A stretch of 48,265 bases of DNA, from assembly GCA_977017575.1 (NCBI GenBank), contig CDRNVI010000109.1, forward strand, positions 1 to 48,265, in the 5' to 3' direction. The notes below the pieces were generated by a model. That model saw only the letters and a program-made list of their open reading frames with translations. It had not been told where the DNA came from and ran no database searches. This stretch comes from Paramoeba atlantica. Lineage: Eukaryota > Protista > Discosea. This document shows positions 1 through 48,265 of this stretch, one piece after another; the first letter of the stretch is position 1, and each line of letters begins with the position of its first letter. The position numbers and the translations under genes are program-made.

Positions 1-2
1 TC

Positions 3-2688
3 AAGCACAATCAAGCCAACTGGCATATCAAAGAGAATCCGGAGATGCCGGGGATTGAGATGGCGGTTGGAGTGTTTAGTCGGTTGTTGTTTGGTGAACA
101 TACCGCACCCAATGAGGTGTTTTCGTTTTTTGATGCCAAAGATGTTGCCTATCCGGTACTCATCTCACAGACGGTGCCTGGAGAGAACTTACAAACGGCG
201 TTGAATCAGCCTAAGAAAGCACAGGTTAACGCCGTATTACGCCAGTTACATCCGCAGTACACTTGCGAGCAAATCCTGTTGGCGATGTTAGTGCACCCTG
301 AAGATGGTAAGCCGGATAACTATCAACTGTTACCGGTGATAACAACACGGCCGGATGGCCAATCTGTCACGCGTTATCGCATTGTGGGGATTGACAATGA
401 CCATGCGTTTTGTCAAACCAGTGATGATGGAAAAAGGGCATCGGACGTTGCAAGTCAAATGTGTGTTATTTTGTTTGGATACTATGCGACGGCCAGTCCA
501 TCCAGCCGTGCGGCAGCGCTTACTTCATTTGAACCCAGTCGCATTTTTAGAAAGCTGGTTAGAGCAGTTAATGGCCTATCATGAACGCTCAATGAGTTTA
601 TTTGATAAGAAAGCGCGTCACCGGTTATTTAAAGTGAAAGTTGATTTGAAACAGTTAGCCCGCAAGGTGGCCCTGCGCGAAGTGCGTGAGCGTTTGCCGG
701 TGGTGGTGACGGTTCCATTTCGCGATGGGGCGATAACCGAGATGTGGGACAGGTTGGTGCGGTTACAGCAAGCGTTGCATGACAATCCGATGATAACCCA
801 TTTGCAATTATTAAAAGAAATCACCCCGAGCTTAGGCGTTGTGTATGAAGAAGCGTTTGAGGTGCATGAAGAGTCGGAGGAAGTGGCTGCGCGGTTTTCA
901 TGAGGTAGCTAACACCCATTACTCCACCGCGATAGCCGGGCGCTATGCGACTTTGACCACCAGTCGTCAAGCACTACAAGCGGCGGGGTTCTCAGACAAA
1001 GAGCAAAAGGCGTTGTTAGAAGACGGCGATAAGGGAGTGAGTTTTACCCCAAGGCATGCGTTGATGCAGTTGAGCCAAGGGGTGGAGCAGAAGGCGAAGT
1101 TAGCCTCTTATGTAAGCGCGTTAGCGGATGGGAACACCTCGGTGTTTCAAGCCATATTATCGGAGCAGGTCAAGGAAGACGTGGTGAATCGTTTGGACTT
1201 TAGGCAGATGATGGTAGCGGGCAGCAAGCAGGCGGATGAGGCAAAACAAAAGGCGATATTGAACTGATTGTCAATGAGCAAATTGGGTTTCACACATTGA
1301 CGATTCGTCACTGTGCGGCATTGACGGATGAGACTCTCGCAGCGTTACTGAAAAATGCACCGGAGCTCAGTCGGTTAACGTTGATAGATTGCCCGCAAGT
1401 GAGCGATAAATTGGGTAAGACAATTGAAAAGTACACATCGCACTTGACGACATTGACACTAAGGCAATTACCCAAACTTGAGGGCTTGGGTAATAGAGTG
1501 GTCGCAGGGCTGGTAAATCGAGTCGTCAGTTATGACCCGATTAATCTGCCACACCTGCGGCGAGTGAATGTCAGTGACAATCTTCAGTTAAGTGCCCTTG
1601 CTATTCAATCACGAGCGTTGACGTTGGCGACAATCAAGCACAGTCCGGTATTGACCGAATTGACGTTGTTCTGTGAAGGACTGAAAGCATTGGATGTGAG
1701 TGAGTGTGCGCAATTGAGTGATAATGGTTTACACAAAGCGTTGCAGTTTTATCAAGTGCTGCCGAGACTGAATGTAGATAACTGCCCGGCGATACGCGTA
1801 GAGCTATGGCATTGTATGGAACATGTCAGCCAACAGGCGGTATCAAGCTTTCCAAAGTGGAATATGAAAGTCTGGCAGCAATCGGTGTTGTCATTGTTGC
1901 CATATGCATCAGATGCAGTGGTACAATTAGACATAACAGCAATCGAACCGAATCAAGTAGCCTTAGTTATGGGATTGGTGGCGTTTAATCCTGATGCGCA
2001 CACAGTATTAGTGACCTTGTCACCAAAGAACATCGCCACCTCACTGATGCCACTGCTAACCCTATTACAAAGCAATCACAACATGGCCGCACTGTGCATC
2101 ACTGGAGCATCGTTGGATACTGTGATGACTGAACAAGTGATAATGGCTGTTGCGCGTTGCGCAAATGTCCGTATGGTGGCACTGACAGTTGATAATAGCC
2201 AATTAGCAATTGCGCAGTTGCAACAGGTGACGCAGTTAACGCAAGTGATGGTAAATGGAGTGAACATGACATCACCGTTGCAAGCAGGTAGTGCTACAAA
2301 CATAGCGGCTATTCCTAATGATGTGAGAGGACAGCAAGCGATGATGGTGGATGTATTGGCGTTAGTGATGCAGCATGAATCATTACTGATACGTCAATCA
2401 GCAGCCAATACATTAGCTTTAATGAGTGCGGCTGGGAAATTGTCCGAATGCAAACAGCAAGTCGCTGCCTTGCTATCCAATGAGAGTCCAACGCCGTTAA
2501 CGACACAACAAGCTGAACCAGTGATACTATCTTCTGTTTCCGTAGTGAGCAGTTCATTGTCAGCCGGTTTAATCAGTCAGTTTGGGGCAATTGCTCGCAA
2601 GAAAGAAGAAGCAAGTAATAGTGATAATGATGAGTCAGCAACTGTAGTGGCTGAACCTTTGAGGCAAATAGAAATGGGGCTTGGGTAA
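3..2688 (+). CDS. Large putative secreted effector, split by about 3 frameshifts and open at the 5' window edge: atypical kinase-like N-terminus plus eukaryote-like leucine-rich repeats
   Basis: ORF pieces 45-584, 355-903, 839-1267 and 1297-2688 are collinear on one strand. Motifs HPEDGKPDNY and IVGIDNDHAF resemble the catalytic loop and metal-binding motifs of PI3/PI4K- or HipA-like kinases. IRHCAALTDETLAALLKNAPELSRLTLIDCPQVSD is a cysteine-containing (FBXL/AMN1-type) LRR. Confidence 0.55.
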
Positions 2689-2798
2689 TGCTGCAAAGAG
2701 ATTTACCCTCAGCGGTCAGTTTTGTTCCTGACACCGCTATGCATAGACCAGCTCCAACTAGTACGGGGTCAAAACACTACAATATCGCGCACTTAACT

Positions 2799-2833
2799 AC
2801 CCCGCACTTCGTTTGCTAAAGTGCGGGGTTTTT
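2799..2833 (+). terminator. Rho-independent terminator
   Basis: ACCCCGCACTT / AAGTGCGGGGT inverted repeat followed by a T-run, about 110 bp after the effector stop codon. Confidence 0.7.
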
Positions 2834-2981
2834 AGAGGATTGGCGATTTTTAGGGCACAAAATTAGGAAAAATCGCCAAAAATTGGCAACTTGAGGTCAA
2901 CGAATCGCCCCCAAAAGCCTTTGTATTACTAAGCACTTTTTCAATCGAGATTTTGTTGTAGAAAGGTTAGCGAAAAGTGAC

Positions 2982-3071
2982 TGGCGGAGAGGGCGGGATT
3001 CGAACCCGCGATACGGGGATACCGTATACACACTTTCCAGCGTGCTCCTTAAGCCACTCGGACACCTCTCC
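2982..3071 (-). tRNA. Bacterial tRNA-Ser(GGA) with encoded CCA
   Basis: Reverse complement is GGAGAGGTGTCCGAGTGGCTTAAGGAGCACGCTGGAAAGTGTGTATACGG...GGGTTCGAATCCCGCCCTCTCCGCCA, with a long variable arm. One C appears missing from the anticodon stem (CACGC-CTGGAAA expected). Confidence 0.93.
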
Positions 3072-3127
3072 TATAATAAGCGAAGCAAGCGTAAACGAGA
3101 ATGAAGTAAGGCGCAAGATAAGGATGA

Positions 3128-4259
3128 TCAGCTGCTAAATAAATGAATAAGTAGGCGTTCGTAAATATTAGTTAGTTGGATCAAGTCATCGACACGTACA
3201 CATTCGTTGACTTGATGAATGGTGCTATTGCATGGGCCTAATTCGACAACTTCAGTGTGATCAGATGCGATAAAGCGTCCGTCTGATGTGCCACCGTCTG
3301 TCGCAGATCGCGGTGATGTGCCGATGACATCAACAATGGCATTATTAACACATTGCCGCAATGTTCCTGATTTAGTATAAAACGATGGACTGGGGATTGC
3401 CAATCGATACTAAAATCTAATTGATGGCGTTTTAAATACCTCTATAATACGTTGTTGCAAATTATCAGCAGTGCTGTCTGGGCAATGACGTAAATTAAAA
3501 TTAACCTGTAATTCACCCGGGATCACATTGGTTGCGCCAGTGCCTGCGTGAGTGTTGGCAATTTGAAATGTTGTTGGTGGAAAGTCAGCATTGCCGTCAT
3601 CCCAATGTAGTTGAGTTAACTCCAGTAATGCAGGCAATGCATTGTGAATTGGATTACTAGCAAGGGTAGGGGTAGGCAACATGGCCTTGTTTACCGTGCA
3701 CTGTTACGGATCCGGTTAATGAACCACGTCGACCTATTTTAATCGTATCGCCGACGGTATGCTGGCTAGAGGGTTCGCCTACTAAACAATAATCAATCTG
3801 TTCGCCGCGCGCGGTTAATGTTTCCATGACTTTTGCTGTGCCATTAATAGCAGCACCTTCTTCATCACTTGTGATCAAAAAACCAATGCTACCGTTAAGG
3901 GTGGGTTGTTTTGTTAAAAATTGCGAACAGGCAGCGATCATCGCTGCCAAACTGCCTTTCATGTCTGCTGCACCACGACCATATAAATAACCGTCACGAA
4001 TTGTTGGGGTAAATGGGTCGGATTGCCAAGCAGACACATCACCAGGTGGTACCACATCAGTGTGTCCAGCAAATACAAATAAGGGTGCACGATCACCAAT
4101 ACGTGCCCATAGATTGCTAACATCTTTAAATGGTAATTGTTCTGTGTGAAATCCCAATTGCGTTAACTGTTCGGAAAGATAGGTTTGACAGCCAGCATCA
4201 TCTGGCGTAACAGAAGGGCGACTAATCAGTGCATTGGCAATCTCAACAACGGTTTGCAT
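3128..4259 (-). CDS. dapE: Succinyl-diaminopimelate desuccinylase (2 frameshifts)
   Basis: Motifs [56 protein letters not shown] and IHQVNE across three ORF pieces. Confidence 0.95.
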
Positions 4260-4266
4260 TACTTAA

Positions 4267-5096
4267 TTAGTCCATGTCATCACGTAATAATTCATTAAGA
4301 CTAACTTTACTGCGGGTTTTTTCATCCACTTGTTTGACGATGACGACGCAATAAATACTATGAGTGCCGTCTTTTGCCGGTAAGTTCCCAGGCACAACCA
4401 CTGAGCCAGCTGGGATCCGACCATAACTGATTTCCCAGTTTGGCGATGATAAATACGCGTGCTTTGCCCTAAGAAAACACCCATTGAAATCACTGAGCCT
4501 CGCTCAACGATCACGCCTTCAACAATTTCAGAGCGTGCACCAATAAAACAATCATCTTCAATAATGGTTGGCGTTGCTTGCAGTGGTTCTAAGATCCCGC
4601 CAATACCTGCACCGCCGGATAAATGCACATTTTTACAATTTGCGCACAGGATCCGACCGATGCCCAGGTATCAACTAAACAACCACTATCGATATAAGCC
4701 CCAATGTTAACAAACGATGGCATCAGTACAGTGTTAGCAGCAACATAACTGCCATAGCGTACGTTACCAGGTGGTACCACACGTACACCGGTTTGTTTAA
4801 ATTGTTCGCTAGTATAATTAGCAAATTTTAAAGGCACTTTATCAAACGCAGCAGCTACACCGGTATTTAGCACCGTATTATCTTGAGTGCGAAATGATAG
4901 TAACACCGCCTTTTTTATCCATTCATGTGTTACCCAGTGTCCATTTTTGTTTTTCAGCCACCCTGATCTCACCGCTATCTAACATGCTTAATACTTCTTG
5001 AATAGCCTGTTTATCGTTAGTACTCGCTGTGTTTACAGTTAAATTGGCGCGTTGCTCAAATAGTTTATCAATGTTTATTTGCAATGTTTCAGACAT
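4267..5096 (-). CDS. dapD: Tetrahydrodipicolinate N-succinyltransferase (frameshifted)
   Basis: [80 protein letters not shown]; lies directly upstream of dapE. Confidence 0.95.
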
Positions 5097-5166
5097 CAGT
5101 TAACTCCAAGTTGTTTGCAATGTTATAAGGGGTTAGTAGCCTGTTAGTTTGTTAACGATTGATTAT

Positions 5167-8100
5167 CTAATTCATCTGGATCAACAAACACGTCTTCTTC
5201 GTGTTTTTGGCCAACATAGTATACACCACAGGCACTACGAATAGTGAGAATAAGGTGCCAAACGACATCCCACCAACGATCACAAAGCCAATTTGGTGAC
5301 GTGCATTAGCACCGGCGCCGGAAGCAAGTGCCAATGGTACTGCCCCTAATACCATCGCAGCAGTTGTCATTAAAATAGGGCGCAAGCGTAAAAGAAGCTG
5401 ACTCAAGTACGGCTTCTCGAATACTTAATCCTTTCATTTGTAATTGATTGGCAAATTCAACGATTAAAATACCGTGCTTACTGATAAGACCAATTAAGGT
5501 AATTAATCCAATCTTGCTGTAAATATTTAATGAATTACCTGGAATGATTTTTAATACGTATAACGCACCAGCAACTGATAATAATACGGTTGACATCACA
5601 ATCAACGGATCGCGATAACTTTCAAATTGTGCAGATAATACTAAAAAGATAAATAATACGGCAAATAACATGGCTTGTTGCATTGCATCAGAGGCTTGTA
5701 CTGTTTGTCTAGACTGATTAGCATAATCGATATGTATTTAGAAGGCAGGATTTTTTCAGCCGCAGCATTTAGAAATTCAACGCTTGTCCTTGAGTATAGT
5801 TAGAGGCAATGAGGCATTTAAGGTGGCCGATGGCATTTGCTGAAAATGGTTGATACTTTGTGGTACGGTTTGTGGGATGATAGTCACTAAATTAGATAAG
5901 GGCACTACATCACCATTTTGCGTGTTGACATAATAATTTTTAATATTACCTGGCTCATTTTTATATAAAAAGTTATCAGTTAATTCAGGGATGGCATAAT
6001 AACTACGATTACGCATGTCAAATAAGATAGTTTGTGGCTCACCCATTTAAGTAAGATAGGGTGTTTGCAATGTCAGCCATGCTGACGCCTAATATCCCAG
6101 CGCGATCTCGATTAATATCAACCAATAATTGCGGTGAGTCGATCAATAAGTCAGTGGTGGCACTACGAAAGCCTGGGTTTTTATTTGCTTCGCTAATTAA
6201 TTGCTGCATGTAATTATTTAATTCGTTAATACCCACATCACCGTTTAATACGAACGATACTGGGGCACCACCACCAGTACTTGGCAAAGAAGGTGGCGGG
6301 AAGGCTTGTACAATTAACCCAGGGTTAGCTTTTAATGCGGGATTAATGCTATGTAAAATTTCCATGAACTGCGTTTGCGTTGTGACCAGGGTACAAAACT
6401 AATGAATGAAAAACCGAAATTAGTGCCACCAAAGCCAGCAAAAATCCCATAGTGTTTGCGTTCTGGAACGGTATCATAGACTTTCTGAATTTCATCAGAA
6501 TATTTATTCATGTATTGAATGTTAGCAGCAGTTGGCCCGATTAATTGGGCAATATAATACGCCTTGATCTTCTACGGGTGCTAAATCTTCTGGTAATGAG
6601 GTATATAAAAAATAACAGGATAGATAAACCAGTGCGCCTAATAAAATAATCCACTGACGTTTTGTCGATAACACGGCTTAATAACTGTTTATAAGATTGC
6701 ATTAAATTGCTAAAGATGGCATCTATTTTATGTGCAAAACCAGTTTGACTGATCCCACCTGCCATAAATCTGGCACACATCATCGGTGACAAGGTTAAGG
6801 CAATAAAACCAGAGACAACGACTGCGCCAGCTAAGGTAAATGAGAATTCACGGAACATGGTGCCCACCATCCCGCTGGTAAACCCAATCGGTATATATAC
6901 TGCTGCCAGCGTGAACGTCATCGCAATGATCGCAAAACGAATTTCACGTGCACCTTTAATCGCAGCTTGTAACGGTGGCAATGCCTTCTTCAATGTGTCG
7001 GTGAATATTTTCTAACACGACAATGGCATCATCAACGACTAATCCAATTGCCAGTACCCACGCCAATAACGTTAATGTATTTACTGAATAACCCATTGCA
7101 TACATGTAACCGCATACACCGATTAACGATAAGGGAATAGTGACAATGGGCACGAAGAAAGTGCGTAAGTCACCAATAAATAAGAAAATGACTAAGATAA
7201 CCAGTCCAGTGGCTTCAAAAAATGGTTTTATACACTTCACGAATTGAATCTTTAATGAATTCAGATGAATCATAAAGCAACTGCATTTTCATCCCATCTG
7301 GCATACTCGATTCAAGTTCTGGCATTAATGCGCGAATGCCACGAGACACTGCCAATGGATTAGCCGTTGACTTAGGGATGATCCCAATCACCGTGTTGTC
7401 TTTACCGTCAATATTAGAAAAACTATCGTATTGTTGTGCACCTAATTCTGCATTACCTACATCACGTAGGCGAATTAAATGACTGCCATCATTTTTGATA
7501 ACTAGGTTGTTAAATTCTTCTGCTGTATTTTAAATCGGTGGCAGCAATTACATTGAATTGTTGTGCGTGTGTTTTTAATTGGCCAGCGGCGGCTTGCAAG
7601 TTGTTGGCTTTCAGTGCTTTATACACATCATTGGCGGTTAAATTGCGCGCTGCCATCTTTTGAGGATCCAGGTTAATCCGCATTGCATAGACACGTTCAC
7701 CAAACACCGTTGCCTGACCAACCCCATCGATAATTTGCATTTGTGGTTGTACTACTCGGATTAAATAATCAGTCACCGCTTCTTGGGACATGCTAGGATT
7801 GCTAAAAGCAATGTACATGGTAGGTTTTGCCGATGGATCCAGTTTAGAGACAACTGGATCTTGAATCTCTTGTGGCAATTGCCAACGTACCGATGAAATC
7901 TGATTCATAACATCGGTAATCGCGACGTTAATGTCGTAATCTTGTTTTAGGTAAATTGTAATGGTAGATGCACTATAACTGCTCGACGATATCATGTAGT
8001 CGATACCATCGACGCTACTGATTGCACTTTCTAGTGGTGTCGTGACAAACCCTTCCATCAATGCAGCACTAGCGCCATTGTAAGCAACGTAAACTTGGAT

Positions 8101-8233
8101 GGTGGAGACTTCAATTTGTGGATATTGGCGCACAGTCATATTGCTAAATGACACTAAGCCAATTAGCACTAGAATTAAGCTTAACACGGTTGCAAACACC
8201 GGTCGGCGAATAAATGTATCAGTAAAACTGCAT
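5167..8233 (-). CDS. RND (HAE1/AcrB-like) efflux permease, many frameshifts
   Basis: Starts MQF(T)DTFIRRPVFATV; contains GLVVDDAIVVLENIHR, ALTLSPMMCA, KHGILIVEFAN and LRPILMTT. Confidence 0.92.
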
Positions 8234-8254
8234 CAGGTTATTTCACTTAACAAA

Positions 8255-9333
8255 TCACGATTGCTTGGATGATGTTGTTTGACTATCTGTTATGCTTGGC
8301 TTAACAGCAACACCATCAGATAATTTATTTTGTCCGCTAGTCACCACAATATCATTGGCTTTAATTCCAGTCACACTGACTGATTCTCCTTGGGTTTGGG
8401 TGAATTTTACATCGGTTTTTACTGCTTTGTTATTAACGACTGTATAAACAAAATCACTAACATTATTATATATGAGTGCTTGTTGTGGGATCACAATAAC
8501 TGGCTGTGGTTCACCGACATATAAGGTCACATTAACAAAACTGCCTGGAACTAAACTGTGATCATCATTGGGAATACTTGCCCATACACCAATACTGCGA
8601 GTGTTGAGATCAAGTGCAGAGTCAGTTGCATAGACATTTCCACTAAATGTTCTGCCGGGATAGGTATCTGATGTCATTGTGACTTTTTGCCCAATTTGAA
8701 TGAGAGGGATATACCGTTGTGGTACAGTAAATTCAACCCGCATTGGATCGATCGATTCTAAATTCACAATCGGGTCACCCTTATCTAAGAATTGCCCTAA
8801 ATCAATTTGACGCAATCCTAATTGGCCCGAGAAGGGCGCTAAAATTAATTTTAATTCAAGTTCAGCTTGAGCTTTCTCTGCTTCGGCACGGGCTTGATCT
8901 AAGTTTGCTTTTTGAGTATCAACATCTTGCTTTGATCCAACGTTTTTATTATATAGATCCAACATGCGTTGATAATTAGCTTTATCCAACGGAATTTGTG
9001 ACAATGCGCTAGCTAAATTAGCCCGTTCAATACTGTTATCCAGCTGTACTAATGGCGCATTTTGTTCGACATAATCGCCCGATTTGAAAAAGATTTTGGT
9101 GACAATACCATCGGTCTCCGGGCTGACAACCACACCTTGATTGGCTGACAAGCTGCCGGTGGCTTCAATTTTTTTGTTGCCAATCATCAGACACGGCTTT
9201 AGTAGCTTCGACAACTTGTGGACCGGTCATAGGCTGGCGTTTGGGTGGGAATACGATCATCTTAACTGACCAGGCAATCAAGAGAACTAATAATATACCG
9301 CCGATGAGTTGAAAAAAGACGCTTTTTAATCAT
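8255..9333 (-). CDS. RND membrane-fusion (periplasmic adaptor) protein, 1 frameshift
   Basis: GSLSANQGVVVSPETDGIVTKI, APFSGQLG and PGSFVNV; hydrophobic N-terminus; directly upstream of the permease. Confidence 0.92.
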
Positions 9334-9676
9334 TATATGTTCCCTTTTTGTCTTGCAGATGTTTAACATGGTAATGCTGGGCTGCACTTAATAGCCAGTT
9401 GATTGGCTAACTCATGACATCTGTAAGATAAACCATCCTGATATCAGTTGTCTCGATTTTACTGTATTTAATAGAATATGGCTAACACTTATGTTCACTT
9501 TTTAAAGCGTGGCTTTGTTTTGGATAAGGAATAAATAGATTGCCTAGAAAATTAGCGCCATAAATGGCTTATAAAAACATCAAAATCAAATAAATATAAT
9601 CATTACTTCAAGTAATAATTTGAGCCAGAGCGAATGTTAAGCTAAATGTTAATGTCAATTATATATTTGCTGCTAT

Positions 9677-11334
9677 TCATAAAGCTGGAGCTGATGATTC
9701 CAGTGCTGGCTGTGGTTCTCGGAAAGCGCCATTTTCAAATTCCCGCGACCACGATGTACCAGACAGATAATGATTACCAGTGAATGCCAAATAGATAACT
9801 GGCTTGTCTTGAGGAACATCTTCTGGGTCCATGGAAGTGACTTTGTTATGATGTATCGGGAAGAAAGCACGAAAACCATCATCAGGTGTTCGCGTGTCGA
9901 TGATCGCAACAACTGTGTTTAAATTGTTTGGTAAACTCTAATATTTGATTTAACTCTGCCCATTCTTGATCTTGAGAATGTGGCGCAATTTGTTGACGCA
10001 ACTGTGTATGATCTATTTGCTTCAAATCAGGATGGTGACGTAACCGCATTTGTTTAATAACAGCTTCATACCAGCAATTACCATCATCAGTAACATCTTC
10101 TAATTCAAGGTCTTTGATTTTTTTTGGTCCAACATTATCAGGCTTATCGTCTAATGAATATTGTTTAGCAAGTGCTACTTGTTCTTCTCCTGTCCATGTG
10201 GCTGCAGATTGCCAAAGGCTCATGCTAAATTCAGAAAGTTGTGGGGATGTTTGGCTACTAGAAGAAGAGCTAGAAGAACTGGAAGAAGAGAATGATATTC
10301 GTTGCTGAGCATGAACAACTTTACCAGAGCCTTTTTTTGCCATGCCAGTTTGTTTAGACTTTAAAAAAGAAGGAGCTAAAATAGCTTTTTCATCTAATTC
10401 CTGTAATGCTAACGTATAGTTTGCGAGTGCTTCTGCAACACTATTTATGTTTTTATAATACTGATGCCCAGTTTTATTTCGAATTGAACGATATGCTGGG
10501 AATAAAATATCTTTTGTTTGTTGAAATAACAAATATAATCCTTGTAGTTGTCGCAAATGATCAAATTTATGTAGTAAGTTTATCCATATTGTTTGAATTG
10601 AGTCTGTTTTTATTTGTTGTTGAGACTGATTTGCCAGTAATAATTGATTGTGTAATATCAACAGAGCTGTAGGCAATTGCTTAACGTAAAATACCTTGCT
10701 GAATATCGTGTGCATATTCTCTTTTTGTTATTATCATTTCATCGAATGATTGTTTAGTTTTTTGATTACCAGAAATACTATCAATTTTGGATTGAGTAGC
10801 TGACACGCATTCGTTAATAAGTTCCTTAATCTCAAAACGTTCACCTTTAGCTTCACCTTGATCTAATTTAGTAAATTTTTCTGCAATGCCTTGTGCAAAA
10901 ATATCTAGAAATTGCTGGTATGCATCAGGATCCTTAAATGTACCGGAACGTGAGTCTGGTAAATTGTCAGGGTCAATAATATTAAACCAGTCGGGAATGG
11001 TTCACGTTTTATTTCTTTATACAAGTGGCATTGTATTAGTATGTCTAATACATTATTTATTCGAATAGATGGATTTAAAAATTTTACTAATGGATGAGAA
11101 GCATTAGAACGATATTCTTTCTCATATGTACGTAGTTCTCTTAAAGTATTAATTAATTGTTCTTTAGCTTCTTTATAGGTTAATAGACGTCTAGTTTGAG
11201 AATTATCTTTTTGATTTCTCTCTGAATGGGCGTTAGTAGGCCTTTCTCTACTAGTTGAGCTATTGAGATTTGCGGGATTACCTCTAAGATTTCTCTGATT
11301 TTGTTGTGTTGTTCTTGCTTTTGGCTCTTTAGCT
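9677..11334 (-). CDS. Putative effector with C-terminal OTU deubiquitinase domain; frameshifted, 5' end cut by IS3
   Basis: DVTDDGNCWYEAV (OTU Cys motif) and QEWAELNQI in ORF 9882-10715. After a frameshift, my hand translation gives PVIYLAFTGNHYLS (OTU His motif). A Ser-rich linker precedes the domain. Confidence 0.75.
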
Positions 11335-12260
11335 TGGTAACCCTCCCATAAAATAGACCTGTTTATAAGTAGAATATTCTGATAATTTATTACTCATCAG
11401 GAGATTTTGCGATGAAGAAAAGTAAATTGAGCACGACCCAAATAGTAACGATGTTGTCGGAAGGAGAAGCGGGATTATCGGCAGGGGATTTATGCCGCAA
11501 ATATCAGATTTCGTCTGCGACCTATTATAAGTTAAGAAGTCAATATGCGGGTATGAGTGTGTCCTGAGCTAAAACGCTTAAAGGAACTAGAGGCAGAGAA
11601 TCAGCGATTAAAAGCGATGTATGCTGATATTAGCTTGGAACATAAGATATTAAAAGAGGTACTTGAAAAAAAGTATCCAGAGCTGCTAGACGAGAATTAG
11701 TCAGTGCAATTTGCCAGAGATATTCATTGAGTATTAATCGCAGTTGCCAACTGATGTCTATCAGCAAGACAGGGTATTACTACAAGAGCAAGAAGCATAC
11801 ATCAGATGGAGAAATATTATCTTATTTGCTTAATTTAACAGACAAGTATACACGTTGGGGATTTGACAAGATGATGTTGAAAGTTAAACAAGAGCAAAGA
11901 GGTTTGGAACCATAAACGTGTTTATCGAGTTTACCGTGAACATGGGTTAAATATTAGGATAAAGCCTCGTAAACGATTAGCCAAAGGAGAAGCAAAGATG
12001 TTGTTGCAACCTATTGCCAGGAATATCTGTTTGGTCGATTGATTTTATGTCAGATGCATTAGCATGTGGCACTAAGTTTAGAACGTTTAATGTTATTGAT
12101 GATTATAACCGTGAATGTTTGCTGATTGAGGCAAGTTATTCTTTTTCCAGCCAAGCGAGTAACGCAATTGCTTGACCAAGTTGCCATAACCCAAGGTTAT
12201 CCAACAATGATACGTGTTGACCACGGGCCAGAATTTGAGTCTTATCATTTCAAGGAGTAG
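11335..12260 (+). mobile_element. IS3-family insertion sequence, 3'-truncated
   Basis: IRL-like TGGTAACCCTCCCATAAAATAGAC at 11335. OrfA from 11412 (MKKSKLS...LKELEAENQRLK) ends in an A7G slippery site (11666-11673). OrfB carries NHKRVYR, SIDFMSD, NVIDDYNRECL and RVDHGPEF, then breaks off before the catalytic E; no right IR is visible. Confidence 0.9.
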
Positions 12261-12300
12261 TTCATGGTACGTTTCACTCAATTTTTTTTTGTGAAATGAG
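12255..12300. other. Bacterial-to-eukaryotic sequence junction
   Basis: The IS3 transposase stops abruptly (FKE*). Downstream there are no bacterial operon genes, only eukaryotic transposon families. Confidence 0.8.
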
Positions 12301-12565
12301 TGACTAAATGAAACTTTTCTTCAATGGCGTGTTTTTTTAGCAAACAGTAAGAATTGGCAAAGTTTGGTAAAAAAGTGAACATATGTTGCGGCAACATATG
12401 TTGTGTCAACAAAAGTCGTGTTAATCCCAGAAATTAACATGACTTTTGTTGAACTTAATTTCCCCCCTGTATGCCCCCCATGGACCCCCCATGGACCCTC
12501 AACAAAAAAATCTCCACAAATATTTGTGCAACAAAAATTTGTGAATTTATTATTGTGCAACAATT

Positions 12566-12940
12566 TCAAAAGTGGCACAATAAAAAATTCACAAATTTTT
12601 GCGAAAGCTTTATCTGTTTTCTCTTCTTTTTCCCCTTTAAGTAAACGCTCGATGCACGCTTTTCTTCTTCCGTAGTGCTAAAACACACGTGCGCCAGTCC
12701 CTTTTTTGATACGATTGTTATGCAATTGATTTCACCATAAGAAGCGTAATGCTTGGTAAGGTCTTCTTTAGTCGTAGAGGAGGGAAGGTGTTCTATTGTG
12801 ATTGAGCGCTCGTCATACTCTTCGCGCGCAGAGCGCACAACGTGCAGTGATTCTAAGTAATCATCTCTTTTGCGCTTTGTATCTCTTTCCTTGTCGGAAA
12901 TGTCGTTACCATTGGTTGATTGATTCTCCGCCGAGGCCAT
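12566..12940 (-). CDS. RRM-domain ORF, copy 1 (Helitron-associated)
   Basis: ITIEHLPSSTTKEDLTKHYASYGEI...KGLAHVCFST fits RNP2/RNP1. Nearly identical to 42825-43166, including about 50 bp upstream. Confidence 0.7.
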   Translation of the reverse strand: MASAENQSTNGNDISDKERDTKRKRDDYLESLHVVRSAREEYDERSITIEHLPSSTTKEDLTKHYASYGEINCITIVSKKGLAHVCFSTTEEEKRASSVYLKGKKKRKQIKLSQKFVNFLLCHF

Positions 12941-12990
12941 AGTAAATTCAAGAAAGTTTTCAAAAAAATCACTCTAAGTCTAGAAACATT

Positions 12991-13204
12991 GACCATCGTT
13001 TTTTGTAAGACATGGTTTTTTGTAAGACCGTAGTTTTTTGTAAGACCATCGTTTTTGTAAGACCATCGTTTTTTGTAAGACCATCGTTTTTTGTAAGACC
13101 ATGGTTTTTTGTAAGACCGTAGTTTTTTGTAAGACCATAGTTTTTTGTAAGACCATCTTTTTTTGTAAGACCATCGTTTTTTGTAAGACCATCGTTTTTG
13201 GTAA
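12991..13204. repeat. 18-bp minisatellite, about 12 copies
   Basis: Unit GACCATCGTTTTTTGTAA with variants GACCGTAG and GACCATGG. Confidence 0.95.
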
Positions 13205-13485
13205 ACCACTGTCCGGGTTAATATTCCTATACCCTCGTATTATTCCTACCAGGAATATTAAGTGTCCCAATGGTGCTTAATATTCCTACCCCCCCTCTCC
13301 CTGACACCTACCCCGTCTTTGCTTGAGATCCACAAAAATGATCCTTCGATATTCCCTTTTTGGGTGATTTTTTCATCAAAATAGCAAGCCCAACGCGCAC
13401 ACAGTCCCTAAAGGACCAAAATCGAGCACAAGAGCACAGAGCGCGCCGCTTCGCGGCGCGAAAGAATTTTTGGTCCTTTTCTGCT

Positions 13486-13865
13486 AATTTTTTAATTCGG
13501 CTCTTCGATAAACGCGGTGGTTGTCTTCAACCTAGAAGTCACTCATGCTGCGCGCTTCGCGTTGAAAACTTCCACCGCGTTTAACGAAGAGCCTAAGAAA
13601 GAAAAATGGGCCATGGATGCTGAAGAAAACAGAAGGATTTGAGCCACAAATAGACGATTTTTAGGTAATAATGGGGTGATGTTTGGGTATTTTTCTCTCA
13701 GAGCACTAAATCCGACATTTGCGTGTGGGAAATCACTCGTACGCATGAATGTAAGGCTACGGAACGTAATCGGTAGAGGATGCGACACCAACGACACCAT
13801 TCTTTCCGAAAAATACTGTCCGAAAAATACTTTTTCGCCTTTTTTCGTCAAAAATGGGTCAAGAC
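13486..13865 (-). mobile_element. Diverged 3' end of the Helitron-associated palindromic cassette
   Basis: Terminal palindrome at 13486-13607 plus the subterminal module; resembles the end of the autonomous element (44090-44497). Confidence 0.75.
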
Positions 13866-14337
13866 AGAAAATGTTTTTCATAGTATATTACTATTTTTAC
13901 TATTTCTTTCTATTATAATTAGTTTATATTGGTTAAAGTAAAGGAAAATTCGCCTTTTTTGAAAAACATTTGCTTTACACGCTAGTTTACACCCTATCTA
14001 GAAATCTACTCTTGCATTTCTTAGTACAGTGCCACACACTATCCTCTAATTCCATTTCTTTTGTCGATGAGTGTGTCCTTTTTCCACAGAAAACGCTTCT
14101 CGTGACAAGCCCGTGCCTTCGAAGCCAGTGCTCGCACTGTGCTTCCGACCAGCGTGATATACGGCTGAGGTTGAACTGTCATCGACAAGCGAACCCACGA
14201 CACCCCTGGCATACCATAGAAAATAACGGAAAATGAGTATACAATAGTCATATACAATATTATGTACGTAGATAATGTCCTTTTGTTGAAAAGAAAAATG
14301 TCAAGCTAAAAAGTCATAAAAAAGCGAATTTTCCTTT

Positions 14338-14761
14338 CATTTCCAAATCCAAATCATTCCGGATTGCTCCGGATGGTCGCTGGCAAGCCAGACCCTTCAC
14401 AGACAGATTTGGAAGTTCCGAGGCCGACGTCCTCTACCAGTTTCCGCTTGTCCAAGGCGGCACCAACGTGCTGTTGCCAACACGCTGCGTCGACGAACTG
14501 TACGTCAACACGGCTCACCCACGAGGTGTAAGCCGGGTAAGGGAGCTGGTTCCCTGAGGGGAGGGTCCGGGACGGTCCTCCGAGTACTGGGCCTAGTCGG
14601 TTATCAGCCCAGCCTCTTAGAGCGAGGCCGCCGGGAATATTGCGATGAGCGGGTTTGAACTCGCCGTCTGAGCACCATGTGCTTCAAACTTTGAATTCTT
14701 GCCACTCCGCCACCTCCGCCCTACTCCGCCACCTCCGCCCACTCCGCCACCTCCGCCCACA
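14338..14761 (-). mobile_element. tRNA-derived SINE-A, full length
   Basis: 12-bp TSD GAATTTTCCTTT (14326-14337 and 14762-14773); A and B boxes; 5' head reiterated three times. Confidence 0.85.
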
Positions 14762-14789
14762 GAATTTTCCTTTACTTTCACCTTTATAT

Positions 14790-15105
14790 TTAACATTTAC
14801 CATTTTTTCACTTTTTCGCCTTTCTATCTTATACACGCTTTGAGGCGAGCACCGAAACTCAAAACAGTTTTATCAATCATTTTTTGTGGCAAACGAGACC
14901 ACCCATTGCGTATGCATCGGATGAATCAAGATTTATCTGATGGGGTCTTCTCGTCCACTACCTCTTGGACCATAGGCCAGACGTTTTCTATGGGGGAAAG
15001 GTCTGGTGAATTGGGGGACCAATTTTTCAATAGATCTTTCATTATATTCGTAATATACTCCTTAGAGGCGCGTGCGGTGTGTGCCGTGGCCCCGTCTTGC
15101 TGAAA
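14790..15105 (-). pseudogene. Tc1/IS630-like transposase C-terminal fragment
   Basis: FQQDGATAHTA...WSPNSPDLSPIENVW, followed by a degraded Tc1-like C-terminus. Confidence 0.8.
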
Positions 15106-15112
15106 AATACAC

Positions 15113-15473
15113 AAGGTGAAAAAGTATTTTTCGGACCCCAAGGGGCCTTTTTGTGTCGAAAGAATGGTGTGGTTGGAGTCGCATTCTCTACCCAATACGT
15201 TCGGTAGGCTCGAATTCATGCCTACGAGTGATTTCCCACCCGCAAATGTCGGATTTAGTGCTCTGAGAGCAAAAATATGCGAAAATGACCCCATTTTTAC
15301 CCCGAAATTCGGGTATATTTTGGGCTACAATCTTTCCGTTTTCCAGGCTAAATTTTCTTTTTTAGGCTCTTCATTAAACGCGGCGGTAGTTTTCAACGCG
15401 AACCGAGCAGCATGAGCGACTTCTAAGTTGAAAACAACCACCGCGTTTAACGAAGAGCCTAAAAACGAAAATT
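15113..15473 (+). mobile_element. Palindromic cassette, 3' half
   Basis: Same subterminal module and terminal palindrome as 25283-25752. Confidence 0.85.
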
Positions 15474-15559
15474 ATATTGAAAAAAAGTGAACCAAAACAG
15501 TGAAAATATAAAGAGAAACACAATAATAGAAAAAAAATAATAATAGAAGAAAAATTAAT

Positions 15560-16100
15560 AATTTTCTTTTTTAGGCTCTTCGTTAAACGCGGTGGTTGTT
15601 TTCAACTTAGAAGTCACTCATGCTGCGCGCTTCGCGTTGAAAACTACCACCGCGTTTAACGAAGAGACTAAAAAAGAAAATTTAGCCTGGAAAACGGAAA
15701 GATTATAGCCAAAAATAGCCGAATTTCGGGTAAAAATGGGGTGATTTTCGCGTATTTTTGCTCTCAGAGCACTAAATCCGACATTTGCGCGTGGGAAATC
15801 ACTCGTAGGCATGAATGAAAGCCCACCGAACGTATTGGGTAGAGAATACGACTCCAACCATACCATTCTTTCGATACAAAAATGCCCCTTTAGGTCCGAA
15901 AAATATTTTTTCACCTTTTTTAGTCAAAAATGGGTCATTTTGAGGGGCGCACCACGGTTCGAAGAAGTGATACCTTGCGAAAACAACTGCGGAGAAAGCT
16001 AGTGTAGGTCCCAAACTATCAAAATACAATAAGGGAAACAATTTTGGAAAAATATTTTTTTTGCCATTTTTTTCGCCAGGTTCAATTTTTTTTTTTTTTG
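15560..16100 (-). mobile_element. Palindromic cassette, 3' half, inverted relative to 15113-15473
   Basis: Reverse complement of the same modules. Confidence 0.85.
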
Positions 16101-16259
16101 CGATGAATAAGGGGGGAGAAGCATGAAACGCGGCATTGCCTCTATATTTTTACCCAATACTTGAACCCTATAGGTCCATCGGGTGGGGTATACGATTTTA
16201 AAACGATCAATCAAATTAGCAATTTCATATTTTGGAGCCCAAAACTAGCAATTTGATCT

Positions 16260-17630
16260 CCCGTAAGTATGTGAACAATAATAACAATAACAATAACAAT
16301 AAAAACAAGCAATCCAGACCCAATCCATTCGCGCGTTCCGGGCCGGGTCTTTCGACCTCTCCACGGCCTGGCTTGTGGACCCTTCCCTTGTTATACGGGA
16401 GGGCGCGGGCCTGTGTCGACAGCGACACGGTCGCGAAACAGGATGCTTGCCGACGGGGGGGAGATAGACTCTGTCGACTCGGCCAGCACCCGGGCCAGCG
16501 GTATGTGGCCCTGCTCATGGCGCCTTCTCCATGCCCCTAAGCGCCTTCAAGTGGGTCGTTAGGGTCACTGACAACTATCCTGTAGGCCATCATCCGAGCC
16601 TGGGAACGCATCAACGTGACATTAAGCTCTTGCAAAAGGATGTTTCGTGCCTGAGTGTCTGTCAAAAGACCGTTCGACGCGTTGGCACGCAACGCCCCCA
16701 CCTTCCACAGGACCGTCAAGGCACTTCTGCTCCATGATCCGAAGGACTCAACAACCATCGCTGTGAACAGTAACTGAGCTGCTTCCGCTTCCTGGCGCTG
16801 CTTCCCTTTCGTTTCAGAGAAGTGTTCAGCAAAAGACCCCGCAGCCACCCAGCTAGCATTACGGACTGAGCCCAAATACTTCAATTGCTGTGCGTGGGTG
16901 ACTTCGAAGTCTAGAACCATGCCACCTCCCAGTTCATAGTTGGGAAGAAAAACATCGCCTGGTCCGGGGAGACCTCCTCCAGGTCCCCGATTTCCGAGAC
17001 TTTTTTCCCTTTGAGGAGCCATATTGGCCTTGCTGCAGAAGGAGGTGAACTGTTGGCAGACCGCATTGTGGCGGGTGATGAGGCCGTTTCCGTTCTTACA
17101 CATCAGAGCGTGTTCCCCATTTTTTAGGAGTGGTAAGTCACATCCTTTTGCTGGACAAGGTCGATCCTCTGGATAGACACCCATGCCCAACCACCAGCGG
17201 GATAAGGTACGGAACTCTGTGGGAGTGAAAGCGTATCCCTTTTTCCGCGAAGGAGTCACGAAAGCCCAGCTCCCGGCACCTTTTACGGACTCTGATATCC
17301 ATCTTGCACGTGTGCGGGGGTCAGCCTTCTCGTATGCAATGTTAAATTCTTGCTGGGAATGCAGTGTTAAATTCTCGCTGGGCATTCACGTTGTATGGTG
17401 TATTGTGGAGTGGAATTCGGTGTTTTGCGTTTCGGAGTCTTGGTTGCAGGTGAAGCGTTGGTGTCAAGGTTCGCTTGAGGCTGTGTCATGTTTGTTCGTA
17501 TGACGAGGGAGTGATTCGTCTCCTCATTGTCTGTTATCTTCCCCGTGTCTGGCGTGGGTTTCTCTCCGTCTATCCTGACAGCTCGTCTTGCCCAGTATTC
17601 GGGCACATTCTCGGGAATAGGGGTGGTGTA
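16260..17630 (-). mobile_element. CRE-like non-LTR retrotransposon, 3' part (family 2)
   Basis: CCHC knuckle CPAKGC...HALMC, then RHNAV, REKSLG, PGDVFLP and LDFEVTH (restriction-like endonuclease). The 3' UTR ends in (TTGTTA)n near 16275-16300. Confidence 0.8.
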
Positions 17631-17640
17631 AAGGAGTTCA

Positions 17641-18059
17641 TTGCGGTGGTTGTAAAACTACCGCTCTACACTCCATTATTGAAAACAAAGTGAACAAAAA
17701 CAGTGAAAATATGAAGAGGAACACAGTAATATAATAGAAGAAAAAAATATAAAAGGGGGCTCCGGTGGTCCAAAACTGAAAAAAAAATTCAGTAGGCTTC
17801 CATTCATGCCTACGAGTGATTTCCCACCCGCAAATGTCGGATTTAGTGCTCTGACAGCAAAAATACGCGAAAATCACCCCATTTTTACCTCGAAATTCGG
17901 CTATTTTTGGCTATAATCTTTCCGTTTTCCAGGCTAAATTTTCTTTTTTAGGCTCTCCGTTAAACGCGGCGGTAGTTTTCAACGCGAAGCGCGCGGCATG
18001 AGTGACTTCTAAATTGAAAACAACCACCGCGTTTAACAAAGAGCCTAAAAAAGAAAATT
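17641..18059 (+). mobile_element. Palindromic cassette, internally deleted derivative (about 420 bp) with both ends intact
   Basis: Starts TTGCGGTGGTTGTAAAACTACCGC and ends GAGCCTAAAAAAGAAAATT; the central modules are missing. Confidence 0.85.
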
Positions 18060-18171
18060 ATACGTGCTTCTGCCAGAAATCAAGTGCGCGTTCCCGGCGA
18101 ATTGGTCCCAGTCTCCAGCGTTATGAGATTTCTCTTCCTGGGCTAAGGAGTCTTCATTGCGAAGGAGTTCA

Positions 18172-18540
18172 TTGCGGTGGTTGTAAAACTACCGCTCTAC
18201 ACTCGATTATTGAAAAAATAGTGAACAAAAACAGTGAAAATATAAAGGGGAACACAGTAATATAATAGAGGAGAAAATATATAAATGGGGGTCGAGCAAA
18301 TTTTTTTGAAAAAATTAGTTTTCGAAAACAAACCGCAGAAATGGTAGCCGGGGTCTTGGCTCCCATTTTCCACCCCCCTACCCGGGGGTGACCCCCCCCG
18401 CGTATCCGCAGGACGGGTCCGCCAAGTTCGGATTTTTTCGGAAAAAAAATTTTGAATAAAAAATTCTGGTTGGCGAAAAAAATGGCAAAAAAATATTTTT
18501 CCAAAATCGTTTCCCCTATTGTATTTTGATAGTTTGGAAA
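18172..18540 (+). mobile_element. Palindromic cassette, 5' half
   Basis: 5' hairpin plus internal modules; truncated at about 18540. Confidence 0.85.
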
Positions 18541-18552
18541 AAAAAAAATCCA

Positions 18553-18928
18553 TGCACCACTCCATGTGCGTTACATGCACAGGGGCGAAGATCTTCAAGA
18601 CCTGGACCTGTATTCCTATGCAGGCATTGTCAGCGTAAAGAAAAAAAGAGCTGAGCTAGCTCAAGAAGAGCCGGATCATGATTCAGATTTTGAATCAGAG
18701 CCAAATCGCGGACGTCGTGCTAATGGGAGATACGCCTTTGAGGACATTAAAGTCCTCCCGGAATTCGAGCCTGGAGATATTGTTGAGCAACAGGTGCGCT
18801 CTTTGCACACTGTGCCAGCTATACCAGGTTTTCGCATATTGAGTTCTTCAAAAGAACCTGGGACACGAGCTCGAAGCCAGCTTCGAGTAGCGAAACAGAT
18901 GGTGGCATTGTTTTCCCCATGGACGAAA
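18553..18928 (+). pseudogene. Internal fragment of the Helitron RepHel ORF
   Basis: Near-identical to 39947-40334 (RYMHRGEDLQDLDLYSYA...MVALFSPWTK). Confidence 0.9.
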
Positions 18929-19230
18929 AAAAAATCATCAAAATCATTCCGGATTGCTCCGGATGGTCACTGGCAAGCCAGACCCTTCACAGACAGATTT
19001 GGAAGTTCCGAGGCCGACGTCCTCTACCAGTTTCCGCTTTTCCAAGCCGGCAACAACGTGCTGTTGCCAACAAGCTGCGTCGACGAACTGTACGTCAACA
19101 CGGCTTACCCAAGAGGTGTAAGCCGGGTAAGGGAGCTGGTTCCCTGAGGGGGGGGTCCGGGACGGTCCTCCGAGTACTGGGCCTAGTCGGTTCTCAGCCC
19201 AGCCTTTTAGAGTGAGGCCGCCAGGAATAT
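18929..19230 (-). mobile_element. SINE-A, 5'-truncated
   Basis: Body and tail match 37300-37604. Confidence 0.85.
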
Positions 19231-22200
19231 CTCTGTACCTTGTTGTTGTTTTTTCGTTAAACTTTACAAAAACTTTATGGTTGTGCTAACGCGCTCCAAA
19301 CTTGCAATGCAGCACTCGACCAACGAATCCAATATCGACCCACAGAGCGACTGGAACGAAATACACTACCCTACACCAATTCTACCTCAAGTGTCGAAGA
19401 AATGGAAAGGAAAAGTAGGTAGTCTAAAGGGCAAAGGTCTAAACGAGATTATGGACAAAAGCAGCGACATTCACGACAACTCCACAATTTCAGACGAAAT
19501 GAACATCGAACCGCGAGAATGCATCACACGACAAGAATCACGACAAAGCAAACCACGGAAAATCAAAGTTATCATCGGAGACTCACGACCTTCGGATCAA
19601 ACAAGCTCAGATATGCAATCGAAGTCTCCCCAAATAACTGAAAATGCGCCGCAAAATGAAGACGACATGTCAGCGGACACCGATGGCCTAAGTACCTCAT
19701 CTGAAACAATGTCATCCGACGATCTGTGTATGAGTGAGCACACGAAGTTTGAAAGCGACAGACCAAGTTCAAGACATTGTATCAGAATGGGGCCGCGGTA
19801 CTCAATGCGAGATCCTTTGGAACTTCCGCTACGGAGAAGAAATTTTTTATTCTGTCGGCGAAGTAGTGTCCCGCGTCTCAAGGAAAGGTCAGGTTCGTAT
19901 AAAGATTGCGTACTCCCCTGCTGAAGGACAAACCGGACCCCAAGGAAACCTCTTTCTTCCACAGTCTGACAAAGCGCGAGTCTTTCAAATCTGTGCTACG
20001 AAGATAAATCGAATACCAAGCAAAGGAGTAAACACGCTAAATTTTCCGGAGAGCATGTCAGAGACGACGAAGGAATCCGACACGCACAGAGACATGGATC
20101 CACTTCCACCGCTAGCTCAAATAGAACCGTCCTTTGCTGTACATGTGGTTTCAATTTTCAGAGAGACAATTCGCGAATATCCTCATTTACAACTTCTGTC
20201 CGAAAAAGAAACCCTATGGCACAGGTTCCTAAATGCTCCGAGAGATGCTTTGACCACTGTGAGGAAAATGCTAATGCGAACACAAGCCACGACTCACGCG
20301 CCGAAAAGTAAAAGTAAATATGAATACAACGTCGACAAGCTCAGCCAAGAAGAACAAGAAGAGTTAGAAACTGACTGCCGAGCGATCCGCAATGCTTTAC
20401 GAACGGCAAAAGCAGGAAACCTAGGCAAAGCAACGCGTATTCTCGATAACGTCTACAAACAATCACCCCTGACTGTCGAAGAAAAAGTTTCTCTTCTAAA
20501 AAGTCTCCATCCTTCCGGGAAAACGCCTCAAATGCCGATGAGTGTTGACTTTCCGCGCATTGGAATTGTTGAACGAGACGAACTCCTCTTAGCGGCCAGC
20601 AAATTGGCAAAGGGTGCTTCCCCAGGACAGGTTTCAGCGAATCGATGTTGCGACTTCTCCCCGACGATGAAGAATGCAGCATTTGCTTATGCCACATGTT
20701 TCGCGACGTGATCAATGGCGACATTCCAAACTCGGTGCGTGATCGACTCACAAGATGCAGATTAGTAGCTTTGCCCAAACAAATAAATAAACTGCGCCCG
20801 ATCGCTATAGGAGAGACCATCCTTAAAGTGTGTGGCATCATTCTTTTGCAACGACATGAAGACGCGCTTAAAAAGCACTTTCAAACCTTCCAACGAGGCA
20901 TACTACAAAAGAATGCGTGTGAGCAAATTGTGCATGAACTGATAGAAGAATACGAGGCAGACCACAAGATCGTCACAGTCGATTACACTAACGCATTCAA
21001 CACACCAAACAGAATCGCCATTGCAGAAACTCTTCAAAAGCATGATGTTTTCAGACCATTTATGCGCCTCTTTTTCCTAGAGTACTCCGAGCCATCTGAT
21101 CTTCTTTTCTTTGCTGACAACACACTCTATTCAACAATCAAAAGCACACCTGGGGTACGACAAGGTTCAGCCCTCTCATCTCTCTACTTTTGTAGCTTAA
21201 TACATCCCATCCTAGCTGAAGTAGCCGATCTTTTTCCTGAAGTCACGATCCGAGCATATATGGACGACATCACGCTTTCATCTCGAAACACTTTATCCCT
21301 AGAAGCCGCTTTCCTCCATCTTCAAGAACTTTCTAAAGACTTATCACTTGATGTCAACTGCAATAAAACAGAGTGGTTTCAGAAAGGAGCAAAAAACTGT
21401 CCATTGGCATTGCAGAAAGCTGGTCTATCGTCACCGGAGAAATCTGTCAAGATCCTAGGCGCCTACATAGGGGAGAATGAGGACGTTAGTGAAAAGCTCG
21501 TACGACAGTCAGTAAAGCATGTATGTCTTTTTCGACGTTTGCAAATCATGGGCCCAAGCAATCTTTCGTTAGCAATGTTGCAACGATGCACGATTCCACG
21601 ACAGGATTACTTTTTGCGCGTCCACAAACCAGCAGCTACACTGAAAATTGCTGAATGCTTCGATGTTGAAATATCAAGAATTATCTCACACTGGTTTCTC
21701 GCCACAGGTGACTCACTCCGCCTCGCAACTCTACCGCAAAAAATGGGAGGTCTTGGTCTCACTCAGTCCACTTTAAAGCAACGGTACTTTTTTGAAGCAG
21801 CCAGACGATCTATTGATGAGCATAAAATATCCACTAAAGCTCCGGTAGGTCACAAGCTGTTGAGAAAGTTAGTGGCGTTACTTTGAATCCGATGAAAAGA
21901 AAAACTAAGGCCTCTAAAGCAATTCGCGAAGAGCAAACAAAAGTGCTGTCAGAAATCAAAGCAAACAAGCGATTAAGTGAAGTCATTAGCAGAACAAAGG
22001 ACTCGAATTCACACTTGGTCTCCACTAATGATTACATCAATCCCTATCTTTTCCGATATTCCACAATGATGCGATTGGGGATATCACTCCCGAAAGCCAT
22101 TGTCCGGGATGCGGGTCACAGCAAGAAGGAAACGGTCTTCTTCATCATGTTGCGGGCTGCGCACAATGTTCAGGTATGAACACCACGAAGAAACACACAC

Positions 22201-22820
22201 ACCTGATCCGTTTGCTTTCAGATTTATGCACCAAGGCTGGGCTCCCTCACGTGGTCGAACCTCGAGTACATGCTTCATTCTATTGCACAAAGTGCAAGGC
22301 AAGTATTTCTGCAGATGCAGCTGAACGACATGCGTGTAGAGCGCGTCGGATACGTTCTGGTCCTGACTTGGGAATAATGTGGCCTCACCAGGGAGAGATA
22401 TTGTATGACGTAACTGTTGTACATACTTGTACGGTGTCAAATGCAAAGTTCACCCCTGAACAACTAATGGAAAACGCACTGGCCAGGAAAAATAAAAAGT
22501 ATGTAGAACAGAATGGTTTGGAACCAGAGGCGTTCAAATGCTTAGCGGGGACTGATTGTGGGCTTCTCCATGAAGACACTAAAAGACTCATCTCTGTTTT
22601 AGCAGCACGGGCACACCTCAATCCTAAAGACACACGCGATGCCTTCCGACTAGCAGTTGAAAAATTCAATGCATACACAGTTGTATGCCAACTAAGAGAC
22701 GTGATCCCACACTGCAACTGGATAGGCGGACTAAGTAACTAATCTTTCCTTAAACGGTTTTATTAACACAACTAATCTTTCCCAGTAAACGCAAACTGAG
22801 CACTTTACTTTACTTTATGG
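19231..22820 (+). mobile_element. Near full-length CRE-like non-LTR retrotransposon (family 1), frameshifted single ORF about 19277-22742
   Basis: RT motifs RLVALPK, LRPIAIGE, DYTNAFN, GVRQGSALS, AYMDD and LPQKMGGLGL. CCHC CPGC...HVAGC (hand-translated near 22100-22170), then KHTHL, EP, GPDL and YDVTVVH of a restriction-like endonuclease. Confidence 0.85.
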
Positions 22821-23410
22821 TTATTTTCCTGAAGGACAAATATCACAATGACAAAAATGTAAACTTGTGTTAGTAATTATACTCGGAAAGTCAGGTAATC
22901 GTTCAGACGAAATATATGATTTTATTTTATTGAACATTAGAAACAATTTCCATAAGTTAAAACTTTTTGCAAAAGTTAATAAAGCTTTTGCTTTACTTTG
23001 CAACTCGAAAATTTTGGACCACCACCCTTCCCTTTACATAATTAGAAGAAAAAATTAGCAAAATCAAAATTTTCGAATAATCGCCCCTTTGCACAAATGA
23101 TGGCGAATATATCTAAATATAGTTAGTTACCTTCGTCAAAAAAAAAAAGATATTTTATTTATAAAAGGATTTTCTGCACTCGATAGTGCCCGCAAAAAAA
23201 AAAAAAAAAAAAGTTGAATGCCGTTAGCGAGGTGCGTTAAAAAAAAATAGGAAATCTTTAACGGTGAATTTTGAATACACGATAAATCAAGAATACCACA
23301 ATAGTGTTCATTCATTAACAAAAGAAATACGAAGAAATAAATGTAAGATCAACCTTTTTGTAAGATCAACCCTTTTGTATGAGTACTCATCGAAGGTGTT
23401 TTTGACTTTT

Positions 23411-23497
23411 GGAATATTGCGACGAGCGGGTTTTAACTCGCCGTCTGAGCACCATGTGCTTCAAACTTTGAATTATTGCCACTCCGCCACCTCCGCC
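23411..23497 (-). mobile_element. SINE-A tRNA-like head only
   Basis: Matches 37215-37301. Confidence 0.8.
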
Positions 23498-23499
23498 AT

Positions 23500-24731
23500 C
23501 AGAACCTCATCAGAACTTCTCTTCTTCTCTCTCATTTTAAAAACCATATTCCTTTTCCTGCATATTGGAAGAAAGAAACGGACGCATGTGAGCATGCGTT
23601 GTTGTTCCGTTTATTTCCTGGAGATGCAGAATAAAATGTTGAATCACATCTTCTCTAGGCATTTGGCAACGGTCCGCGAGCGCGTATAGTAGATTGCGTG
23701 TGTTTTTATGAAGTGCCCCTCCGGCGAGCATCGGTATGCATTCGAATTGTCCTGATTCGATCAAACCTGATGCGACATAGGTGTTTTGCTTGCGGGAGAT
23801 CGCGTCACGCATGAGTTGGGGCGCCTTTTTGCCTTGATGCGATGGGGCCGATTCGTGAACCACGGTAAGGTCATACCAAACTGAAAATCATCCCAGAAGG
23901 TCATAGCATTTTTCTCCAGAAGCCCAGTAGATAACAAGGTCTGGACCTGTGCGATGCATGCGTAGTACACTTCTTCATGTGCTCATTTTTAAGATGTTCG
24001 GCGATTGTTTCGGAGCACTTCATACACTTGTAAGATGTGAACTGTCGTGGTTCGCGTTCAGCCGGCAATCCTGCTTTGAGGCACAGTCCATATCTATAGC
24101 GTACGAGGGCATTGTGCTTAGTTGTAGTGTTGATTCCCGGACATTTCGTACATGCAGGGATGTGCCGCAGTGCTGGGCTGAGTCATATGTGACTTGACTT
24201 GGTAAGTTCGGATGTGGTAGATTGAATCGCGGCAGTATGGCGAAAGTGAATTGCTGTGAAGGAACGAATCATGCAGTGTACATCAGCCACTCGTGGTTCC
24301 CCTTTTCGCTTGCGGACAGGATGGCAGACGCCGTCTTTGTGTTCAACATGAGACGTGTACGAATGTTTTCGTGATATAACGCAGTGTTGGCCTTAGAGTC
24401 CGTAATCGAATTCTCGCCGACGGGTTTAGGGGCCGCTAATGAGCACCCCCGAGCTGGAATAAGATTAAAGTGCTCAAGAGAGATGCCTTTAGAGGTCTCG
24501 TATGCCGTTTGACGAAAGGGTTCTGTCGGACTCAGGCCTACGCCACCTTTCTTTAGTGGCAGCCGCATCCATGAAATTTGCTCGGCAGTTAGCTTGCCAA
24601 ACTATGACTGTAATACGCTGTTAACCTTTTCGTCAAAATTTCTGGTCAGGTCAAGGGAGGCTTGTGGGGGGTGCACCCTTATGTGGTAATTTTGCCTTAC
24701 ATTAACGCTTTTCGATAGTAACCGTAGTGAA
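23500..24731 (-). mobile_element. Decayed CRE-like element (family 1-related), 3' part
   Basis: RLPLKKGGVGL, KHNAL, AGLPAEREP and MTLPWF...HQ, collinear with 21550-22742. Confidence 0.75.
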
Positions 24732-24732
24732 A

Positions 24733-25752
24733 TTGCGGTGGTTGTATAACTACCGCTCTACCCTCGATTGCGGTGGTTGTAAAACTACCGCTCTACCCTC
24801 GATTGCGGTGGTTGTAAAACTACCGCTCTACACTCGATTATTGCGGTGGTTGTAAAACTACCGCTCTACACTCGATTATTGAAAAAAAAGTGAACAAAAA
24901 CAGTGAAAATATAAAGAGGAACACAGTAATATAATAGAAGAAAAAAATATAAAAGGGGGCTCCGGTGGTCCAAAACTGAAAAAAAATTTTGAAAAAAATG
25001 GGGGGTCCATGGGGGGGGTCCAGGGGGGGGGGTCCAGGGGGGGGGGGGCATGGTCGATCAAATTTTTTCGAAAAAATTAGTTTTCGAAAAAAAACCGCAG
25101 AAAGGGTAGCCGGGGTCTTGGAGCGCATTTTCCACCCCCCTACCCGGGGGTGACCCCCCCGCGTATCCGCAGGACGGGTCCGCCAAGTTCGGATTTTTTC
25201 GGAAAAAAAAATTTTTCGAAAAAAAATTCAACTTGGCGAAAAAAATGACAAAAAAAATATTTTTCCAAAATCGTTTCCCCTATTGTATTTTGATAGTTTG
25301 GGACCTACACTAGCTTTCTACGCAGTTGTTTTCGCAAGGTATCACTTCTTCGAACTGTGGTGCGCCCCTCAAAATGACCCACTTTTGACTAAAAAAGGTG
25401 AAAAAGTATTTTTCGGACCTAAAGGGGCATTTTTGTGTCGAAAGAATGGTATGGTTGGAGTCGTATTCTCTACCCAATACGTTCGGTAGGCTTTCATTCA
25501 TGCCTGCGAGTGATTTCCCACGCGCAAATGTCGGATTTAGTGCTCTGAGAGCAAAAATATGCGAAAATGACCCCATTTGTACCCGAAATTCGGCTATTTT
25601 TGGCTATAATCTTTCCGTTTTCCAGGCTAAATTTTCTTTTTTAGGCTCTTCGTTAAACGCGGCGGTAGTTTTCAACGCGAAGCGCGAAGCATGAGTGACT
25701 TCTAAGTTGAAAGCAACCACCGCGTTTAACGAAGAGCCTAAAAAAGAAAATT
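24733..25752 (+). mobile_element. Complete palindromic cassette (non-autonomous Helitron-like element)
   Basis: Four tandem 35-bp 5' hairpin units, A-rich module, (GGGGGGTCCA)n, GC-rich module and 47-bp-arm terminal palindrome (25630-25676 / 25706-25752). Confidence 0.88.
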
Positions 25753-26662
25753 GAAAAAAAAGTGAACAAAAACAGTGGAAATATAAAGGGGAACACAGTA
25801 ATATAATAGAAGAAAAAAATATAAAAGCGGGCTCCGGTGGACCAAAACTGAAAAAAAAATTGAAAAAAATGGTGGGTCCATGCGGGGGACTCCAGGGAGG
25901 GTCCAGGGGAGGGTCCAGAGGGGTGGTCCAGGGGGGGGTCCAGGGGGGGGACCAGGGGGGTCATGGTCGAGCAATTTTTTTCGAAAAAATTAGATTTCGA
26001 AAAAATACCGCAGAATGGGTAGCCGGGGTCTTGGCTCGCATTTTCCACCCCCCTACCAGGGGGTGACCCCCCAGCGTATCCGCAGGATGGGTCCGCCAAG
26101 TTCGGATTTTTTCGGAAAAAAAAAATTGAAAAAAAATTCAACTTGGCTAAAAAAATGGTAAAAAAATTATTTTTCCAAAATCGTTTCCCCTATTGTATTG
26201 TGATAGTTTGGGAACTACACTAGCTTTCTACGCAGTTGTTTTCGCAAGGTATCCCTTCTTCGAACTGTGGTGCGCCCCTCAAAATGACCCACTTTTGACT
26301 AAAAAAGGTGAAAAAGTATTTTTCGGACCTAAAGGGGCATTTTTGTGTCGAAAGAATGGTATGGTTGGAGTCGTATTCTCTACCCAATACGTTCGGTAGG
26401 CTTTCATTCATGCCTGCGAGTGATTTCCCACGCGCAAATGTCGGATTTAGTGCTCTGAGAGCAAAAATATGCGAAAATGACCCCATTTTTACCCGAAATT
26501 CGGCTATTTTTGGTTATAATCTTTCCGTTTTCCAGGCTAAATTTTCTTTTTTAGGCTCTTCGTTGAACGCGGCCGTAGTTTTCAACGCGAAGCCCGCAGC
26601 ATCAGTGACTTCTAAGTTGAAAACAACCACCGCGTTTAACGAAGAGCCTAAAAAAGAATTTT
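25751..26662 (+). mobile_element. Second tandem palindromic cassette, lacking the 5' hairpin
   Basis: Head-to-tail copy of 24878-25752. Confidence 0.88.
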
Positions 26663-26708
26663 TAACTTAACCCTTAACTTAAGGGAAAGTGGGGAAAGTG
26701 GGGAGTAA

Positions 26709-27319
26709 GTTAGCTCCCATGGCCTCCAGCCTCCGGAAAATGGTGTCATATTTTTCGAGTTGATGAACTAATTTCGAACTGACGGATTGATTCTCTCCAA
26801 CAAAGGCACCGAGAAATTTGGCGGCTTTAGCTTCTGTTGAAGTGCCTTAACACTCTAGACTACCAGGTATTGCGATGTCATTCTTGCCGGTGAACCAAAC
26901 GCATTTTTGGCATGACAGCTCTATTCTTTTCTCCTGAAGAAGTACCTTAAACCGCTGGAAAGCCGTGCTAATGAGCGCAGGATCTTTAGAAGCAAAATTT
27001 ACGTCATCGATGTATGCGTAGATATATAGTTCGGGAAATTCATGTGCCATCGTTTCCAGCAATGGCTGGAAAAACGTACAGAAGTATAACGTAGATAACG
27101 ATGAACTCTGTCGGACCCCTGCTGTGCTATTAACCATTCCATGGAGGTTGCCACTTGAACCGTAGAATATCAACTCCGAGCTCTCTGAATATTCGGTGTG
27201 AAACAGTCTTTGGAATGGTTTCATCTTGTGGAAGGCAAACATTGCTTTCGCAATGTCGCCGGGTGGGGACGTTAAAGGCATTCTTGACATCCAGAGAAAG
27301 AATTGCATGTCCGTCACAC
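26709..27319 (-). mobile_element. CRE-like RT fragment, continuation of 23500-24731 across the cassette insertion
   Basis: DVKNAFN, GVRQSSSLSTLYFC and AYIDD. Removing 24732-26708 rejoins ATGGGAGCTAAC|ATTTCACTA (MGAN|ISL). Confidence 0.8.
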
Positions 27320-27865
27320 AACTCTCCCTTTCCCCCTCTTTTCTTCTACTGGTGTAGTTCTCTGTGCCGCGCAGGTGTGCCATCCTAAAAAAGTGGTCCG
27401 AAGAACTGCCCGTCACCGCCCTCATAAACCACGGGCATTGCGTGGCATGCATGCTCGACGCCAATTGGAGAACCCTAGAGGTTCCGCTGAGAGGAGAAAC
27501 ACGACCGTGAGCACACTGAACGTGACGACACTAAAGCTTGAGGGGGAAGACGAGTTTTCCCTTCGAAGATGCACTCGTCTTTGAATTCTCTTTCATGATA
27601 GAAAAGGTGGCCTACATTATGTGCTTACAGGAAACTAGGTATAAATTTTCCAAGGATGTTCACGAGGATAGAATTATTTATAGGAAGGTCGAATATTTGG
27701 GGCATAGGTTTCATGTATACCTTCAGTCTGTCACAGGCGCGGATTCATACAACGGCATGGCTATCGTTAGACGAAGGATACTAGGAAATGTGTGGAAGGT
27801 GAGTGGGAATCATCTTGTTTCGACATCTTGGAGTTATAACTATGCTACGTCAAAGATATACGTCA
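27320..27865 (+). pseudogene. 5' fragment of a second RTE-like LINE (APE endonuclease N-terminus)
   Basis: TLNVTTLKLEGEDEFSLRRC and CLQETR are homologous to VRTLKLKGEDEFSLRKC...GLQETR at about 36500-36635. Confidence 0.75.
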
Positions 27866-29621
27866 AGTGATGTCGATCATCTTGGAATACGTGGGGAGAA
27901 ACACATCGCCTGGCCTGGTGAGCCCCCCTCCGGGACCTCGATTGCCAAGACTGTGCTCTCGTTGGGGTGCCAAAGAGGCATGCCCGCAGAAGGAGGAAAA
28001 ATGTTCAACCAGGGAATTGTGCCGGTTTATTATACCTTGTCCGTGTTTGCACACGAGTGCGTGATCCCCTTCAGGACCCAGAGGGAGTTTGCATTCGTCC
28101 GAGGGACATGGACGAGTTTCTCCGTATACATACACCCCCAACCAACATAGACACAAGGTTCGAAACTCCGCGGGTTTGAATGCATAGCCCAGGTCCTTCG
28201 ATGGGGTGACGAACGCCCAACTGCTAGCCCCTTTCCCTGATTGTGATACCCATCTGGTTCGCGTTCGTGTATCAGTGGAACTGTATGCTATGTTAAACTC
28301 CCTTTCCCCTATAGCGCGGATGATATCTTTCTGACGTGGGATGATACTTTCTTCCCATTCTGGCGGGTCAAGGTCAGCGTCTAGGTCAAGGTCAGCGCCC
28401 AACGGCGGGTCAGTATCTAAAAGAGGTTCGGTGTCCGATGGCTCGCGGGCTGTATCGACCTTTGTGGAAGAGTGAATGGATGGCTTTGGGGGAAAAGAGG
28501 GATGTGATCGGTCACGCTTTTGGGTGGTGGGGCAAAGGAAACAACCCGTTTCGGGATCTACGTGAGTGCCTCCGGCTTTTGCGTTCACGTCGTTGACGGC
28601 AGGTGAAAAACCTTCCGCGTCCAGTGGATTCCATCCGTCCTTGCTTGCGAGTACATTTCCGATGAACGCAGACCGAAACCTCCGCGTCTGAAGAGACTCG
28701 GAGGATCTTCAGGCGTTGGATCTGAGCGCGGGCAGGGGCGTTCAGTGGGCAAAGTATTTCCTCAGCTGTGCTCAACAGTGAATTGTCTAGATGTTCGCAA
28801 ACGCGTCGTATGCATTGTGGGGGTGTAGGGCGTAGACCAGTTGACAAAAGCCAGCACATTGTCGTACCAGTGCCATGTCGACCTGCGGGTCCTCAATTAA
28901 ACAGGAAGCAACTAACGTATCTTCTGCTGGTTCGATCGCATTGGTCATGAGGTGTTCGGCGCAGTGTTCGTGGGATCCGATAGGGCTTCCTAGGATGTCG
29001 AAATTTCCTTCTGTGTTTTGCTTGTCTTTTGGTATATCTGGGAAAAGAGATGTTTGGTGTGCAGATGAGGGTTGTGTGATCTCGCATTTCTTGCTATTGA
29101 GGTGTAGTCCCTGACCTGGTCCGAGGTGATCAAGTATGTCGAGAGCTTTTCCTACTTCTTCTTCTTTCCCTATAAAAACTCCACCATATAAATACCATAG
29201 GTTTAGAAGAAGTTCCGTGTACGACTGAATTTGTTTGGCAACCTCCAACATAACTAAGGAAAAGGGAAGAGGACCGAGGGGATCTCCCTGTTGTACCCCT
29301 TCCGCGGACGGTACGAAACGGTGCCCGTAAGTTAAGCTACTGGTTTCGACGTAGCTCCATTCAACCCATCTAGACAATTCCGGGAAGTGCTCTCTGGTGA
29401 GACTGATGCATGCGTCACGGCTAACGTTGTTAAATGCGTTGGGCAAATCAACTTTGCATAACTAAGTTTGCATACTATATCGGAATTTGTTGTGTTAGTG
29501 TCCATTGAAAGCCTACAAAGGTGAATGATACGTTCTGCCCCTGCTCGGGTGGCCACTCCATATTCTTGTGCTTCAAAGTATTTCCCTGCTTTCATTCGCA
29601 CACTACTGCATGCGGCCTTGG
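27863..29621 (-). mobile_element. CRE-like non-LTR retrotransposon (family 2), truncated at both ends
   Basis: NAFNNVSR, GVQQGDPLGPL, LWYL, ILGSPIG, CPSDEC...HALVC, RHNSL and RPGDVFLP; protein clearly homologous to 16537-17385. Confidence 0.8.
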
Positions 29622-30030
29622 AGAGGTGGAGCCTAGAGGTGGAGGTGGCGGGGTGGCAATAATTCAAAGTTTGAATTATTCGCACATGGTGCGAAGACGG
29701 CGAGTTCAAACCCGCTCATTGCAATATTCCCGGCGGCCTCACTCTAAGAGGCTGGGCTGAGAACCGACTAGGCCCAGTACTCGGAGGACCGTCCCGGACC
29801 CTTCCCTCAGGGAAACAGTTCCCTTACCCGGCGTACACCACTTGGGTGTGCCGTGTTGACGTACAGTTCGTCGACGCAGCGTGTTGGCAACAGCACGTTG
29901 GTGCCGCCTTGGACAAGCGTAAACTGGTAGAGGACGTCGGCCTCGGAACTTCCAAATCTGTCTGTGAAGGGTCTGGCTTGCCAGTGACCATCCGGAGCAA
30001 TCCGGAATGATTTGGTTTTTTTTGGATTGG
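29622..30030 (+). mobile_element. SINE-A, full length, diverged variant
   Basis: A and B boxes, full body, tail GGAATGATTTGGTTTTTTTTGGATTGG. Confidence 0.85.
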
Positions 30031-30057
30031 AAAGGAAAAATGAAAATCAAGGTACAG

Positions 30058-30134
30058 AAACTGTATCTTGTGTGATGCATGCGTCCCGTAGTACACTTCT
30101 TCATGTGCTCATTTTTAAAACGTTCAGCGATTCT
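30058..30134 (-). mobile_element. Short CRE-like fragment
   Basis: Similar to 23947-24006 (IAE..KNEHMKKCTT). Confidence 0.6.
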
Positions 30135-31850
30135 ATGATGCGACACATACTCAGTATGGGAAACCCTTCACGTGTGCTCCCAACTGATACGAATGTTCCT
30201 CTGTTCGAAGTATGTACGTATTTCGCACAGATTCAAGTAACAACGGGTATTATCCCAGCAGATGAATACCATTTGGTATCAAGTGAGCATACACGTTATG
30301 TTCAAACAAAAGTCGACTGGATCGAATTTGCCCTCCCCTGCGAACAGAACAAGTTCAAGTGCACTTTGTGCGCTACCGAACAAATGTTCACGTTTAAGGG
30401 GCTCCAAAAGCATTTTTACCGTCATCCGCGGCATGCTGAATCTTGGGCTTTGGGAATGGATCATTCCCATTGCAAAGAGTGCCCCTTCTTCGAGGAGTTG
30501 CAAGGGAAACCCCCCATAAGACGTATCTCTCGAGTGCGAATCACAAAACCGAGAAGGAGGTGTACGACATGTTGATGGACCTTGAGGTGCAAGGTACCAT
30601 GTCTGCAGGCTTTCAGTGCACGAAATGTGCCACAGCACAGGGCGATCAAAACCCTGAACATCGTACTTTCAAGTATGATGACATGCGCAAACATGTTTTC
30701 GAACATGGGCGCGGAGATCACGACATTTGTGAAGCATGCTCCTTTTTCGAGTATGCATGGACAGCGTCCTATCTTGAAAACTCGAGAGCACATTTCGAAT
30801 ATCAGCCACGAACACGAACAGCAACTGTTCGAACTATGGCACGAGCTTCCCATAGCTCACGCAAGCGCAGGGACAGAATCCGGTTACAAGTGTGTTGCGG
30901 ACGCTTGTTCCGGTGAAGTGATGAGCCTCGGCGCTGCAAGAAAGCACGTCGAAAAAAAGCATATGAAAACAAGTGAACAAAGCTGTGAAGCTTGTTCATT
31001 CTTTGATGCGGGGTGTGTGCCCCACAAGAAGAACAATGCTGCGAAGTTCTCTGAGCACAAGCAATGGTACGCATTTTGGACAGAAAACGTCCTTGAAACG
31101 GAAAGCATATACCAGTGCAAACTGCCTGGGTGTTCTGAAACACCTCTTGAAAAAGAGGCTATAACGAAGCATGTAGCACAACATTGCGAAGGAATGCATT
31201 TATGTATTCCTTGCAATTACTTTGCTATCTTGCAAGATTTCCCGCCAGTCATGGTGAATACTAATCACGCGAATTCTCTGAAACATCGGGAAATGGCGTA
31301 TCTACATCCGAAATGGGAGCTTCACGTAAGTTTATCTAATGGATCGTATGTATGCGCACTGCACGCCATACGCAAACTAAGTGTCAAATCTATGATGCGA
31401 CACATACTCAGTATGGGAAACCCTTCACAGGTGCTCCCAACTGATATGAATGTTCCTCTGTGCGAAGTATGTACGTATTTCGCACAGATTCAAGGAACAA
31501 CGGGTATTATCCCGGAAGATGAATATCATTTGGTATCAAGTGAGCATACACGTTATGTTCAAACAAAAGTCGGCTGGATCGAATTTGCCCTCCCCTGCGA
31601 ACAGAACAAGTTCAAGTGCACTTTGTGCGCTACCGAACAAATGTTCACATTTAAGGGGCTTCAAAAGCATTTTTATCGCCATCCGCGGCATGCTGAAGCT
31701 CGGGCTTTTCGACTTCGGATCACACAAGCTGAGCGCAACAGAGCTCATGCAGTATCGCAGGATGATGAGCTGGAACGTGTGAAGCAATGCTCCACGCTAA
31801 CACTCACATCTTTTCAACTGATTGAGAATATTCTCATCAATTGTTTGTGA
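30135..31850 (+). CDS. Multi-zinc-finger region, probable N-terminus of the Helitron protein
   Basis: Repeated C-x2/4-C...H-x3/4-H motifs (CTLC...HFYRH, CVADAC...HVEKKH, CKLPGC...HVAQH), each followed by C-x2-C-x-F/Y-F. About 300 bp internal duplication (30135-30440 vs 31389-31697). One frameshift links it to ORF 31841. Confidence 0.65.
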
Positions 31851-31932
31851 TGAAACCCTCCAAAGCGATGGAGATAAAAGATGCTCTATTCAGAGACATC
31901 ATGATGGACATAACGTCGTTTACGTTAAAGGC

Positions 31933-32880
31933 AATTTCTTTTTTAGGCTCTTCGTTAAACGCGGTGGTTGCTTTCAACTTAGAAGTCACTCGTGCTGCGC
32001 GCTTCGCGTTGAAAACTACCGCCGCGTTTAACGAAGAGCCTAAAAAAGAAAATTTAGCCGGGAAAACGGAAAGATTATAGCCAAAAATAGCCGAATTTCG
32101 GGTACAAATGGGGTCATTTTCGCATATTTTTGCTCTCAGAGCACTAAATCCGACATTTGCGCGTGGGAAATCACTCGCAGGCATGAATGAAAGCCTACCG
32201 AACGTATTGGGTAGAGAATGCGACTCCAACCATACCATTCTTTCGACACAAAAATGCCCCTTTAGGTCCGAAAAATACTTTTTCACCTTTTTTAGTCAAA
32301 AATGGGTCATTTTGAGGGGCGCACCACAGTTCGAAGAAGTGATACCTTGCGAAAACAACTGCGTAGAAAGCTAGTGTAGGTCCCAAACTATCAAAATACA
32401 ATAGGGGAAACGATTTTGGAAAAATATTTTTTTTGTCATTTTTTTCGCCAAGTTGAAATTTTTTTCAAAAAATTTTTTCCGAAAAATTCCGAACTTGGCG
32501 GACCCGTCCTGCGGATACGCGGGGGGGTCAACCCCGGGTAGGGGGGTGGAAAATGCGCGCCAAGACCCCGGCTACCCTTTCTGCGGTTTTTTTTCGAAAA
32601 CTAATTTTTTCGAAAAAATTTGCTCGACCATGCCCCCCCCCCCCTGGACCCCCCCCCTGGACCCCCCCCCTGGACCCCCCCCATGGACCCCCCCCATGGA
32701 CCCCCCCCATGGACCCCCCATTTTTTTCAAAAAAAATTTTCAGTTTTGGACCACCGGAGCCCCCTTTTATATTTTTTTCTTCTATTATATTACTGTGTTC
32801 CTCTTTATATTTTCACTGTTTTTGTTCACTTTTTTATCAATAATCGAGTGTAGAGCGGTAGTTTTACAACCACCGCAATT
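31933..32880 (-). mobile_element. Complete palindromic cassette inserted antisense into the Helitron ORF at AATT
   Basis: Both termini are present; removing it restores TLKAI|NTINTRRFPVKVC. Confidence 0.88.
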
Positions 32881-33387
32881 AACACCATTAATTAAAGGCA
32901 ATTAACACCATTAACACACGACGATTTCCTGTGAAAGTATGTCCATTCAATGAATGTGACAAGTTCACTTCAAGGAACCGTGTGGGTTAACACATATTTA
33001 CATACTTGGAAACAGATGAATCATCGGGGCCCATATGGGTCCTTGTTTCCTTGAAAAAGAAGGGTGAAAAGAACGTTTATACGTTTATTACAAGTCCCTC
33101 TCTTGAAAATGAAATTGTTTCAATTTTGAATCGAGCAACTGTCACGAATGTGACGAATGCTAGCACTATTGACAGTGCAGCATATGCTATCATACAGATG
33201 TGTGAAAATACCATATTTCACGCAAGCGAAATATGCAAAGAATCTTCAGCCAATGAACTTCGGTACTGGCTTGAACGATGTTGCATCGCGAAATGTATTG
33301 TCAATTTTGACACATACGAAGTCAATGGAGATGGCTCACGTCGAACACGTTTTGACATTGAGCGCAATCCAAAAGACGCACTAAAAT

Positions 33388-36300
33388 CCAATCCATCCAA
33401 TCCAAAAGACCGACATATGTCGGTTAGAATGTTAAATGTTTTCCCCCCGAACTTATACTCCCTCGCCTTCCAGTTCAGAGTTTAGTAGTGCCTACTATTT
33501 TACTTTCACACAATACTTTTCCTTTATCTTCCTGAACTCTTCCTCAGGGTATTCCGAACCTGCTGGTGGAAACACATCTTCCGCCCAACTCTTACTATGA
33601 AGGCGCCCTCTTTCCACCAGTTTTCGCAATCTTCCCGCACAGCGTGACTTTAGCCTCGGCGCCACGCTTGGGTGCTGGATTGGTTTTCGTCTTTCCCTTT
33701 TCCAAGGTTCTATGTTTTATCAGCTTTTCCAAGGATTTGTCGATTTGTGATGCGTTGGAATCATTACTTGTTTTTCTCTTTTTCTGCTCAGGCGGTCGAG
33801 GAACTTTTCGCTCTGCAATCAGTGCTAACCCATCTGCCTCGTCGTTCCATTTATTTCCTGAGTGACCCTTGACTTTGCACATATATATTGAGTACAAATC
33901 ATGTTTTAAGGACCGTAATTTTCCGTCTAACTGGGAGAACAAATCTCCATTTAAAACCCCCTTGTAACCAACGATTCGCCGCCGATATCGAAGATTGTGA
34001 AAGAAGTCCCATAGATAGTAAGAGTCTGTATGAAACAGACAAGCGCATGGTTTTGACGGCAGTTGGAGAAGGGCATGCTGAAAAGCTAAGATCTCTACTC
34101 GCTCAATAGTGTCTGATTCCAATGGTATGGATATCCGTGAGGGTTCGCATCGTGGTTTTAGAACTACGATACCTATGCCACTTCGAATCTCTTTCGTATT
34201 TTTCATCGGCAGAACAGAGCCATCGGTATAGATTTGTATGGCTTTATAGGCTGGAAAAGGCACATTTGATTCTTCAACGAACTGTAATTCTGAAGGACTT
34301 TTTTGTTTTTTAGCTTTGGCAAGAGCAGTTTTCCACTTTGCTGACCCAATTTTTTCGTATTCTATGAGCGGTTCAAGTTCACGTCGCAATTTTTCTGTCA
34401 GACGATACCAGTGTTCACGGTCTGACGCAAATACCAATGCCTCTTCCAGTGTAATGTTAAGATCCTTGAAGCAAGCCTCGCTTGGAGATAAATTGCGTGC
34501 ATTCGAGCGTTGTTTCCACTGTACGAGCTCTTGAAAATCACTGGAGTGCCTCAGCATGTGCCCGACGAGCTTGGCCCTCTGAACCTTGTGTATAGTAGAA
34601 AAGCGCTCAGTTTCAAGATACAGAGAAGCATTCGGGTAGCTCATTCCGTATTCATCTAATCTGTTGCATTGGCAAACTATTCTTCTCATGTTGTTAACTT
34701 CAACGTCAATTCTTCGGAGCATGGATTTTGAAATAGAAAGTGCACCGGTCCCAAAGTTTAGCACCGGATATACTATTGAATCGTAGAGGCGCAGCTTAGT
34801 CTCCGGGCTAAGTGGTGAAGACCAAATACCATTCATTCGAAAGAGAGATCCCCAAGCTAGTTTCAATCGATCTTTAACTGTAGATGTAAAATCATTTTCC
34901 TGCCGATGCCCTAAGTGTTTGTAAGACGTAAGTTTCGGAATCATCCCCGAGAATTTGCTGTTCAGGCTCTCGCTGCTCATTTGAGATTTACCAAAAGTTA
35001 ACCAGGCTGTCTTGTTTGCTCCGACGGCTAGTTTCAGATTAGCTTTGCGTGACTCTTCAGCTACATTGTCTATCATATTTGTCAAACCACTCTTCGTGTC
35101 ACTAAATAACGCTATATCGTCCGCATACTCAATGTCACTCAGGCGCTTTTCATGAAGACCCCGCTTTCTTGTACCCCCAGAGCTGAGAAGAACCCCGTCT
35201 GATTTTCCATCTAGCGCTTTATTGAGAATTCTATCTAACACCATAACGAACAGATAAGGCGCCAATACATCCTTGAAGTATTCCTGTAGTGATAGGGAAA
35301 GGTTTTGTGATTCCAATAGAAGTTCGTACAGTGCCTTTCAGCTCATCGTATATAGACATTATCATCTTAGAAAGACATGGACCTACTCGAAATGCATGCA
35401 AACTAGCTTTAATAGCAGCGAACGATACCGAAGGAAATGCTTTAGCAAAGTCTATAAAAGCTACAGAAAGGCCTTGTCCTCTGAATGCTTTGGTTTTTAT
35501 TTCGTTCATGATAATCTGAGCTCCAGAAGTCGCTCGGTTTGGTCGAAACCCATACTGGTTACCCCGAAGAGACTTTTCAATGTTGGGTCTAATGCGGGAG
35601 AGTATCATATGATTCATGAGCTTAACTACGCTATTTACTACGCATATAGGCCGCCAATTCTCAATGTTAGTGAGGACTCCTTTCTTTGGGATGGGTATTT
35701 GAAGAGTGTTGCGCCAGGCTTCCTCTGTGACCCCCGTTAATTATATTCAGGAGATGCGATCTCAGATCAGGGTGGACCGCTATAGCTTGAAGGGCTTCCA
35801 TTGGTATTCCGTCACTTCCCGGTGTTTTTCCTCTTCTGAAATGTTCTAAAGACGAGAGCTGATTCGTCTTCGTTTTGGGATCACTGACTCGCCATTTAAT
35901 TTGAATTCTGGCTATAACACAACAGTGAGTAGTAGGAATGGGTGCCTTGATCACTTTGTGTCGTTGAACTGCCGATGCAAATCTGCTACAAATAAATATG
36001 TGATCTAACTGCCTTAGAGCTTTGTTTGGTAATTCGCATGTCCATTTCCGACTACTTGGACAAAGACTGTGCGCAGACTTACAGTCTATAGAACAAGAAA
36101 GTCCTTTAAGACGGGCGGCCGCAATGGGATCTAGATCCTTATTTGTTATATGTGTCAAAGGTGCATTAAAGTCGCCCAGTACAATTAATGGGCGACGCGG
36201 GTTGCTTTCCCTTATTCTCAAGCAGCAACGTTCGAGTTCTCCTTAGAACTCCGTAACCTCTACGTCCTTAGAATCGCGTGTAGGAGAATATACGTTAATA

Positions 36301-36629
36301 ACTGTTGCGACTCCTTCCTCCATCTCAAATTCACCCGACATAATCCTTTCACTGATTTTAGATACCTTAGACAAGGGAAAAGTGCTGACGAATCCCATTC
36401 CATTGTATGCATCCTTTGCGCGCGCTGGAATGAGGTTCAAGTGAAACTCTGCGTTCCGATATTGTACTTTGCGGTGAAGGACATCCGACTTTTCAGAAGA
36501 TGGGAATCTGAATCGCGTTTCCTGCAGGCCCAGAATATTTATTCCCTTCAGGCCAATGAAGGCAAGTACTTCGCAAAGGTGTCCGCACTTTCGTAGGCTA
36601 AACTCGTCTTCACCTTTCAGCTTAAGAGT
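33388..36629 (-). mobile_element. RTE-like LINE: APE, RT and RNase H; 5'-truncated
   Basis: 12-bp TSD ACGCACTAAAAT (33376-33387 / 36630-36641). APE: GLQETR, NVYSPT, LGDFNA, LDHIF. RT: QYGFRP, FIDFAKAF, GILQG.VLAPYLF, YADD. RNase H: YTDGS, ERVE, TDSYY, KVKGHSGNKWNDEAD. Confidence 0.9.
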
Positions 36630-36720
36630 ACGCACTAAAATACTTCTATGAGACTTCCTACATTGATCGTCTTCCTGGAAGACGAATCGTCTATACGAAG
36701 TCAATGGAGAACTAGTCAAC

Positions 36721-39700
36721 TATACGAAGTCAATGGAGATGGCTCACGTCGAACACGTTTTGACATTGAGCGCAATCCAAAAGACGCACTAAAATACTTC
36801 TATGAGACTTCCTACATTGATCGTCTTCCTTTGGAAGATTTTTCAGTCAGTACGGAAGCTCAAGAAAAGTGCATGAAAAGGTACAAAAAGAGAATGAACG
36901 ACGACCAACGTATCACAAGTTGTGATTCTTGTAAAGTTATTCTTCTCGAAAGTGACCTTCCGAATCCCGAAGCGCAACTTTGTGCAAGAGATCAAAGAAT
37001 AATGGACAAAAAAGGGAGAATTCCCCGCGGTCCAGTAGAACAACCTTCTACAAATCACCTTCCAGTACCCACGCTGGTAGAAGAGATCCTTCTTCAAAAG
37101 GTGTTTTTACACTGCACAATCATCAGTGTGCATAGGAAAGGTGGCGCATATGCCGCATCCTTGACGCCAGACTCCTCCTCCTGAGGCCAGGAGGAATCAC
37201 CCTCCCTTTCAAGAGGCGGAGGTGGCGGAGTGGCAAGAATTCAAAGTTTGAAGCACATGGTGCTCAGACGGCGAGTTCAAACCCGCTCATCGCAATATTC
37301 CCGGCGGCCTCACTCTAAGAGGCTGGGCTGATAACCGACTAGGCCCAGTACTCGGAGGACCGTCCCGGACCCTCCCCTCAGGGAAACAGCTCCCTTACCC
37401 GGCTTACACCTCTTGGGTAAGCCGTGTTGACGTACAGTTCGTCGACGCAGCGTGTTGGCAACAGCACGTTGGTGCCGCCTTGGACAAGCGGAAACTGGTA
37501 GAGGACGTCGGCCTCGGAACTTCCAAATCTGTCTGTGAAGGGTCTGGCTTGCCAGTGACCATCCGGAGCAATCCGGAATGATTTGGATTTTTTTTTTTTT
37601 TTTTTGAGGCCAGACACGAAGTTCACTGGACACTGGCTACAGCACGCGAAAACCTTGAGCTCTTGCAACTCGAAAGAGTTCCTGATCTCGAGGGCGCGAT
37701 TAAGAACATCCAAATTGTTTGGATAGCCAACGAACGGAGAACGAAACGTAGTCAAAGACTATGTTCTGCACAGCTGAGTGGCATATTCGGCGTGAAATCA
37801 GAGACCCTGAACACCTGGGTAAACTTCCTCTGTGAGCATAACCACGTGTATGCTCAACTGAAAGAGGAAGGAAAGATCAACGTTGTTACCGAGCAACATT
37901 GTAGAGACGTTGTCTCACATCTTTGGGATAGATCTGTTTCCCAGGAGGGTGAAAACGCCATCAACAGTATGGTCACCCAAGCAGTGGCTTCCGATACGTT
38001 ACATCGCGATCCTCGCGGTGAGATCACACGATCTTTTGTAACTGATCACAGCCTTGTAAGCAATGCGCCGTCGGGTGCGCAAATTACGCATGCCGTGGCG
38101 ATGCAACTGAAACAAAAAGAAGGTTTACTCAAGGAGTATACCGACATGGAAAACATCTTGCTCGGAGCATTTCCGACGCTGATGCAAAAGTACCCTTTTA
38201 ATGGTTCAACGTTTGAACTATATGAAATCAAGGAAATTCTAGAGCAATCGGATTCCCGATTTGCAAAGAATGCTGGATTCATATTTTACTGCTACGATGT
38301 GCTTCGGCGCCGTGCAGTCTCATCAGCAGTAGTGCAAAATCTGAAGTATAACAAAGATATGCACAGAAGCCTCATGAATTTTTGCAATGCTGATGCTTTC
38401 TATCACATTGTGCAACAGGCTATAAGGAACCCAAACAGTTCCGAGGCGAAACTTCTGGAAACAAAGTTTCTGTTCCATTTGTGCAAGTATGCGGAAAAAC
38501 GATACCCTTTTCGCCGGCAAAGCGAAAGGCATCACAAGGCCAGATCTACGCCTTATACAGGCGATACGGGCTGCCAAGTTACTGGATCACAGTGAGTCCA
38601 AACATGAACGATAACGTTCTAGCTCTAAGAATCATCACAAATGATGAGAGCGAAAAAATGCAGGAAATGCGGGCCAACCTTCTAAAGCGATCTGAGCTTG
38701 TGCAAGGGAATCCTGTCAGATCCACTAGCATTTTCGAACGGCAAATCCGTACTCTTCTTACCGAATTGTACGGAATGTCGAATGTAGATGAGGTAAAGAA
38801 GGAACGTGACGTTCTTGAAGGCCTCTTTGGTCGCCCTCGAGCATTTTTTGGTGTTGTAGAATGCCAGAAAAGAGGTGCGCTACACTTTCATAGTGTGCTA
38901 TGGCCGAATCTTAGTCCACATTACGTCTCCGAATTAATTCACATTGTGAAGGAGCACGATGGTCTCGCGAAGTCTTTGGGTACGACGATGCGCGCTGATC
39001 TGCCCGAGTGGGCGCAAAGGATCAGTAAGGAGCTTTACGGCCCTGCAACGCTCGACTACTCAAAGATGTATCGCGGAGGTCTGCATATCATTCCTGATGG
39101 AAAGGATGATTATTTCAGGGAACATGTGGCCAAATGTGCTGTTGATGTTCAGCAGCACGTTGGTCACAGACCCATGTGTTTCAAAATGAAAGGAAACATT
39201 AGCAAGAACAAATGCCGATATGGCATTCCATCCGTACTTCATGAAAATGAAACGGAAGTTAGAGAGGTTGAGGTTCAGATGGATGAATCCGGACAACCGG
39301 AATTCCGGCACAAGGCTCCAACACGGCCGATTAAAAATGATACCATTTGGCCAGTACTTGATGAAAGGTCTCTGATTGTGCTTCTGTGCAATAACCAGGA
39401 CCCGACACAACACACTAAATGGGGATCCATCACCGTTCAGTACAATAAAATACTCACTGCTTGCGTAAGATGCAATACATGTGTAGTTTTCATTGGGAGC
39501 GAAGGTCCCGGCATAAAAATTATGCAGTATCACATAAAATATATGAGCAAGGACATTGGTCCACCTGTGTACATTGTACCAGCACTTCGCGCAGCCAATG
39601 ACCACCTTCAAATGGGTCTGAATTCAGAGCACAGAGTGCAAACTGACATTCCGATGGCACGCTTAGTTCTACAGAAATTGTCGAACATGACACATCGAAA

Positions 39701-42333
39701 GATAGAAGTTTCAATCGAAATGGCAACTGCCTTTTGTCTCGGCCAATCCTCCGAGTATATGAGCCATAACTTCACATGGATCAATATGAACCGTGTAATG
39801 AAGTTCCTGGCAAATATCTCAAGTGAGTCAGATCACATAGATCTCGAAATCAGTGACGATGATTCGTCACAAGACTCTGATATGGAGTTCGACGACGGTA
39901 TCTTAGAGGCTCCTCTAATGATCACCGAACATGATTGTGCAGTTCTTGCACCACTCCATGTGCGTTACATGCACAGGGGCGAAGATCTTCAAGACCTTGA
40001 CCTGTATTCCTATGCAAGCATTGTCAGCGTAAAGAAGAAAAGAGCTGAACTAGCTCAAGAAGAGCCCGATCATGATTCAGATTTTGAGTCAGGGACAAAT
40101 CGAAGACGTCGTCGCGGACGTCGTGCTAATGGGGGATACGCCTTTGAGGACATTGAAGGCCTCCCGGAATTTGAGCCTGGAGATATTGTTGAGCAACAGG
40201 TGCGCTCTTTGCACACTGTGCCAGCTATACCAGGTTTTCCCATATTGAGTTCTTCAAAAGAACCTGGGGCACGAGCTCGAAGCCATCTTCGAGTAGCGAA
40301 ACACATGGTGGCATTGTTTTCCCCATGGACGAAAGGCTCACCGAGACATGAAATGACCCTAGAAGGGTTTGAAAAGCTTCTCAATGAAGCGAAAATAAAT
40401 ACGCCTGGAAAGTATGACATAATGTGCAATTTTCTTCGGCTTTTACATGCTTCGAAGAATACAGAGAACGCGGCAGATTTGTATCGACGCAAAGATGCTT
40501 GCACTCTGGGAGAAGCAAGATTAGAACGCAACATTGCGTACGAAAATGAGCTTGAAGTGCGAGAGGTTGAACCTCATCTTCAAGATGCTCTTGAAGCACA
40601 GCAGAACACTGCAGTGGTTAATGAAGAGCGATTGGTTCAGCAGAATGCATACTGCGAACTACAAACACGAGCTTTAACGGCCGCGTTAGGAGGTTCTACT
40701 GATAACTCCTCTGAAGAAAATGTTGATCTTGCATCGACAATGACAAGGACGAGGTCCAATATTTCAGTCATAAATGCGCGAGAGCGCTATGCTGAAATGA
40801 TCCAAAACGAACGATTTGCAACTTCGGCTCAATCTGAGCCAAGTGCACCAGTGGACAGAGCTCATTTTAATGAGGATCGTCCACTGGCTCGCAGTAATCA
40901 ATACGAAGAGATTACGTTCGATCGCAGCTACGTATTGCGCGAAGACAACAGTTCCATTGAACTGAATCAAGCACAGAGACAGTGCGTAAATCAAATTGAA
41001 GATTTACTAAACGGGAAACTAGACCCCGAGCGGAAATGTATGTTTCTGCTCGGTGGCCCCGGAACCGGGAAAAGTCTAGTTTCCCGTTTCATAATGCAAG
41101 AACTGGGAAGCCAATGTATTGCAATGGCGCCCACTGGGATCGCCGCATCAGTACTGCACTGTTGCACAATACACGCTTCCCTCTGCATACCGATAGGGGC
41201 TACTGCAAGAAATTTGAAACATCTTTCAAGCAGTAGCCTTCTACCATACCAACAAAGGTATGAGAAATGTCGATTAATCATAGTCGACGAAGTGTCAATG
41301 ATCAGCAAGTGTTTCCTTGCCTGTATCAACGCTAGGCTGCAGCAAATCAAAGGAAATGAGCAGCTTCCCTATGGAGGCATCAACATGCTCTTTGTTGGAG
41401 ATTTTTATCAGCTGAGACCAGTACAAGGAGCGTCTCTTACCATAGAAGATAGCTCTCCTGGTAATAATCCCATTTTTGAGAATATTTTTCAAGTCTCGTA
41501 TGTGTTTGAACTCAAACAACAAATGAGAGCACGACAAGACTGTATTTTCAGATATCTTGCGTCTTCTTCGAAAAGCTTCCAATGAGGGGTTGAAGAAGTT
41601 CATCCAATTGGTAAAACCTCTTACCTCTGAGGACCAAGAAAAGTTCCGCAATGCAATTGTCATTGTTGGAACAAATATTGAACGGCACAAGGTTATTGTC
41701 GCAATGGCAAGAAATTTTGCCAGACGTCACAATTGCCCATTGTTCGCATGTACGGGCGATAACGTCCAAGGTAAACTCATTGACACACACCCTGAAGCAT
41801 TTTCTGTATTTGTAAAAGGAGCACCCGGTGTAATCACCGAGAATATTGCTCCTTATACAATGCAAATTGCGAATGGGACAGTGATTGAAATGAGAGACCT
41901 TGTGTCAGACGATTTGTCATACGACACTATTGATGGTGTTCGTTATCTAAGAAAAGCCCCTTCTTTTATGCAATGCATTGAGAAGGGGTCAGGTGTAGAA
42001 TTTTACGCCAAAAAGGCGCAGCACCATGATAAGGCTTCCCAAGGAAACTTTCAAGTGGAATTGGGATTTGCCTATACGTATCACAAAGTACAAGGTATCA
42101 CCGTGAAGAACGGTGTTATTCTTGACTTGAATGATAAGGCGTGGTCCAAGAGACCGGAATTCGCCAAGCTCACAGTAGCAATATCCAGGGCACAATGCCT
42201 CGATGATATTCGAGTGCTCCCTGGCATGGGCACAGATCGCCCAGGAACACACCTGACTTCAGGTTACCATAGGCCTAAATTTCCGGCCATGGAAAAAGCA
42301 AATCGGCTTACCGATTTGACTTATCAATTCTAA
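36721..42333 (+). CDS. Helitron Rep/helicase (frameshifted, SINE-interrupted)
   Basis: LPVPTLVEEILL (DUF6570-like by recall); FGVVECQKRGALHFH (HUH); YHIKYMSK (catalytic Tyr motif); LGGPGTGKS, IIVDEVSM, GDFYQL, AYTYHKVQG and VAISR (PIF1). Confidence 0.92.
37191..37604 (+). mobile_element. SINE-A, full length, inserted in the Helitron ORF
   Basis: 9-bp TSD TGAGGCCAG (37182-37190 / 37605-37613); A box TGGCGGAGTGG 37223-37233; B box GAGTTCAAACC 37273-37283; T-rich tail. Confidence 0.9.
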
Positions 42334-42540
42334 GAAATTAGATTGAAACGATATTCTTAGGAAGACCTCTCTAGGGGGGAAGCAAGCTTGATACCGGTCA
42401 CAATCCCGGCGTCTTCAGCTTCGGCAGAAGAAGTGCGAGTGACCCCAACGCCCACGCGCCCTCTACCAAAAAAAATGTCTCCATCATAGCTGCAGAATTA
42501 CGCTCCGTCAAAATTGCTTTCAATTTTTTTTATCGAAATT

Positions 42541-42742
42541 TCAGAAGCTTGTTTGCTTCAAAAGCACCCACCGCGGCAGCGGGCCTGTACCGTCTCGAAG
42601 GGCGCCCCGGGCGGGCCCTTCAAAAAAAGATATCAGAAGCTTGTTTCCTTCAAAATTACATGTCACGAGGTAAAGCACCCACCGCGGCAGCGGGTCTGCA
42701 CCCTCTCGAAGGGCCCTCCGGGCAGGCCCTTCAAAAAGAAGA
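42541..42742 (+). repeat. Tandem duplication of about 90-110 bp, each copy with a GC-rich GAAGGGC...GCCCTTC hairpin
   Basis: AAAGCACCCACCGCGGCAGCGGG occurs twice. Confidence 0.8.
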
Positions 42743-42824
42743 CTTCTACGTTCATGTATTGCTTTTTAAGTTGAATGTTTCTAGACTCAGCTTGATTTTT
42801 TTGAAAACTATCTTTGAATTGACT

Positions 42825-43166
42825 ATGGCCTCGGCGGAGAATCAATCAACCAATGGCAACGACATTTCCGACAAGGAAAGAGATACAAATCGCAAAAGAG
42901 ATGATTACTTAGAATCTCTACACGTTTTGCGCTCTGCGCGCGAAGAGCGTGACGAGCGCTCAATCACAATAGAACACCTTCCCTCCTCTACGGCTAAAGA
43001 AGACCTTACCAAGCATTACGCTTCTTATGGCGAAATCGATTGCATAACAATCGTATCAAAAAAGGGACTGGCGCACGTGTGTTTTAGCACTACGGAAGAA
43101 GAAAAGCGTGCATCGAGCGTTTACTTCAAAGGGAAAAAGAAGAGAAACAGATACTTAAATTTCTGA
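42825..43166 (+). CDS. RRM-domain ORF, copy 2, inside the Helitron
   Basis: Near-identical to 12566-12940; lies between the RepHel stop and the terminal modules. Confidence 0.7.
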   Translation: MASAENQSTNGNDISDKERDTNRKRDDYLESLHVLRSAREERDERSITIEHLPSSTAKEDLTKHYASYGEIDCITIVSKKGLAHVCFSTTEEEKRASSVYFKGKKKRNRYLNF

Positions 43167-44501
43167 ATAAGTGTGTAAGAAGACGTTTGGAAGTGAAAGT
43201 TGGTTTAAAATTTTGAAGTCATGATTCGAAGGTTGGAGAAGGAAAGAAAACACTTTTCTTTCGAGAAATTTTCGGCTTAAATTCGTCCACAGGACCGTTT
43301 TTTTACGATTCATCGCATCAAAGTTTTTCTGTGGTTTTACTTTGTGTCTCGGAAACCCTCTGTAAGTATTTGTCACTTCGCATTTTCTAAACTCAAATAA
43401 ATACAATTGAAACTAAATTTGTTAAAAAAATGTTTACATTTACATAGCAGATCTACATTTGCAGTCATCACTTCTTCTATTTTTAGCCTGATCATTCAAC
43501 AAATATGATTTTGATGACTCAATTAGTGCATACCCAACGTACTGTCAGAAAAGCGTTCCGACATGGCATTAACTTCACCCCTGGCGTAAACCAAATGAAT
43601 CAAAACGAAGAAGTAAACCCACGAGGTAAATCCCCCCCCCCTTCAAAAGCCGGGGTGAATTCAAGTGCCTTTCAAAAAAAGAGGTCTCCACCCTGCTTCG
43701 TTCAAAATCGTGCGAACCGAAGGAAAACAAATGTGAGCGGAAATATGGAAAAACAACCCTATTTTTGCCCAACTATCGGCTCTTTTTGGACCAAATCCAG
43801 AATTATCCCTCTGGTTTCTTTTACTCTCCTGTCAAATTTTTCTTTTCTAAGCTCTTCGTTAAACGCGGTAAAGGAAAAAAATATAAAAGGGGGATCCGGT
43901 GGTCCAAAATTGAAAACAAAAATTGAAAAAAATGGGGGGTCTATGGGGGGGGGCATACCCTACCAGGGGTTGACCCCCCCTCGTATCCGCAAGACGGGTC
44001 CGTCAAGTTCCGATTTTTTCGGAAAAAACAATTTGAAAAAATTTTCAACTTGACGAAAAAATTGGTAAAAAGAATATTTTTCCAAAGTTGTTTCGCCTAT
44101 TGTATTTTTATAGTTCGGGACCTATTCTAGCTTTTTACGTCATTGGTTTTGCGAGGTGTAGCTTCTTGAAGCCGTGGTACGACTCCCAAAATGTCCCATT
44201 TTTGATCAAAAAATGCGAAAAAGTAATTTTTGGACACCAAGAGGTCTTTTTGAATCGTGTGGTTGGAGTCGCATTCTCGACTTTAGTGCTCTATATACAA
44301 AAATCACCCCATTTTTACCAAAAAATCGGCAATTTTTGGCTCAAATCCTTCCGTTTTCTTCCCCGTCCCTGGCCAATTTTCTTTTTTAGGCTCTTCGTCA
44401 AACGCGGAGGGAGTTTTCAACGCGAAGCGCGCAGCATGAGTGACTTCTAGGTTGAAAACAACCACCGCGTTTAACGAAGAGCCTAAAAAAGAAAATTATT
44501 T

Positions 44502-45499
44502 ATTGCGGTGGTTGTATAACTACCGCTCTACCCTCGATTGCGGTGGCTGTAAAACTACCGCTCTACACTCGATTATTGAAAAAAAAGTGAACAAAAACAG
44601 TGAAAATATAAAGGGGAACACAGTAATATAATAGAAGAAAAAAATATAAAAGGGGGCTCCGGTGGAGTAAAACTGAAAAAAAAAATTGAAAAAAATGGTG
44701 GGTCCATGGGGGAGGTCCATGGGGCGGGTCCAGGGTGGGGTCCAGGGGGGGATCCAGGGGGGGGTCCAGGGGGGGTTCCAGGGGGGGGACCAGGGGGTCA
44801 TGGTCGAGCAATTTTTTTCGAAAAAATTAGATTTCGAAAAAATACCGCAGAAAGGGTAGCCGGGGTCTTGGCGCGCATTTTCCACCCCCCTACCCGGGGG
44901 TGACCCCCCCGCGTATCCGCAGGACCGGTCCGCCAATTTCGGATTTTTTCGGAAAAAAAATTTTGAAAAAAATTTCAACATGGCTAAAAAAATGGTAAAA
45001 AACATATTTTTCCAAAATCGTTTCCCCTATTGTATTGTGATAGTTTGGGACCTACACTAGCATTCTCCGAAGTTGTTTTCGCAAGGTATCCCTTCTTCGA
45101 ACTGTGGTGCGCCCCTCAAAATGACCCATTTTTGACTAAAAAAGGTGAAAAAGTATTTTTCGGACCTAAAGGGGGATTTTTGTGTCGAAAGAATGGTGCG
45201 GTTGGAGTCGCATTCTCTACCCAATACGTTAAGTAGGCTTTCATTCATGCCTACGAGTGATTTCCCACGCGTAAATGTCGGATTTAGTGCTCTGAGAGCA
45301 AAAGTACGCGAAAATCACCCCATTTTTACCAAAATTCGGCTATTTTTGGTTATAATCTTTCCGTTTTCCAGGCTAAATTTTCTTTTTTAGGCTCTTCGGT
45401 AAACGCGGCGGTAGCTTTCAACGCGAAGCGCGCAGCATGAGTGACTTCTAAGTTGAAAACAACCACCGCGTTTAACGAAGAGCCTAAAAAAGAAAATAT
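44502..45499 (+). mobile_element. Complete palindromic cassette abutting the Helitron 3' end
   Basis: Two 35-bp 5' units, all internal modules, terminal palindrome. Confidence 0.88.
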
Positions 45500-46177
45500 T
45501 ATTAGCTCCAATGGCCTCCAGCCTCCGGAAAATGGTGCCATATTTTTCGAGTTGTTGAACTAATTTGGAACTTACGGATTGATTCTCTCCAACAAAGGCA
45601 CCGAGAAATTTGGCGGCTTTTGCTTCTGTTGAAATGCCTTGACACTCTAGAGTATCAAAAAAAAAGAGTATCAGGCATTTCTAGAGTATCAGGCATTGCG
45701 ATGTTATTCTTGCCGGTGAACCAAACGCATTTTTGGCATGACAGCTCTATTCTTTTCTCCTGAAGAAGTACCTTAAACCGATGGAAAGCCGTGCTAATGA
45801 GCGCAGGGTCTTTAGAAGCAAAATTTACGTCATCGATGTATGCATAGATATATAGTTCGGGAAATTCTTGTGCCATCATTTCCCGCAATGGCTGGAAAAA
45901 CATACAGAAGTATAACGTAGATAACGATGAACTCTGTCGGACCCCTAATGTGCTATTAACCATACAGTCTTTGGAATGGTTTCATCGTGTGGAAGGCAAA
46001 CATTGCTTTCGCAATGTCGTCGCGGGTGGGGGCCTTCAAGGCATTCTTGACATCCAGAGAAAGAATTGCGTGTCCGTCATTGTACAAAGCGTGTAGTTTA
46101 TGGGCCACTTGTTCACATCCTCCGTTCATCATTACGCCGTGTTGCATTGGCTTGAAGCGCACGTAGTCTAACGGTTA

Positions 46178-46249
46178 GCGCACGTAGTCTAACGGTTAGG
46201 ATGCTTGCCTTCCAAGCACGCGGAACGGGTTCGACTCCCGGCGTGCGCG
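46178..46249 (+). tRNA. Eukaryotic-type tRNA-Gly(TCC), probably a retrocopy; its first 21 nt are also duplicated at 46157-46177
   Basis: Acceptor stem GCGCACG/CGTGCGC, anticodon loop CTTCCAA, T-loop GGTTCGACTCC, no CCA, followed by TTTT. Confidence 0.85.
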
Positions 46250-46257
46250 TTTTGCAA

Positions 46258-46920
46258 GGCGGAGGTGGCCGAGTGGCAAGAATTCAAAGTTTGAAGCACA
46301 TGATGCTCAGACGGCGAGTTCAAACCCGCTCATCGCAATATTCCTGGCGGCCTCACTCTAAGAGGCTGGGCTGAGAACCGACTAGGCCCAGTACTCGGAG
46401 GACCGTCCCGGACCCTCCCCTCAGGGAACTAGCACCCTTACCCGGCTTACAAAATCCAAAAATCCAAATCATTCCGGATTGCTCCGGATGGTCAATGGCA
46501 AGCCAGACCCTTCACAGACAGATTTGGAAGTTCCGAGGCCGACAGGGCTGGTTCCCTGAGGGGAGGGTCCGGGACGGTCCTCCGAGTACTGGGCCTAGTC
46601 GGTTCTCAGCCCAGCCTCTTAGAGCGAGGCCGCCGGGAATATTGCGATGAGCGGGTTTGAACTCGCCGTCTGAGCACCATGTGCTTGAAACTTTGAATTC
46701 TTGCCACTCCGCCACCTCCGCCCGGCTTACGCCTCTTGGGTGTGCCGTGTTGACGTACAGTTCGTCGACGCATCGTGTTGGCAACAGCACGTTGGTGCCG
46801 CCTTGGGCAAGCGGAAACTGGTAGAGGACGTCGGCCTCGGAACTTCCAAATCTGTCTGTGAAGGGTCTGGCTTGCCAGTGACCATCCGGAGCAATCCGGA
46901 ATGATTTTGATTTTTTTTTT
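46258..46920 (+). mobile_element. SINE-A, full length, containing a nested inverted SINE-A
   Basis: Head 46258-46450 and tail 46731-46920. Confidence 0.85.
46451..46720 (-). mobile_element. SINE-A, internally deleted, nested in another SINE-A
   Basis: 10-bp TSD CCCGGCTTAC (46441-46450 / 46721-46730). Confidence 0.85.
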
Positions 46921-47142
46921 GACTCGAAGAGACTTTATAGAGTTCCTTCGTCGCTTTGTAGCAGAACAAGGCCAGCAAGTTTTAGGAGGATTTCTCCTAT
47001 CGCACTAGGCCGTACGCGACCTTCGGCTTTGGGGAGGGCAACAAGTCGAGCGCGTCGCAGGCGTGTCATGAGCTGTTTGGACAGACACCCATTGATTAAA
47101 TCGAGAAGCATGTGGCTTAAGTATATGCAACAGACTTCCATC

Positions 47143-47820
47143 CGTAATACTTCTTGACAATTCTTCCCCTTTTGATGCGGTGCGGGCGTAGTTGGTAGAC
47201 GGTGGGCCTTACAACCTGTAGGTTGTTTGTTCGATTCCCGCTATCGACAAAACTCGCAACCTGGTGGCCTCACTATAAAGGGAAAGCGATCAGAAGTGCC
47301 TTCAAGGCCCACACCCAACCCCGCTCCCCTGGAGGACCGACCCGGAACCGCAGAGCTGAGCCAGGCTCCAGCGCAGCCGCTAAATTGCGAGCTGCTTACG
47401 CAAAGAAGGCTTGAGACACAGCCTACACGATGCAACGGGTTGGGCGCCAGTCCTGGTAGCTACGGTTGGGTAGCCGTTCTCGGGCCGCAAGGCGTCGAGT
47501 GCCGTCTGGGAAGGGGGTAGCAAGACGATGAAGGTCGGTGGGCCTGAGACTCTACCCTAACGGTTGGCGCTGCAGAGCCCTCCGTGTTCTTCTTCTTCTT
47601 CTTCTTTCTTCTTCTTCTTCTTCTTCTTCTTCTTCTTCTTCTTCTTCTTCTTCTTCTTCTTCTTCTTCTTCTCTTCTTCTTCTTCTTCTTCTTCTTCTTC
47701 TTCTTCTTCTTCTTCTTCTTCTTCTTCTTCTTCTTCTTCTTTCTTCTTCTTCTTCTTCTTCTTCTTCTTCTTCTTCTTCTTCTTCTTCTTCTTCTTCTTC
47801 TTCTTCTTCTTCTTCTTCTT

Positions 47821-47850
<30 letters not shown>
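47143..47850 (+). mobile_element. tRNA-derived SINE-B with (TTC)n tail
   Basis: A-box-like GGCGTAGTTGG 47185-47195; B box GTTCGATTCC 47229-47238; degenerate tRNA-Val(TAC)-like head; cleanly interrupts the CRE RT frame. Confidence 0.75.
47587..47850. repeat. (TTC)n microsatellite, about 264 bp
   Basis: Direct reading; a few single-base phase slips. Confidence 0.98.
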
Positions 47851-47851
<1 letters not shown>

Positions 47852-48265
47852 TCTAACAGTAGACGAATGATGCCGTCGGTCAGTCCTGTGGGGCCTTGTG
47901 CTGCCCCCTTTGCCAAACGACGTCCTACGAAACGGAGCTCCTAGGTTGTAATGCATGCGATTTGGGGTGCATCATGAGGCAACTGAAATGTAATCGGGCC
48001 ATCCGGATGCAATGCTTTAAGCTGGGAGAAAATTTCTTCGTCGGATATAGTGTTTGGCTTGATTTTCCTGTCTAGTACTTTAGTAGCTTTTTAGACTGCA
48101 CCTTCCAGCACGAATCGAATAGCTTTTTTAATTGCTCGTTTGTCGATTTCTTGTTAAAGCGATGTGGTTGATTCAAGGTTTTCTTTCAGTGGACGTCGCC
48201 GTCTGCGTTTGGCCTCGGCTATCTTGACGGTTGTGAGTGAGTACTTAACGGCTGATAAGGCGCGA

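Follow-up and report, generated by a model that had tools for sequence, protein, structure and literature searches.

A decayed Helitron copy interrupted by three insertions

The window analysed here is a stretch of 48,265 nucleotides from the genome of Paramoeba atlantica (contig CDRNVI010000109.1). Positions 30132-44497 are occupied by a 5'-truncated and decayed copy of a Helitron-like element, whose coding segments, all on the + strand, were mapped by alignment to an intact copy of the same genome, named C43. The first segment (30132-31935, 95% identical to C43) carries the truncated zinc-finger array, recognizable by its CxxC...H...H motifs. Its start is rearranged with respect to the intact copy, 30132-30451 being a displaced duplicate of 31389-31688 (repeat D14). 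Further segments of the ORF follow at 32903-33387 (98.4% identity) and 36722-37172 (98.9%), and the last one, at 37604-42333, comprises the remainder of DUF6570, the Rep and the PIF1 helicase. The Pfam domains Helitron_like_N and PIF1 cover 38394-42333 on the + strand, and the HUH, YxxxY and Walker A motifs are located at 38865-38891, 39522-39551 and 41052-41075, respectively. The coding remnant measures about 7,470 nt (some 2,490 codons, the 5' end being absent), as against 2965 codons in the intact ORF. This measurement agrees with the first-pass annotation of the sequence, in which a zinc-finger array followed by an HUH Rep and a PIF1 helicase had been estimated at 2,400-2,500 codons with the 5' end missing.

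These segments are separated by three nested insertions, each on the - strand. The first interruption (31936-32902) consists of a full-length cassette at 31936-32879, which matches the reference cassette at 94% identity over 948 bp, and of a 23-bp duplication at the junction. By comparison with C43, 398 bp of Helitron sequence were lost at this site; this insertion was therefore not clean, an observation that counts against the interpretation preferred below. The second is a LINE (33388-36721) with reverse transcriptase and RNase H domains (Pfam RVT_1 and RNase_H), delimited by overlapping C43 alignments and bordered on each side by an identical 74-mer, a perfect target duplication (33314-33387 and 36722-36795). 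The third is a SINE-like repeat (37173-37603) with a poly-T at its right end, identified from its flanks and from repeat families D9/D10 and I6; the C43 alignments overlap by 12 bp, indicating a target duplication of about that length. The three insertions had been proposed from the sequence and are real, but the accompanying claim that their removal rejoins one frame did not hold, because three frameshift indels (4 bp deleted at 37634, 2 bp inserted at 38473 and 2 bp deleted at 41539, relative to C43) and the 398-bp deletion remain.

Downstream of the main ORF, a second small ORF of 113 aa (42825-43166, + strand) resembles an RRM domain, with an RRM_1 score of 19.1 bits that is slightly below the 20.7-bit cut-off. 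It is uninterrupted in the four copies compared (C43, C41, C52 and the window copy), and its single-sequence AlphaFold model, although of low confidence (pLDDT 52.6), displays the order beta-alpha-beta-beta-alpha-beta. The element terminates with a region built from cassette modules, as had been recognized at first reading (43827-44497, + strand, 79-92% identity), and closes on a complete palindrome at 44374-44497 (folding energy -47.6 kcal/mol, z = -12.5).

The cassette itself is a 0.9-kb non-coding element that has both ends in common with the autonomous element. Besides the Helitron 3' end, nine further copies or fragments were located in the window, in keeping with the ten or so initially counted. 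In addition to the nested copy, one cassette with two 5' hairpin units adjoins the Helitron 3' end (44502-45497, + strand, 89% over 1003 bp), as established from the junction sequence. Two others stand in tandem on the + strand, the first with four hairpin units (24732-25752) and the second devoid of hairpin (25753-26662). Cassette alignments revealed fragments at 13486-13861 (- strand, 81%), 15113-15486 (+), 15560-16093 (-), 17640-18059 (+, with an internal deletion) and 18171-18537 (+, 3'-truncated); a RepHel fragment is found at 18548-18934. The hairpin unit measures 35 bp and is repeated 4.1 times at 24732-24877, and the G-rich minisatellites have a period of 12-14 and a variable copy number. 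At the scale of the genome, a first look returned at least 1,595 candidate matches in 45.7 Mb, and dozens of full-length copies are 96-98% identical.

An intact autonomous element in the same genome

The intact copy C43 spans about 12.9 kb and encodes, besides the small RRM-like ORF, a protein of 2965 aa in a single ORF. The N-terminal 900 aa or so of this protein contain at least 16 zinc-finger-like motifs and are followed by DUF6570 (43.5 bits for a cut-off of 24.3), the HUH/Y2 Rep (Helitron_like_N, E = 5e-21) and the PIF1 helicase (E = 8.5e-25), the latter being matched by PIF1 helicases of the PDB at E values down to 5.6e-24. The AP endonuclease domain Exo_endo_phos is absent from this protein in Pfam searches down to E = 0.1, so that the lack of a C-terminal endonuclease noted in the truncated copy is a property of the intact protein as well. 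A twister ribozyme was considered as a component of the window element and rejected: the intact copy gives a sub-threshold match (24.4 bits, E = 0.033, where the gathering score is 67.2) and the window copy no match at E <= 1.

Three full-length copies (C43, C41 and C52) are 96-99.7% identical to one another and lie within unrelated flanks. Each of them starts with ATTGCGG and stops at the palindrome; other RepHel copies thus end in cassette modules just as the window copy does. The autonomous element also contains two internal cassette-like modules, both of which have lost the right palindrome arm. The family is young and probably active.

The window copy is very probably a decayed autonomous Helitron of the HLE2 group, and the 0.9-kb cassettes its non-autonomous, HINE-like derivatives. 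The cassette might instead be an independent foldback or MITE-like repeat, or a dispersed satellite, which a Helitron captured or landed beside, the RepHel protein not being its mobiliser. Cassettes are indeed found in head-to-tail arrays, carry minisatellites and occur in both orientations beside Helitron copies, and the modules of the Helitron 3' end are only 79-86% identical to them. This origin is nevertheless highly improbable. The three full-length Helitrons begin and end exactly at the cassette termini in independent flanks, and free cassettes match the 5' cassette module of the autonomous element at 95% identity. Moreover, the cassettes show neither terminal inverted repeats at their extreme ends nor target duplications, and their palindrome has a strictly single polarity for which a foldback or cut-and-paste element would have no need.

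A 5' hairpin and a long 3' palindrome

The 5' end common to the autonomous element and the cassette reads (A)TTGCGG, and a mini-hairpin with a 9-bp stem begins there 2-3 nt from the terminus. This hairpin (-8 kcal/mol, z = -4.3) is kept at 47 junctions. Their common 3' end is a palindrome of about 120 nt with arms of about 47 bp and a fixed polarity, which folds in the cassette at -50 kcal/mol (z = -11.5). The 5' hairpin, the G-rich minisatellite and the 47-bp-arm palindrome described by the first-pass annotation were thereby all recovered. The two ends are related in sequence: each half of the 5' hairpin is exactly reverse-complementary to the inner part of one palindrome arm, over 10 nt and 11 nt, and the partner in the right arm is situated about 30 nt from the end. 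These inverted partners sit within the arms of one large palindrome and not upstream of a separate short hairpin. Matches of the palindrome to microRNA families were dismissed as generic long-hairpin matches, far below gathering scores.

The 53 distinct palindromes share one polarity, which 55 of the 57 strand readings show; the two 'flop' readings are opposite-strand reads of the two copies with extended arms. A parvovirus-like flip/flop isomerism is therefore ruled out. The right arm is ragged and stops 0 to 16 nt past the arm core in the 53 copies. In two of them it is extended further, by 35 nt in L049 and by 21 nt in L017, located at C52 (about 37 nt if two mismatches are tolerated). Both extensions copy the left-side body of the element itself, and that of L017 includes a non-usual cassette variant present on both arms.

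This raggedness and these self-copied arms could be taken as signs of a different processing of the ends, in which the 3' palindrome of a linear single-stranded intermediate folds back and primes synthesis; the family would then represent a new mechanistic class and not a Helitron2 variant. Such a class is very unlikely, given that long extensions concern just two of the 53 copies, that template switching or gene conversion can lengthen a palindrome once it is inserted, and that ragged ends also fit imprecise termination, the terminal T/A runs of Helentrons being variable too (PMC4067079). The fixed polarity also speaks against replication of the parvovirus flip/flop type. The proposal that the ragged, sometimes self-copied arm is the footprint of a linear single-stranded intermediate, whose free 3' end was folded back and extended by a polymerase, is unlikely as well, if slightly less so. 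A hairpin-primed step, if true, would stand outside current Helitron models, and the family using it would be the first active Helitron family to be characterised in a kinetoplastid-like protist.

Insertion sites

At the 5' junctions, an A and a T precede GCGG in 47 of 47 cases and the third base is a T in 46 of them, giving ATT; at the 3' junctions, the base after the A-rich arm is a T in 40 of 43. This tabulation is compatible with the TT targets suggested at the outset. Empty sites were obtained from paralogous or allelic loci 99-100% identical to L038 and L040, a small sample of three. All read TTATT, with an overlap of only 2-3 nt and no target duplication, as the initial failure to discern a clear one at the cassettes had indicated. 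A fixed 3-bp 'ATT' duplication is ruled out, many 3' junctions having no ATT. A search for the empty allele of L024 returned none, and the allele of L049 gave a partial match only. Insertion occurs at TTA^TT, which can just as well be written T^T, the cleavage point being ambiguous within (A)TT; the empty sites are compatible with an A^T target, as in Helitron1, as well as with a T^T target, as in HLE2.

Protein relatives and classification

An exhaustive search of 1.84 billion representative proteins was carried out with the 2965-aa Rep-helicase, and its nearest full-length proteins outside the family are 28-31% identical. Word-based searches returned only metagenome fragments of the same family and weak matches. 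Domains were then scanned in a set of 23 proteins, made up of the query and the 22 full-length relatives closest to it: DUF6570 is present in 19 of the 23 and an endonuclease domain in none. Throughout this set, the alignment columns of the HUH histidines (HFH), of the YxxxY tyrosines and of the Walker motifs of the helicase do not vary. Rep motif 2 reads RGALH in the window (38865-38891), where the relatives have RGS/A/N followed by L/P/A. The reading RGALH, as opposed to the RGSPH of Helentrons, is thus correct, yet it is not distinctive, since five of the 22 nearest relatives share it.

According to the HELIANO paper, DUF6570 is a marker specific to the HLE2 clade (PMC11417382). On the basis of this marker, of the domains present in its closest relatives and of the terminal architecture, the family appears to fall in the Helitron2/HLE2 group, without endonuclease. 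The initial assignment to the Helitron2/Helentron and HINE model is supported by the shared ends, DUF6570, Helitron2-like inverted repeats and T-flanked empty sites free of target duplication. The presence of an undescribed lineage, inside HLE2 and not outside it, is plausible in view of the identity of at most 31% to any full-length protein other than its own. The kind of element is already known (Helitron2-type); unusual are the very long end hairpin and the kinetoplastid-like host.

Proposed mechanism

By analogy with the models of Helraiser and Helitron2, the Rep would nick the 5' end, the + strand would be peeled off by the helicase, the complete palindrome would act as termination signal and the released strand would be joined into a T-flanked target. 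The role of the complete palindrome as terminator, itself an analogy, is supported by the autonomous element: both internal modules are deprived of the right arm, so that a complete palindrome exists only at the true 3' end. Head-to-tail arrays and ragged 3' arms may result from imprecise termination or read-through, and rare copies would have had their arm extended, apparently by fold-back copying. This exaggerated, putative terminator of 120 nt, with internal copies tolerated only without the right arm, offers a natural test of the Helitron stop signal. Pairs of autonomous and non-autonomous elements are often hard to establish for HLE2 elements. Here, an autonomous element with an intact ORF is accompanied by a young, high-copy non-autonomous partner, with both ends and three empty sites defined.

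The host possesses a spliced leader of the kinetoplastid type; a protein-atlas comparison of an HSP70 placed it no more finely than among eukaryotes. A survey of 57 genomes detected no DNA transposons among trypanosomatids, and earlier reports of Helitrons were not borne out by it (PMC12278014); only uncharacterised Helitron-like ORFs are mentioned in a diplonemid (PMC10161547). In such a host, a characterised and probably active Helitron family would thus extend the mobilome known for this group.

Comparison with known systems

The elements of the Helitron2 group (Bao and Jurka 2013, PMC3627910), such as Helitron-1_CRe with Helitron-1N1_CRe of Chlamydomonas, likewise combine a RepHel without endonuclease with a hairpin at either end. 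Their 5' hairpin is formed by a short ATIR lying 0-3 nt from the 5' end, whose inverted counterpart is located some 30 nt before the 3' end; they have a 5' terminal T, insert next to a T without target duplication and have abundant non-autonomous partners of 0.6-0.9 kb that are 95-98% identical to one another. In Helitron2, however, the 3' ATIR lies upstream of a short hairpin, whereas here it is contained in the descending arm of the palindrome. The present family also differs by its ragged 3' terminus and by its large protein, with the long zinc-finger N-terminal region and distant relatives described above.

Helentrons and their HINE or DINE-1-like partners (Thomas et al. 2014, PMC4067079; oyster Cg_HINE, PMC7492417) resemble the present family in having a 3' palindrome, terminal T/A bases in varying number and, 2-4 nt from the 5' end, palindromic subterminal inverted repeats. 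A microsatellite or tandem-repeat module likewise occupies their centre, their TT-type target is compatible with the sites observed here, and their non-autonomous copies are far more numerous than the autonomous ones. In contrast to Helentrons, the C-terminal AP endonuclease is missing here and Rep motif 2 has an A in place of their diagnostic S (PMC4067079), and the 3' palindrome of HINEs is limited to 5-10 bp.

Helitron1, as exemplified by Helraiser (PDB 7lcc), also joins an HUH/Y2 Rep to a PIF1 helicase in one protein and has a presumed terminator in the form of a 3' hairpin, no target duplication, a target that can be described as A^T, and tandem arrays with 3'-truncated inner copies (PMC7492417). 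The present family differs by the absence of 5'-TC and CTRR-3' ends and by the presence of the 5' hairpin and DUF6570, and its similarity to Helraiser (HLE1) is confined to the helicase (E = 1.8e-7), the Rep region having no match. Finally, the Proto-Helentron or HLE2-reverse elements FoHeli3-5 (PMC11417382) are endonuclease-less HLE2 with DUF6570, exceed 10 kb and also show an unusual stem-loop placement; in the present family, by contrast, it is the 3' end that bears the large palindrome, the 5' end having only a mini-hairpin.

An intact autonomous Helitron and its non-autonomous cassettes

Helitron proteins joining an HUH/Y2 Rep to a PIF1 helicase (RepHel) are encoded by many copies in the assembly to which the window belongs (45.7 Mb, 248 contigs). 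In the window, the autonomous element is represented by a dead copy; an intact one occurs elsewhere in the genome, on contig C43. There, a single ORF with an ATG start, encoding 2965 aa, lies in an open frame that runs without interruption for 2975 codons. The N-terminal region of this protein (residues 41-888) carries 16 zinc-finger-like motifs of the CxxC...H...H type, several of them lying within near-identical 89-aa repeats. Downstream are found DUF6570 (residues 1350-1475), Helitron_like_N (residues 1601-1821) and PIF1 (residues 2509-2702); no endonuclease domain was detected in the protein by domain search. All four Helitron copies also have an intact second ORF, a small one of 113 aa (42825-43166 in the window). 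Its RRM_1 score is slightly below the cut-off, and a low-confidence structure model displays the beta-alpha-beta-beta-alpha-beta order.

The limits of the element are given by the comparison of contigs C43 and C41, which are 96-99.7% identical between two sharp points and have unrelated flanks outside them. The same sharp ends, again surrounded by unrelated flanks, are found on contig C52. The full-length Helitron bounded in this way measures about 12.9 kb. Its 5' terminus is (A)TTGCGG, next to which lies a mini-hairpin, and its 3' terminus is formed by a complete palindrome about 120 nt long. Both ends are exactly those of a non-coding cassette of 0.9 kb, whose reference copy occupies positions 24840-25752 of the window. 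The window also contains a tandem neighbour of this reference, a nested copy and five fragments, as well as a copy that adjoins the Helitron at its 3' end. Genome-wide, a first look yielded at least 1,595 candidate cassettes; full-length copies with 96-98% identity to the reference number in the dozens.

The cassette modules proposed in the first-pass annotation were all recovered, namely a hairpin unit (35 bp, 1-4 copies), an A-rich stretch, a G-rich minisatellite (period 12-14, variable copy number), a GC-richer body and the palindrome. The folding energy computed for single-stranded DNA is -50 kcal/mol for the palindrome (z = -11.5) and -8 kcal/mol for the 5' hairpin (z = -4.3). On direct reading, each half of the 5' hairpin matches an inner arm of the palindrome exactly as its reverse complement: the left half (GCGGTGGTTG) matches the inner right arm, and the right half (AAAACTACCGC) the inner left arm; a subterminal inverted repeat is thus present at both ends of the element.

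In the vicinity of the RepHel gene, a sub-threshold match to the twister-P1 ribozyme was observed 41 nt past the stop codon of the intact C43 copy (positions 5851-5921 of the stretch L014), with 24.4 bits versus a gathering score of 67.2 (E = 0.033). The window copy (~42375-42445) differs there from the intact one by two substitutions and gave no twister-P1 match at E <= 1.

The decayed copy of the window

Alignment to the full-length copies of C43, C41 and C52 places the decayed element at 30132-44497 on the forward strand; compared with them, its 5' part is absent and its start is rearranged. Domain search detected Helitron_like_N, PIF1 and a weak DUF6570 match, on the same strand, at 38394-41582 and in the subsequent frames. 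Three insertions are nested in this copy: a cassette on the reverse strand (31936-32879), accompanied by the loss of 398 bp and the duplication of 23 bp, a LINE (33388-36721) flanked by perfect 74-bp target duplications, and a SINE (37173-37603). The alignment upheld the anatomy previously read from the sequence alone, as well as its codon count (~2,490 codons). The claim that excising the insertions gives one frame fails, because three frameshift indels (at 37634, 38473 and 41539) remain, together with the 398-bp deletion.

The terminal palindrome

Two cassette-like modules are found inside the autonomous Helitron, upstream of the ORF. The first terminates where the left palindrome arm ends; in the second, left arm and loop are present and the right arm is missing, so that the complete palindrome is confined to the true 3' end of the element. 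On this arrangement of the sequence, the complete palindrome is taken as the probable stop signal, the lack of a right arm in the internal modules being the best internal evidence for such a role.

The asymmetric loop of the palindrome has one direction relative to the element body in 53 of 53 distinct palindromes sampled (55 of 57 strand readings), the two 'flop' readings being opposite-strand reads of two copies with an extended right arm. This fixed polarity excludes a flip/flop mode of replication. In the two extended copies, the right arm is lengthened by 35 nt in one case and by 21 nt (~37 nt with two mismatches) in the other. These extensions duplicate the left-side body of the element itself, and in the second copy both arms share a variant unlike the usual cassette sequence. 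Fold-back copying would fit these extensions; since they amount to two cases only, growth of the palindrome after insertion explains them equally well.

On contig C37 (L039, ~3550-3720), a cassette-type palindrome core was noticed whose two flanks are foreign to the cassette and perfectly complementary to each other over at least 45 nt, forming a much longer perfect inverted duplication with the hairpin at its centre.

Insertion sites and probable recent activity

At 47 junctions with genomic flanks, the bases preceding GCGG are ATT, the A and the first T being found in 47/47 and the final T in 46/47. The two bases ahead of ATT are T or A in 41-42 of these junctions. The 3' arm of the palindrome is ragged, retaining 0-12 bases of an A-rich tail past the arm core, and is directly followed by a T in 40 of 43 solitary copies.

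Two genomic stretches, L038 (contig C29) and L040 (contig C49), have flanks that are 99-100% identical, and each contains insertions absent from the other. They are probably allelic haplotigs. Their comparison provided three clean empty sites, with a TTATT target in 3/3, a junction ambiguity of 2-3 nt and no target duplication at any of the three. Two notations of the element and its target fit the data equally: TTGCGG...A(n), with insertion at A^T, and TGCGG...A(n)T, with insertion at T^T. Three observations argue for a recent activity of the family: the reciprocal presence and absence between near-identical loci, the preservation of the 2965-codon ORF, and full-length copies that are 99.7% identical.

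Several cassettes adjoin a different repeat in the flanks of L023, L030, L038 and L040. This repeat ends with ...CCTAGGGACAC, has an internal inverted copy, and is possibly a terminal-inverted-repeat DNA transposon with AT-rich targets like those of the cassette.

Classification and relatives

DUF6570 is reported as specific to the HLE2 clade, whose members have short terminal inverted repeats and a 3' stem-loop, and insert at T-T (HELIANO, PMC11417382). By definition, Helitron2 elements have a hairpin at each end, that of the 5' end being formed by an ATIR 0-2 bp from the terminus; their 3' ATIR is located 20-30 bp from the other terminus, and they lack an endonuclease (PMC3627910). In Helentrons and their non-autonomous HINEs, the subTIRs are palindromic, the centre holds repeats, the target is TT and the terminal Ts are variable (PMC4067079). 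The present family agrees with these features except for its ambiguous target dinucleotide and the placement of the 3' inverted repeat, which here lies inside a very large palindrome, whereas that of Helitron2 is upstream of a short one.

An exhaustive search of 1.84 billion representative proteins (E <= 0.001) returned 16,745 relatives of the Helitron protein. Fragments of the same family among them are 84-95% identical, and the best full-length non-self relatives 28-31%. A domain scan of 23 proteins, comprising the query and the 22 full-length relatives nearest to it, detected DUF6570 in 19, OTU in two and an endonuclease in none. Rep motif 2 reads RGALH, as in five of the 22 relatives; the Helitron1-type RGLPH is found in none of the 22, and the match of Helraiser to the family protein is limited to the helicase. 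The autonomous and non-autonomous elements form a real and well-defined pair, very probably of the Helitron2 type. What sets this pair apart is a terminal palindrome of 120 nt with a ragged arm, an N-terminus that is very long and rich in zinc fingers, a second gene of RRM-like type, and the lineage of the host.

Host lineage

A 19-nt pattern matching the kinetoplastid spliced leader in its 3' part is scattered over the assembly in 793 copies, versus 2 for the reversed control. The upstream sequence often resembles the rest of the leader and the downstream sequence is varied, which suggests either retroposed trans-spliced RNAs or SINEs/LINEs with a leader at their 5' end. One copy lies in the window (30045-30063, reverse strand), some 20 nt past a SINE-like repeat. 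The HSP70 genes of the assembly have no introns and form tandem arrays, and such genes are also present on C43, the contig of the intact Helitron. The leader copies and the intronless tandem HSP70 genes support a kinetoplastid-like (euglenozoan) host. In 57 trypanosomatid genomes, no DNA transposons were found and reported Helitrons were unconfirmed (PMC12278014); in Diplonema, Helitron-like ORFs are mentioned only as uncharacterised (PMC10161547).

Neighbouring sequences

Colinear decayed genes of bacterial type occupy positions 3128-9214 (reverse strand, GC 37-45%) within this eukaryotic contig. They correspond to an HlyD membrane-fusion protein (8255-9214), an AcrB gene in at least five ORF pieces (5306-8199), pieces of a DapD-like hexapeptide transferase (4263-4972) and an M20 peptidase in three pieces (3128-4259), all on the reverse strand. 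This block has the appearance of inserted bacterial DNA, possibly from an endosymbiont, that has decayed into pseudogenes; alternatively, the assembly would be chimeric here. A minisatellite of about 14 copies of an 18-bp unit resembling TTTTTTGTAAGACCATCG (12981-13231) lies between an inverted fragment of the Helitron RRM-ORF region (12618-12968) and a diverged cassette end (13486-13861). Finally, a tRNA (50.7 bits, 46178-46249) is located directly upstream of SINE-like repeats (46257-46920).

Follow-up and report, generated by a model that had tools for sequence, protein, structure and literature searches.

A defective LINE copy in Paramoeba atlantica belongs to an RTE-like family whose cellular-type RNase H was probably added independently of the I group

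Results

The element and its insertion site

The window that was analysed, a stretch of 48,265 nucleotides of Paramoeba atlantica DNA (contig CDRNVI010000109.1), carries a dead, 5'-truncated member of a recently active family of non-LTR retrotransposons, sitting in a large Helitron. The coordinates originally predicted for this LINE, 33388-36629, proved to be exact; the element lies on the minus strand and is flanked by a perfect target-site duplication (TSD). The features of the locus, together with a separate fragment of related sequence, are:

27315..27861, plus strand: separate fragment of a diverged, E-like subfamily, with a frameshift near 27581/27586
33314..33387, no strand: TSD copy adjoining the element's 3' end (74 bp, perfect direct repeat)
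33388..36629, minus strand: body of the defective LINE copy, 5'-truncated; identity to the intact L019 is 99.0%, indels excluded
33388..33594, minus strand: 3' UTR of ~207 nt without poly(A), with a (TTGGA)n-like tail at 33388-33405
33598..33822, minus strand: K/R-rich basic C-terminal tail of the ORF, without a zinc-finger motif
33823..34245, minus strand: type-1 RNase H domain, intact here (PF00075, E 2.7e-15; DEDHD motifs)
34356..35852, minus strand: reverse transcriptase (RT) and thumb (Pfam RVT_1)
35853..36635, minus strand: APE region (Pfam Exo_endo_phos; tblastn to L019 residues 160-420)
36630..36721, minus strand: 92-nt patchwork filler at the 5' junction, without counterpart in the empty sites or in other LINE copies
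36722..36795, no strand: TSD copy lying 5' of the element (74 bp, perfect direct repeat)

The 74-bp target sequence is present once in the empty sites, which are the paralogous Helitron copies L014 and L015, and 47 nt of the filler (36630-36676) duplicate the upstream target at 36784-36830. Compared with the intact L019, the window copy has lost its 5' UTR together with the opening 483 nt of the ORF, and the remainder is damaged at several points. A TAA at 36245-36243 interrupts the APE region, a 546-bp deletion at 35852 has removed the N-terminal part of the RT along with the APE-RT linker, and the RT has two frameshifting deletions, one of 14 bp near 35738 and one of 2 bp near 35271. The latter falls within the GILQGD motif, which the original prediction had read through. 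The ORF of the window copy at 35316-33595 (573 aa) encodes only the C-terminal half of the RT and the RNase H. In the window copy, APE, RT and RNase H are therefore not encoded by one and the same ORF; the single-ORF fusion is a feature of the intact copies. All of the RT and RNase H motifs quoted in that prediction are found in the window sequence, where those of the RNase H read YTDGS, ERVE, HTDS, GHSGN and NDEAD, and each of the three domains has its Pfam match in the window pieces: RNase_H (PF00075), RVT_1 and Exo_endo_phos. The separate fragment, which had been placed at 27320-27865 and assigned to another lineage, runs from the last part of the N-terminal domain through the first half of the APE; it does come from a diverged subfamily, with 50-66% amino acid identity to subfamily E.

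Intact copies and subfamilies

Intact ORFs of 1359 aa occur in L019-L024 of this 45.7-Mb genome; that of L019 (1048-5124) encodes a single protein with, in order, an N-terminal beta-barrel bearing a basic patch, APE, RT with thumb, RNase H and a basic tail. In ORFs of the L019 type, Exo_endo_phos covers residues 182-378, RVT_1 661-922 and RNase H 1144-1285, followed by the 74-aa tail. At least eight copies, on different contigs, share 98-99% DNA identity, and there are at least five subfamilies at 46-78% amino acid identity, many of them intact. When the other copies were searched for the same fusion, every one of them, in all of these subfamilies, was found to have retained the RNase H. All of the sequences compared are natural copies, with no consensus building, frame repair or joining.

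The full-length members measure 4.6 to >5.3 kb. Their 5' UTR consists of 17 to >60 copies of an 18-nt unit, in an array that ends ~15 nt before the ATG, and no ORF1 was seen upstream. The 3' UTR of ~210 nt closes in (TTGGA)3-4, and poly(A) is absent in all copies. Three full-length copies (L019, L022 and L024) have TSDs of 8-12 bp at unrelated targets, the 74 bp of the window copy being an outlier, and microhomology is visible at several insertion junctions. The family ORF has neither a C-terminal zinc finger (Cys/His motif) nor an NPGP/2A motif, and a fold search with the N-terminal domain returned only weak Tudor/Spindlin/CPH-like matches. The element is absent from the single RNA-labelled run of this species, from which silence does not follow.

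Placement of the reverse transcriptase

A profile of the family RT spans the whole 500-position RT and thumb region of hundreds of compact APE-RT proteins, in which the ORF closes directly after the RT, with scores of 230-343 bits. Its scores fall to 60-104 bits for the insect and fungal LINEs that bear RNase H, for L1 ORF2p (85 bits) and for R2. In an exhaustive HMMER search the best matches outside the family were all APE-RT proteins that end after the RT. Three RT trees, among them a quick C20 and a careful LG+G4 analysis (IQ-TREE) that agree with each other, nest the family with 99-100 support in this compact APE-RT radiation, which includes proteins from sea urchin and amphioxus. The family itself forms a clade (100/99) and its sister is a group that lacks RNase H (98/88); neither P0008 nor P0009, two sister proteins with complete ORFs, has the domain. 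The original prediction had left room for the RT to group with a clade already known to bear RNase H. Such a clade, uniting the family with those RNase H-bearing LINEs that were sampled, was rejected by an AU test (p = 1.9e-11); the sample consisted of insect, sea-spider and fungal elements labelled only by architecture and organism, none of them as Ingi, Tad1, Nimb or Proto1.

The RT appears to belong to the RTE-like part of LINE diversity, a label that draws on its neighbours in trees built without Repbase references, on its architecture and on short motifs. The boxes PKKGDL..NWR and DLDFADDI.LLS are common to the family and to mollusc rows labelled RTE/RTE-BovB in the supplement of Martelossi et al. 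2023 (PMC10294476). Tay et al. 2010 (PMC2887409) give a classic alignment of RTE in which none of the family's LQGD, LAPYLF and DFADD boxes is found, and the family is consequently not RTE sensu stricto. The protein names and cluster look-ups of its relatives gave no clade labels, and the motif strings of the family had no match in paper texts.

The RNase H domain

In the window copy and in the intact ORF the RNase H is recognized by Pfam with 56-57 bits (E 5.7e-15 for the intact ORF) against a cut-off of 25.8. Across 13 diverged sequences the D, D, H and D of the DEDHD catalytic residues are invariant and the E nearly so; the catalytic His, in KVKGHSGN, is unchanged throughout. With a dN/dS of 0.13-0.14, the domain is under purifying selection. 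An AF2 model (pLDDT 89) matches E. coli RNase HI along its full 155 residues (TM 0.76-0.8, 28-30% identity), which implies that the region of the basic protrusion would be kept. The complete RNase HI fold that had been predicted is thus borne out by a full-length match to the E. coli enzyme and by the presence of the DEDHD active site.

A profile of the family RNase H scores ~70 bits against bacterial RNase HI, 58 against the E. coli enzyme and 49 against human H1, compared with 25-36 bits for retroviral domains and 9-26 bits for the sampled LINE domains. By this measure the domain seems far nearer to cellular/bacterial RNase HI than to the sampled LINE domains. In an RNase H tree the family, the domains of a neighbouring RT clade and stand-alone enzymes form a polytomy. 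A search for the RNase H region in long proteins gave no match; it was seeded by exact words, and this outcome reflects the limit of such seeding and is not evidence of absence. RNase H-like loci, host RNase H1 being among those sought, occur in at least 150 places in the genome.

Discussion

Origin of the RNase H

We think it probable that the window holds a dead copy of an RTE-like LINE family whose cellular/bacterial-type RNase H was added independently of the I-group LINEs. The independent capture suggested in the original prediction is supported by the nesting of the RT, by the sisters that lack RNase H, by the AU rejection and by the likeness of the domain to RNase HI. That prediction had also called the RNase H foreign to the canonical RTE architecture, which is consistent with the literature: the RTE group is not among the LINEs listed as RNase H-bearing by Kojima and Jurka 2015 (PMC4640811), and RTE elements are described as devoid of the domain by Tay et al. 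2010 (PMC2887409). The combination of an RTE-type enzyme with RNase H would accordingly be missing from the published lists of RNase H-bearing LINEs that we compared.

How often the domain was gained is another matter. The domain is also carried by members of a neighbouring RT clade (P0235, P0241, P0281 and P0327), and because of these either one gain with subsequent losses or several separate gains could account for it. The RNase H could be ancestral to a wider protist RTE-like branch that comprises the family and this neighbouring clade, and could have been lost repeatedly, for example in the P0008/P0009 group. In both lineages the domain has the identical position, after the thumb, and in the RNase H tree the domains of both lie together outside the stand-alone clade, with a branching order that is not settled. 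However, an exclusive clade of the family and its neighbours is rejected (AU p = 6.5e-6), so that an ancestral RNase H needs at least three to four losses. Moreover, the family profile gives the neighbours' RNase H only 25-49 bits, below the ~70 bits of bacterial RNase HI, and within the neighbouring clade the carriers are scattered among non-carriers. We therefore regard common ancestry of the domain as rather unlikely. A broader reading can be put forward tentatively, namely that the RTE superfamily has an undescribed branch, found mainly in protists, which would unite the family with its RNase H-less sisters and with the neighbouring long-tailed clade. An N-terminal Tudor/SH3-like beta-barrel would mark this branch, and cellular-type RNase H would have been gained in it more than once.

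It is also conceivable, if improbable, that the element belongs to a known RNase H clade (Ingi, Tad1, I, Nimb, Proto1 or similar) and that its RTE-like look is an artefact of the choice of references. A single ORF with APE, RT and RNase H is the architecture of Ingi and of other I-group elements, and the comparison had no labelled Ingi or Proto1 sequences. Against this, the best RT matches outside the family all end after the RT, the AU test goes against the sampled RNase H-bearing LINEs, and L1 ORF2p reaches a mere 85 bits. The marks of poly(A), C-terminal zinc finger and 2A motif are all absent, and the sampled I-group RNase H is much further from cellular RNase HI than is the family's, which has the catalytic His and not the Arg of the archaeal-like RNase H in plant and oomycete L1 (PMC4640811). 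Finally, although there is bacterial-like DNA in the window at 9.7-12.6 kb and the RNase H most resembles bacterial RNase HI, an assembly or read-through artefact that set a LINE beside a host or bacterial RNase H gene has a negligible chance of being the explanation and is ruled out by the copy and subfamily data, since the junction is identical in at least eight near-identical copies on different contigs, recurs in five or more subfamilies with identities as low as 46%, in the environmental proteins P0214-P0217 and in independent DNA runs, and the domain is under purifying selection.

A proposed mechanism

On the preferred reading of an independent gain, an RNase H of the RNase HI type, with its basic protrusion, would have been joined downstream of the thumb. 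Insertion probably proceeds by target-primed reverse transcription, in which the APE would nick the target and the RT would prime on the nick from the (TTGGA)n end of the RNA. The element's own RNase H, through its presumed activity, may then strip the RNA from the RNA:DNA hybrid, and we propose that in clearing this RNA it would free second-strand synthesis from host RNase H. Staggered cleavage of the second strand would yield the duplications of 8-12 bp and, exceptionally, the 74 bp of the window copy.

Significance

The presence of RNase H has been taken to characterize whole clades of LINEs, namely the I group, Proto1, Dualen and plant L1, and it has been used in arguing when retroelements rely on host RNase H. 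An RTE-like lineage with an intact, selected, cellular-type RNase H and with sisters that lack it would show a domain being gained as a module in the most compact of the LINE superfamilies, and the further RNase H-bearing members of the neighbouring clade add to this picture. The young intact copies in this genome offer material for testing the need for an element-encoded RNase H. If the undescribed protist branch were real and had gained the domain more than once, the gain of RNase H by LINEs would be a recurrent, host-dependent adaptation and not the trait of a few old clades.

Comparison with known systems

The closest comparison is with the RTE superfamily (RTE-1, Bov-B, Rex3, RTE-X and Proto2). 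Like its members, the family has a single long ORF with an N-terminal APE followed by the RT, its RT and thumb align end to end with the compact APE-RT proteins, and its 3' end is a short tandem repeat without poly(A). RTE inserts non-specifically with TSDs of 6-12 bp (PMC2887409), which resembles the 8-12 bp and unrelated targets seen here. The family differs in having a further 160-aa RNase H and a basic tail past the RT, a beta-barrel domain conserved at the N-terminus, an 18-nt tandem array as its 5' UTR and a 3' UTR of ~210 nt, whereas that of RTE is a few bases; at 4.6 to >5.3 kb it is also longer than RTE/Bov-B (~3.2-3.6 kb). The family lacks the classic RTE spelling of boxes 4 and 5 in the alignment of PMC2887409: its box 4 reads GILQGDVLAPYLF, in place of GVRQGC.LSP.LF.

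With the I-group LINEs (I, Ingi/L1Tc, Tad1, LOA, R1, Nimb and Outcast) the family has in common the order APE-RT-RNase H and the presumed role of the RNase H, removal of the template RNA during target-primed reverse transcription. However, its RT is distant from theirs (60-96 bits, and AU-rejected for the sampled LINEs), its RNase H is much nearer to cellular RNase HI than are the sampled I-group domains, and the family is without an ORF1, a zinc finger at the C-terminus and a tail of poly(A) or (TAA)n. The Ingi clade (ingi/L1Tc) is marked by a C-terminal zinc finger, a poly(A) tail and, in L1Tc, an N-terminal 2A peptide; the family has no Cys/His motif, NPGP or poly(A), but a (TTGGA)n tail.

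A precedent for the late and independent gain of RNase H in an otherwise RNase H-less LINE lineage is provided by plant and oomycete L1 and by the oomycete Utopia, whose RNase H is archaeal-like, with Arg for the catalytic His (PMC4640811). In Utopia the domain lies upstream of the RT (PMC4640811), whereas that of the family is downstream, HI/H1-like and has the His; nor is the family RT L1-like, with its 85 bits to ORF2p as against 230-343 for the RTE-like proteins. With E. coli RNase HI and the catalytic domain of human RNase H1 the family domain shares a predicted full-length fold and the DEDHD active site, although it is embedded in a 1359-aa polyprotein and has no hybrid-binding domain. 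The family is a variant within a familiar theme and not an element of a novel kind.

The element in the window and its insertion site

The LINE lies on the minus strand and, according to the ORF listing and Pfam, is split into four ORF pieces:

36719-36243, minus strand: N-terminal part of the APE (AP endonuclease)
36221-35667, minus strand: C-terminal part of the APE plus linker
35617-35231, minus strand: N-terminal half of the RT
35316-33595, minus strand: C-terminal half of the RT plus the complete RNase H, 573 aa (PF00075, E 2.7e-15)

Relative to L019, the reference among the intact full-length genomic copies of the family (L019-L024), this copy is missing its 5' UTR and the initial 483 nt of the ORF, and it carries a TAA stop at 36245-36243 and deletions of 546 bp at 35852, 14 bp near 35738 and 2 bp near 35271; apart from these lesions it is 99.0% identical to L019. 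The copy in the window is dead, but its family is not. The original prediction placed APE, RT and RNase H in the same ORF, which is true of the intact copies but not of this one, broken by its stop and deletions, although its domains are real and its coordinates exact.

A perfect 74-bp direct repeat (33314-33387 and 36722-36795) flanks the insertion on both sides. Since many paralogous copies of the same Helitron sequence carry the 74-mer once and no LINE, the repeat is a true target-site duplication (TSD), and consequently 33388-36629, the predicted interval, is exactly the LINE-derived body. The upstream duplication is separated from this body by 92 nt of patchwork filler (36630-36721) that belongs to neither the LINE nor the empty site; it is in part target-derived, with 47 nt repeating target sequence from directly upstream of the TSD. 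The repeated stretch suggests template switching during 5' joining, and the 74-bp TSD together with the filler suggests that the second nick was widely staggered.

The host is a large Helitron-like repeat (window 30135-45499) with many paralogues lacking the insertion (e.g. on contigs C52, C43, C41 and C38); contig C47 has a tandem array of about 512 bp that includes part of this segment. Close beside the insertion is a 13-nt tandem repeat (CCCCCCCCCTGGA-like, at least 6 copies, window 32620-32730), which yields proline-rich pseudo-ORFs.

Anatomy of the full-length family

Searched at the DNA level, the 45.7-Mb genome yields at least 8 copies that are 98-99% identical, plus others at 70-74%. 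L019-L024 possess an unbroken 1359-aa ORF starting MADASG, with these features (the three enzymatic domains from Pfam):

L019:1048-1497: N-terminal domain plus basic patch, a region absent from the window copy
residues 182-378: APE
residues 661-922: RT
residues 1144-1285: RNase H

The conserved N-terminal domain (about 110 residues, VVWR..W.G.V...Y..LPFPP), which precedes the basic patch, is common to the RNase H-less related proteins P0008, P0330, P0336, P0311 and P0287, in some of them in tandem. Its predicted structure is a small five-strand beta-barrel, with weak Tudor/Spindlin/CPH-like matches only (Foldseek E 0.07-0.2; VIA Z up to 5.2). The C-terminal tail of the ORF is basic, and a search of it for a zinc-finger pattern found none.

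The full-length copies have a 5' UTR built of tandemly repeated 18-nt units (GTAAAGATCAAGTTTTTT), an array that reaches to about 15 nt from the ATG. Among copies 98-99% identical its length varies from 17 to more than 60 units: 17 in L022, 44 in L024, 55 in L019 and at least 57-60 in L020, L021 and L023, where it continues up to the limit of the locus sequence. The 3' UTR, about 210 nt long, terminates in (TTGGA)3-4 and lacks poly(A). At three full-length copies, in unrelated targets, the TSDs are 8-12 bp and tail and target overlap by 1-3 nt; against these, the 74-bp duplication of the window copy is an outlier.

The RNase H domain

The complete RNase H that had been predicted is real, and so is its fusion in other copies. 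A search at the protein level recovered at least five subfamilies from the genome, with 78, 67, 61, 50 and 46-47% amino acid identity to the window's family; all of them run through the RNase H, many without a stop codon. Across 13 aligned, diverged domains, the catalytic residues D, D, H and D never vary and the catalytic E hardly does, and dN/dS is 0.13-0.14 where dS is unsaturated (0.05 for the RT). The AlphaFold model (pLDDT 89, pTM 0.86) can be superposed on E. coli RNase HI over the whole of its 155 residues (TM 0.76-0.8, 28-30% identity), and this full-length match implies that the basic-protrusion region is retained in the predicted fold.

Mobile elements with an RNase H are present in great numbers in this genome, which has at least 150 PF00075 matches, nearly all within ORFs of several hundred to >2,600 aa; among them is a tandem array of more than 20 units on contig C147.

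Phylogenetic placement of the RT

We searched 1.84 billion representatives (HMMER) with A2, the family's RT-plus-thumb profile. The family itself ranks first, including the environmental proteins P0214-P0217, which are full-length (1377-1515 aa) and all carry the RNase H. The best matches after it are APE-RT proteins (230-343 bits), many of which align over nearly all 500 positions and end a few residues later. LINEs of insects, sea spiders and fungi that bear RNase H, and L1-like proteins, score 60-96 bits, over palm and fingers only; among solved structures, R2 scores 104 bits and L1 ORF2p 85 bits.

Three RT trees (FastTree, 215 rows; IQ-TREE C20, 81 rows; a careful LG+G4 analysis with bootstraps) agree that the family is monophyletic (100/99), with the outgroup split supported at 100/99. 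Its sister is the RNase H-less group P0008/9/10/34/39 (98/88), in which P0008 and P0009 are complete, their ORFs closing with a stop codon inside the contig. The family and its sister are nested in a large radiation that shares the box GxLQGDxLAPxLF and has sea urchin and amphioxus proteins among its members. A tree constrained to join the family to the sampled RNase H-bearing LINEs is worse by 154 log-likelihood units and is rejected (AU p = 1.9e-11). The RT phylogeny, proposed originally as a check, sets the family among RNase H-less APE-RT proteins.

The proteins P0001, P0004 and P0092, presumably of the public ENA assembly ERZ24900291 that is the source of P0002 and P0003, barely differ from subfamilies E1, E2 and D1 of this genome. 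The assembly is therefore probably from this organism or a very near relative, and its proteins are not independent support.

Origin of the RNase H

Scores obtained with the family's profile of the RNase H:

Bacterial RNase HI: about 70 bits
E. coli RNase HI: 55-58 bits
Human RNase H1: 49 bits
Retroviral domains: 25-36 bits
RNase H of sampled I-group-like LINEs: 9-26 bits

Reciprocally, a bacterial RNase HI profile gives the family 35-71 bits, and the sampled I-group-like LINE domains 13-31 bits or no match. The RNase H tree unites the family as one clade (96) and puts the I-group-like domains on a long separate branch. These sequence comparisons are consistent with an RNase H acquired independently of the I group and, with the RT trees, support the independent capture originally proposed; the donor could be eukaryotic or bacterial.

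Among the best 150 proteins, P0235, P0241, P0281 and P0327 also have an RNase H; they belong to a neighbouring RT clade, where they are scattered among long-tailed RNase H-less members. An exclusive clade of the family and the neighbouring clade was rejected (AU p = 6.5e-6, for a grouping picked after viewing the tree), and the RNase H tree accommodates either a shared or a separate origin of the two sets of domains. There may have been one older gain followed by several losses, or two or more gains.

Recent activity and proposed mechanism of insertion

Domain content, conserved catalytic residues, end structure and TSDs are all directly observed, and the family has been active recently, since it has near-identical intact copies and paralogous sites both filled and empty. 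Insertion would proceed by target-primed reverse transcription started by an APE nick, with priming perhaps aided by microhomology to the (TTGGA)n tail; the element's own RNase H would then remove the template RNA ahead of second-strand synthesis.

Other retroelements in the window

The related APE fragment predicted at 27320-27865 lies at 27315-27861 on the plus strand, where it aligns with subfamily E over residues 116-298 (50-66% identity) and is frameshifted near 27581/27586; it represents a distinct and older lineage within the superfamily, in agreement with the prediction. Adjoining it is an ORF with a YIDD-type RT motif (26847-27464, minus strand), probably another retroelement that interrupted or truncated the fragment. 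A weak RT match to subfamily D3 (20591-21400, 23% identity) indicates the RT of a further, unrelated retroelement.

Relation to RTE elements

RTE has been defined by one ORF for APE and RT (about 990 aa) that lacks RNase H, by a very short 3' UTR with SSRs and by TSDs of 6-12 bp (Tay et al. 2010, PMC2887409), and the RTE group is absent from a list of RNase H-bearing LINEs (PMC4640811). Full-text literature searches found no description of an RTE element with RNase H; Repbase Reports and subscription journals, outside their coverage, may hold an earlier one. Because the labelled RTE alignment of Tay et al. contains none of the strings LQGD, LAPYLF and DFADD, the family is not RTE sensu stricto. 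The boxes PKKGDL..NWRGI and LEDLDFADDI.LLS of RTE / RTE-BovB rows (Martelossi et al. 2023 supplement, PMC10294476) recur in the family (PKKGDLTNIENWRPI, SDIEYADDIALFS) and its neighbours (TDLDFADDIALLS). The safest wording is "RTE-superfamily-like", with no exact clade, a provisional label drawn from shared boxes and length. At 4.6-5.3 kb, the element fits the longer clades of the RTE superfamily, RTE-X (mean 4.9 kb) and Proto2 (5.7 kb), rather than RTE-BovB (3.6 kb; Martelossi et al. 2023).

Follow-up and report, generated by a model that had tools for sequence, protein, structure and literature searches.

Two SINE families of one protist genome with sequence similarity confined to a post-head core, probably built on a conserved closing helix

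Introduction

Central domains serve to classify SINEs, and the question of their role dates back to the description of the CORE domain. They measure 45-150 bp, their homology can be interrupted by a variable region of 15-20 bp, and the accepted route by which SINEs exchange modules is template switching (PMC4824008). A SINE superfamily is made of families distributed over a variety of taxa (PMC4824008), and the function of the central domains is unknown for all of them (PMC4824008, PMC4758252). Here, we analyse two tRNA-headed SINE families of a protist, SINE-A and SINE-B, both represented in a window of 48,265 nucleotides (the whole stretch of DNA under analysis), and the core that follows their heads.

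Results

SINE-A and SINE-B are genuine retroposon families with hundreds of copies each and unlike tails. A first look at the genome gave at least 495 candidate copies of SINE-A and at least 208 of SINE-B, the best matches being 94-99% identical in each family. With consensus sequences built genome-wide from 46 SINE-A and 34 SINE-B copies, the median divergence from the family consensus is 1.6% and 2.2%, respectively, and both families are young. TSDs were seen in 9/14 SINE-A and 10/13 SINE-B copies examined; their lengths are mostly 9-14 bp (9-12 bp in SINE-A, 9-14 bp in SINE-B), with a few of 6-8 bp, and two of the SINE-B hits are artefacts of the (TTC)n repeat. The tails, T/TTTGGA in SINE-A and (TTC)n in SINE-B, vary in length between copies, GC content is 58-62%, and neither family contains an internal TTTT run. 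An A box and a B box can be read in each head, and the heads are only degenerately tRNA-like: the ARAGORN call needs an 80% threshold, at which spurious calls also appear, and the Rfam tRNA model gives no match reaching E 10 on either element. We could not find any LINE sharing the tail of SINE-A or SINE-B in the window or in the fetched loci. The dispersed copies, TSDs and simple-repeat tails, together with the boxes in the degenerate heads, bear out an earlier, sequence-only reading of this DNA, according to which it holds two SINEs that differ in head, body and tail.

A full-length SINE-A copy lies on the plus strand at 37215-37605 and ends in a T run (37588-37605), as delimited by a self match of 100%, by other copies and by the consensus boundaries. 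Its start had been placed at 37191 and is corrected here to ~37215, since the alignments of other copies begin no earlier than query position 24-28. The head (37215-37294, plus strand) carries an A box and a B box and is class II tRNA-like, with a long variable arm, as judged from the sequence and from ARAGORN at the 80% threshold. The SINE-B copy runs from head to body end at 47177-47586, also on the plus strand, its limits following from the consensus and from other copies, which align from query position 13. Its degenerate tRNA-like head, with a Val-type anticodon region, occupies 47177-47249 (sequence and ARAGORN), and its (TTC)n tail of 88 units occupies 47587-47850, both on the plus strand. 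Other SINE-A copies are present at 14345-14720 (minus strand), at 18926-19230 (minus strand, 5' truncated with the core kept), at 29635-30023 (plus strand) and at 46257-46920 (plus strand), the last interrupted by an inverted, internally deleted SINE-A (46451-46722) with a flanking 10-bp duplication. The three GCAA hairpins reported earlier are found at 37452-37467, 37563-37578 and 47482-47493.

Two blocks had been described as common to both families just after the B box, and they do lie at 37300-37318 and 37354-37369 in SINE-A and at 47260-47278 and 47331-47346 in SINE-B, in a fixed place 15-22 nt downstream of the B box in both families. Each block pattern is matched seven times in the window, where chance would give 0.04 and 0.29 matches, and the seven correspond to six SINE-A copies and one SINE-B. 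Between the two consensus sequences, block 1 is identical at 16/19 positions and block 2 at 15/16, plus two further bases. The similarity of the core reaches a z of 6.66, a value attained by none of 1000 shuffles, whereas that of the heads (z 1.1) and of the post-core parts (z 0.9) is not significant. A long gapped alignment of the two elements was suggestive of a wider body homology, yet it has no significance outside the core, and we rejected it. Within the core, perfect runs of 12 and 9 nt stand beside an interior that has no alignable sequence and differs in length by 17 nt. Judged by these comparisons of sequence, a core behind the head is common to SINE-A and SINE-B, which are otherwise unlike in head, distal body and tail, in agreement with the earlier claim. 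A small hairpin of SINE-A with an ACCAG-type motif in its loop (37380-37395, plus strand) aligns with 47353-47368 and may represent a third common block; its stems are in different register, and the block alone is not significant.

The predicted structure of the core, all of it on the plus strand, is an irregular helix. In SINE-A, block 1 (37300-37311; pattern match and fold) would form the 5' strand of a closing helix and is followed by a conserved 7-nt bulge, ACTCTAA (ACTACAA in the B consensus), at 37312-37318, which is unpaired in both MFE and alifold structures. Next come the 5' strand of an inner stack, GAG at 37319-37321, whose predicted partner is CTC at 37351-37353 and which covaries with SINE-B according to RNAalifold, and an apical hairpin at 37322-37350 (MFE), variable and not conserved in SINE-B. 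The 3' strand of the inner stack, CTC, and block 2, which would be the 3' strand of the closing helix with a bulged A and T, together span 37351-37369. The corresponding parts of SINE-B are block 1 at 47260-47271, the inner stack strand AGG at 47279-47281 with its partner CCT at 47328-47330, and this CCT joined to block 2 at 47328-47346.

That the two blocks pair with each other, as the sequence-only reading held, is thus predicted in both families, but their complementarity on its own is marginal. The duplex energy of block 1 with block 2 is -18.7 kcal/mol in SINE-A and -17.2 kcal/mol in SINE-B, and is equalled by 325 and 278, respectively, of 5000 shuffles of block 2 (~6%). The outer helix has 11 pairs, each of them standard in both consensus sequences, and the differences between A and B within the blocks sit on a bulge or yield a U-G pair. 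The SINE-A helix is present in the MFE structure in 81-nt, 146-nt and full-length contexts, and RNAalifold on 28 copies predicts the helix and adds to it the 3-bp inner stack, GAG/CTC in SINE-A against AGG/CCT in SINE-B. This gives two compensatory pairs between the families (columns 31-86 and 32-85), which the sequence-only reading had missed and which strengthen the case for pairing, and pairing falls from 97% to at most 61% when the 3' partners are slid. Shuffling of the interiors produces a common compensatory 3-bp stack in 2.5% of trials when 44 registers are allowed, and in 0.06% at the observed register. The check for covariation that had been proposed yields these two pairs, within the limit that they rest on two independent lineages, so that each is a single event and no R-scape-type statistic is possible. 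Variation within each family reflects neutral decay and is uninformative, and a control by shuffling, applied to the outer helix on its own, is flat.

For 5' partial transcripts, the helix has a mean pair probability of 0.61-0.66 with the A consensus and of 0.83-0.92 with the B consensus; the full-length values are 0.24 and 0.42, respectively. In an alternative fold of SINE-A, block 1 can pair locally with GAGGC after the bulge. Concerning the SINE-B copy of the window, the helix is missing from its 146-nt and full-length MFE structures, and its fold is no better than that of shuffles (z -0.4 to -0.6). SINE-B had been said to keep the helix through U-G wobbles; one U-G pair is indeed kept, but the second, due to a T at 47265, is private to this copy and to a segmental duplicate on contig C20, the B consensus at this block being CCTGGCGG.

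Comparison with Rfam, expected to reveal a structured RNA if the core were a described one, gives nothing relevant at E values up to 10, either with whole elements or with the cores alone, and a full-text literature search for the block strings returned only unrelated papers. A second tRNA-like unit in the core was also considered and rejected: the ARAGORN call behind it, made at a low threshold on the A core in reverse orientation, lacks a SINE-B counterpart and does not surpass other spurious calls.

Apart from one unrelated stretch on contig C15, all occurrences of the blocks in this genome fall within copies of A or B. We could not find a third core-bearing family there with spacers outside 34-53 nt (0 matches), and patterns excluding the known flanks gave 2, 7 and 2 matches, made up of the C15 stretch and of A or B copies with mutations or truncations. 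A divergent B-like piece in a tandem array on contig C12 was rejected as a third family, being a single old truncated copy. A pattern scan of metagenomes gave seven matches, all of which on inspection are GC-rich, bacterial and without a tRNA-like head, and a scan of prokaryote genomes gave 11, bacterial by their record titles alone; both are at chance level. Nothing in these data indicates that the core occurs beyond this genome. The suggestion of a new superfamily is consequently not supported under the definition given above, with its families across varied taxa: we have two families from one genome and, in these searches, no third.

Discussion

The core is probably a lineage-specific SINE central domain with a conserved irregular closing helix. 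The two families would have amplified independently in a single protist genome of ~46 Mb, with the two boxes in each tRNA-like head presumably serving Pol III transcription, and would carry the same module of ~75-110 nt directly behind unrelated heads. This module may derive from a common ancestral SINE or from template switching between lineages, with an exchange of heads, distal bodies and LINE-type tails around it, and its own interior would have diverged beyond recognition. The parts that appear to survive are the pairing blocks (12 nt and 16 nt), the 7-nt bulge ACU-NN-AA and the 3-bp inner stack, changed on both strands. Since the interior diverged while blocks, bulge and stack were kept, what has been conserved is most likely a closing helix of irregular shape, on which a variable apical hairpin is displayed. 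We infer that the SINE RNA adopts this helix in vivo and depends on it in cis for its life cycle, where the helix might allow the tRNA-like head to fold independently, stabilise the transcript, or bind a host or LINE protein. A bolder version is tentative and, in our view, rather doubtful: the core would be a functional structured RNA domain whose 7-nt-bulge helix is recognised by a factor of the host or of a LINE and without which retroposition fails. Such a core would then define the first SINE superfamily of the host's protist group, with further members in related genomes, and would be the first SINE central domain conserved in pairing and not in sequence.

An unlikely alternative, though one to be taken seriously, is that the core is a neutral relic of an ancestral SINE or of one recombination, with a helix and swapped triplets that arose by coincidence in GC-rich sequence. 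A GC content as high as that of both families favours spurious stems, about 6% of shuffles match the complementarity of the blocks, only two lineages are available, and the SINE-B copy of the window folds without the helix in its full-length MFE structure. A neutral relic, however, accounts poorly for the very uneven conservation, with its perfect runs beside an unalignable interior, and for the fact that every difference within the blocks spares pairing. The compensatory stack in a common register also argues against it, as its chance of 2.5%, taken jointly with the 6% for the blocks, would be ~0.15% if the two were independent. This same covarying inner stack is not expected if the blocks act as a DNA site, for example one whose binding by a transcription or chromatin factor boosts or licenses the Pol III transcription of source copies, with incidental complementarity. 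A DNA site would fit the conservation of the primary sequence of the blocks and not of pairing alone, as well as their fixed place past the B box, but type 2 Pol III promoters require no downstream element, and we regard this reading as highly improbable.

Very unlikely as well is an origin by capture, either from a small RNA of the host (7SL, 5S or another Pol III RNA) or from the 5' region of a partner LINE. This idea is prompted by what we take to be a resemblance, by eye, of parts of the A core to helix IV-V of 5S rRNA and to the Alu domain of 7SL RNA, and LINE-derived middle bodies of SINEs are documented (PMC5786205). A 5S origin is nevertheless rejected: alignments of the genome's own 5S rRNA gene (L089:1501-1619) with A and B do not rise above those of shuffles (z 0.9 and 1.3, respectively), and there is no Rfam 5S match at E up to 10 on cores or whole elements. 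A 7SL or Alu-domain origin is unlikely, as the A core has no SRP match in Rfam at E up to 10. The SINE-B core has a single hit of the SRP family, on its minus strand and to the archaeal model, which is at noise level (E 5.1, 8 bits against a gathering score of 96.5). Beyond the recognised A and B copies, moreover, the exact blocks occur at only 2 and 7 places, all but one of them in mutated or truncated copies of A or B, and nhmmer on ~400 kb of TE-rich local DNA gave only A and B fragments. Finally, a self-cleaving ribozyme or other catalytic RNA processing the SINE transcript, hinted at earlier, is hardly credible. The core is structured and adjoins the head, but Rfam searches with 115-131 nt gave no match to hammerhead, HDV-like, twister, pistol, hatchet or other ribozymes at E up to 10, head and body are still joined in full-length copies, and the interior, where a catalytic core would be expected, is not conserved between A and B. 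We infer that the core helix is not catalytic.

Under the favoured reading, that of a central domain with a closing helix, the SINE-A/SINE-B core is a new local example of a shared central domain as already known from animal SINEs. Its reduction to pairing blocks, a bulge and a covarying stack provides a compact and testable hypothesis, namely that selection acts on an RNA helix. With two families in one genome, its value is that of a lead and not of an established new superfamily.

No resemblance in sequence between the core and the catalogued SINE domains is known to us. The likeness to them lies in organisation: CORE, V/Vhc, Deu, Ceph, Meta, Nin-DC, Inv/alpha, beta, Pln, MESC and Snail are likewise domains of 45-150 bp common to SINEs that differ in tRNA-derived head and LINE-derived tail, the domain of MetaSINEs stands directly behind the head as in SINE-A and SINE-B, and in Nin-DC and Snail a variable region interrupts the homology as it does here. 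The catalogued domains, however, consist of a continuous stretch of 40-66 bp and belong to animal or plant hosts over broad taxa, whereas the present core has two short complementary blocks and comes from two families of one protist genome.

Among other protists, RIME, NARTc and SIDER of kinetoplastids are, like SINE-A and SINE-B, short non-autonomous retroposons. Whereas these are deletion derivatives of ingi/L1Tc-type LINEs with a shared 79-bp 5' signature (PMC2323293), SINE-A and SINE-B are tRNA-headed, presumably Pol III-transcribed SINEs. The comparison would be of most weight if the host were kinetoplastid-like; a spliced-leader pattern gave no match. A 2025 survey of trypanosomatids and Bodo saltans reported only the CRE, INGI, TATE and VIPER clades (PMC12278014).

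HaSE1 and HaSE2 of Helicoverpa armigera also have, within one genome, a common domain (62 bp) right after the tRNA-related region and different 3' parts (PMC3272025). These two families share their head as well, at 94-97% identity (PMC3272025), which indicates a recent split, whereas the heads of SINE-A and SINE-B are unrelated and the interior of their core has diverged, which suggests an older sharing in which the stem was selectively retained.

Two recently active retroposon families

The tRNA-headed elements SINE-A and SINE-B, represented in the window by copies at 37215-37605 and 47177-47850, are genuine retroposon families that were active recently, since their copies carry target site duplications (TSDs) and tails of variable length, diverge little from their consensus, are numerous, and include a nested insertion. 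TSDs were found in 9/14 SINE-A and 10/13 SINE-B copies examined (the latter count includes two (TTC)n repeat artefacts), and measure mostly 9-14 bp, with a few of 6-8 bp. The tail consists of T runs with interspersed TTTGGA units in SINE-A and of (TTC)n in SINE-B, and neither body contains a TTTT run. The nested insertion, at 46451-46722, has a 10-bp duplication, CCCGGCTTAC, on both sides. Median divergence is 1.6% from the SINE-A consensus (376 nt, built from 46 copies) and 2.2% from that of SINE-B (410 nt, 34 copies). In the assembly containing the window (248 contigs, 45.7 Mb), a first look gave at least 495 SINE-A and at least 208 SINE-B candidates, with best matches of 96-99% and 94-99% identity, respectively, these counts being inflated by long tandem arrays. 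In such arrays, copies of both families are regularly spaced, at intervals of about 1995 bp, 6485 bp and 1-3.5 kb, as seen on four contigs of this own-genome assembly, G000 (C21:764-781 kb, C12:137-164 kb, C40:962-998 kb and C87:19-53 kb).

The heads are degenerate, with readable A and B boxes in both families. ARAGORN finds them only when its threshold is relaxed to 80%, a setting that also yields spurious calls, and neither reaches E 10 with the Rfam tRNA model.

A common core directly behind the head

The sequence-only reading had claimed that the two families differ in head, body and tail and yet have a core in common, and local alignments of the consensus sequences, scored against dinucleotide shuffles, agree with it. 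The segment directly behind the head (positions 85-158 of SINE-A and 83-173 of SINE-B) is the sole significant likeness, with a score of 23.25 versus 10.1 +/- 2.0 for shuffled sequences (z 6.66; reached by none of 1000 shuffles). We found no significant likeness between the heads (z 1.1), nor in everything 3' of the core (z 0.9). A wider homology of the bodies, as a long gapped alignment might suggest, was rejected on this last value; because only the core is significant against shuffles, that alignment is not evidence for it.

The core contains two conserved blocks, which lie where they had been read, block 1 at 37300-37318 in SINE-A and 47260-47278 in SINE-B, and block 2 at 37354-37369 and 47331-47346; the start of the SINE-A copy, previously set at 37191, had to be moved to about 37215. 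The two consensus sequences agree at 16 of the 19 positions of block 1 and at 15 of the 16 of block 2, plus two further bases. The interior holds a colinear 7-mer, AGGCCCA, and is otherwise divergent in sequence, that of SINE-B being longer by 17 nt. A short block, GAACCAG-C-TCC, occurs 10-20 nt downstream in both families, in small hairpins whose stems are in different registers, and is a possible third common block.

Within the window, the block 1 and block 2 patterns each have seven matches, versus 0.04 and 0.29 expected; by alignment, six of the seven are SINE-A copies or fragments and one is SINE-B.

Evidence for a conserved helix

Blocks 1 and 2 may pair to form an outer helix. Taken alone, their complementarity is not striking: the duplex energies are -18.7 kcal/mol (SINE-A) and -17.2 kcal/mol (SINE-B), and out of 5000 shuffled versions of block 2, 325 and 278, respectively, pair as stably, because both blocks are G+C-rich. 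In SINE-A, the outer helix belongs to the minimum-energy structure whether 81 nt, 146 nt or the full length is folded, and the full element gives a better fold than its shuffles (z -3.75). In the SINE-B copy of the window, whose block 1 has a private C-to-T change and which folds no better than shuffles, it appears only in an isolated 98-mer. For the consensus sequences, mean helix pair probability is 0.61-0.66 (SINE-A) and 0.83-0.92 (SINE-B) in 5' partial transcripts, and 0.24 and 0.42 at full length. As a separate observation, the full SINE-A RNA (37215-37585) is predicted to form a chain of strong hairpins, two of them with GCAA loops, at an energy far under that of shuffled controls, and SINE-B has no such fold (z -0.4).

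RNAalifold, run on 28 distinct copies, also predicts the outer helix, together with a conserved 7-nt bulge (ACTCTAA in SINE-A, ACTACAA in the SINE-B consensus) and, directly inside the helix beyond this bulge, a 3-bp inner stack. The stack reads GAG/CTC in all SINE-A copies and AGG/CCT in all SINE-B copies, so that two pairs have changed on both sides. With two lineages only, these compensatory changes count as two events, despite the many copies sharing them. When both interiors were shuffled, a 3-bp stack formed by both families in one register, two or more of its pairs being compensatory, arose by chance at a rate of 2.5% over 44 registers, and of 0.06% at the observed register. Standard pairs make up 97% of the predicted structure, a share that falls to at most 61% once the 3' partners are shifted along. 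Where the families differ inside the blocks, the change either affects a bulged base or converts C-G to U-G. Variation within each family is neutral decay and uninformative: with the outer helix taken alone, shuffling gives a flat control. On balance, we consider that the core more probably than not contains a conserved irregular helix.

Search for further families and known RNAs

The own genome has 198 matches to the two blocks separated by 34-53 nt, and among the matches listed all are SINE-A or SINE-B copies; no match was found with other spacers. Patterns excluding the flanks of both families gave 2, 7 and 2 matches, which correspond to mutated or truncated copies, except for a single unrelated stretch on contig C15. 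A tandem array on contig C12 holds a SINE-B-like piece (84% identity), which proved to be one old copy in truncated form. When a core profile was run with nhmmer against some 400 kb of TE-rich DNA from fetched loci, it returned SINE-A and SINE-B fragments only. Scans of metagenomes and of prokaryote genomes gave 7 and 11 matches, all in GC-rich bacterial sequence or records, the 11 being judged by record titles alone; no tRNA-like head was present among the 7 metagenome matches inspected.

We have no evidence that the core is a ribozyme or stems from a known RNA. Rfam has no match to it at gathering thresholds, and searches with the cores alone at E up to 10 revealed no ribozyme and no 5S, which lends nothing to the earlier hint of self-cleavage; the sole match to an SRP family is at noise level, on the minus strand of the SINE-B core, and the suggested check for a known RNA gene in Rfam yielded nothing relevant. 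An origin from 5S rRNA, suggested by an apparent resemblance, was rejected after comparison with the 5S gene of this genome, which aligns no better than shuffles. The 5S genes themselves, at least 47 identical copies, are scattered singly over many contigs (C137-C182; e.g. positions 1501-1619 of the fetched locus L089), not gathered in one array.

A possible chimera and neighbouring features

An old, 5'-truncated SINE-A-like copy, duplicated segmentally on contigs C65 and C11 (fetched loci L053:515-935 and L050:420-860), has a T/GGA tail followed immediately by a 42-nt module with 88% identity to the SINE-B 3' end and then by (TTC)n. No TSD is visible, and the copy may be a template-switch chimera or a nested truncated SINE-B insertion.

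The SINE-A copy at 37215-37605 lies between a LINE with endonuclease, RT and RNase H domains (33595-36719, minus strand), a few hundred bases from its 5' side, and a Helitron-type Rep/PIF1 helicase ORF of 1034 aa (38481-42333, plus strand); further RT fragments occur at 19734-21886 (plus strand) and 26847-29446 (minus strand). Another SINE-A copy starts 7 nt downstream of a tRNA-Gly(TCC) (46178-46249), and a 21-bp tandem duplication spans 46156-46199; this SINE-A copy is interrupted by a second one in inverse orientation that has an internal deletion (46451-46722). Positions 46000-48265 are 99% identical to G000:C20:578-582 kb, down to the private block 1 change of the SINE-B copy, and are a recent segmental duplication. 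Roughly the first 12 kb of the window (1-12300) look bacterial, with a tRNA-Ser(GGA) with encoded CCA (2982-3071) and a HlyD-type membrane-fusion ORF (8255-9214), both on the minus strand, and are joined to eukaryotic TE-rich DNA; they are either DNA of a symbiont that has integrated or the product of a chimeric assembly.

Comparison with known SINE domains

A SINE superfamily comprises families from varied taxa with a common central sequence (PMC4824008). The core is present in two families of one genome, and nothing found here points to a superfamily. Of the earlier proposal of a new superfamily domain or structured RNA, the core common to two families stands, and there is moderate evidence that its conserved part is an RNA helix; a superfamily would need a wider taxonomic spread than the one genome seen here. 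A search with a spliced-leader pattern for a kinetoplastid-like host gave no match. For kinetoplastids, the short retroposons described in the papers searched are all LINE-derived, and the retrotransposons fall into four clades (PMC2323293; PMC12278014).

SINE central domains measure 45-150 bp, occur together with differing heads and tails and have no known role, and in Nin-DC and Snail the homology can be interrupted by a variable region (PMC4758252; PMC4824008). Template switching is the accepted explanation for the exchange of SINE modules (PMC4824008). The core appears to be a new, lineage-specific member of this known class of central domains. It resembles the case of HaSE1 and HaSE2, two families of one genome that also share a domain just after the head, although there the head is common to both families as well (PMC3272025).
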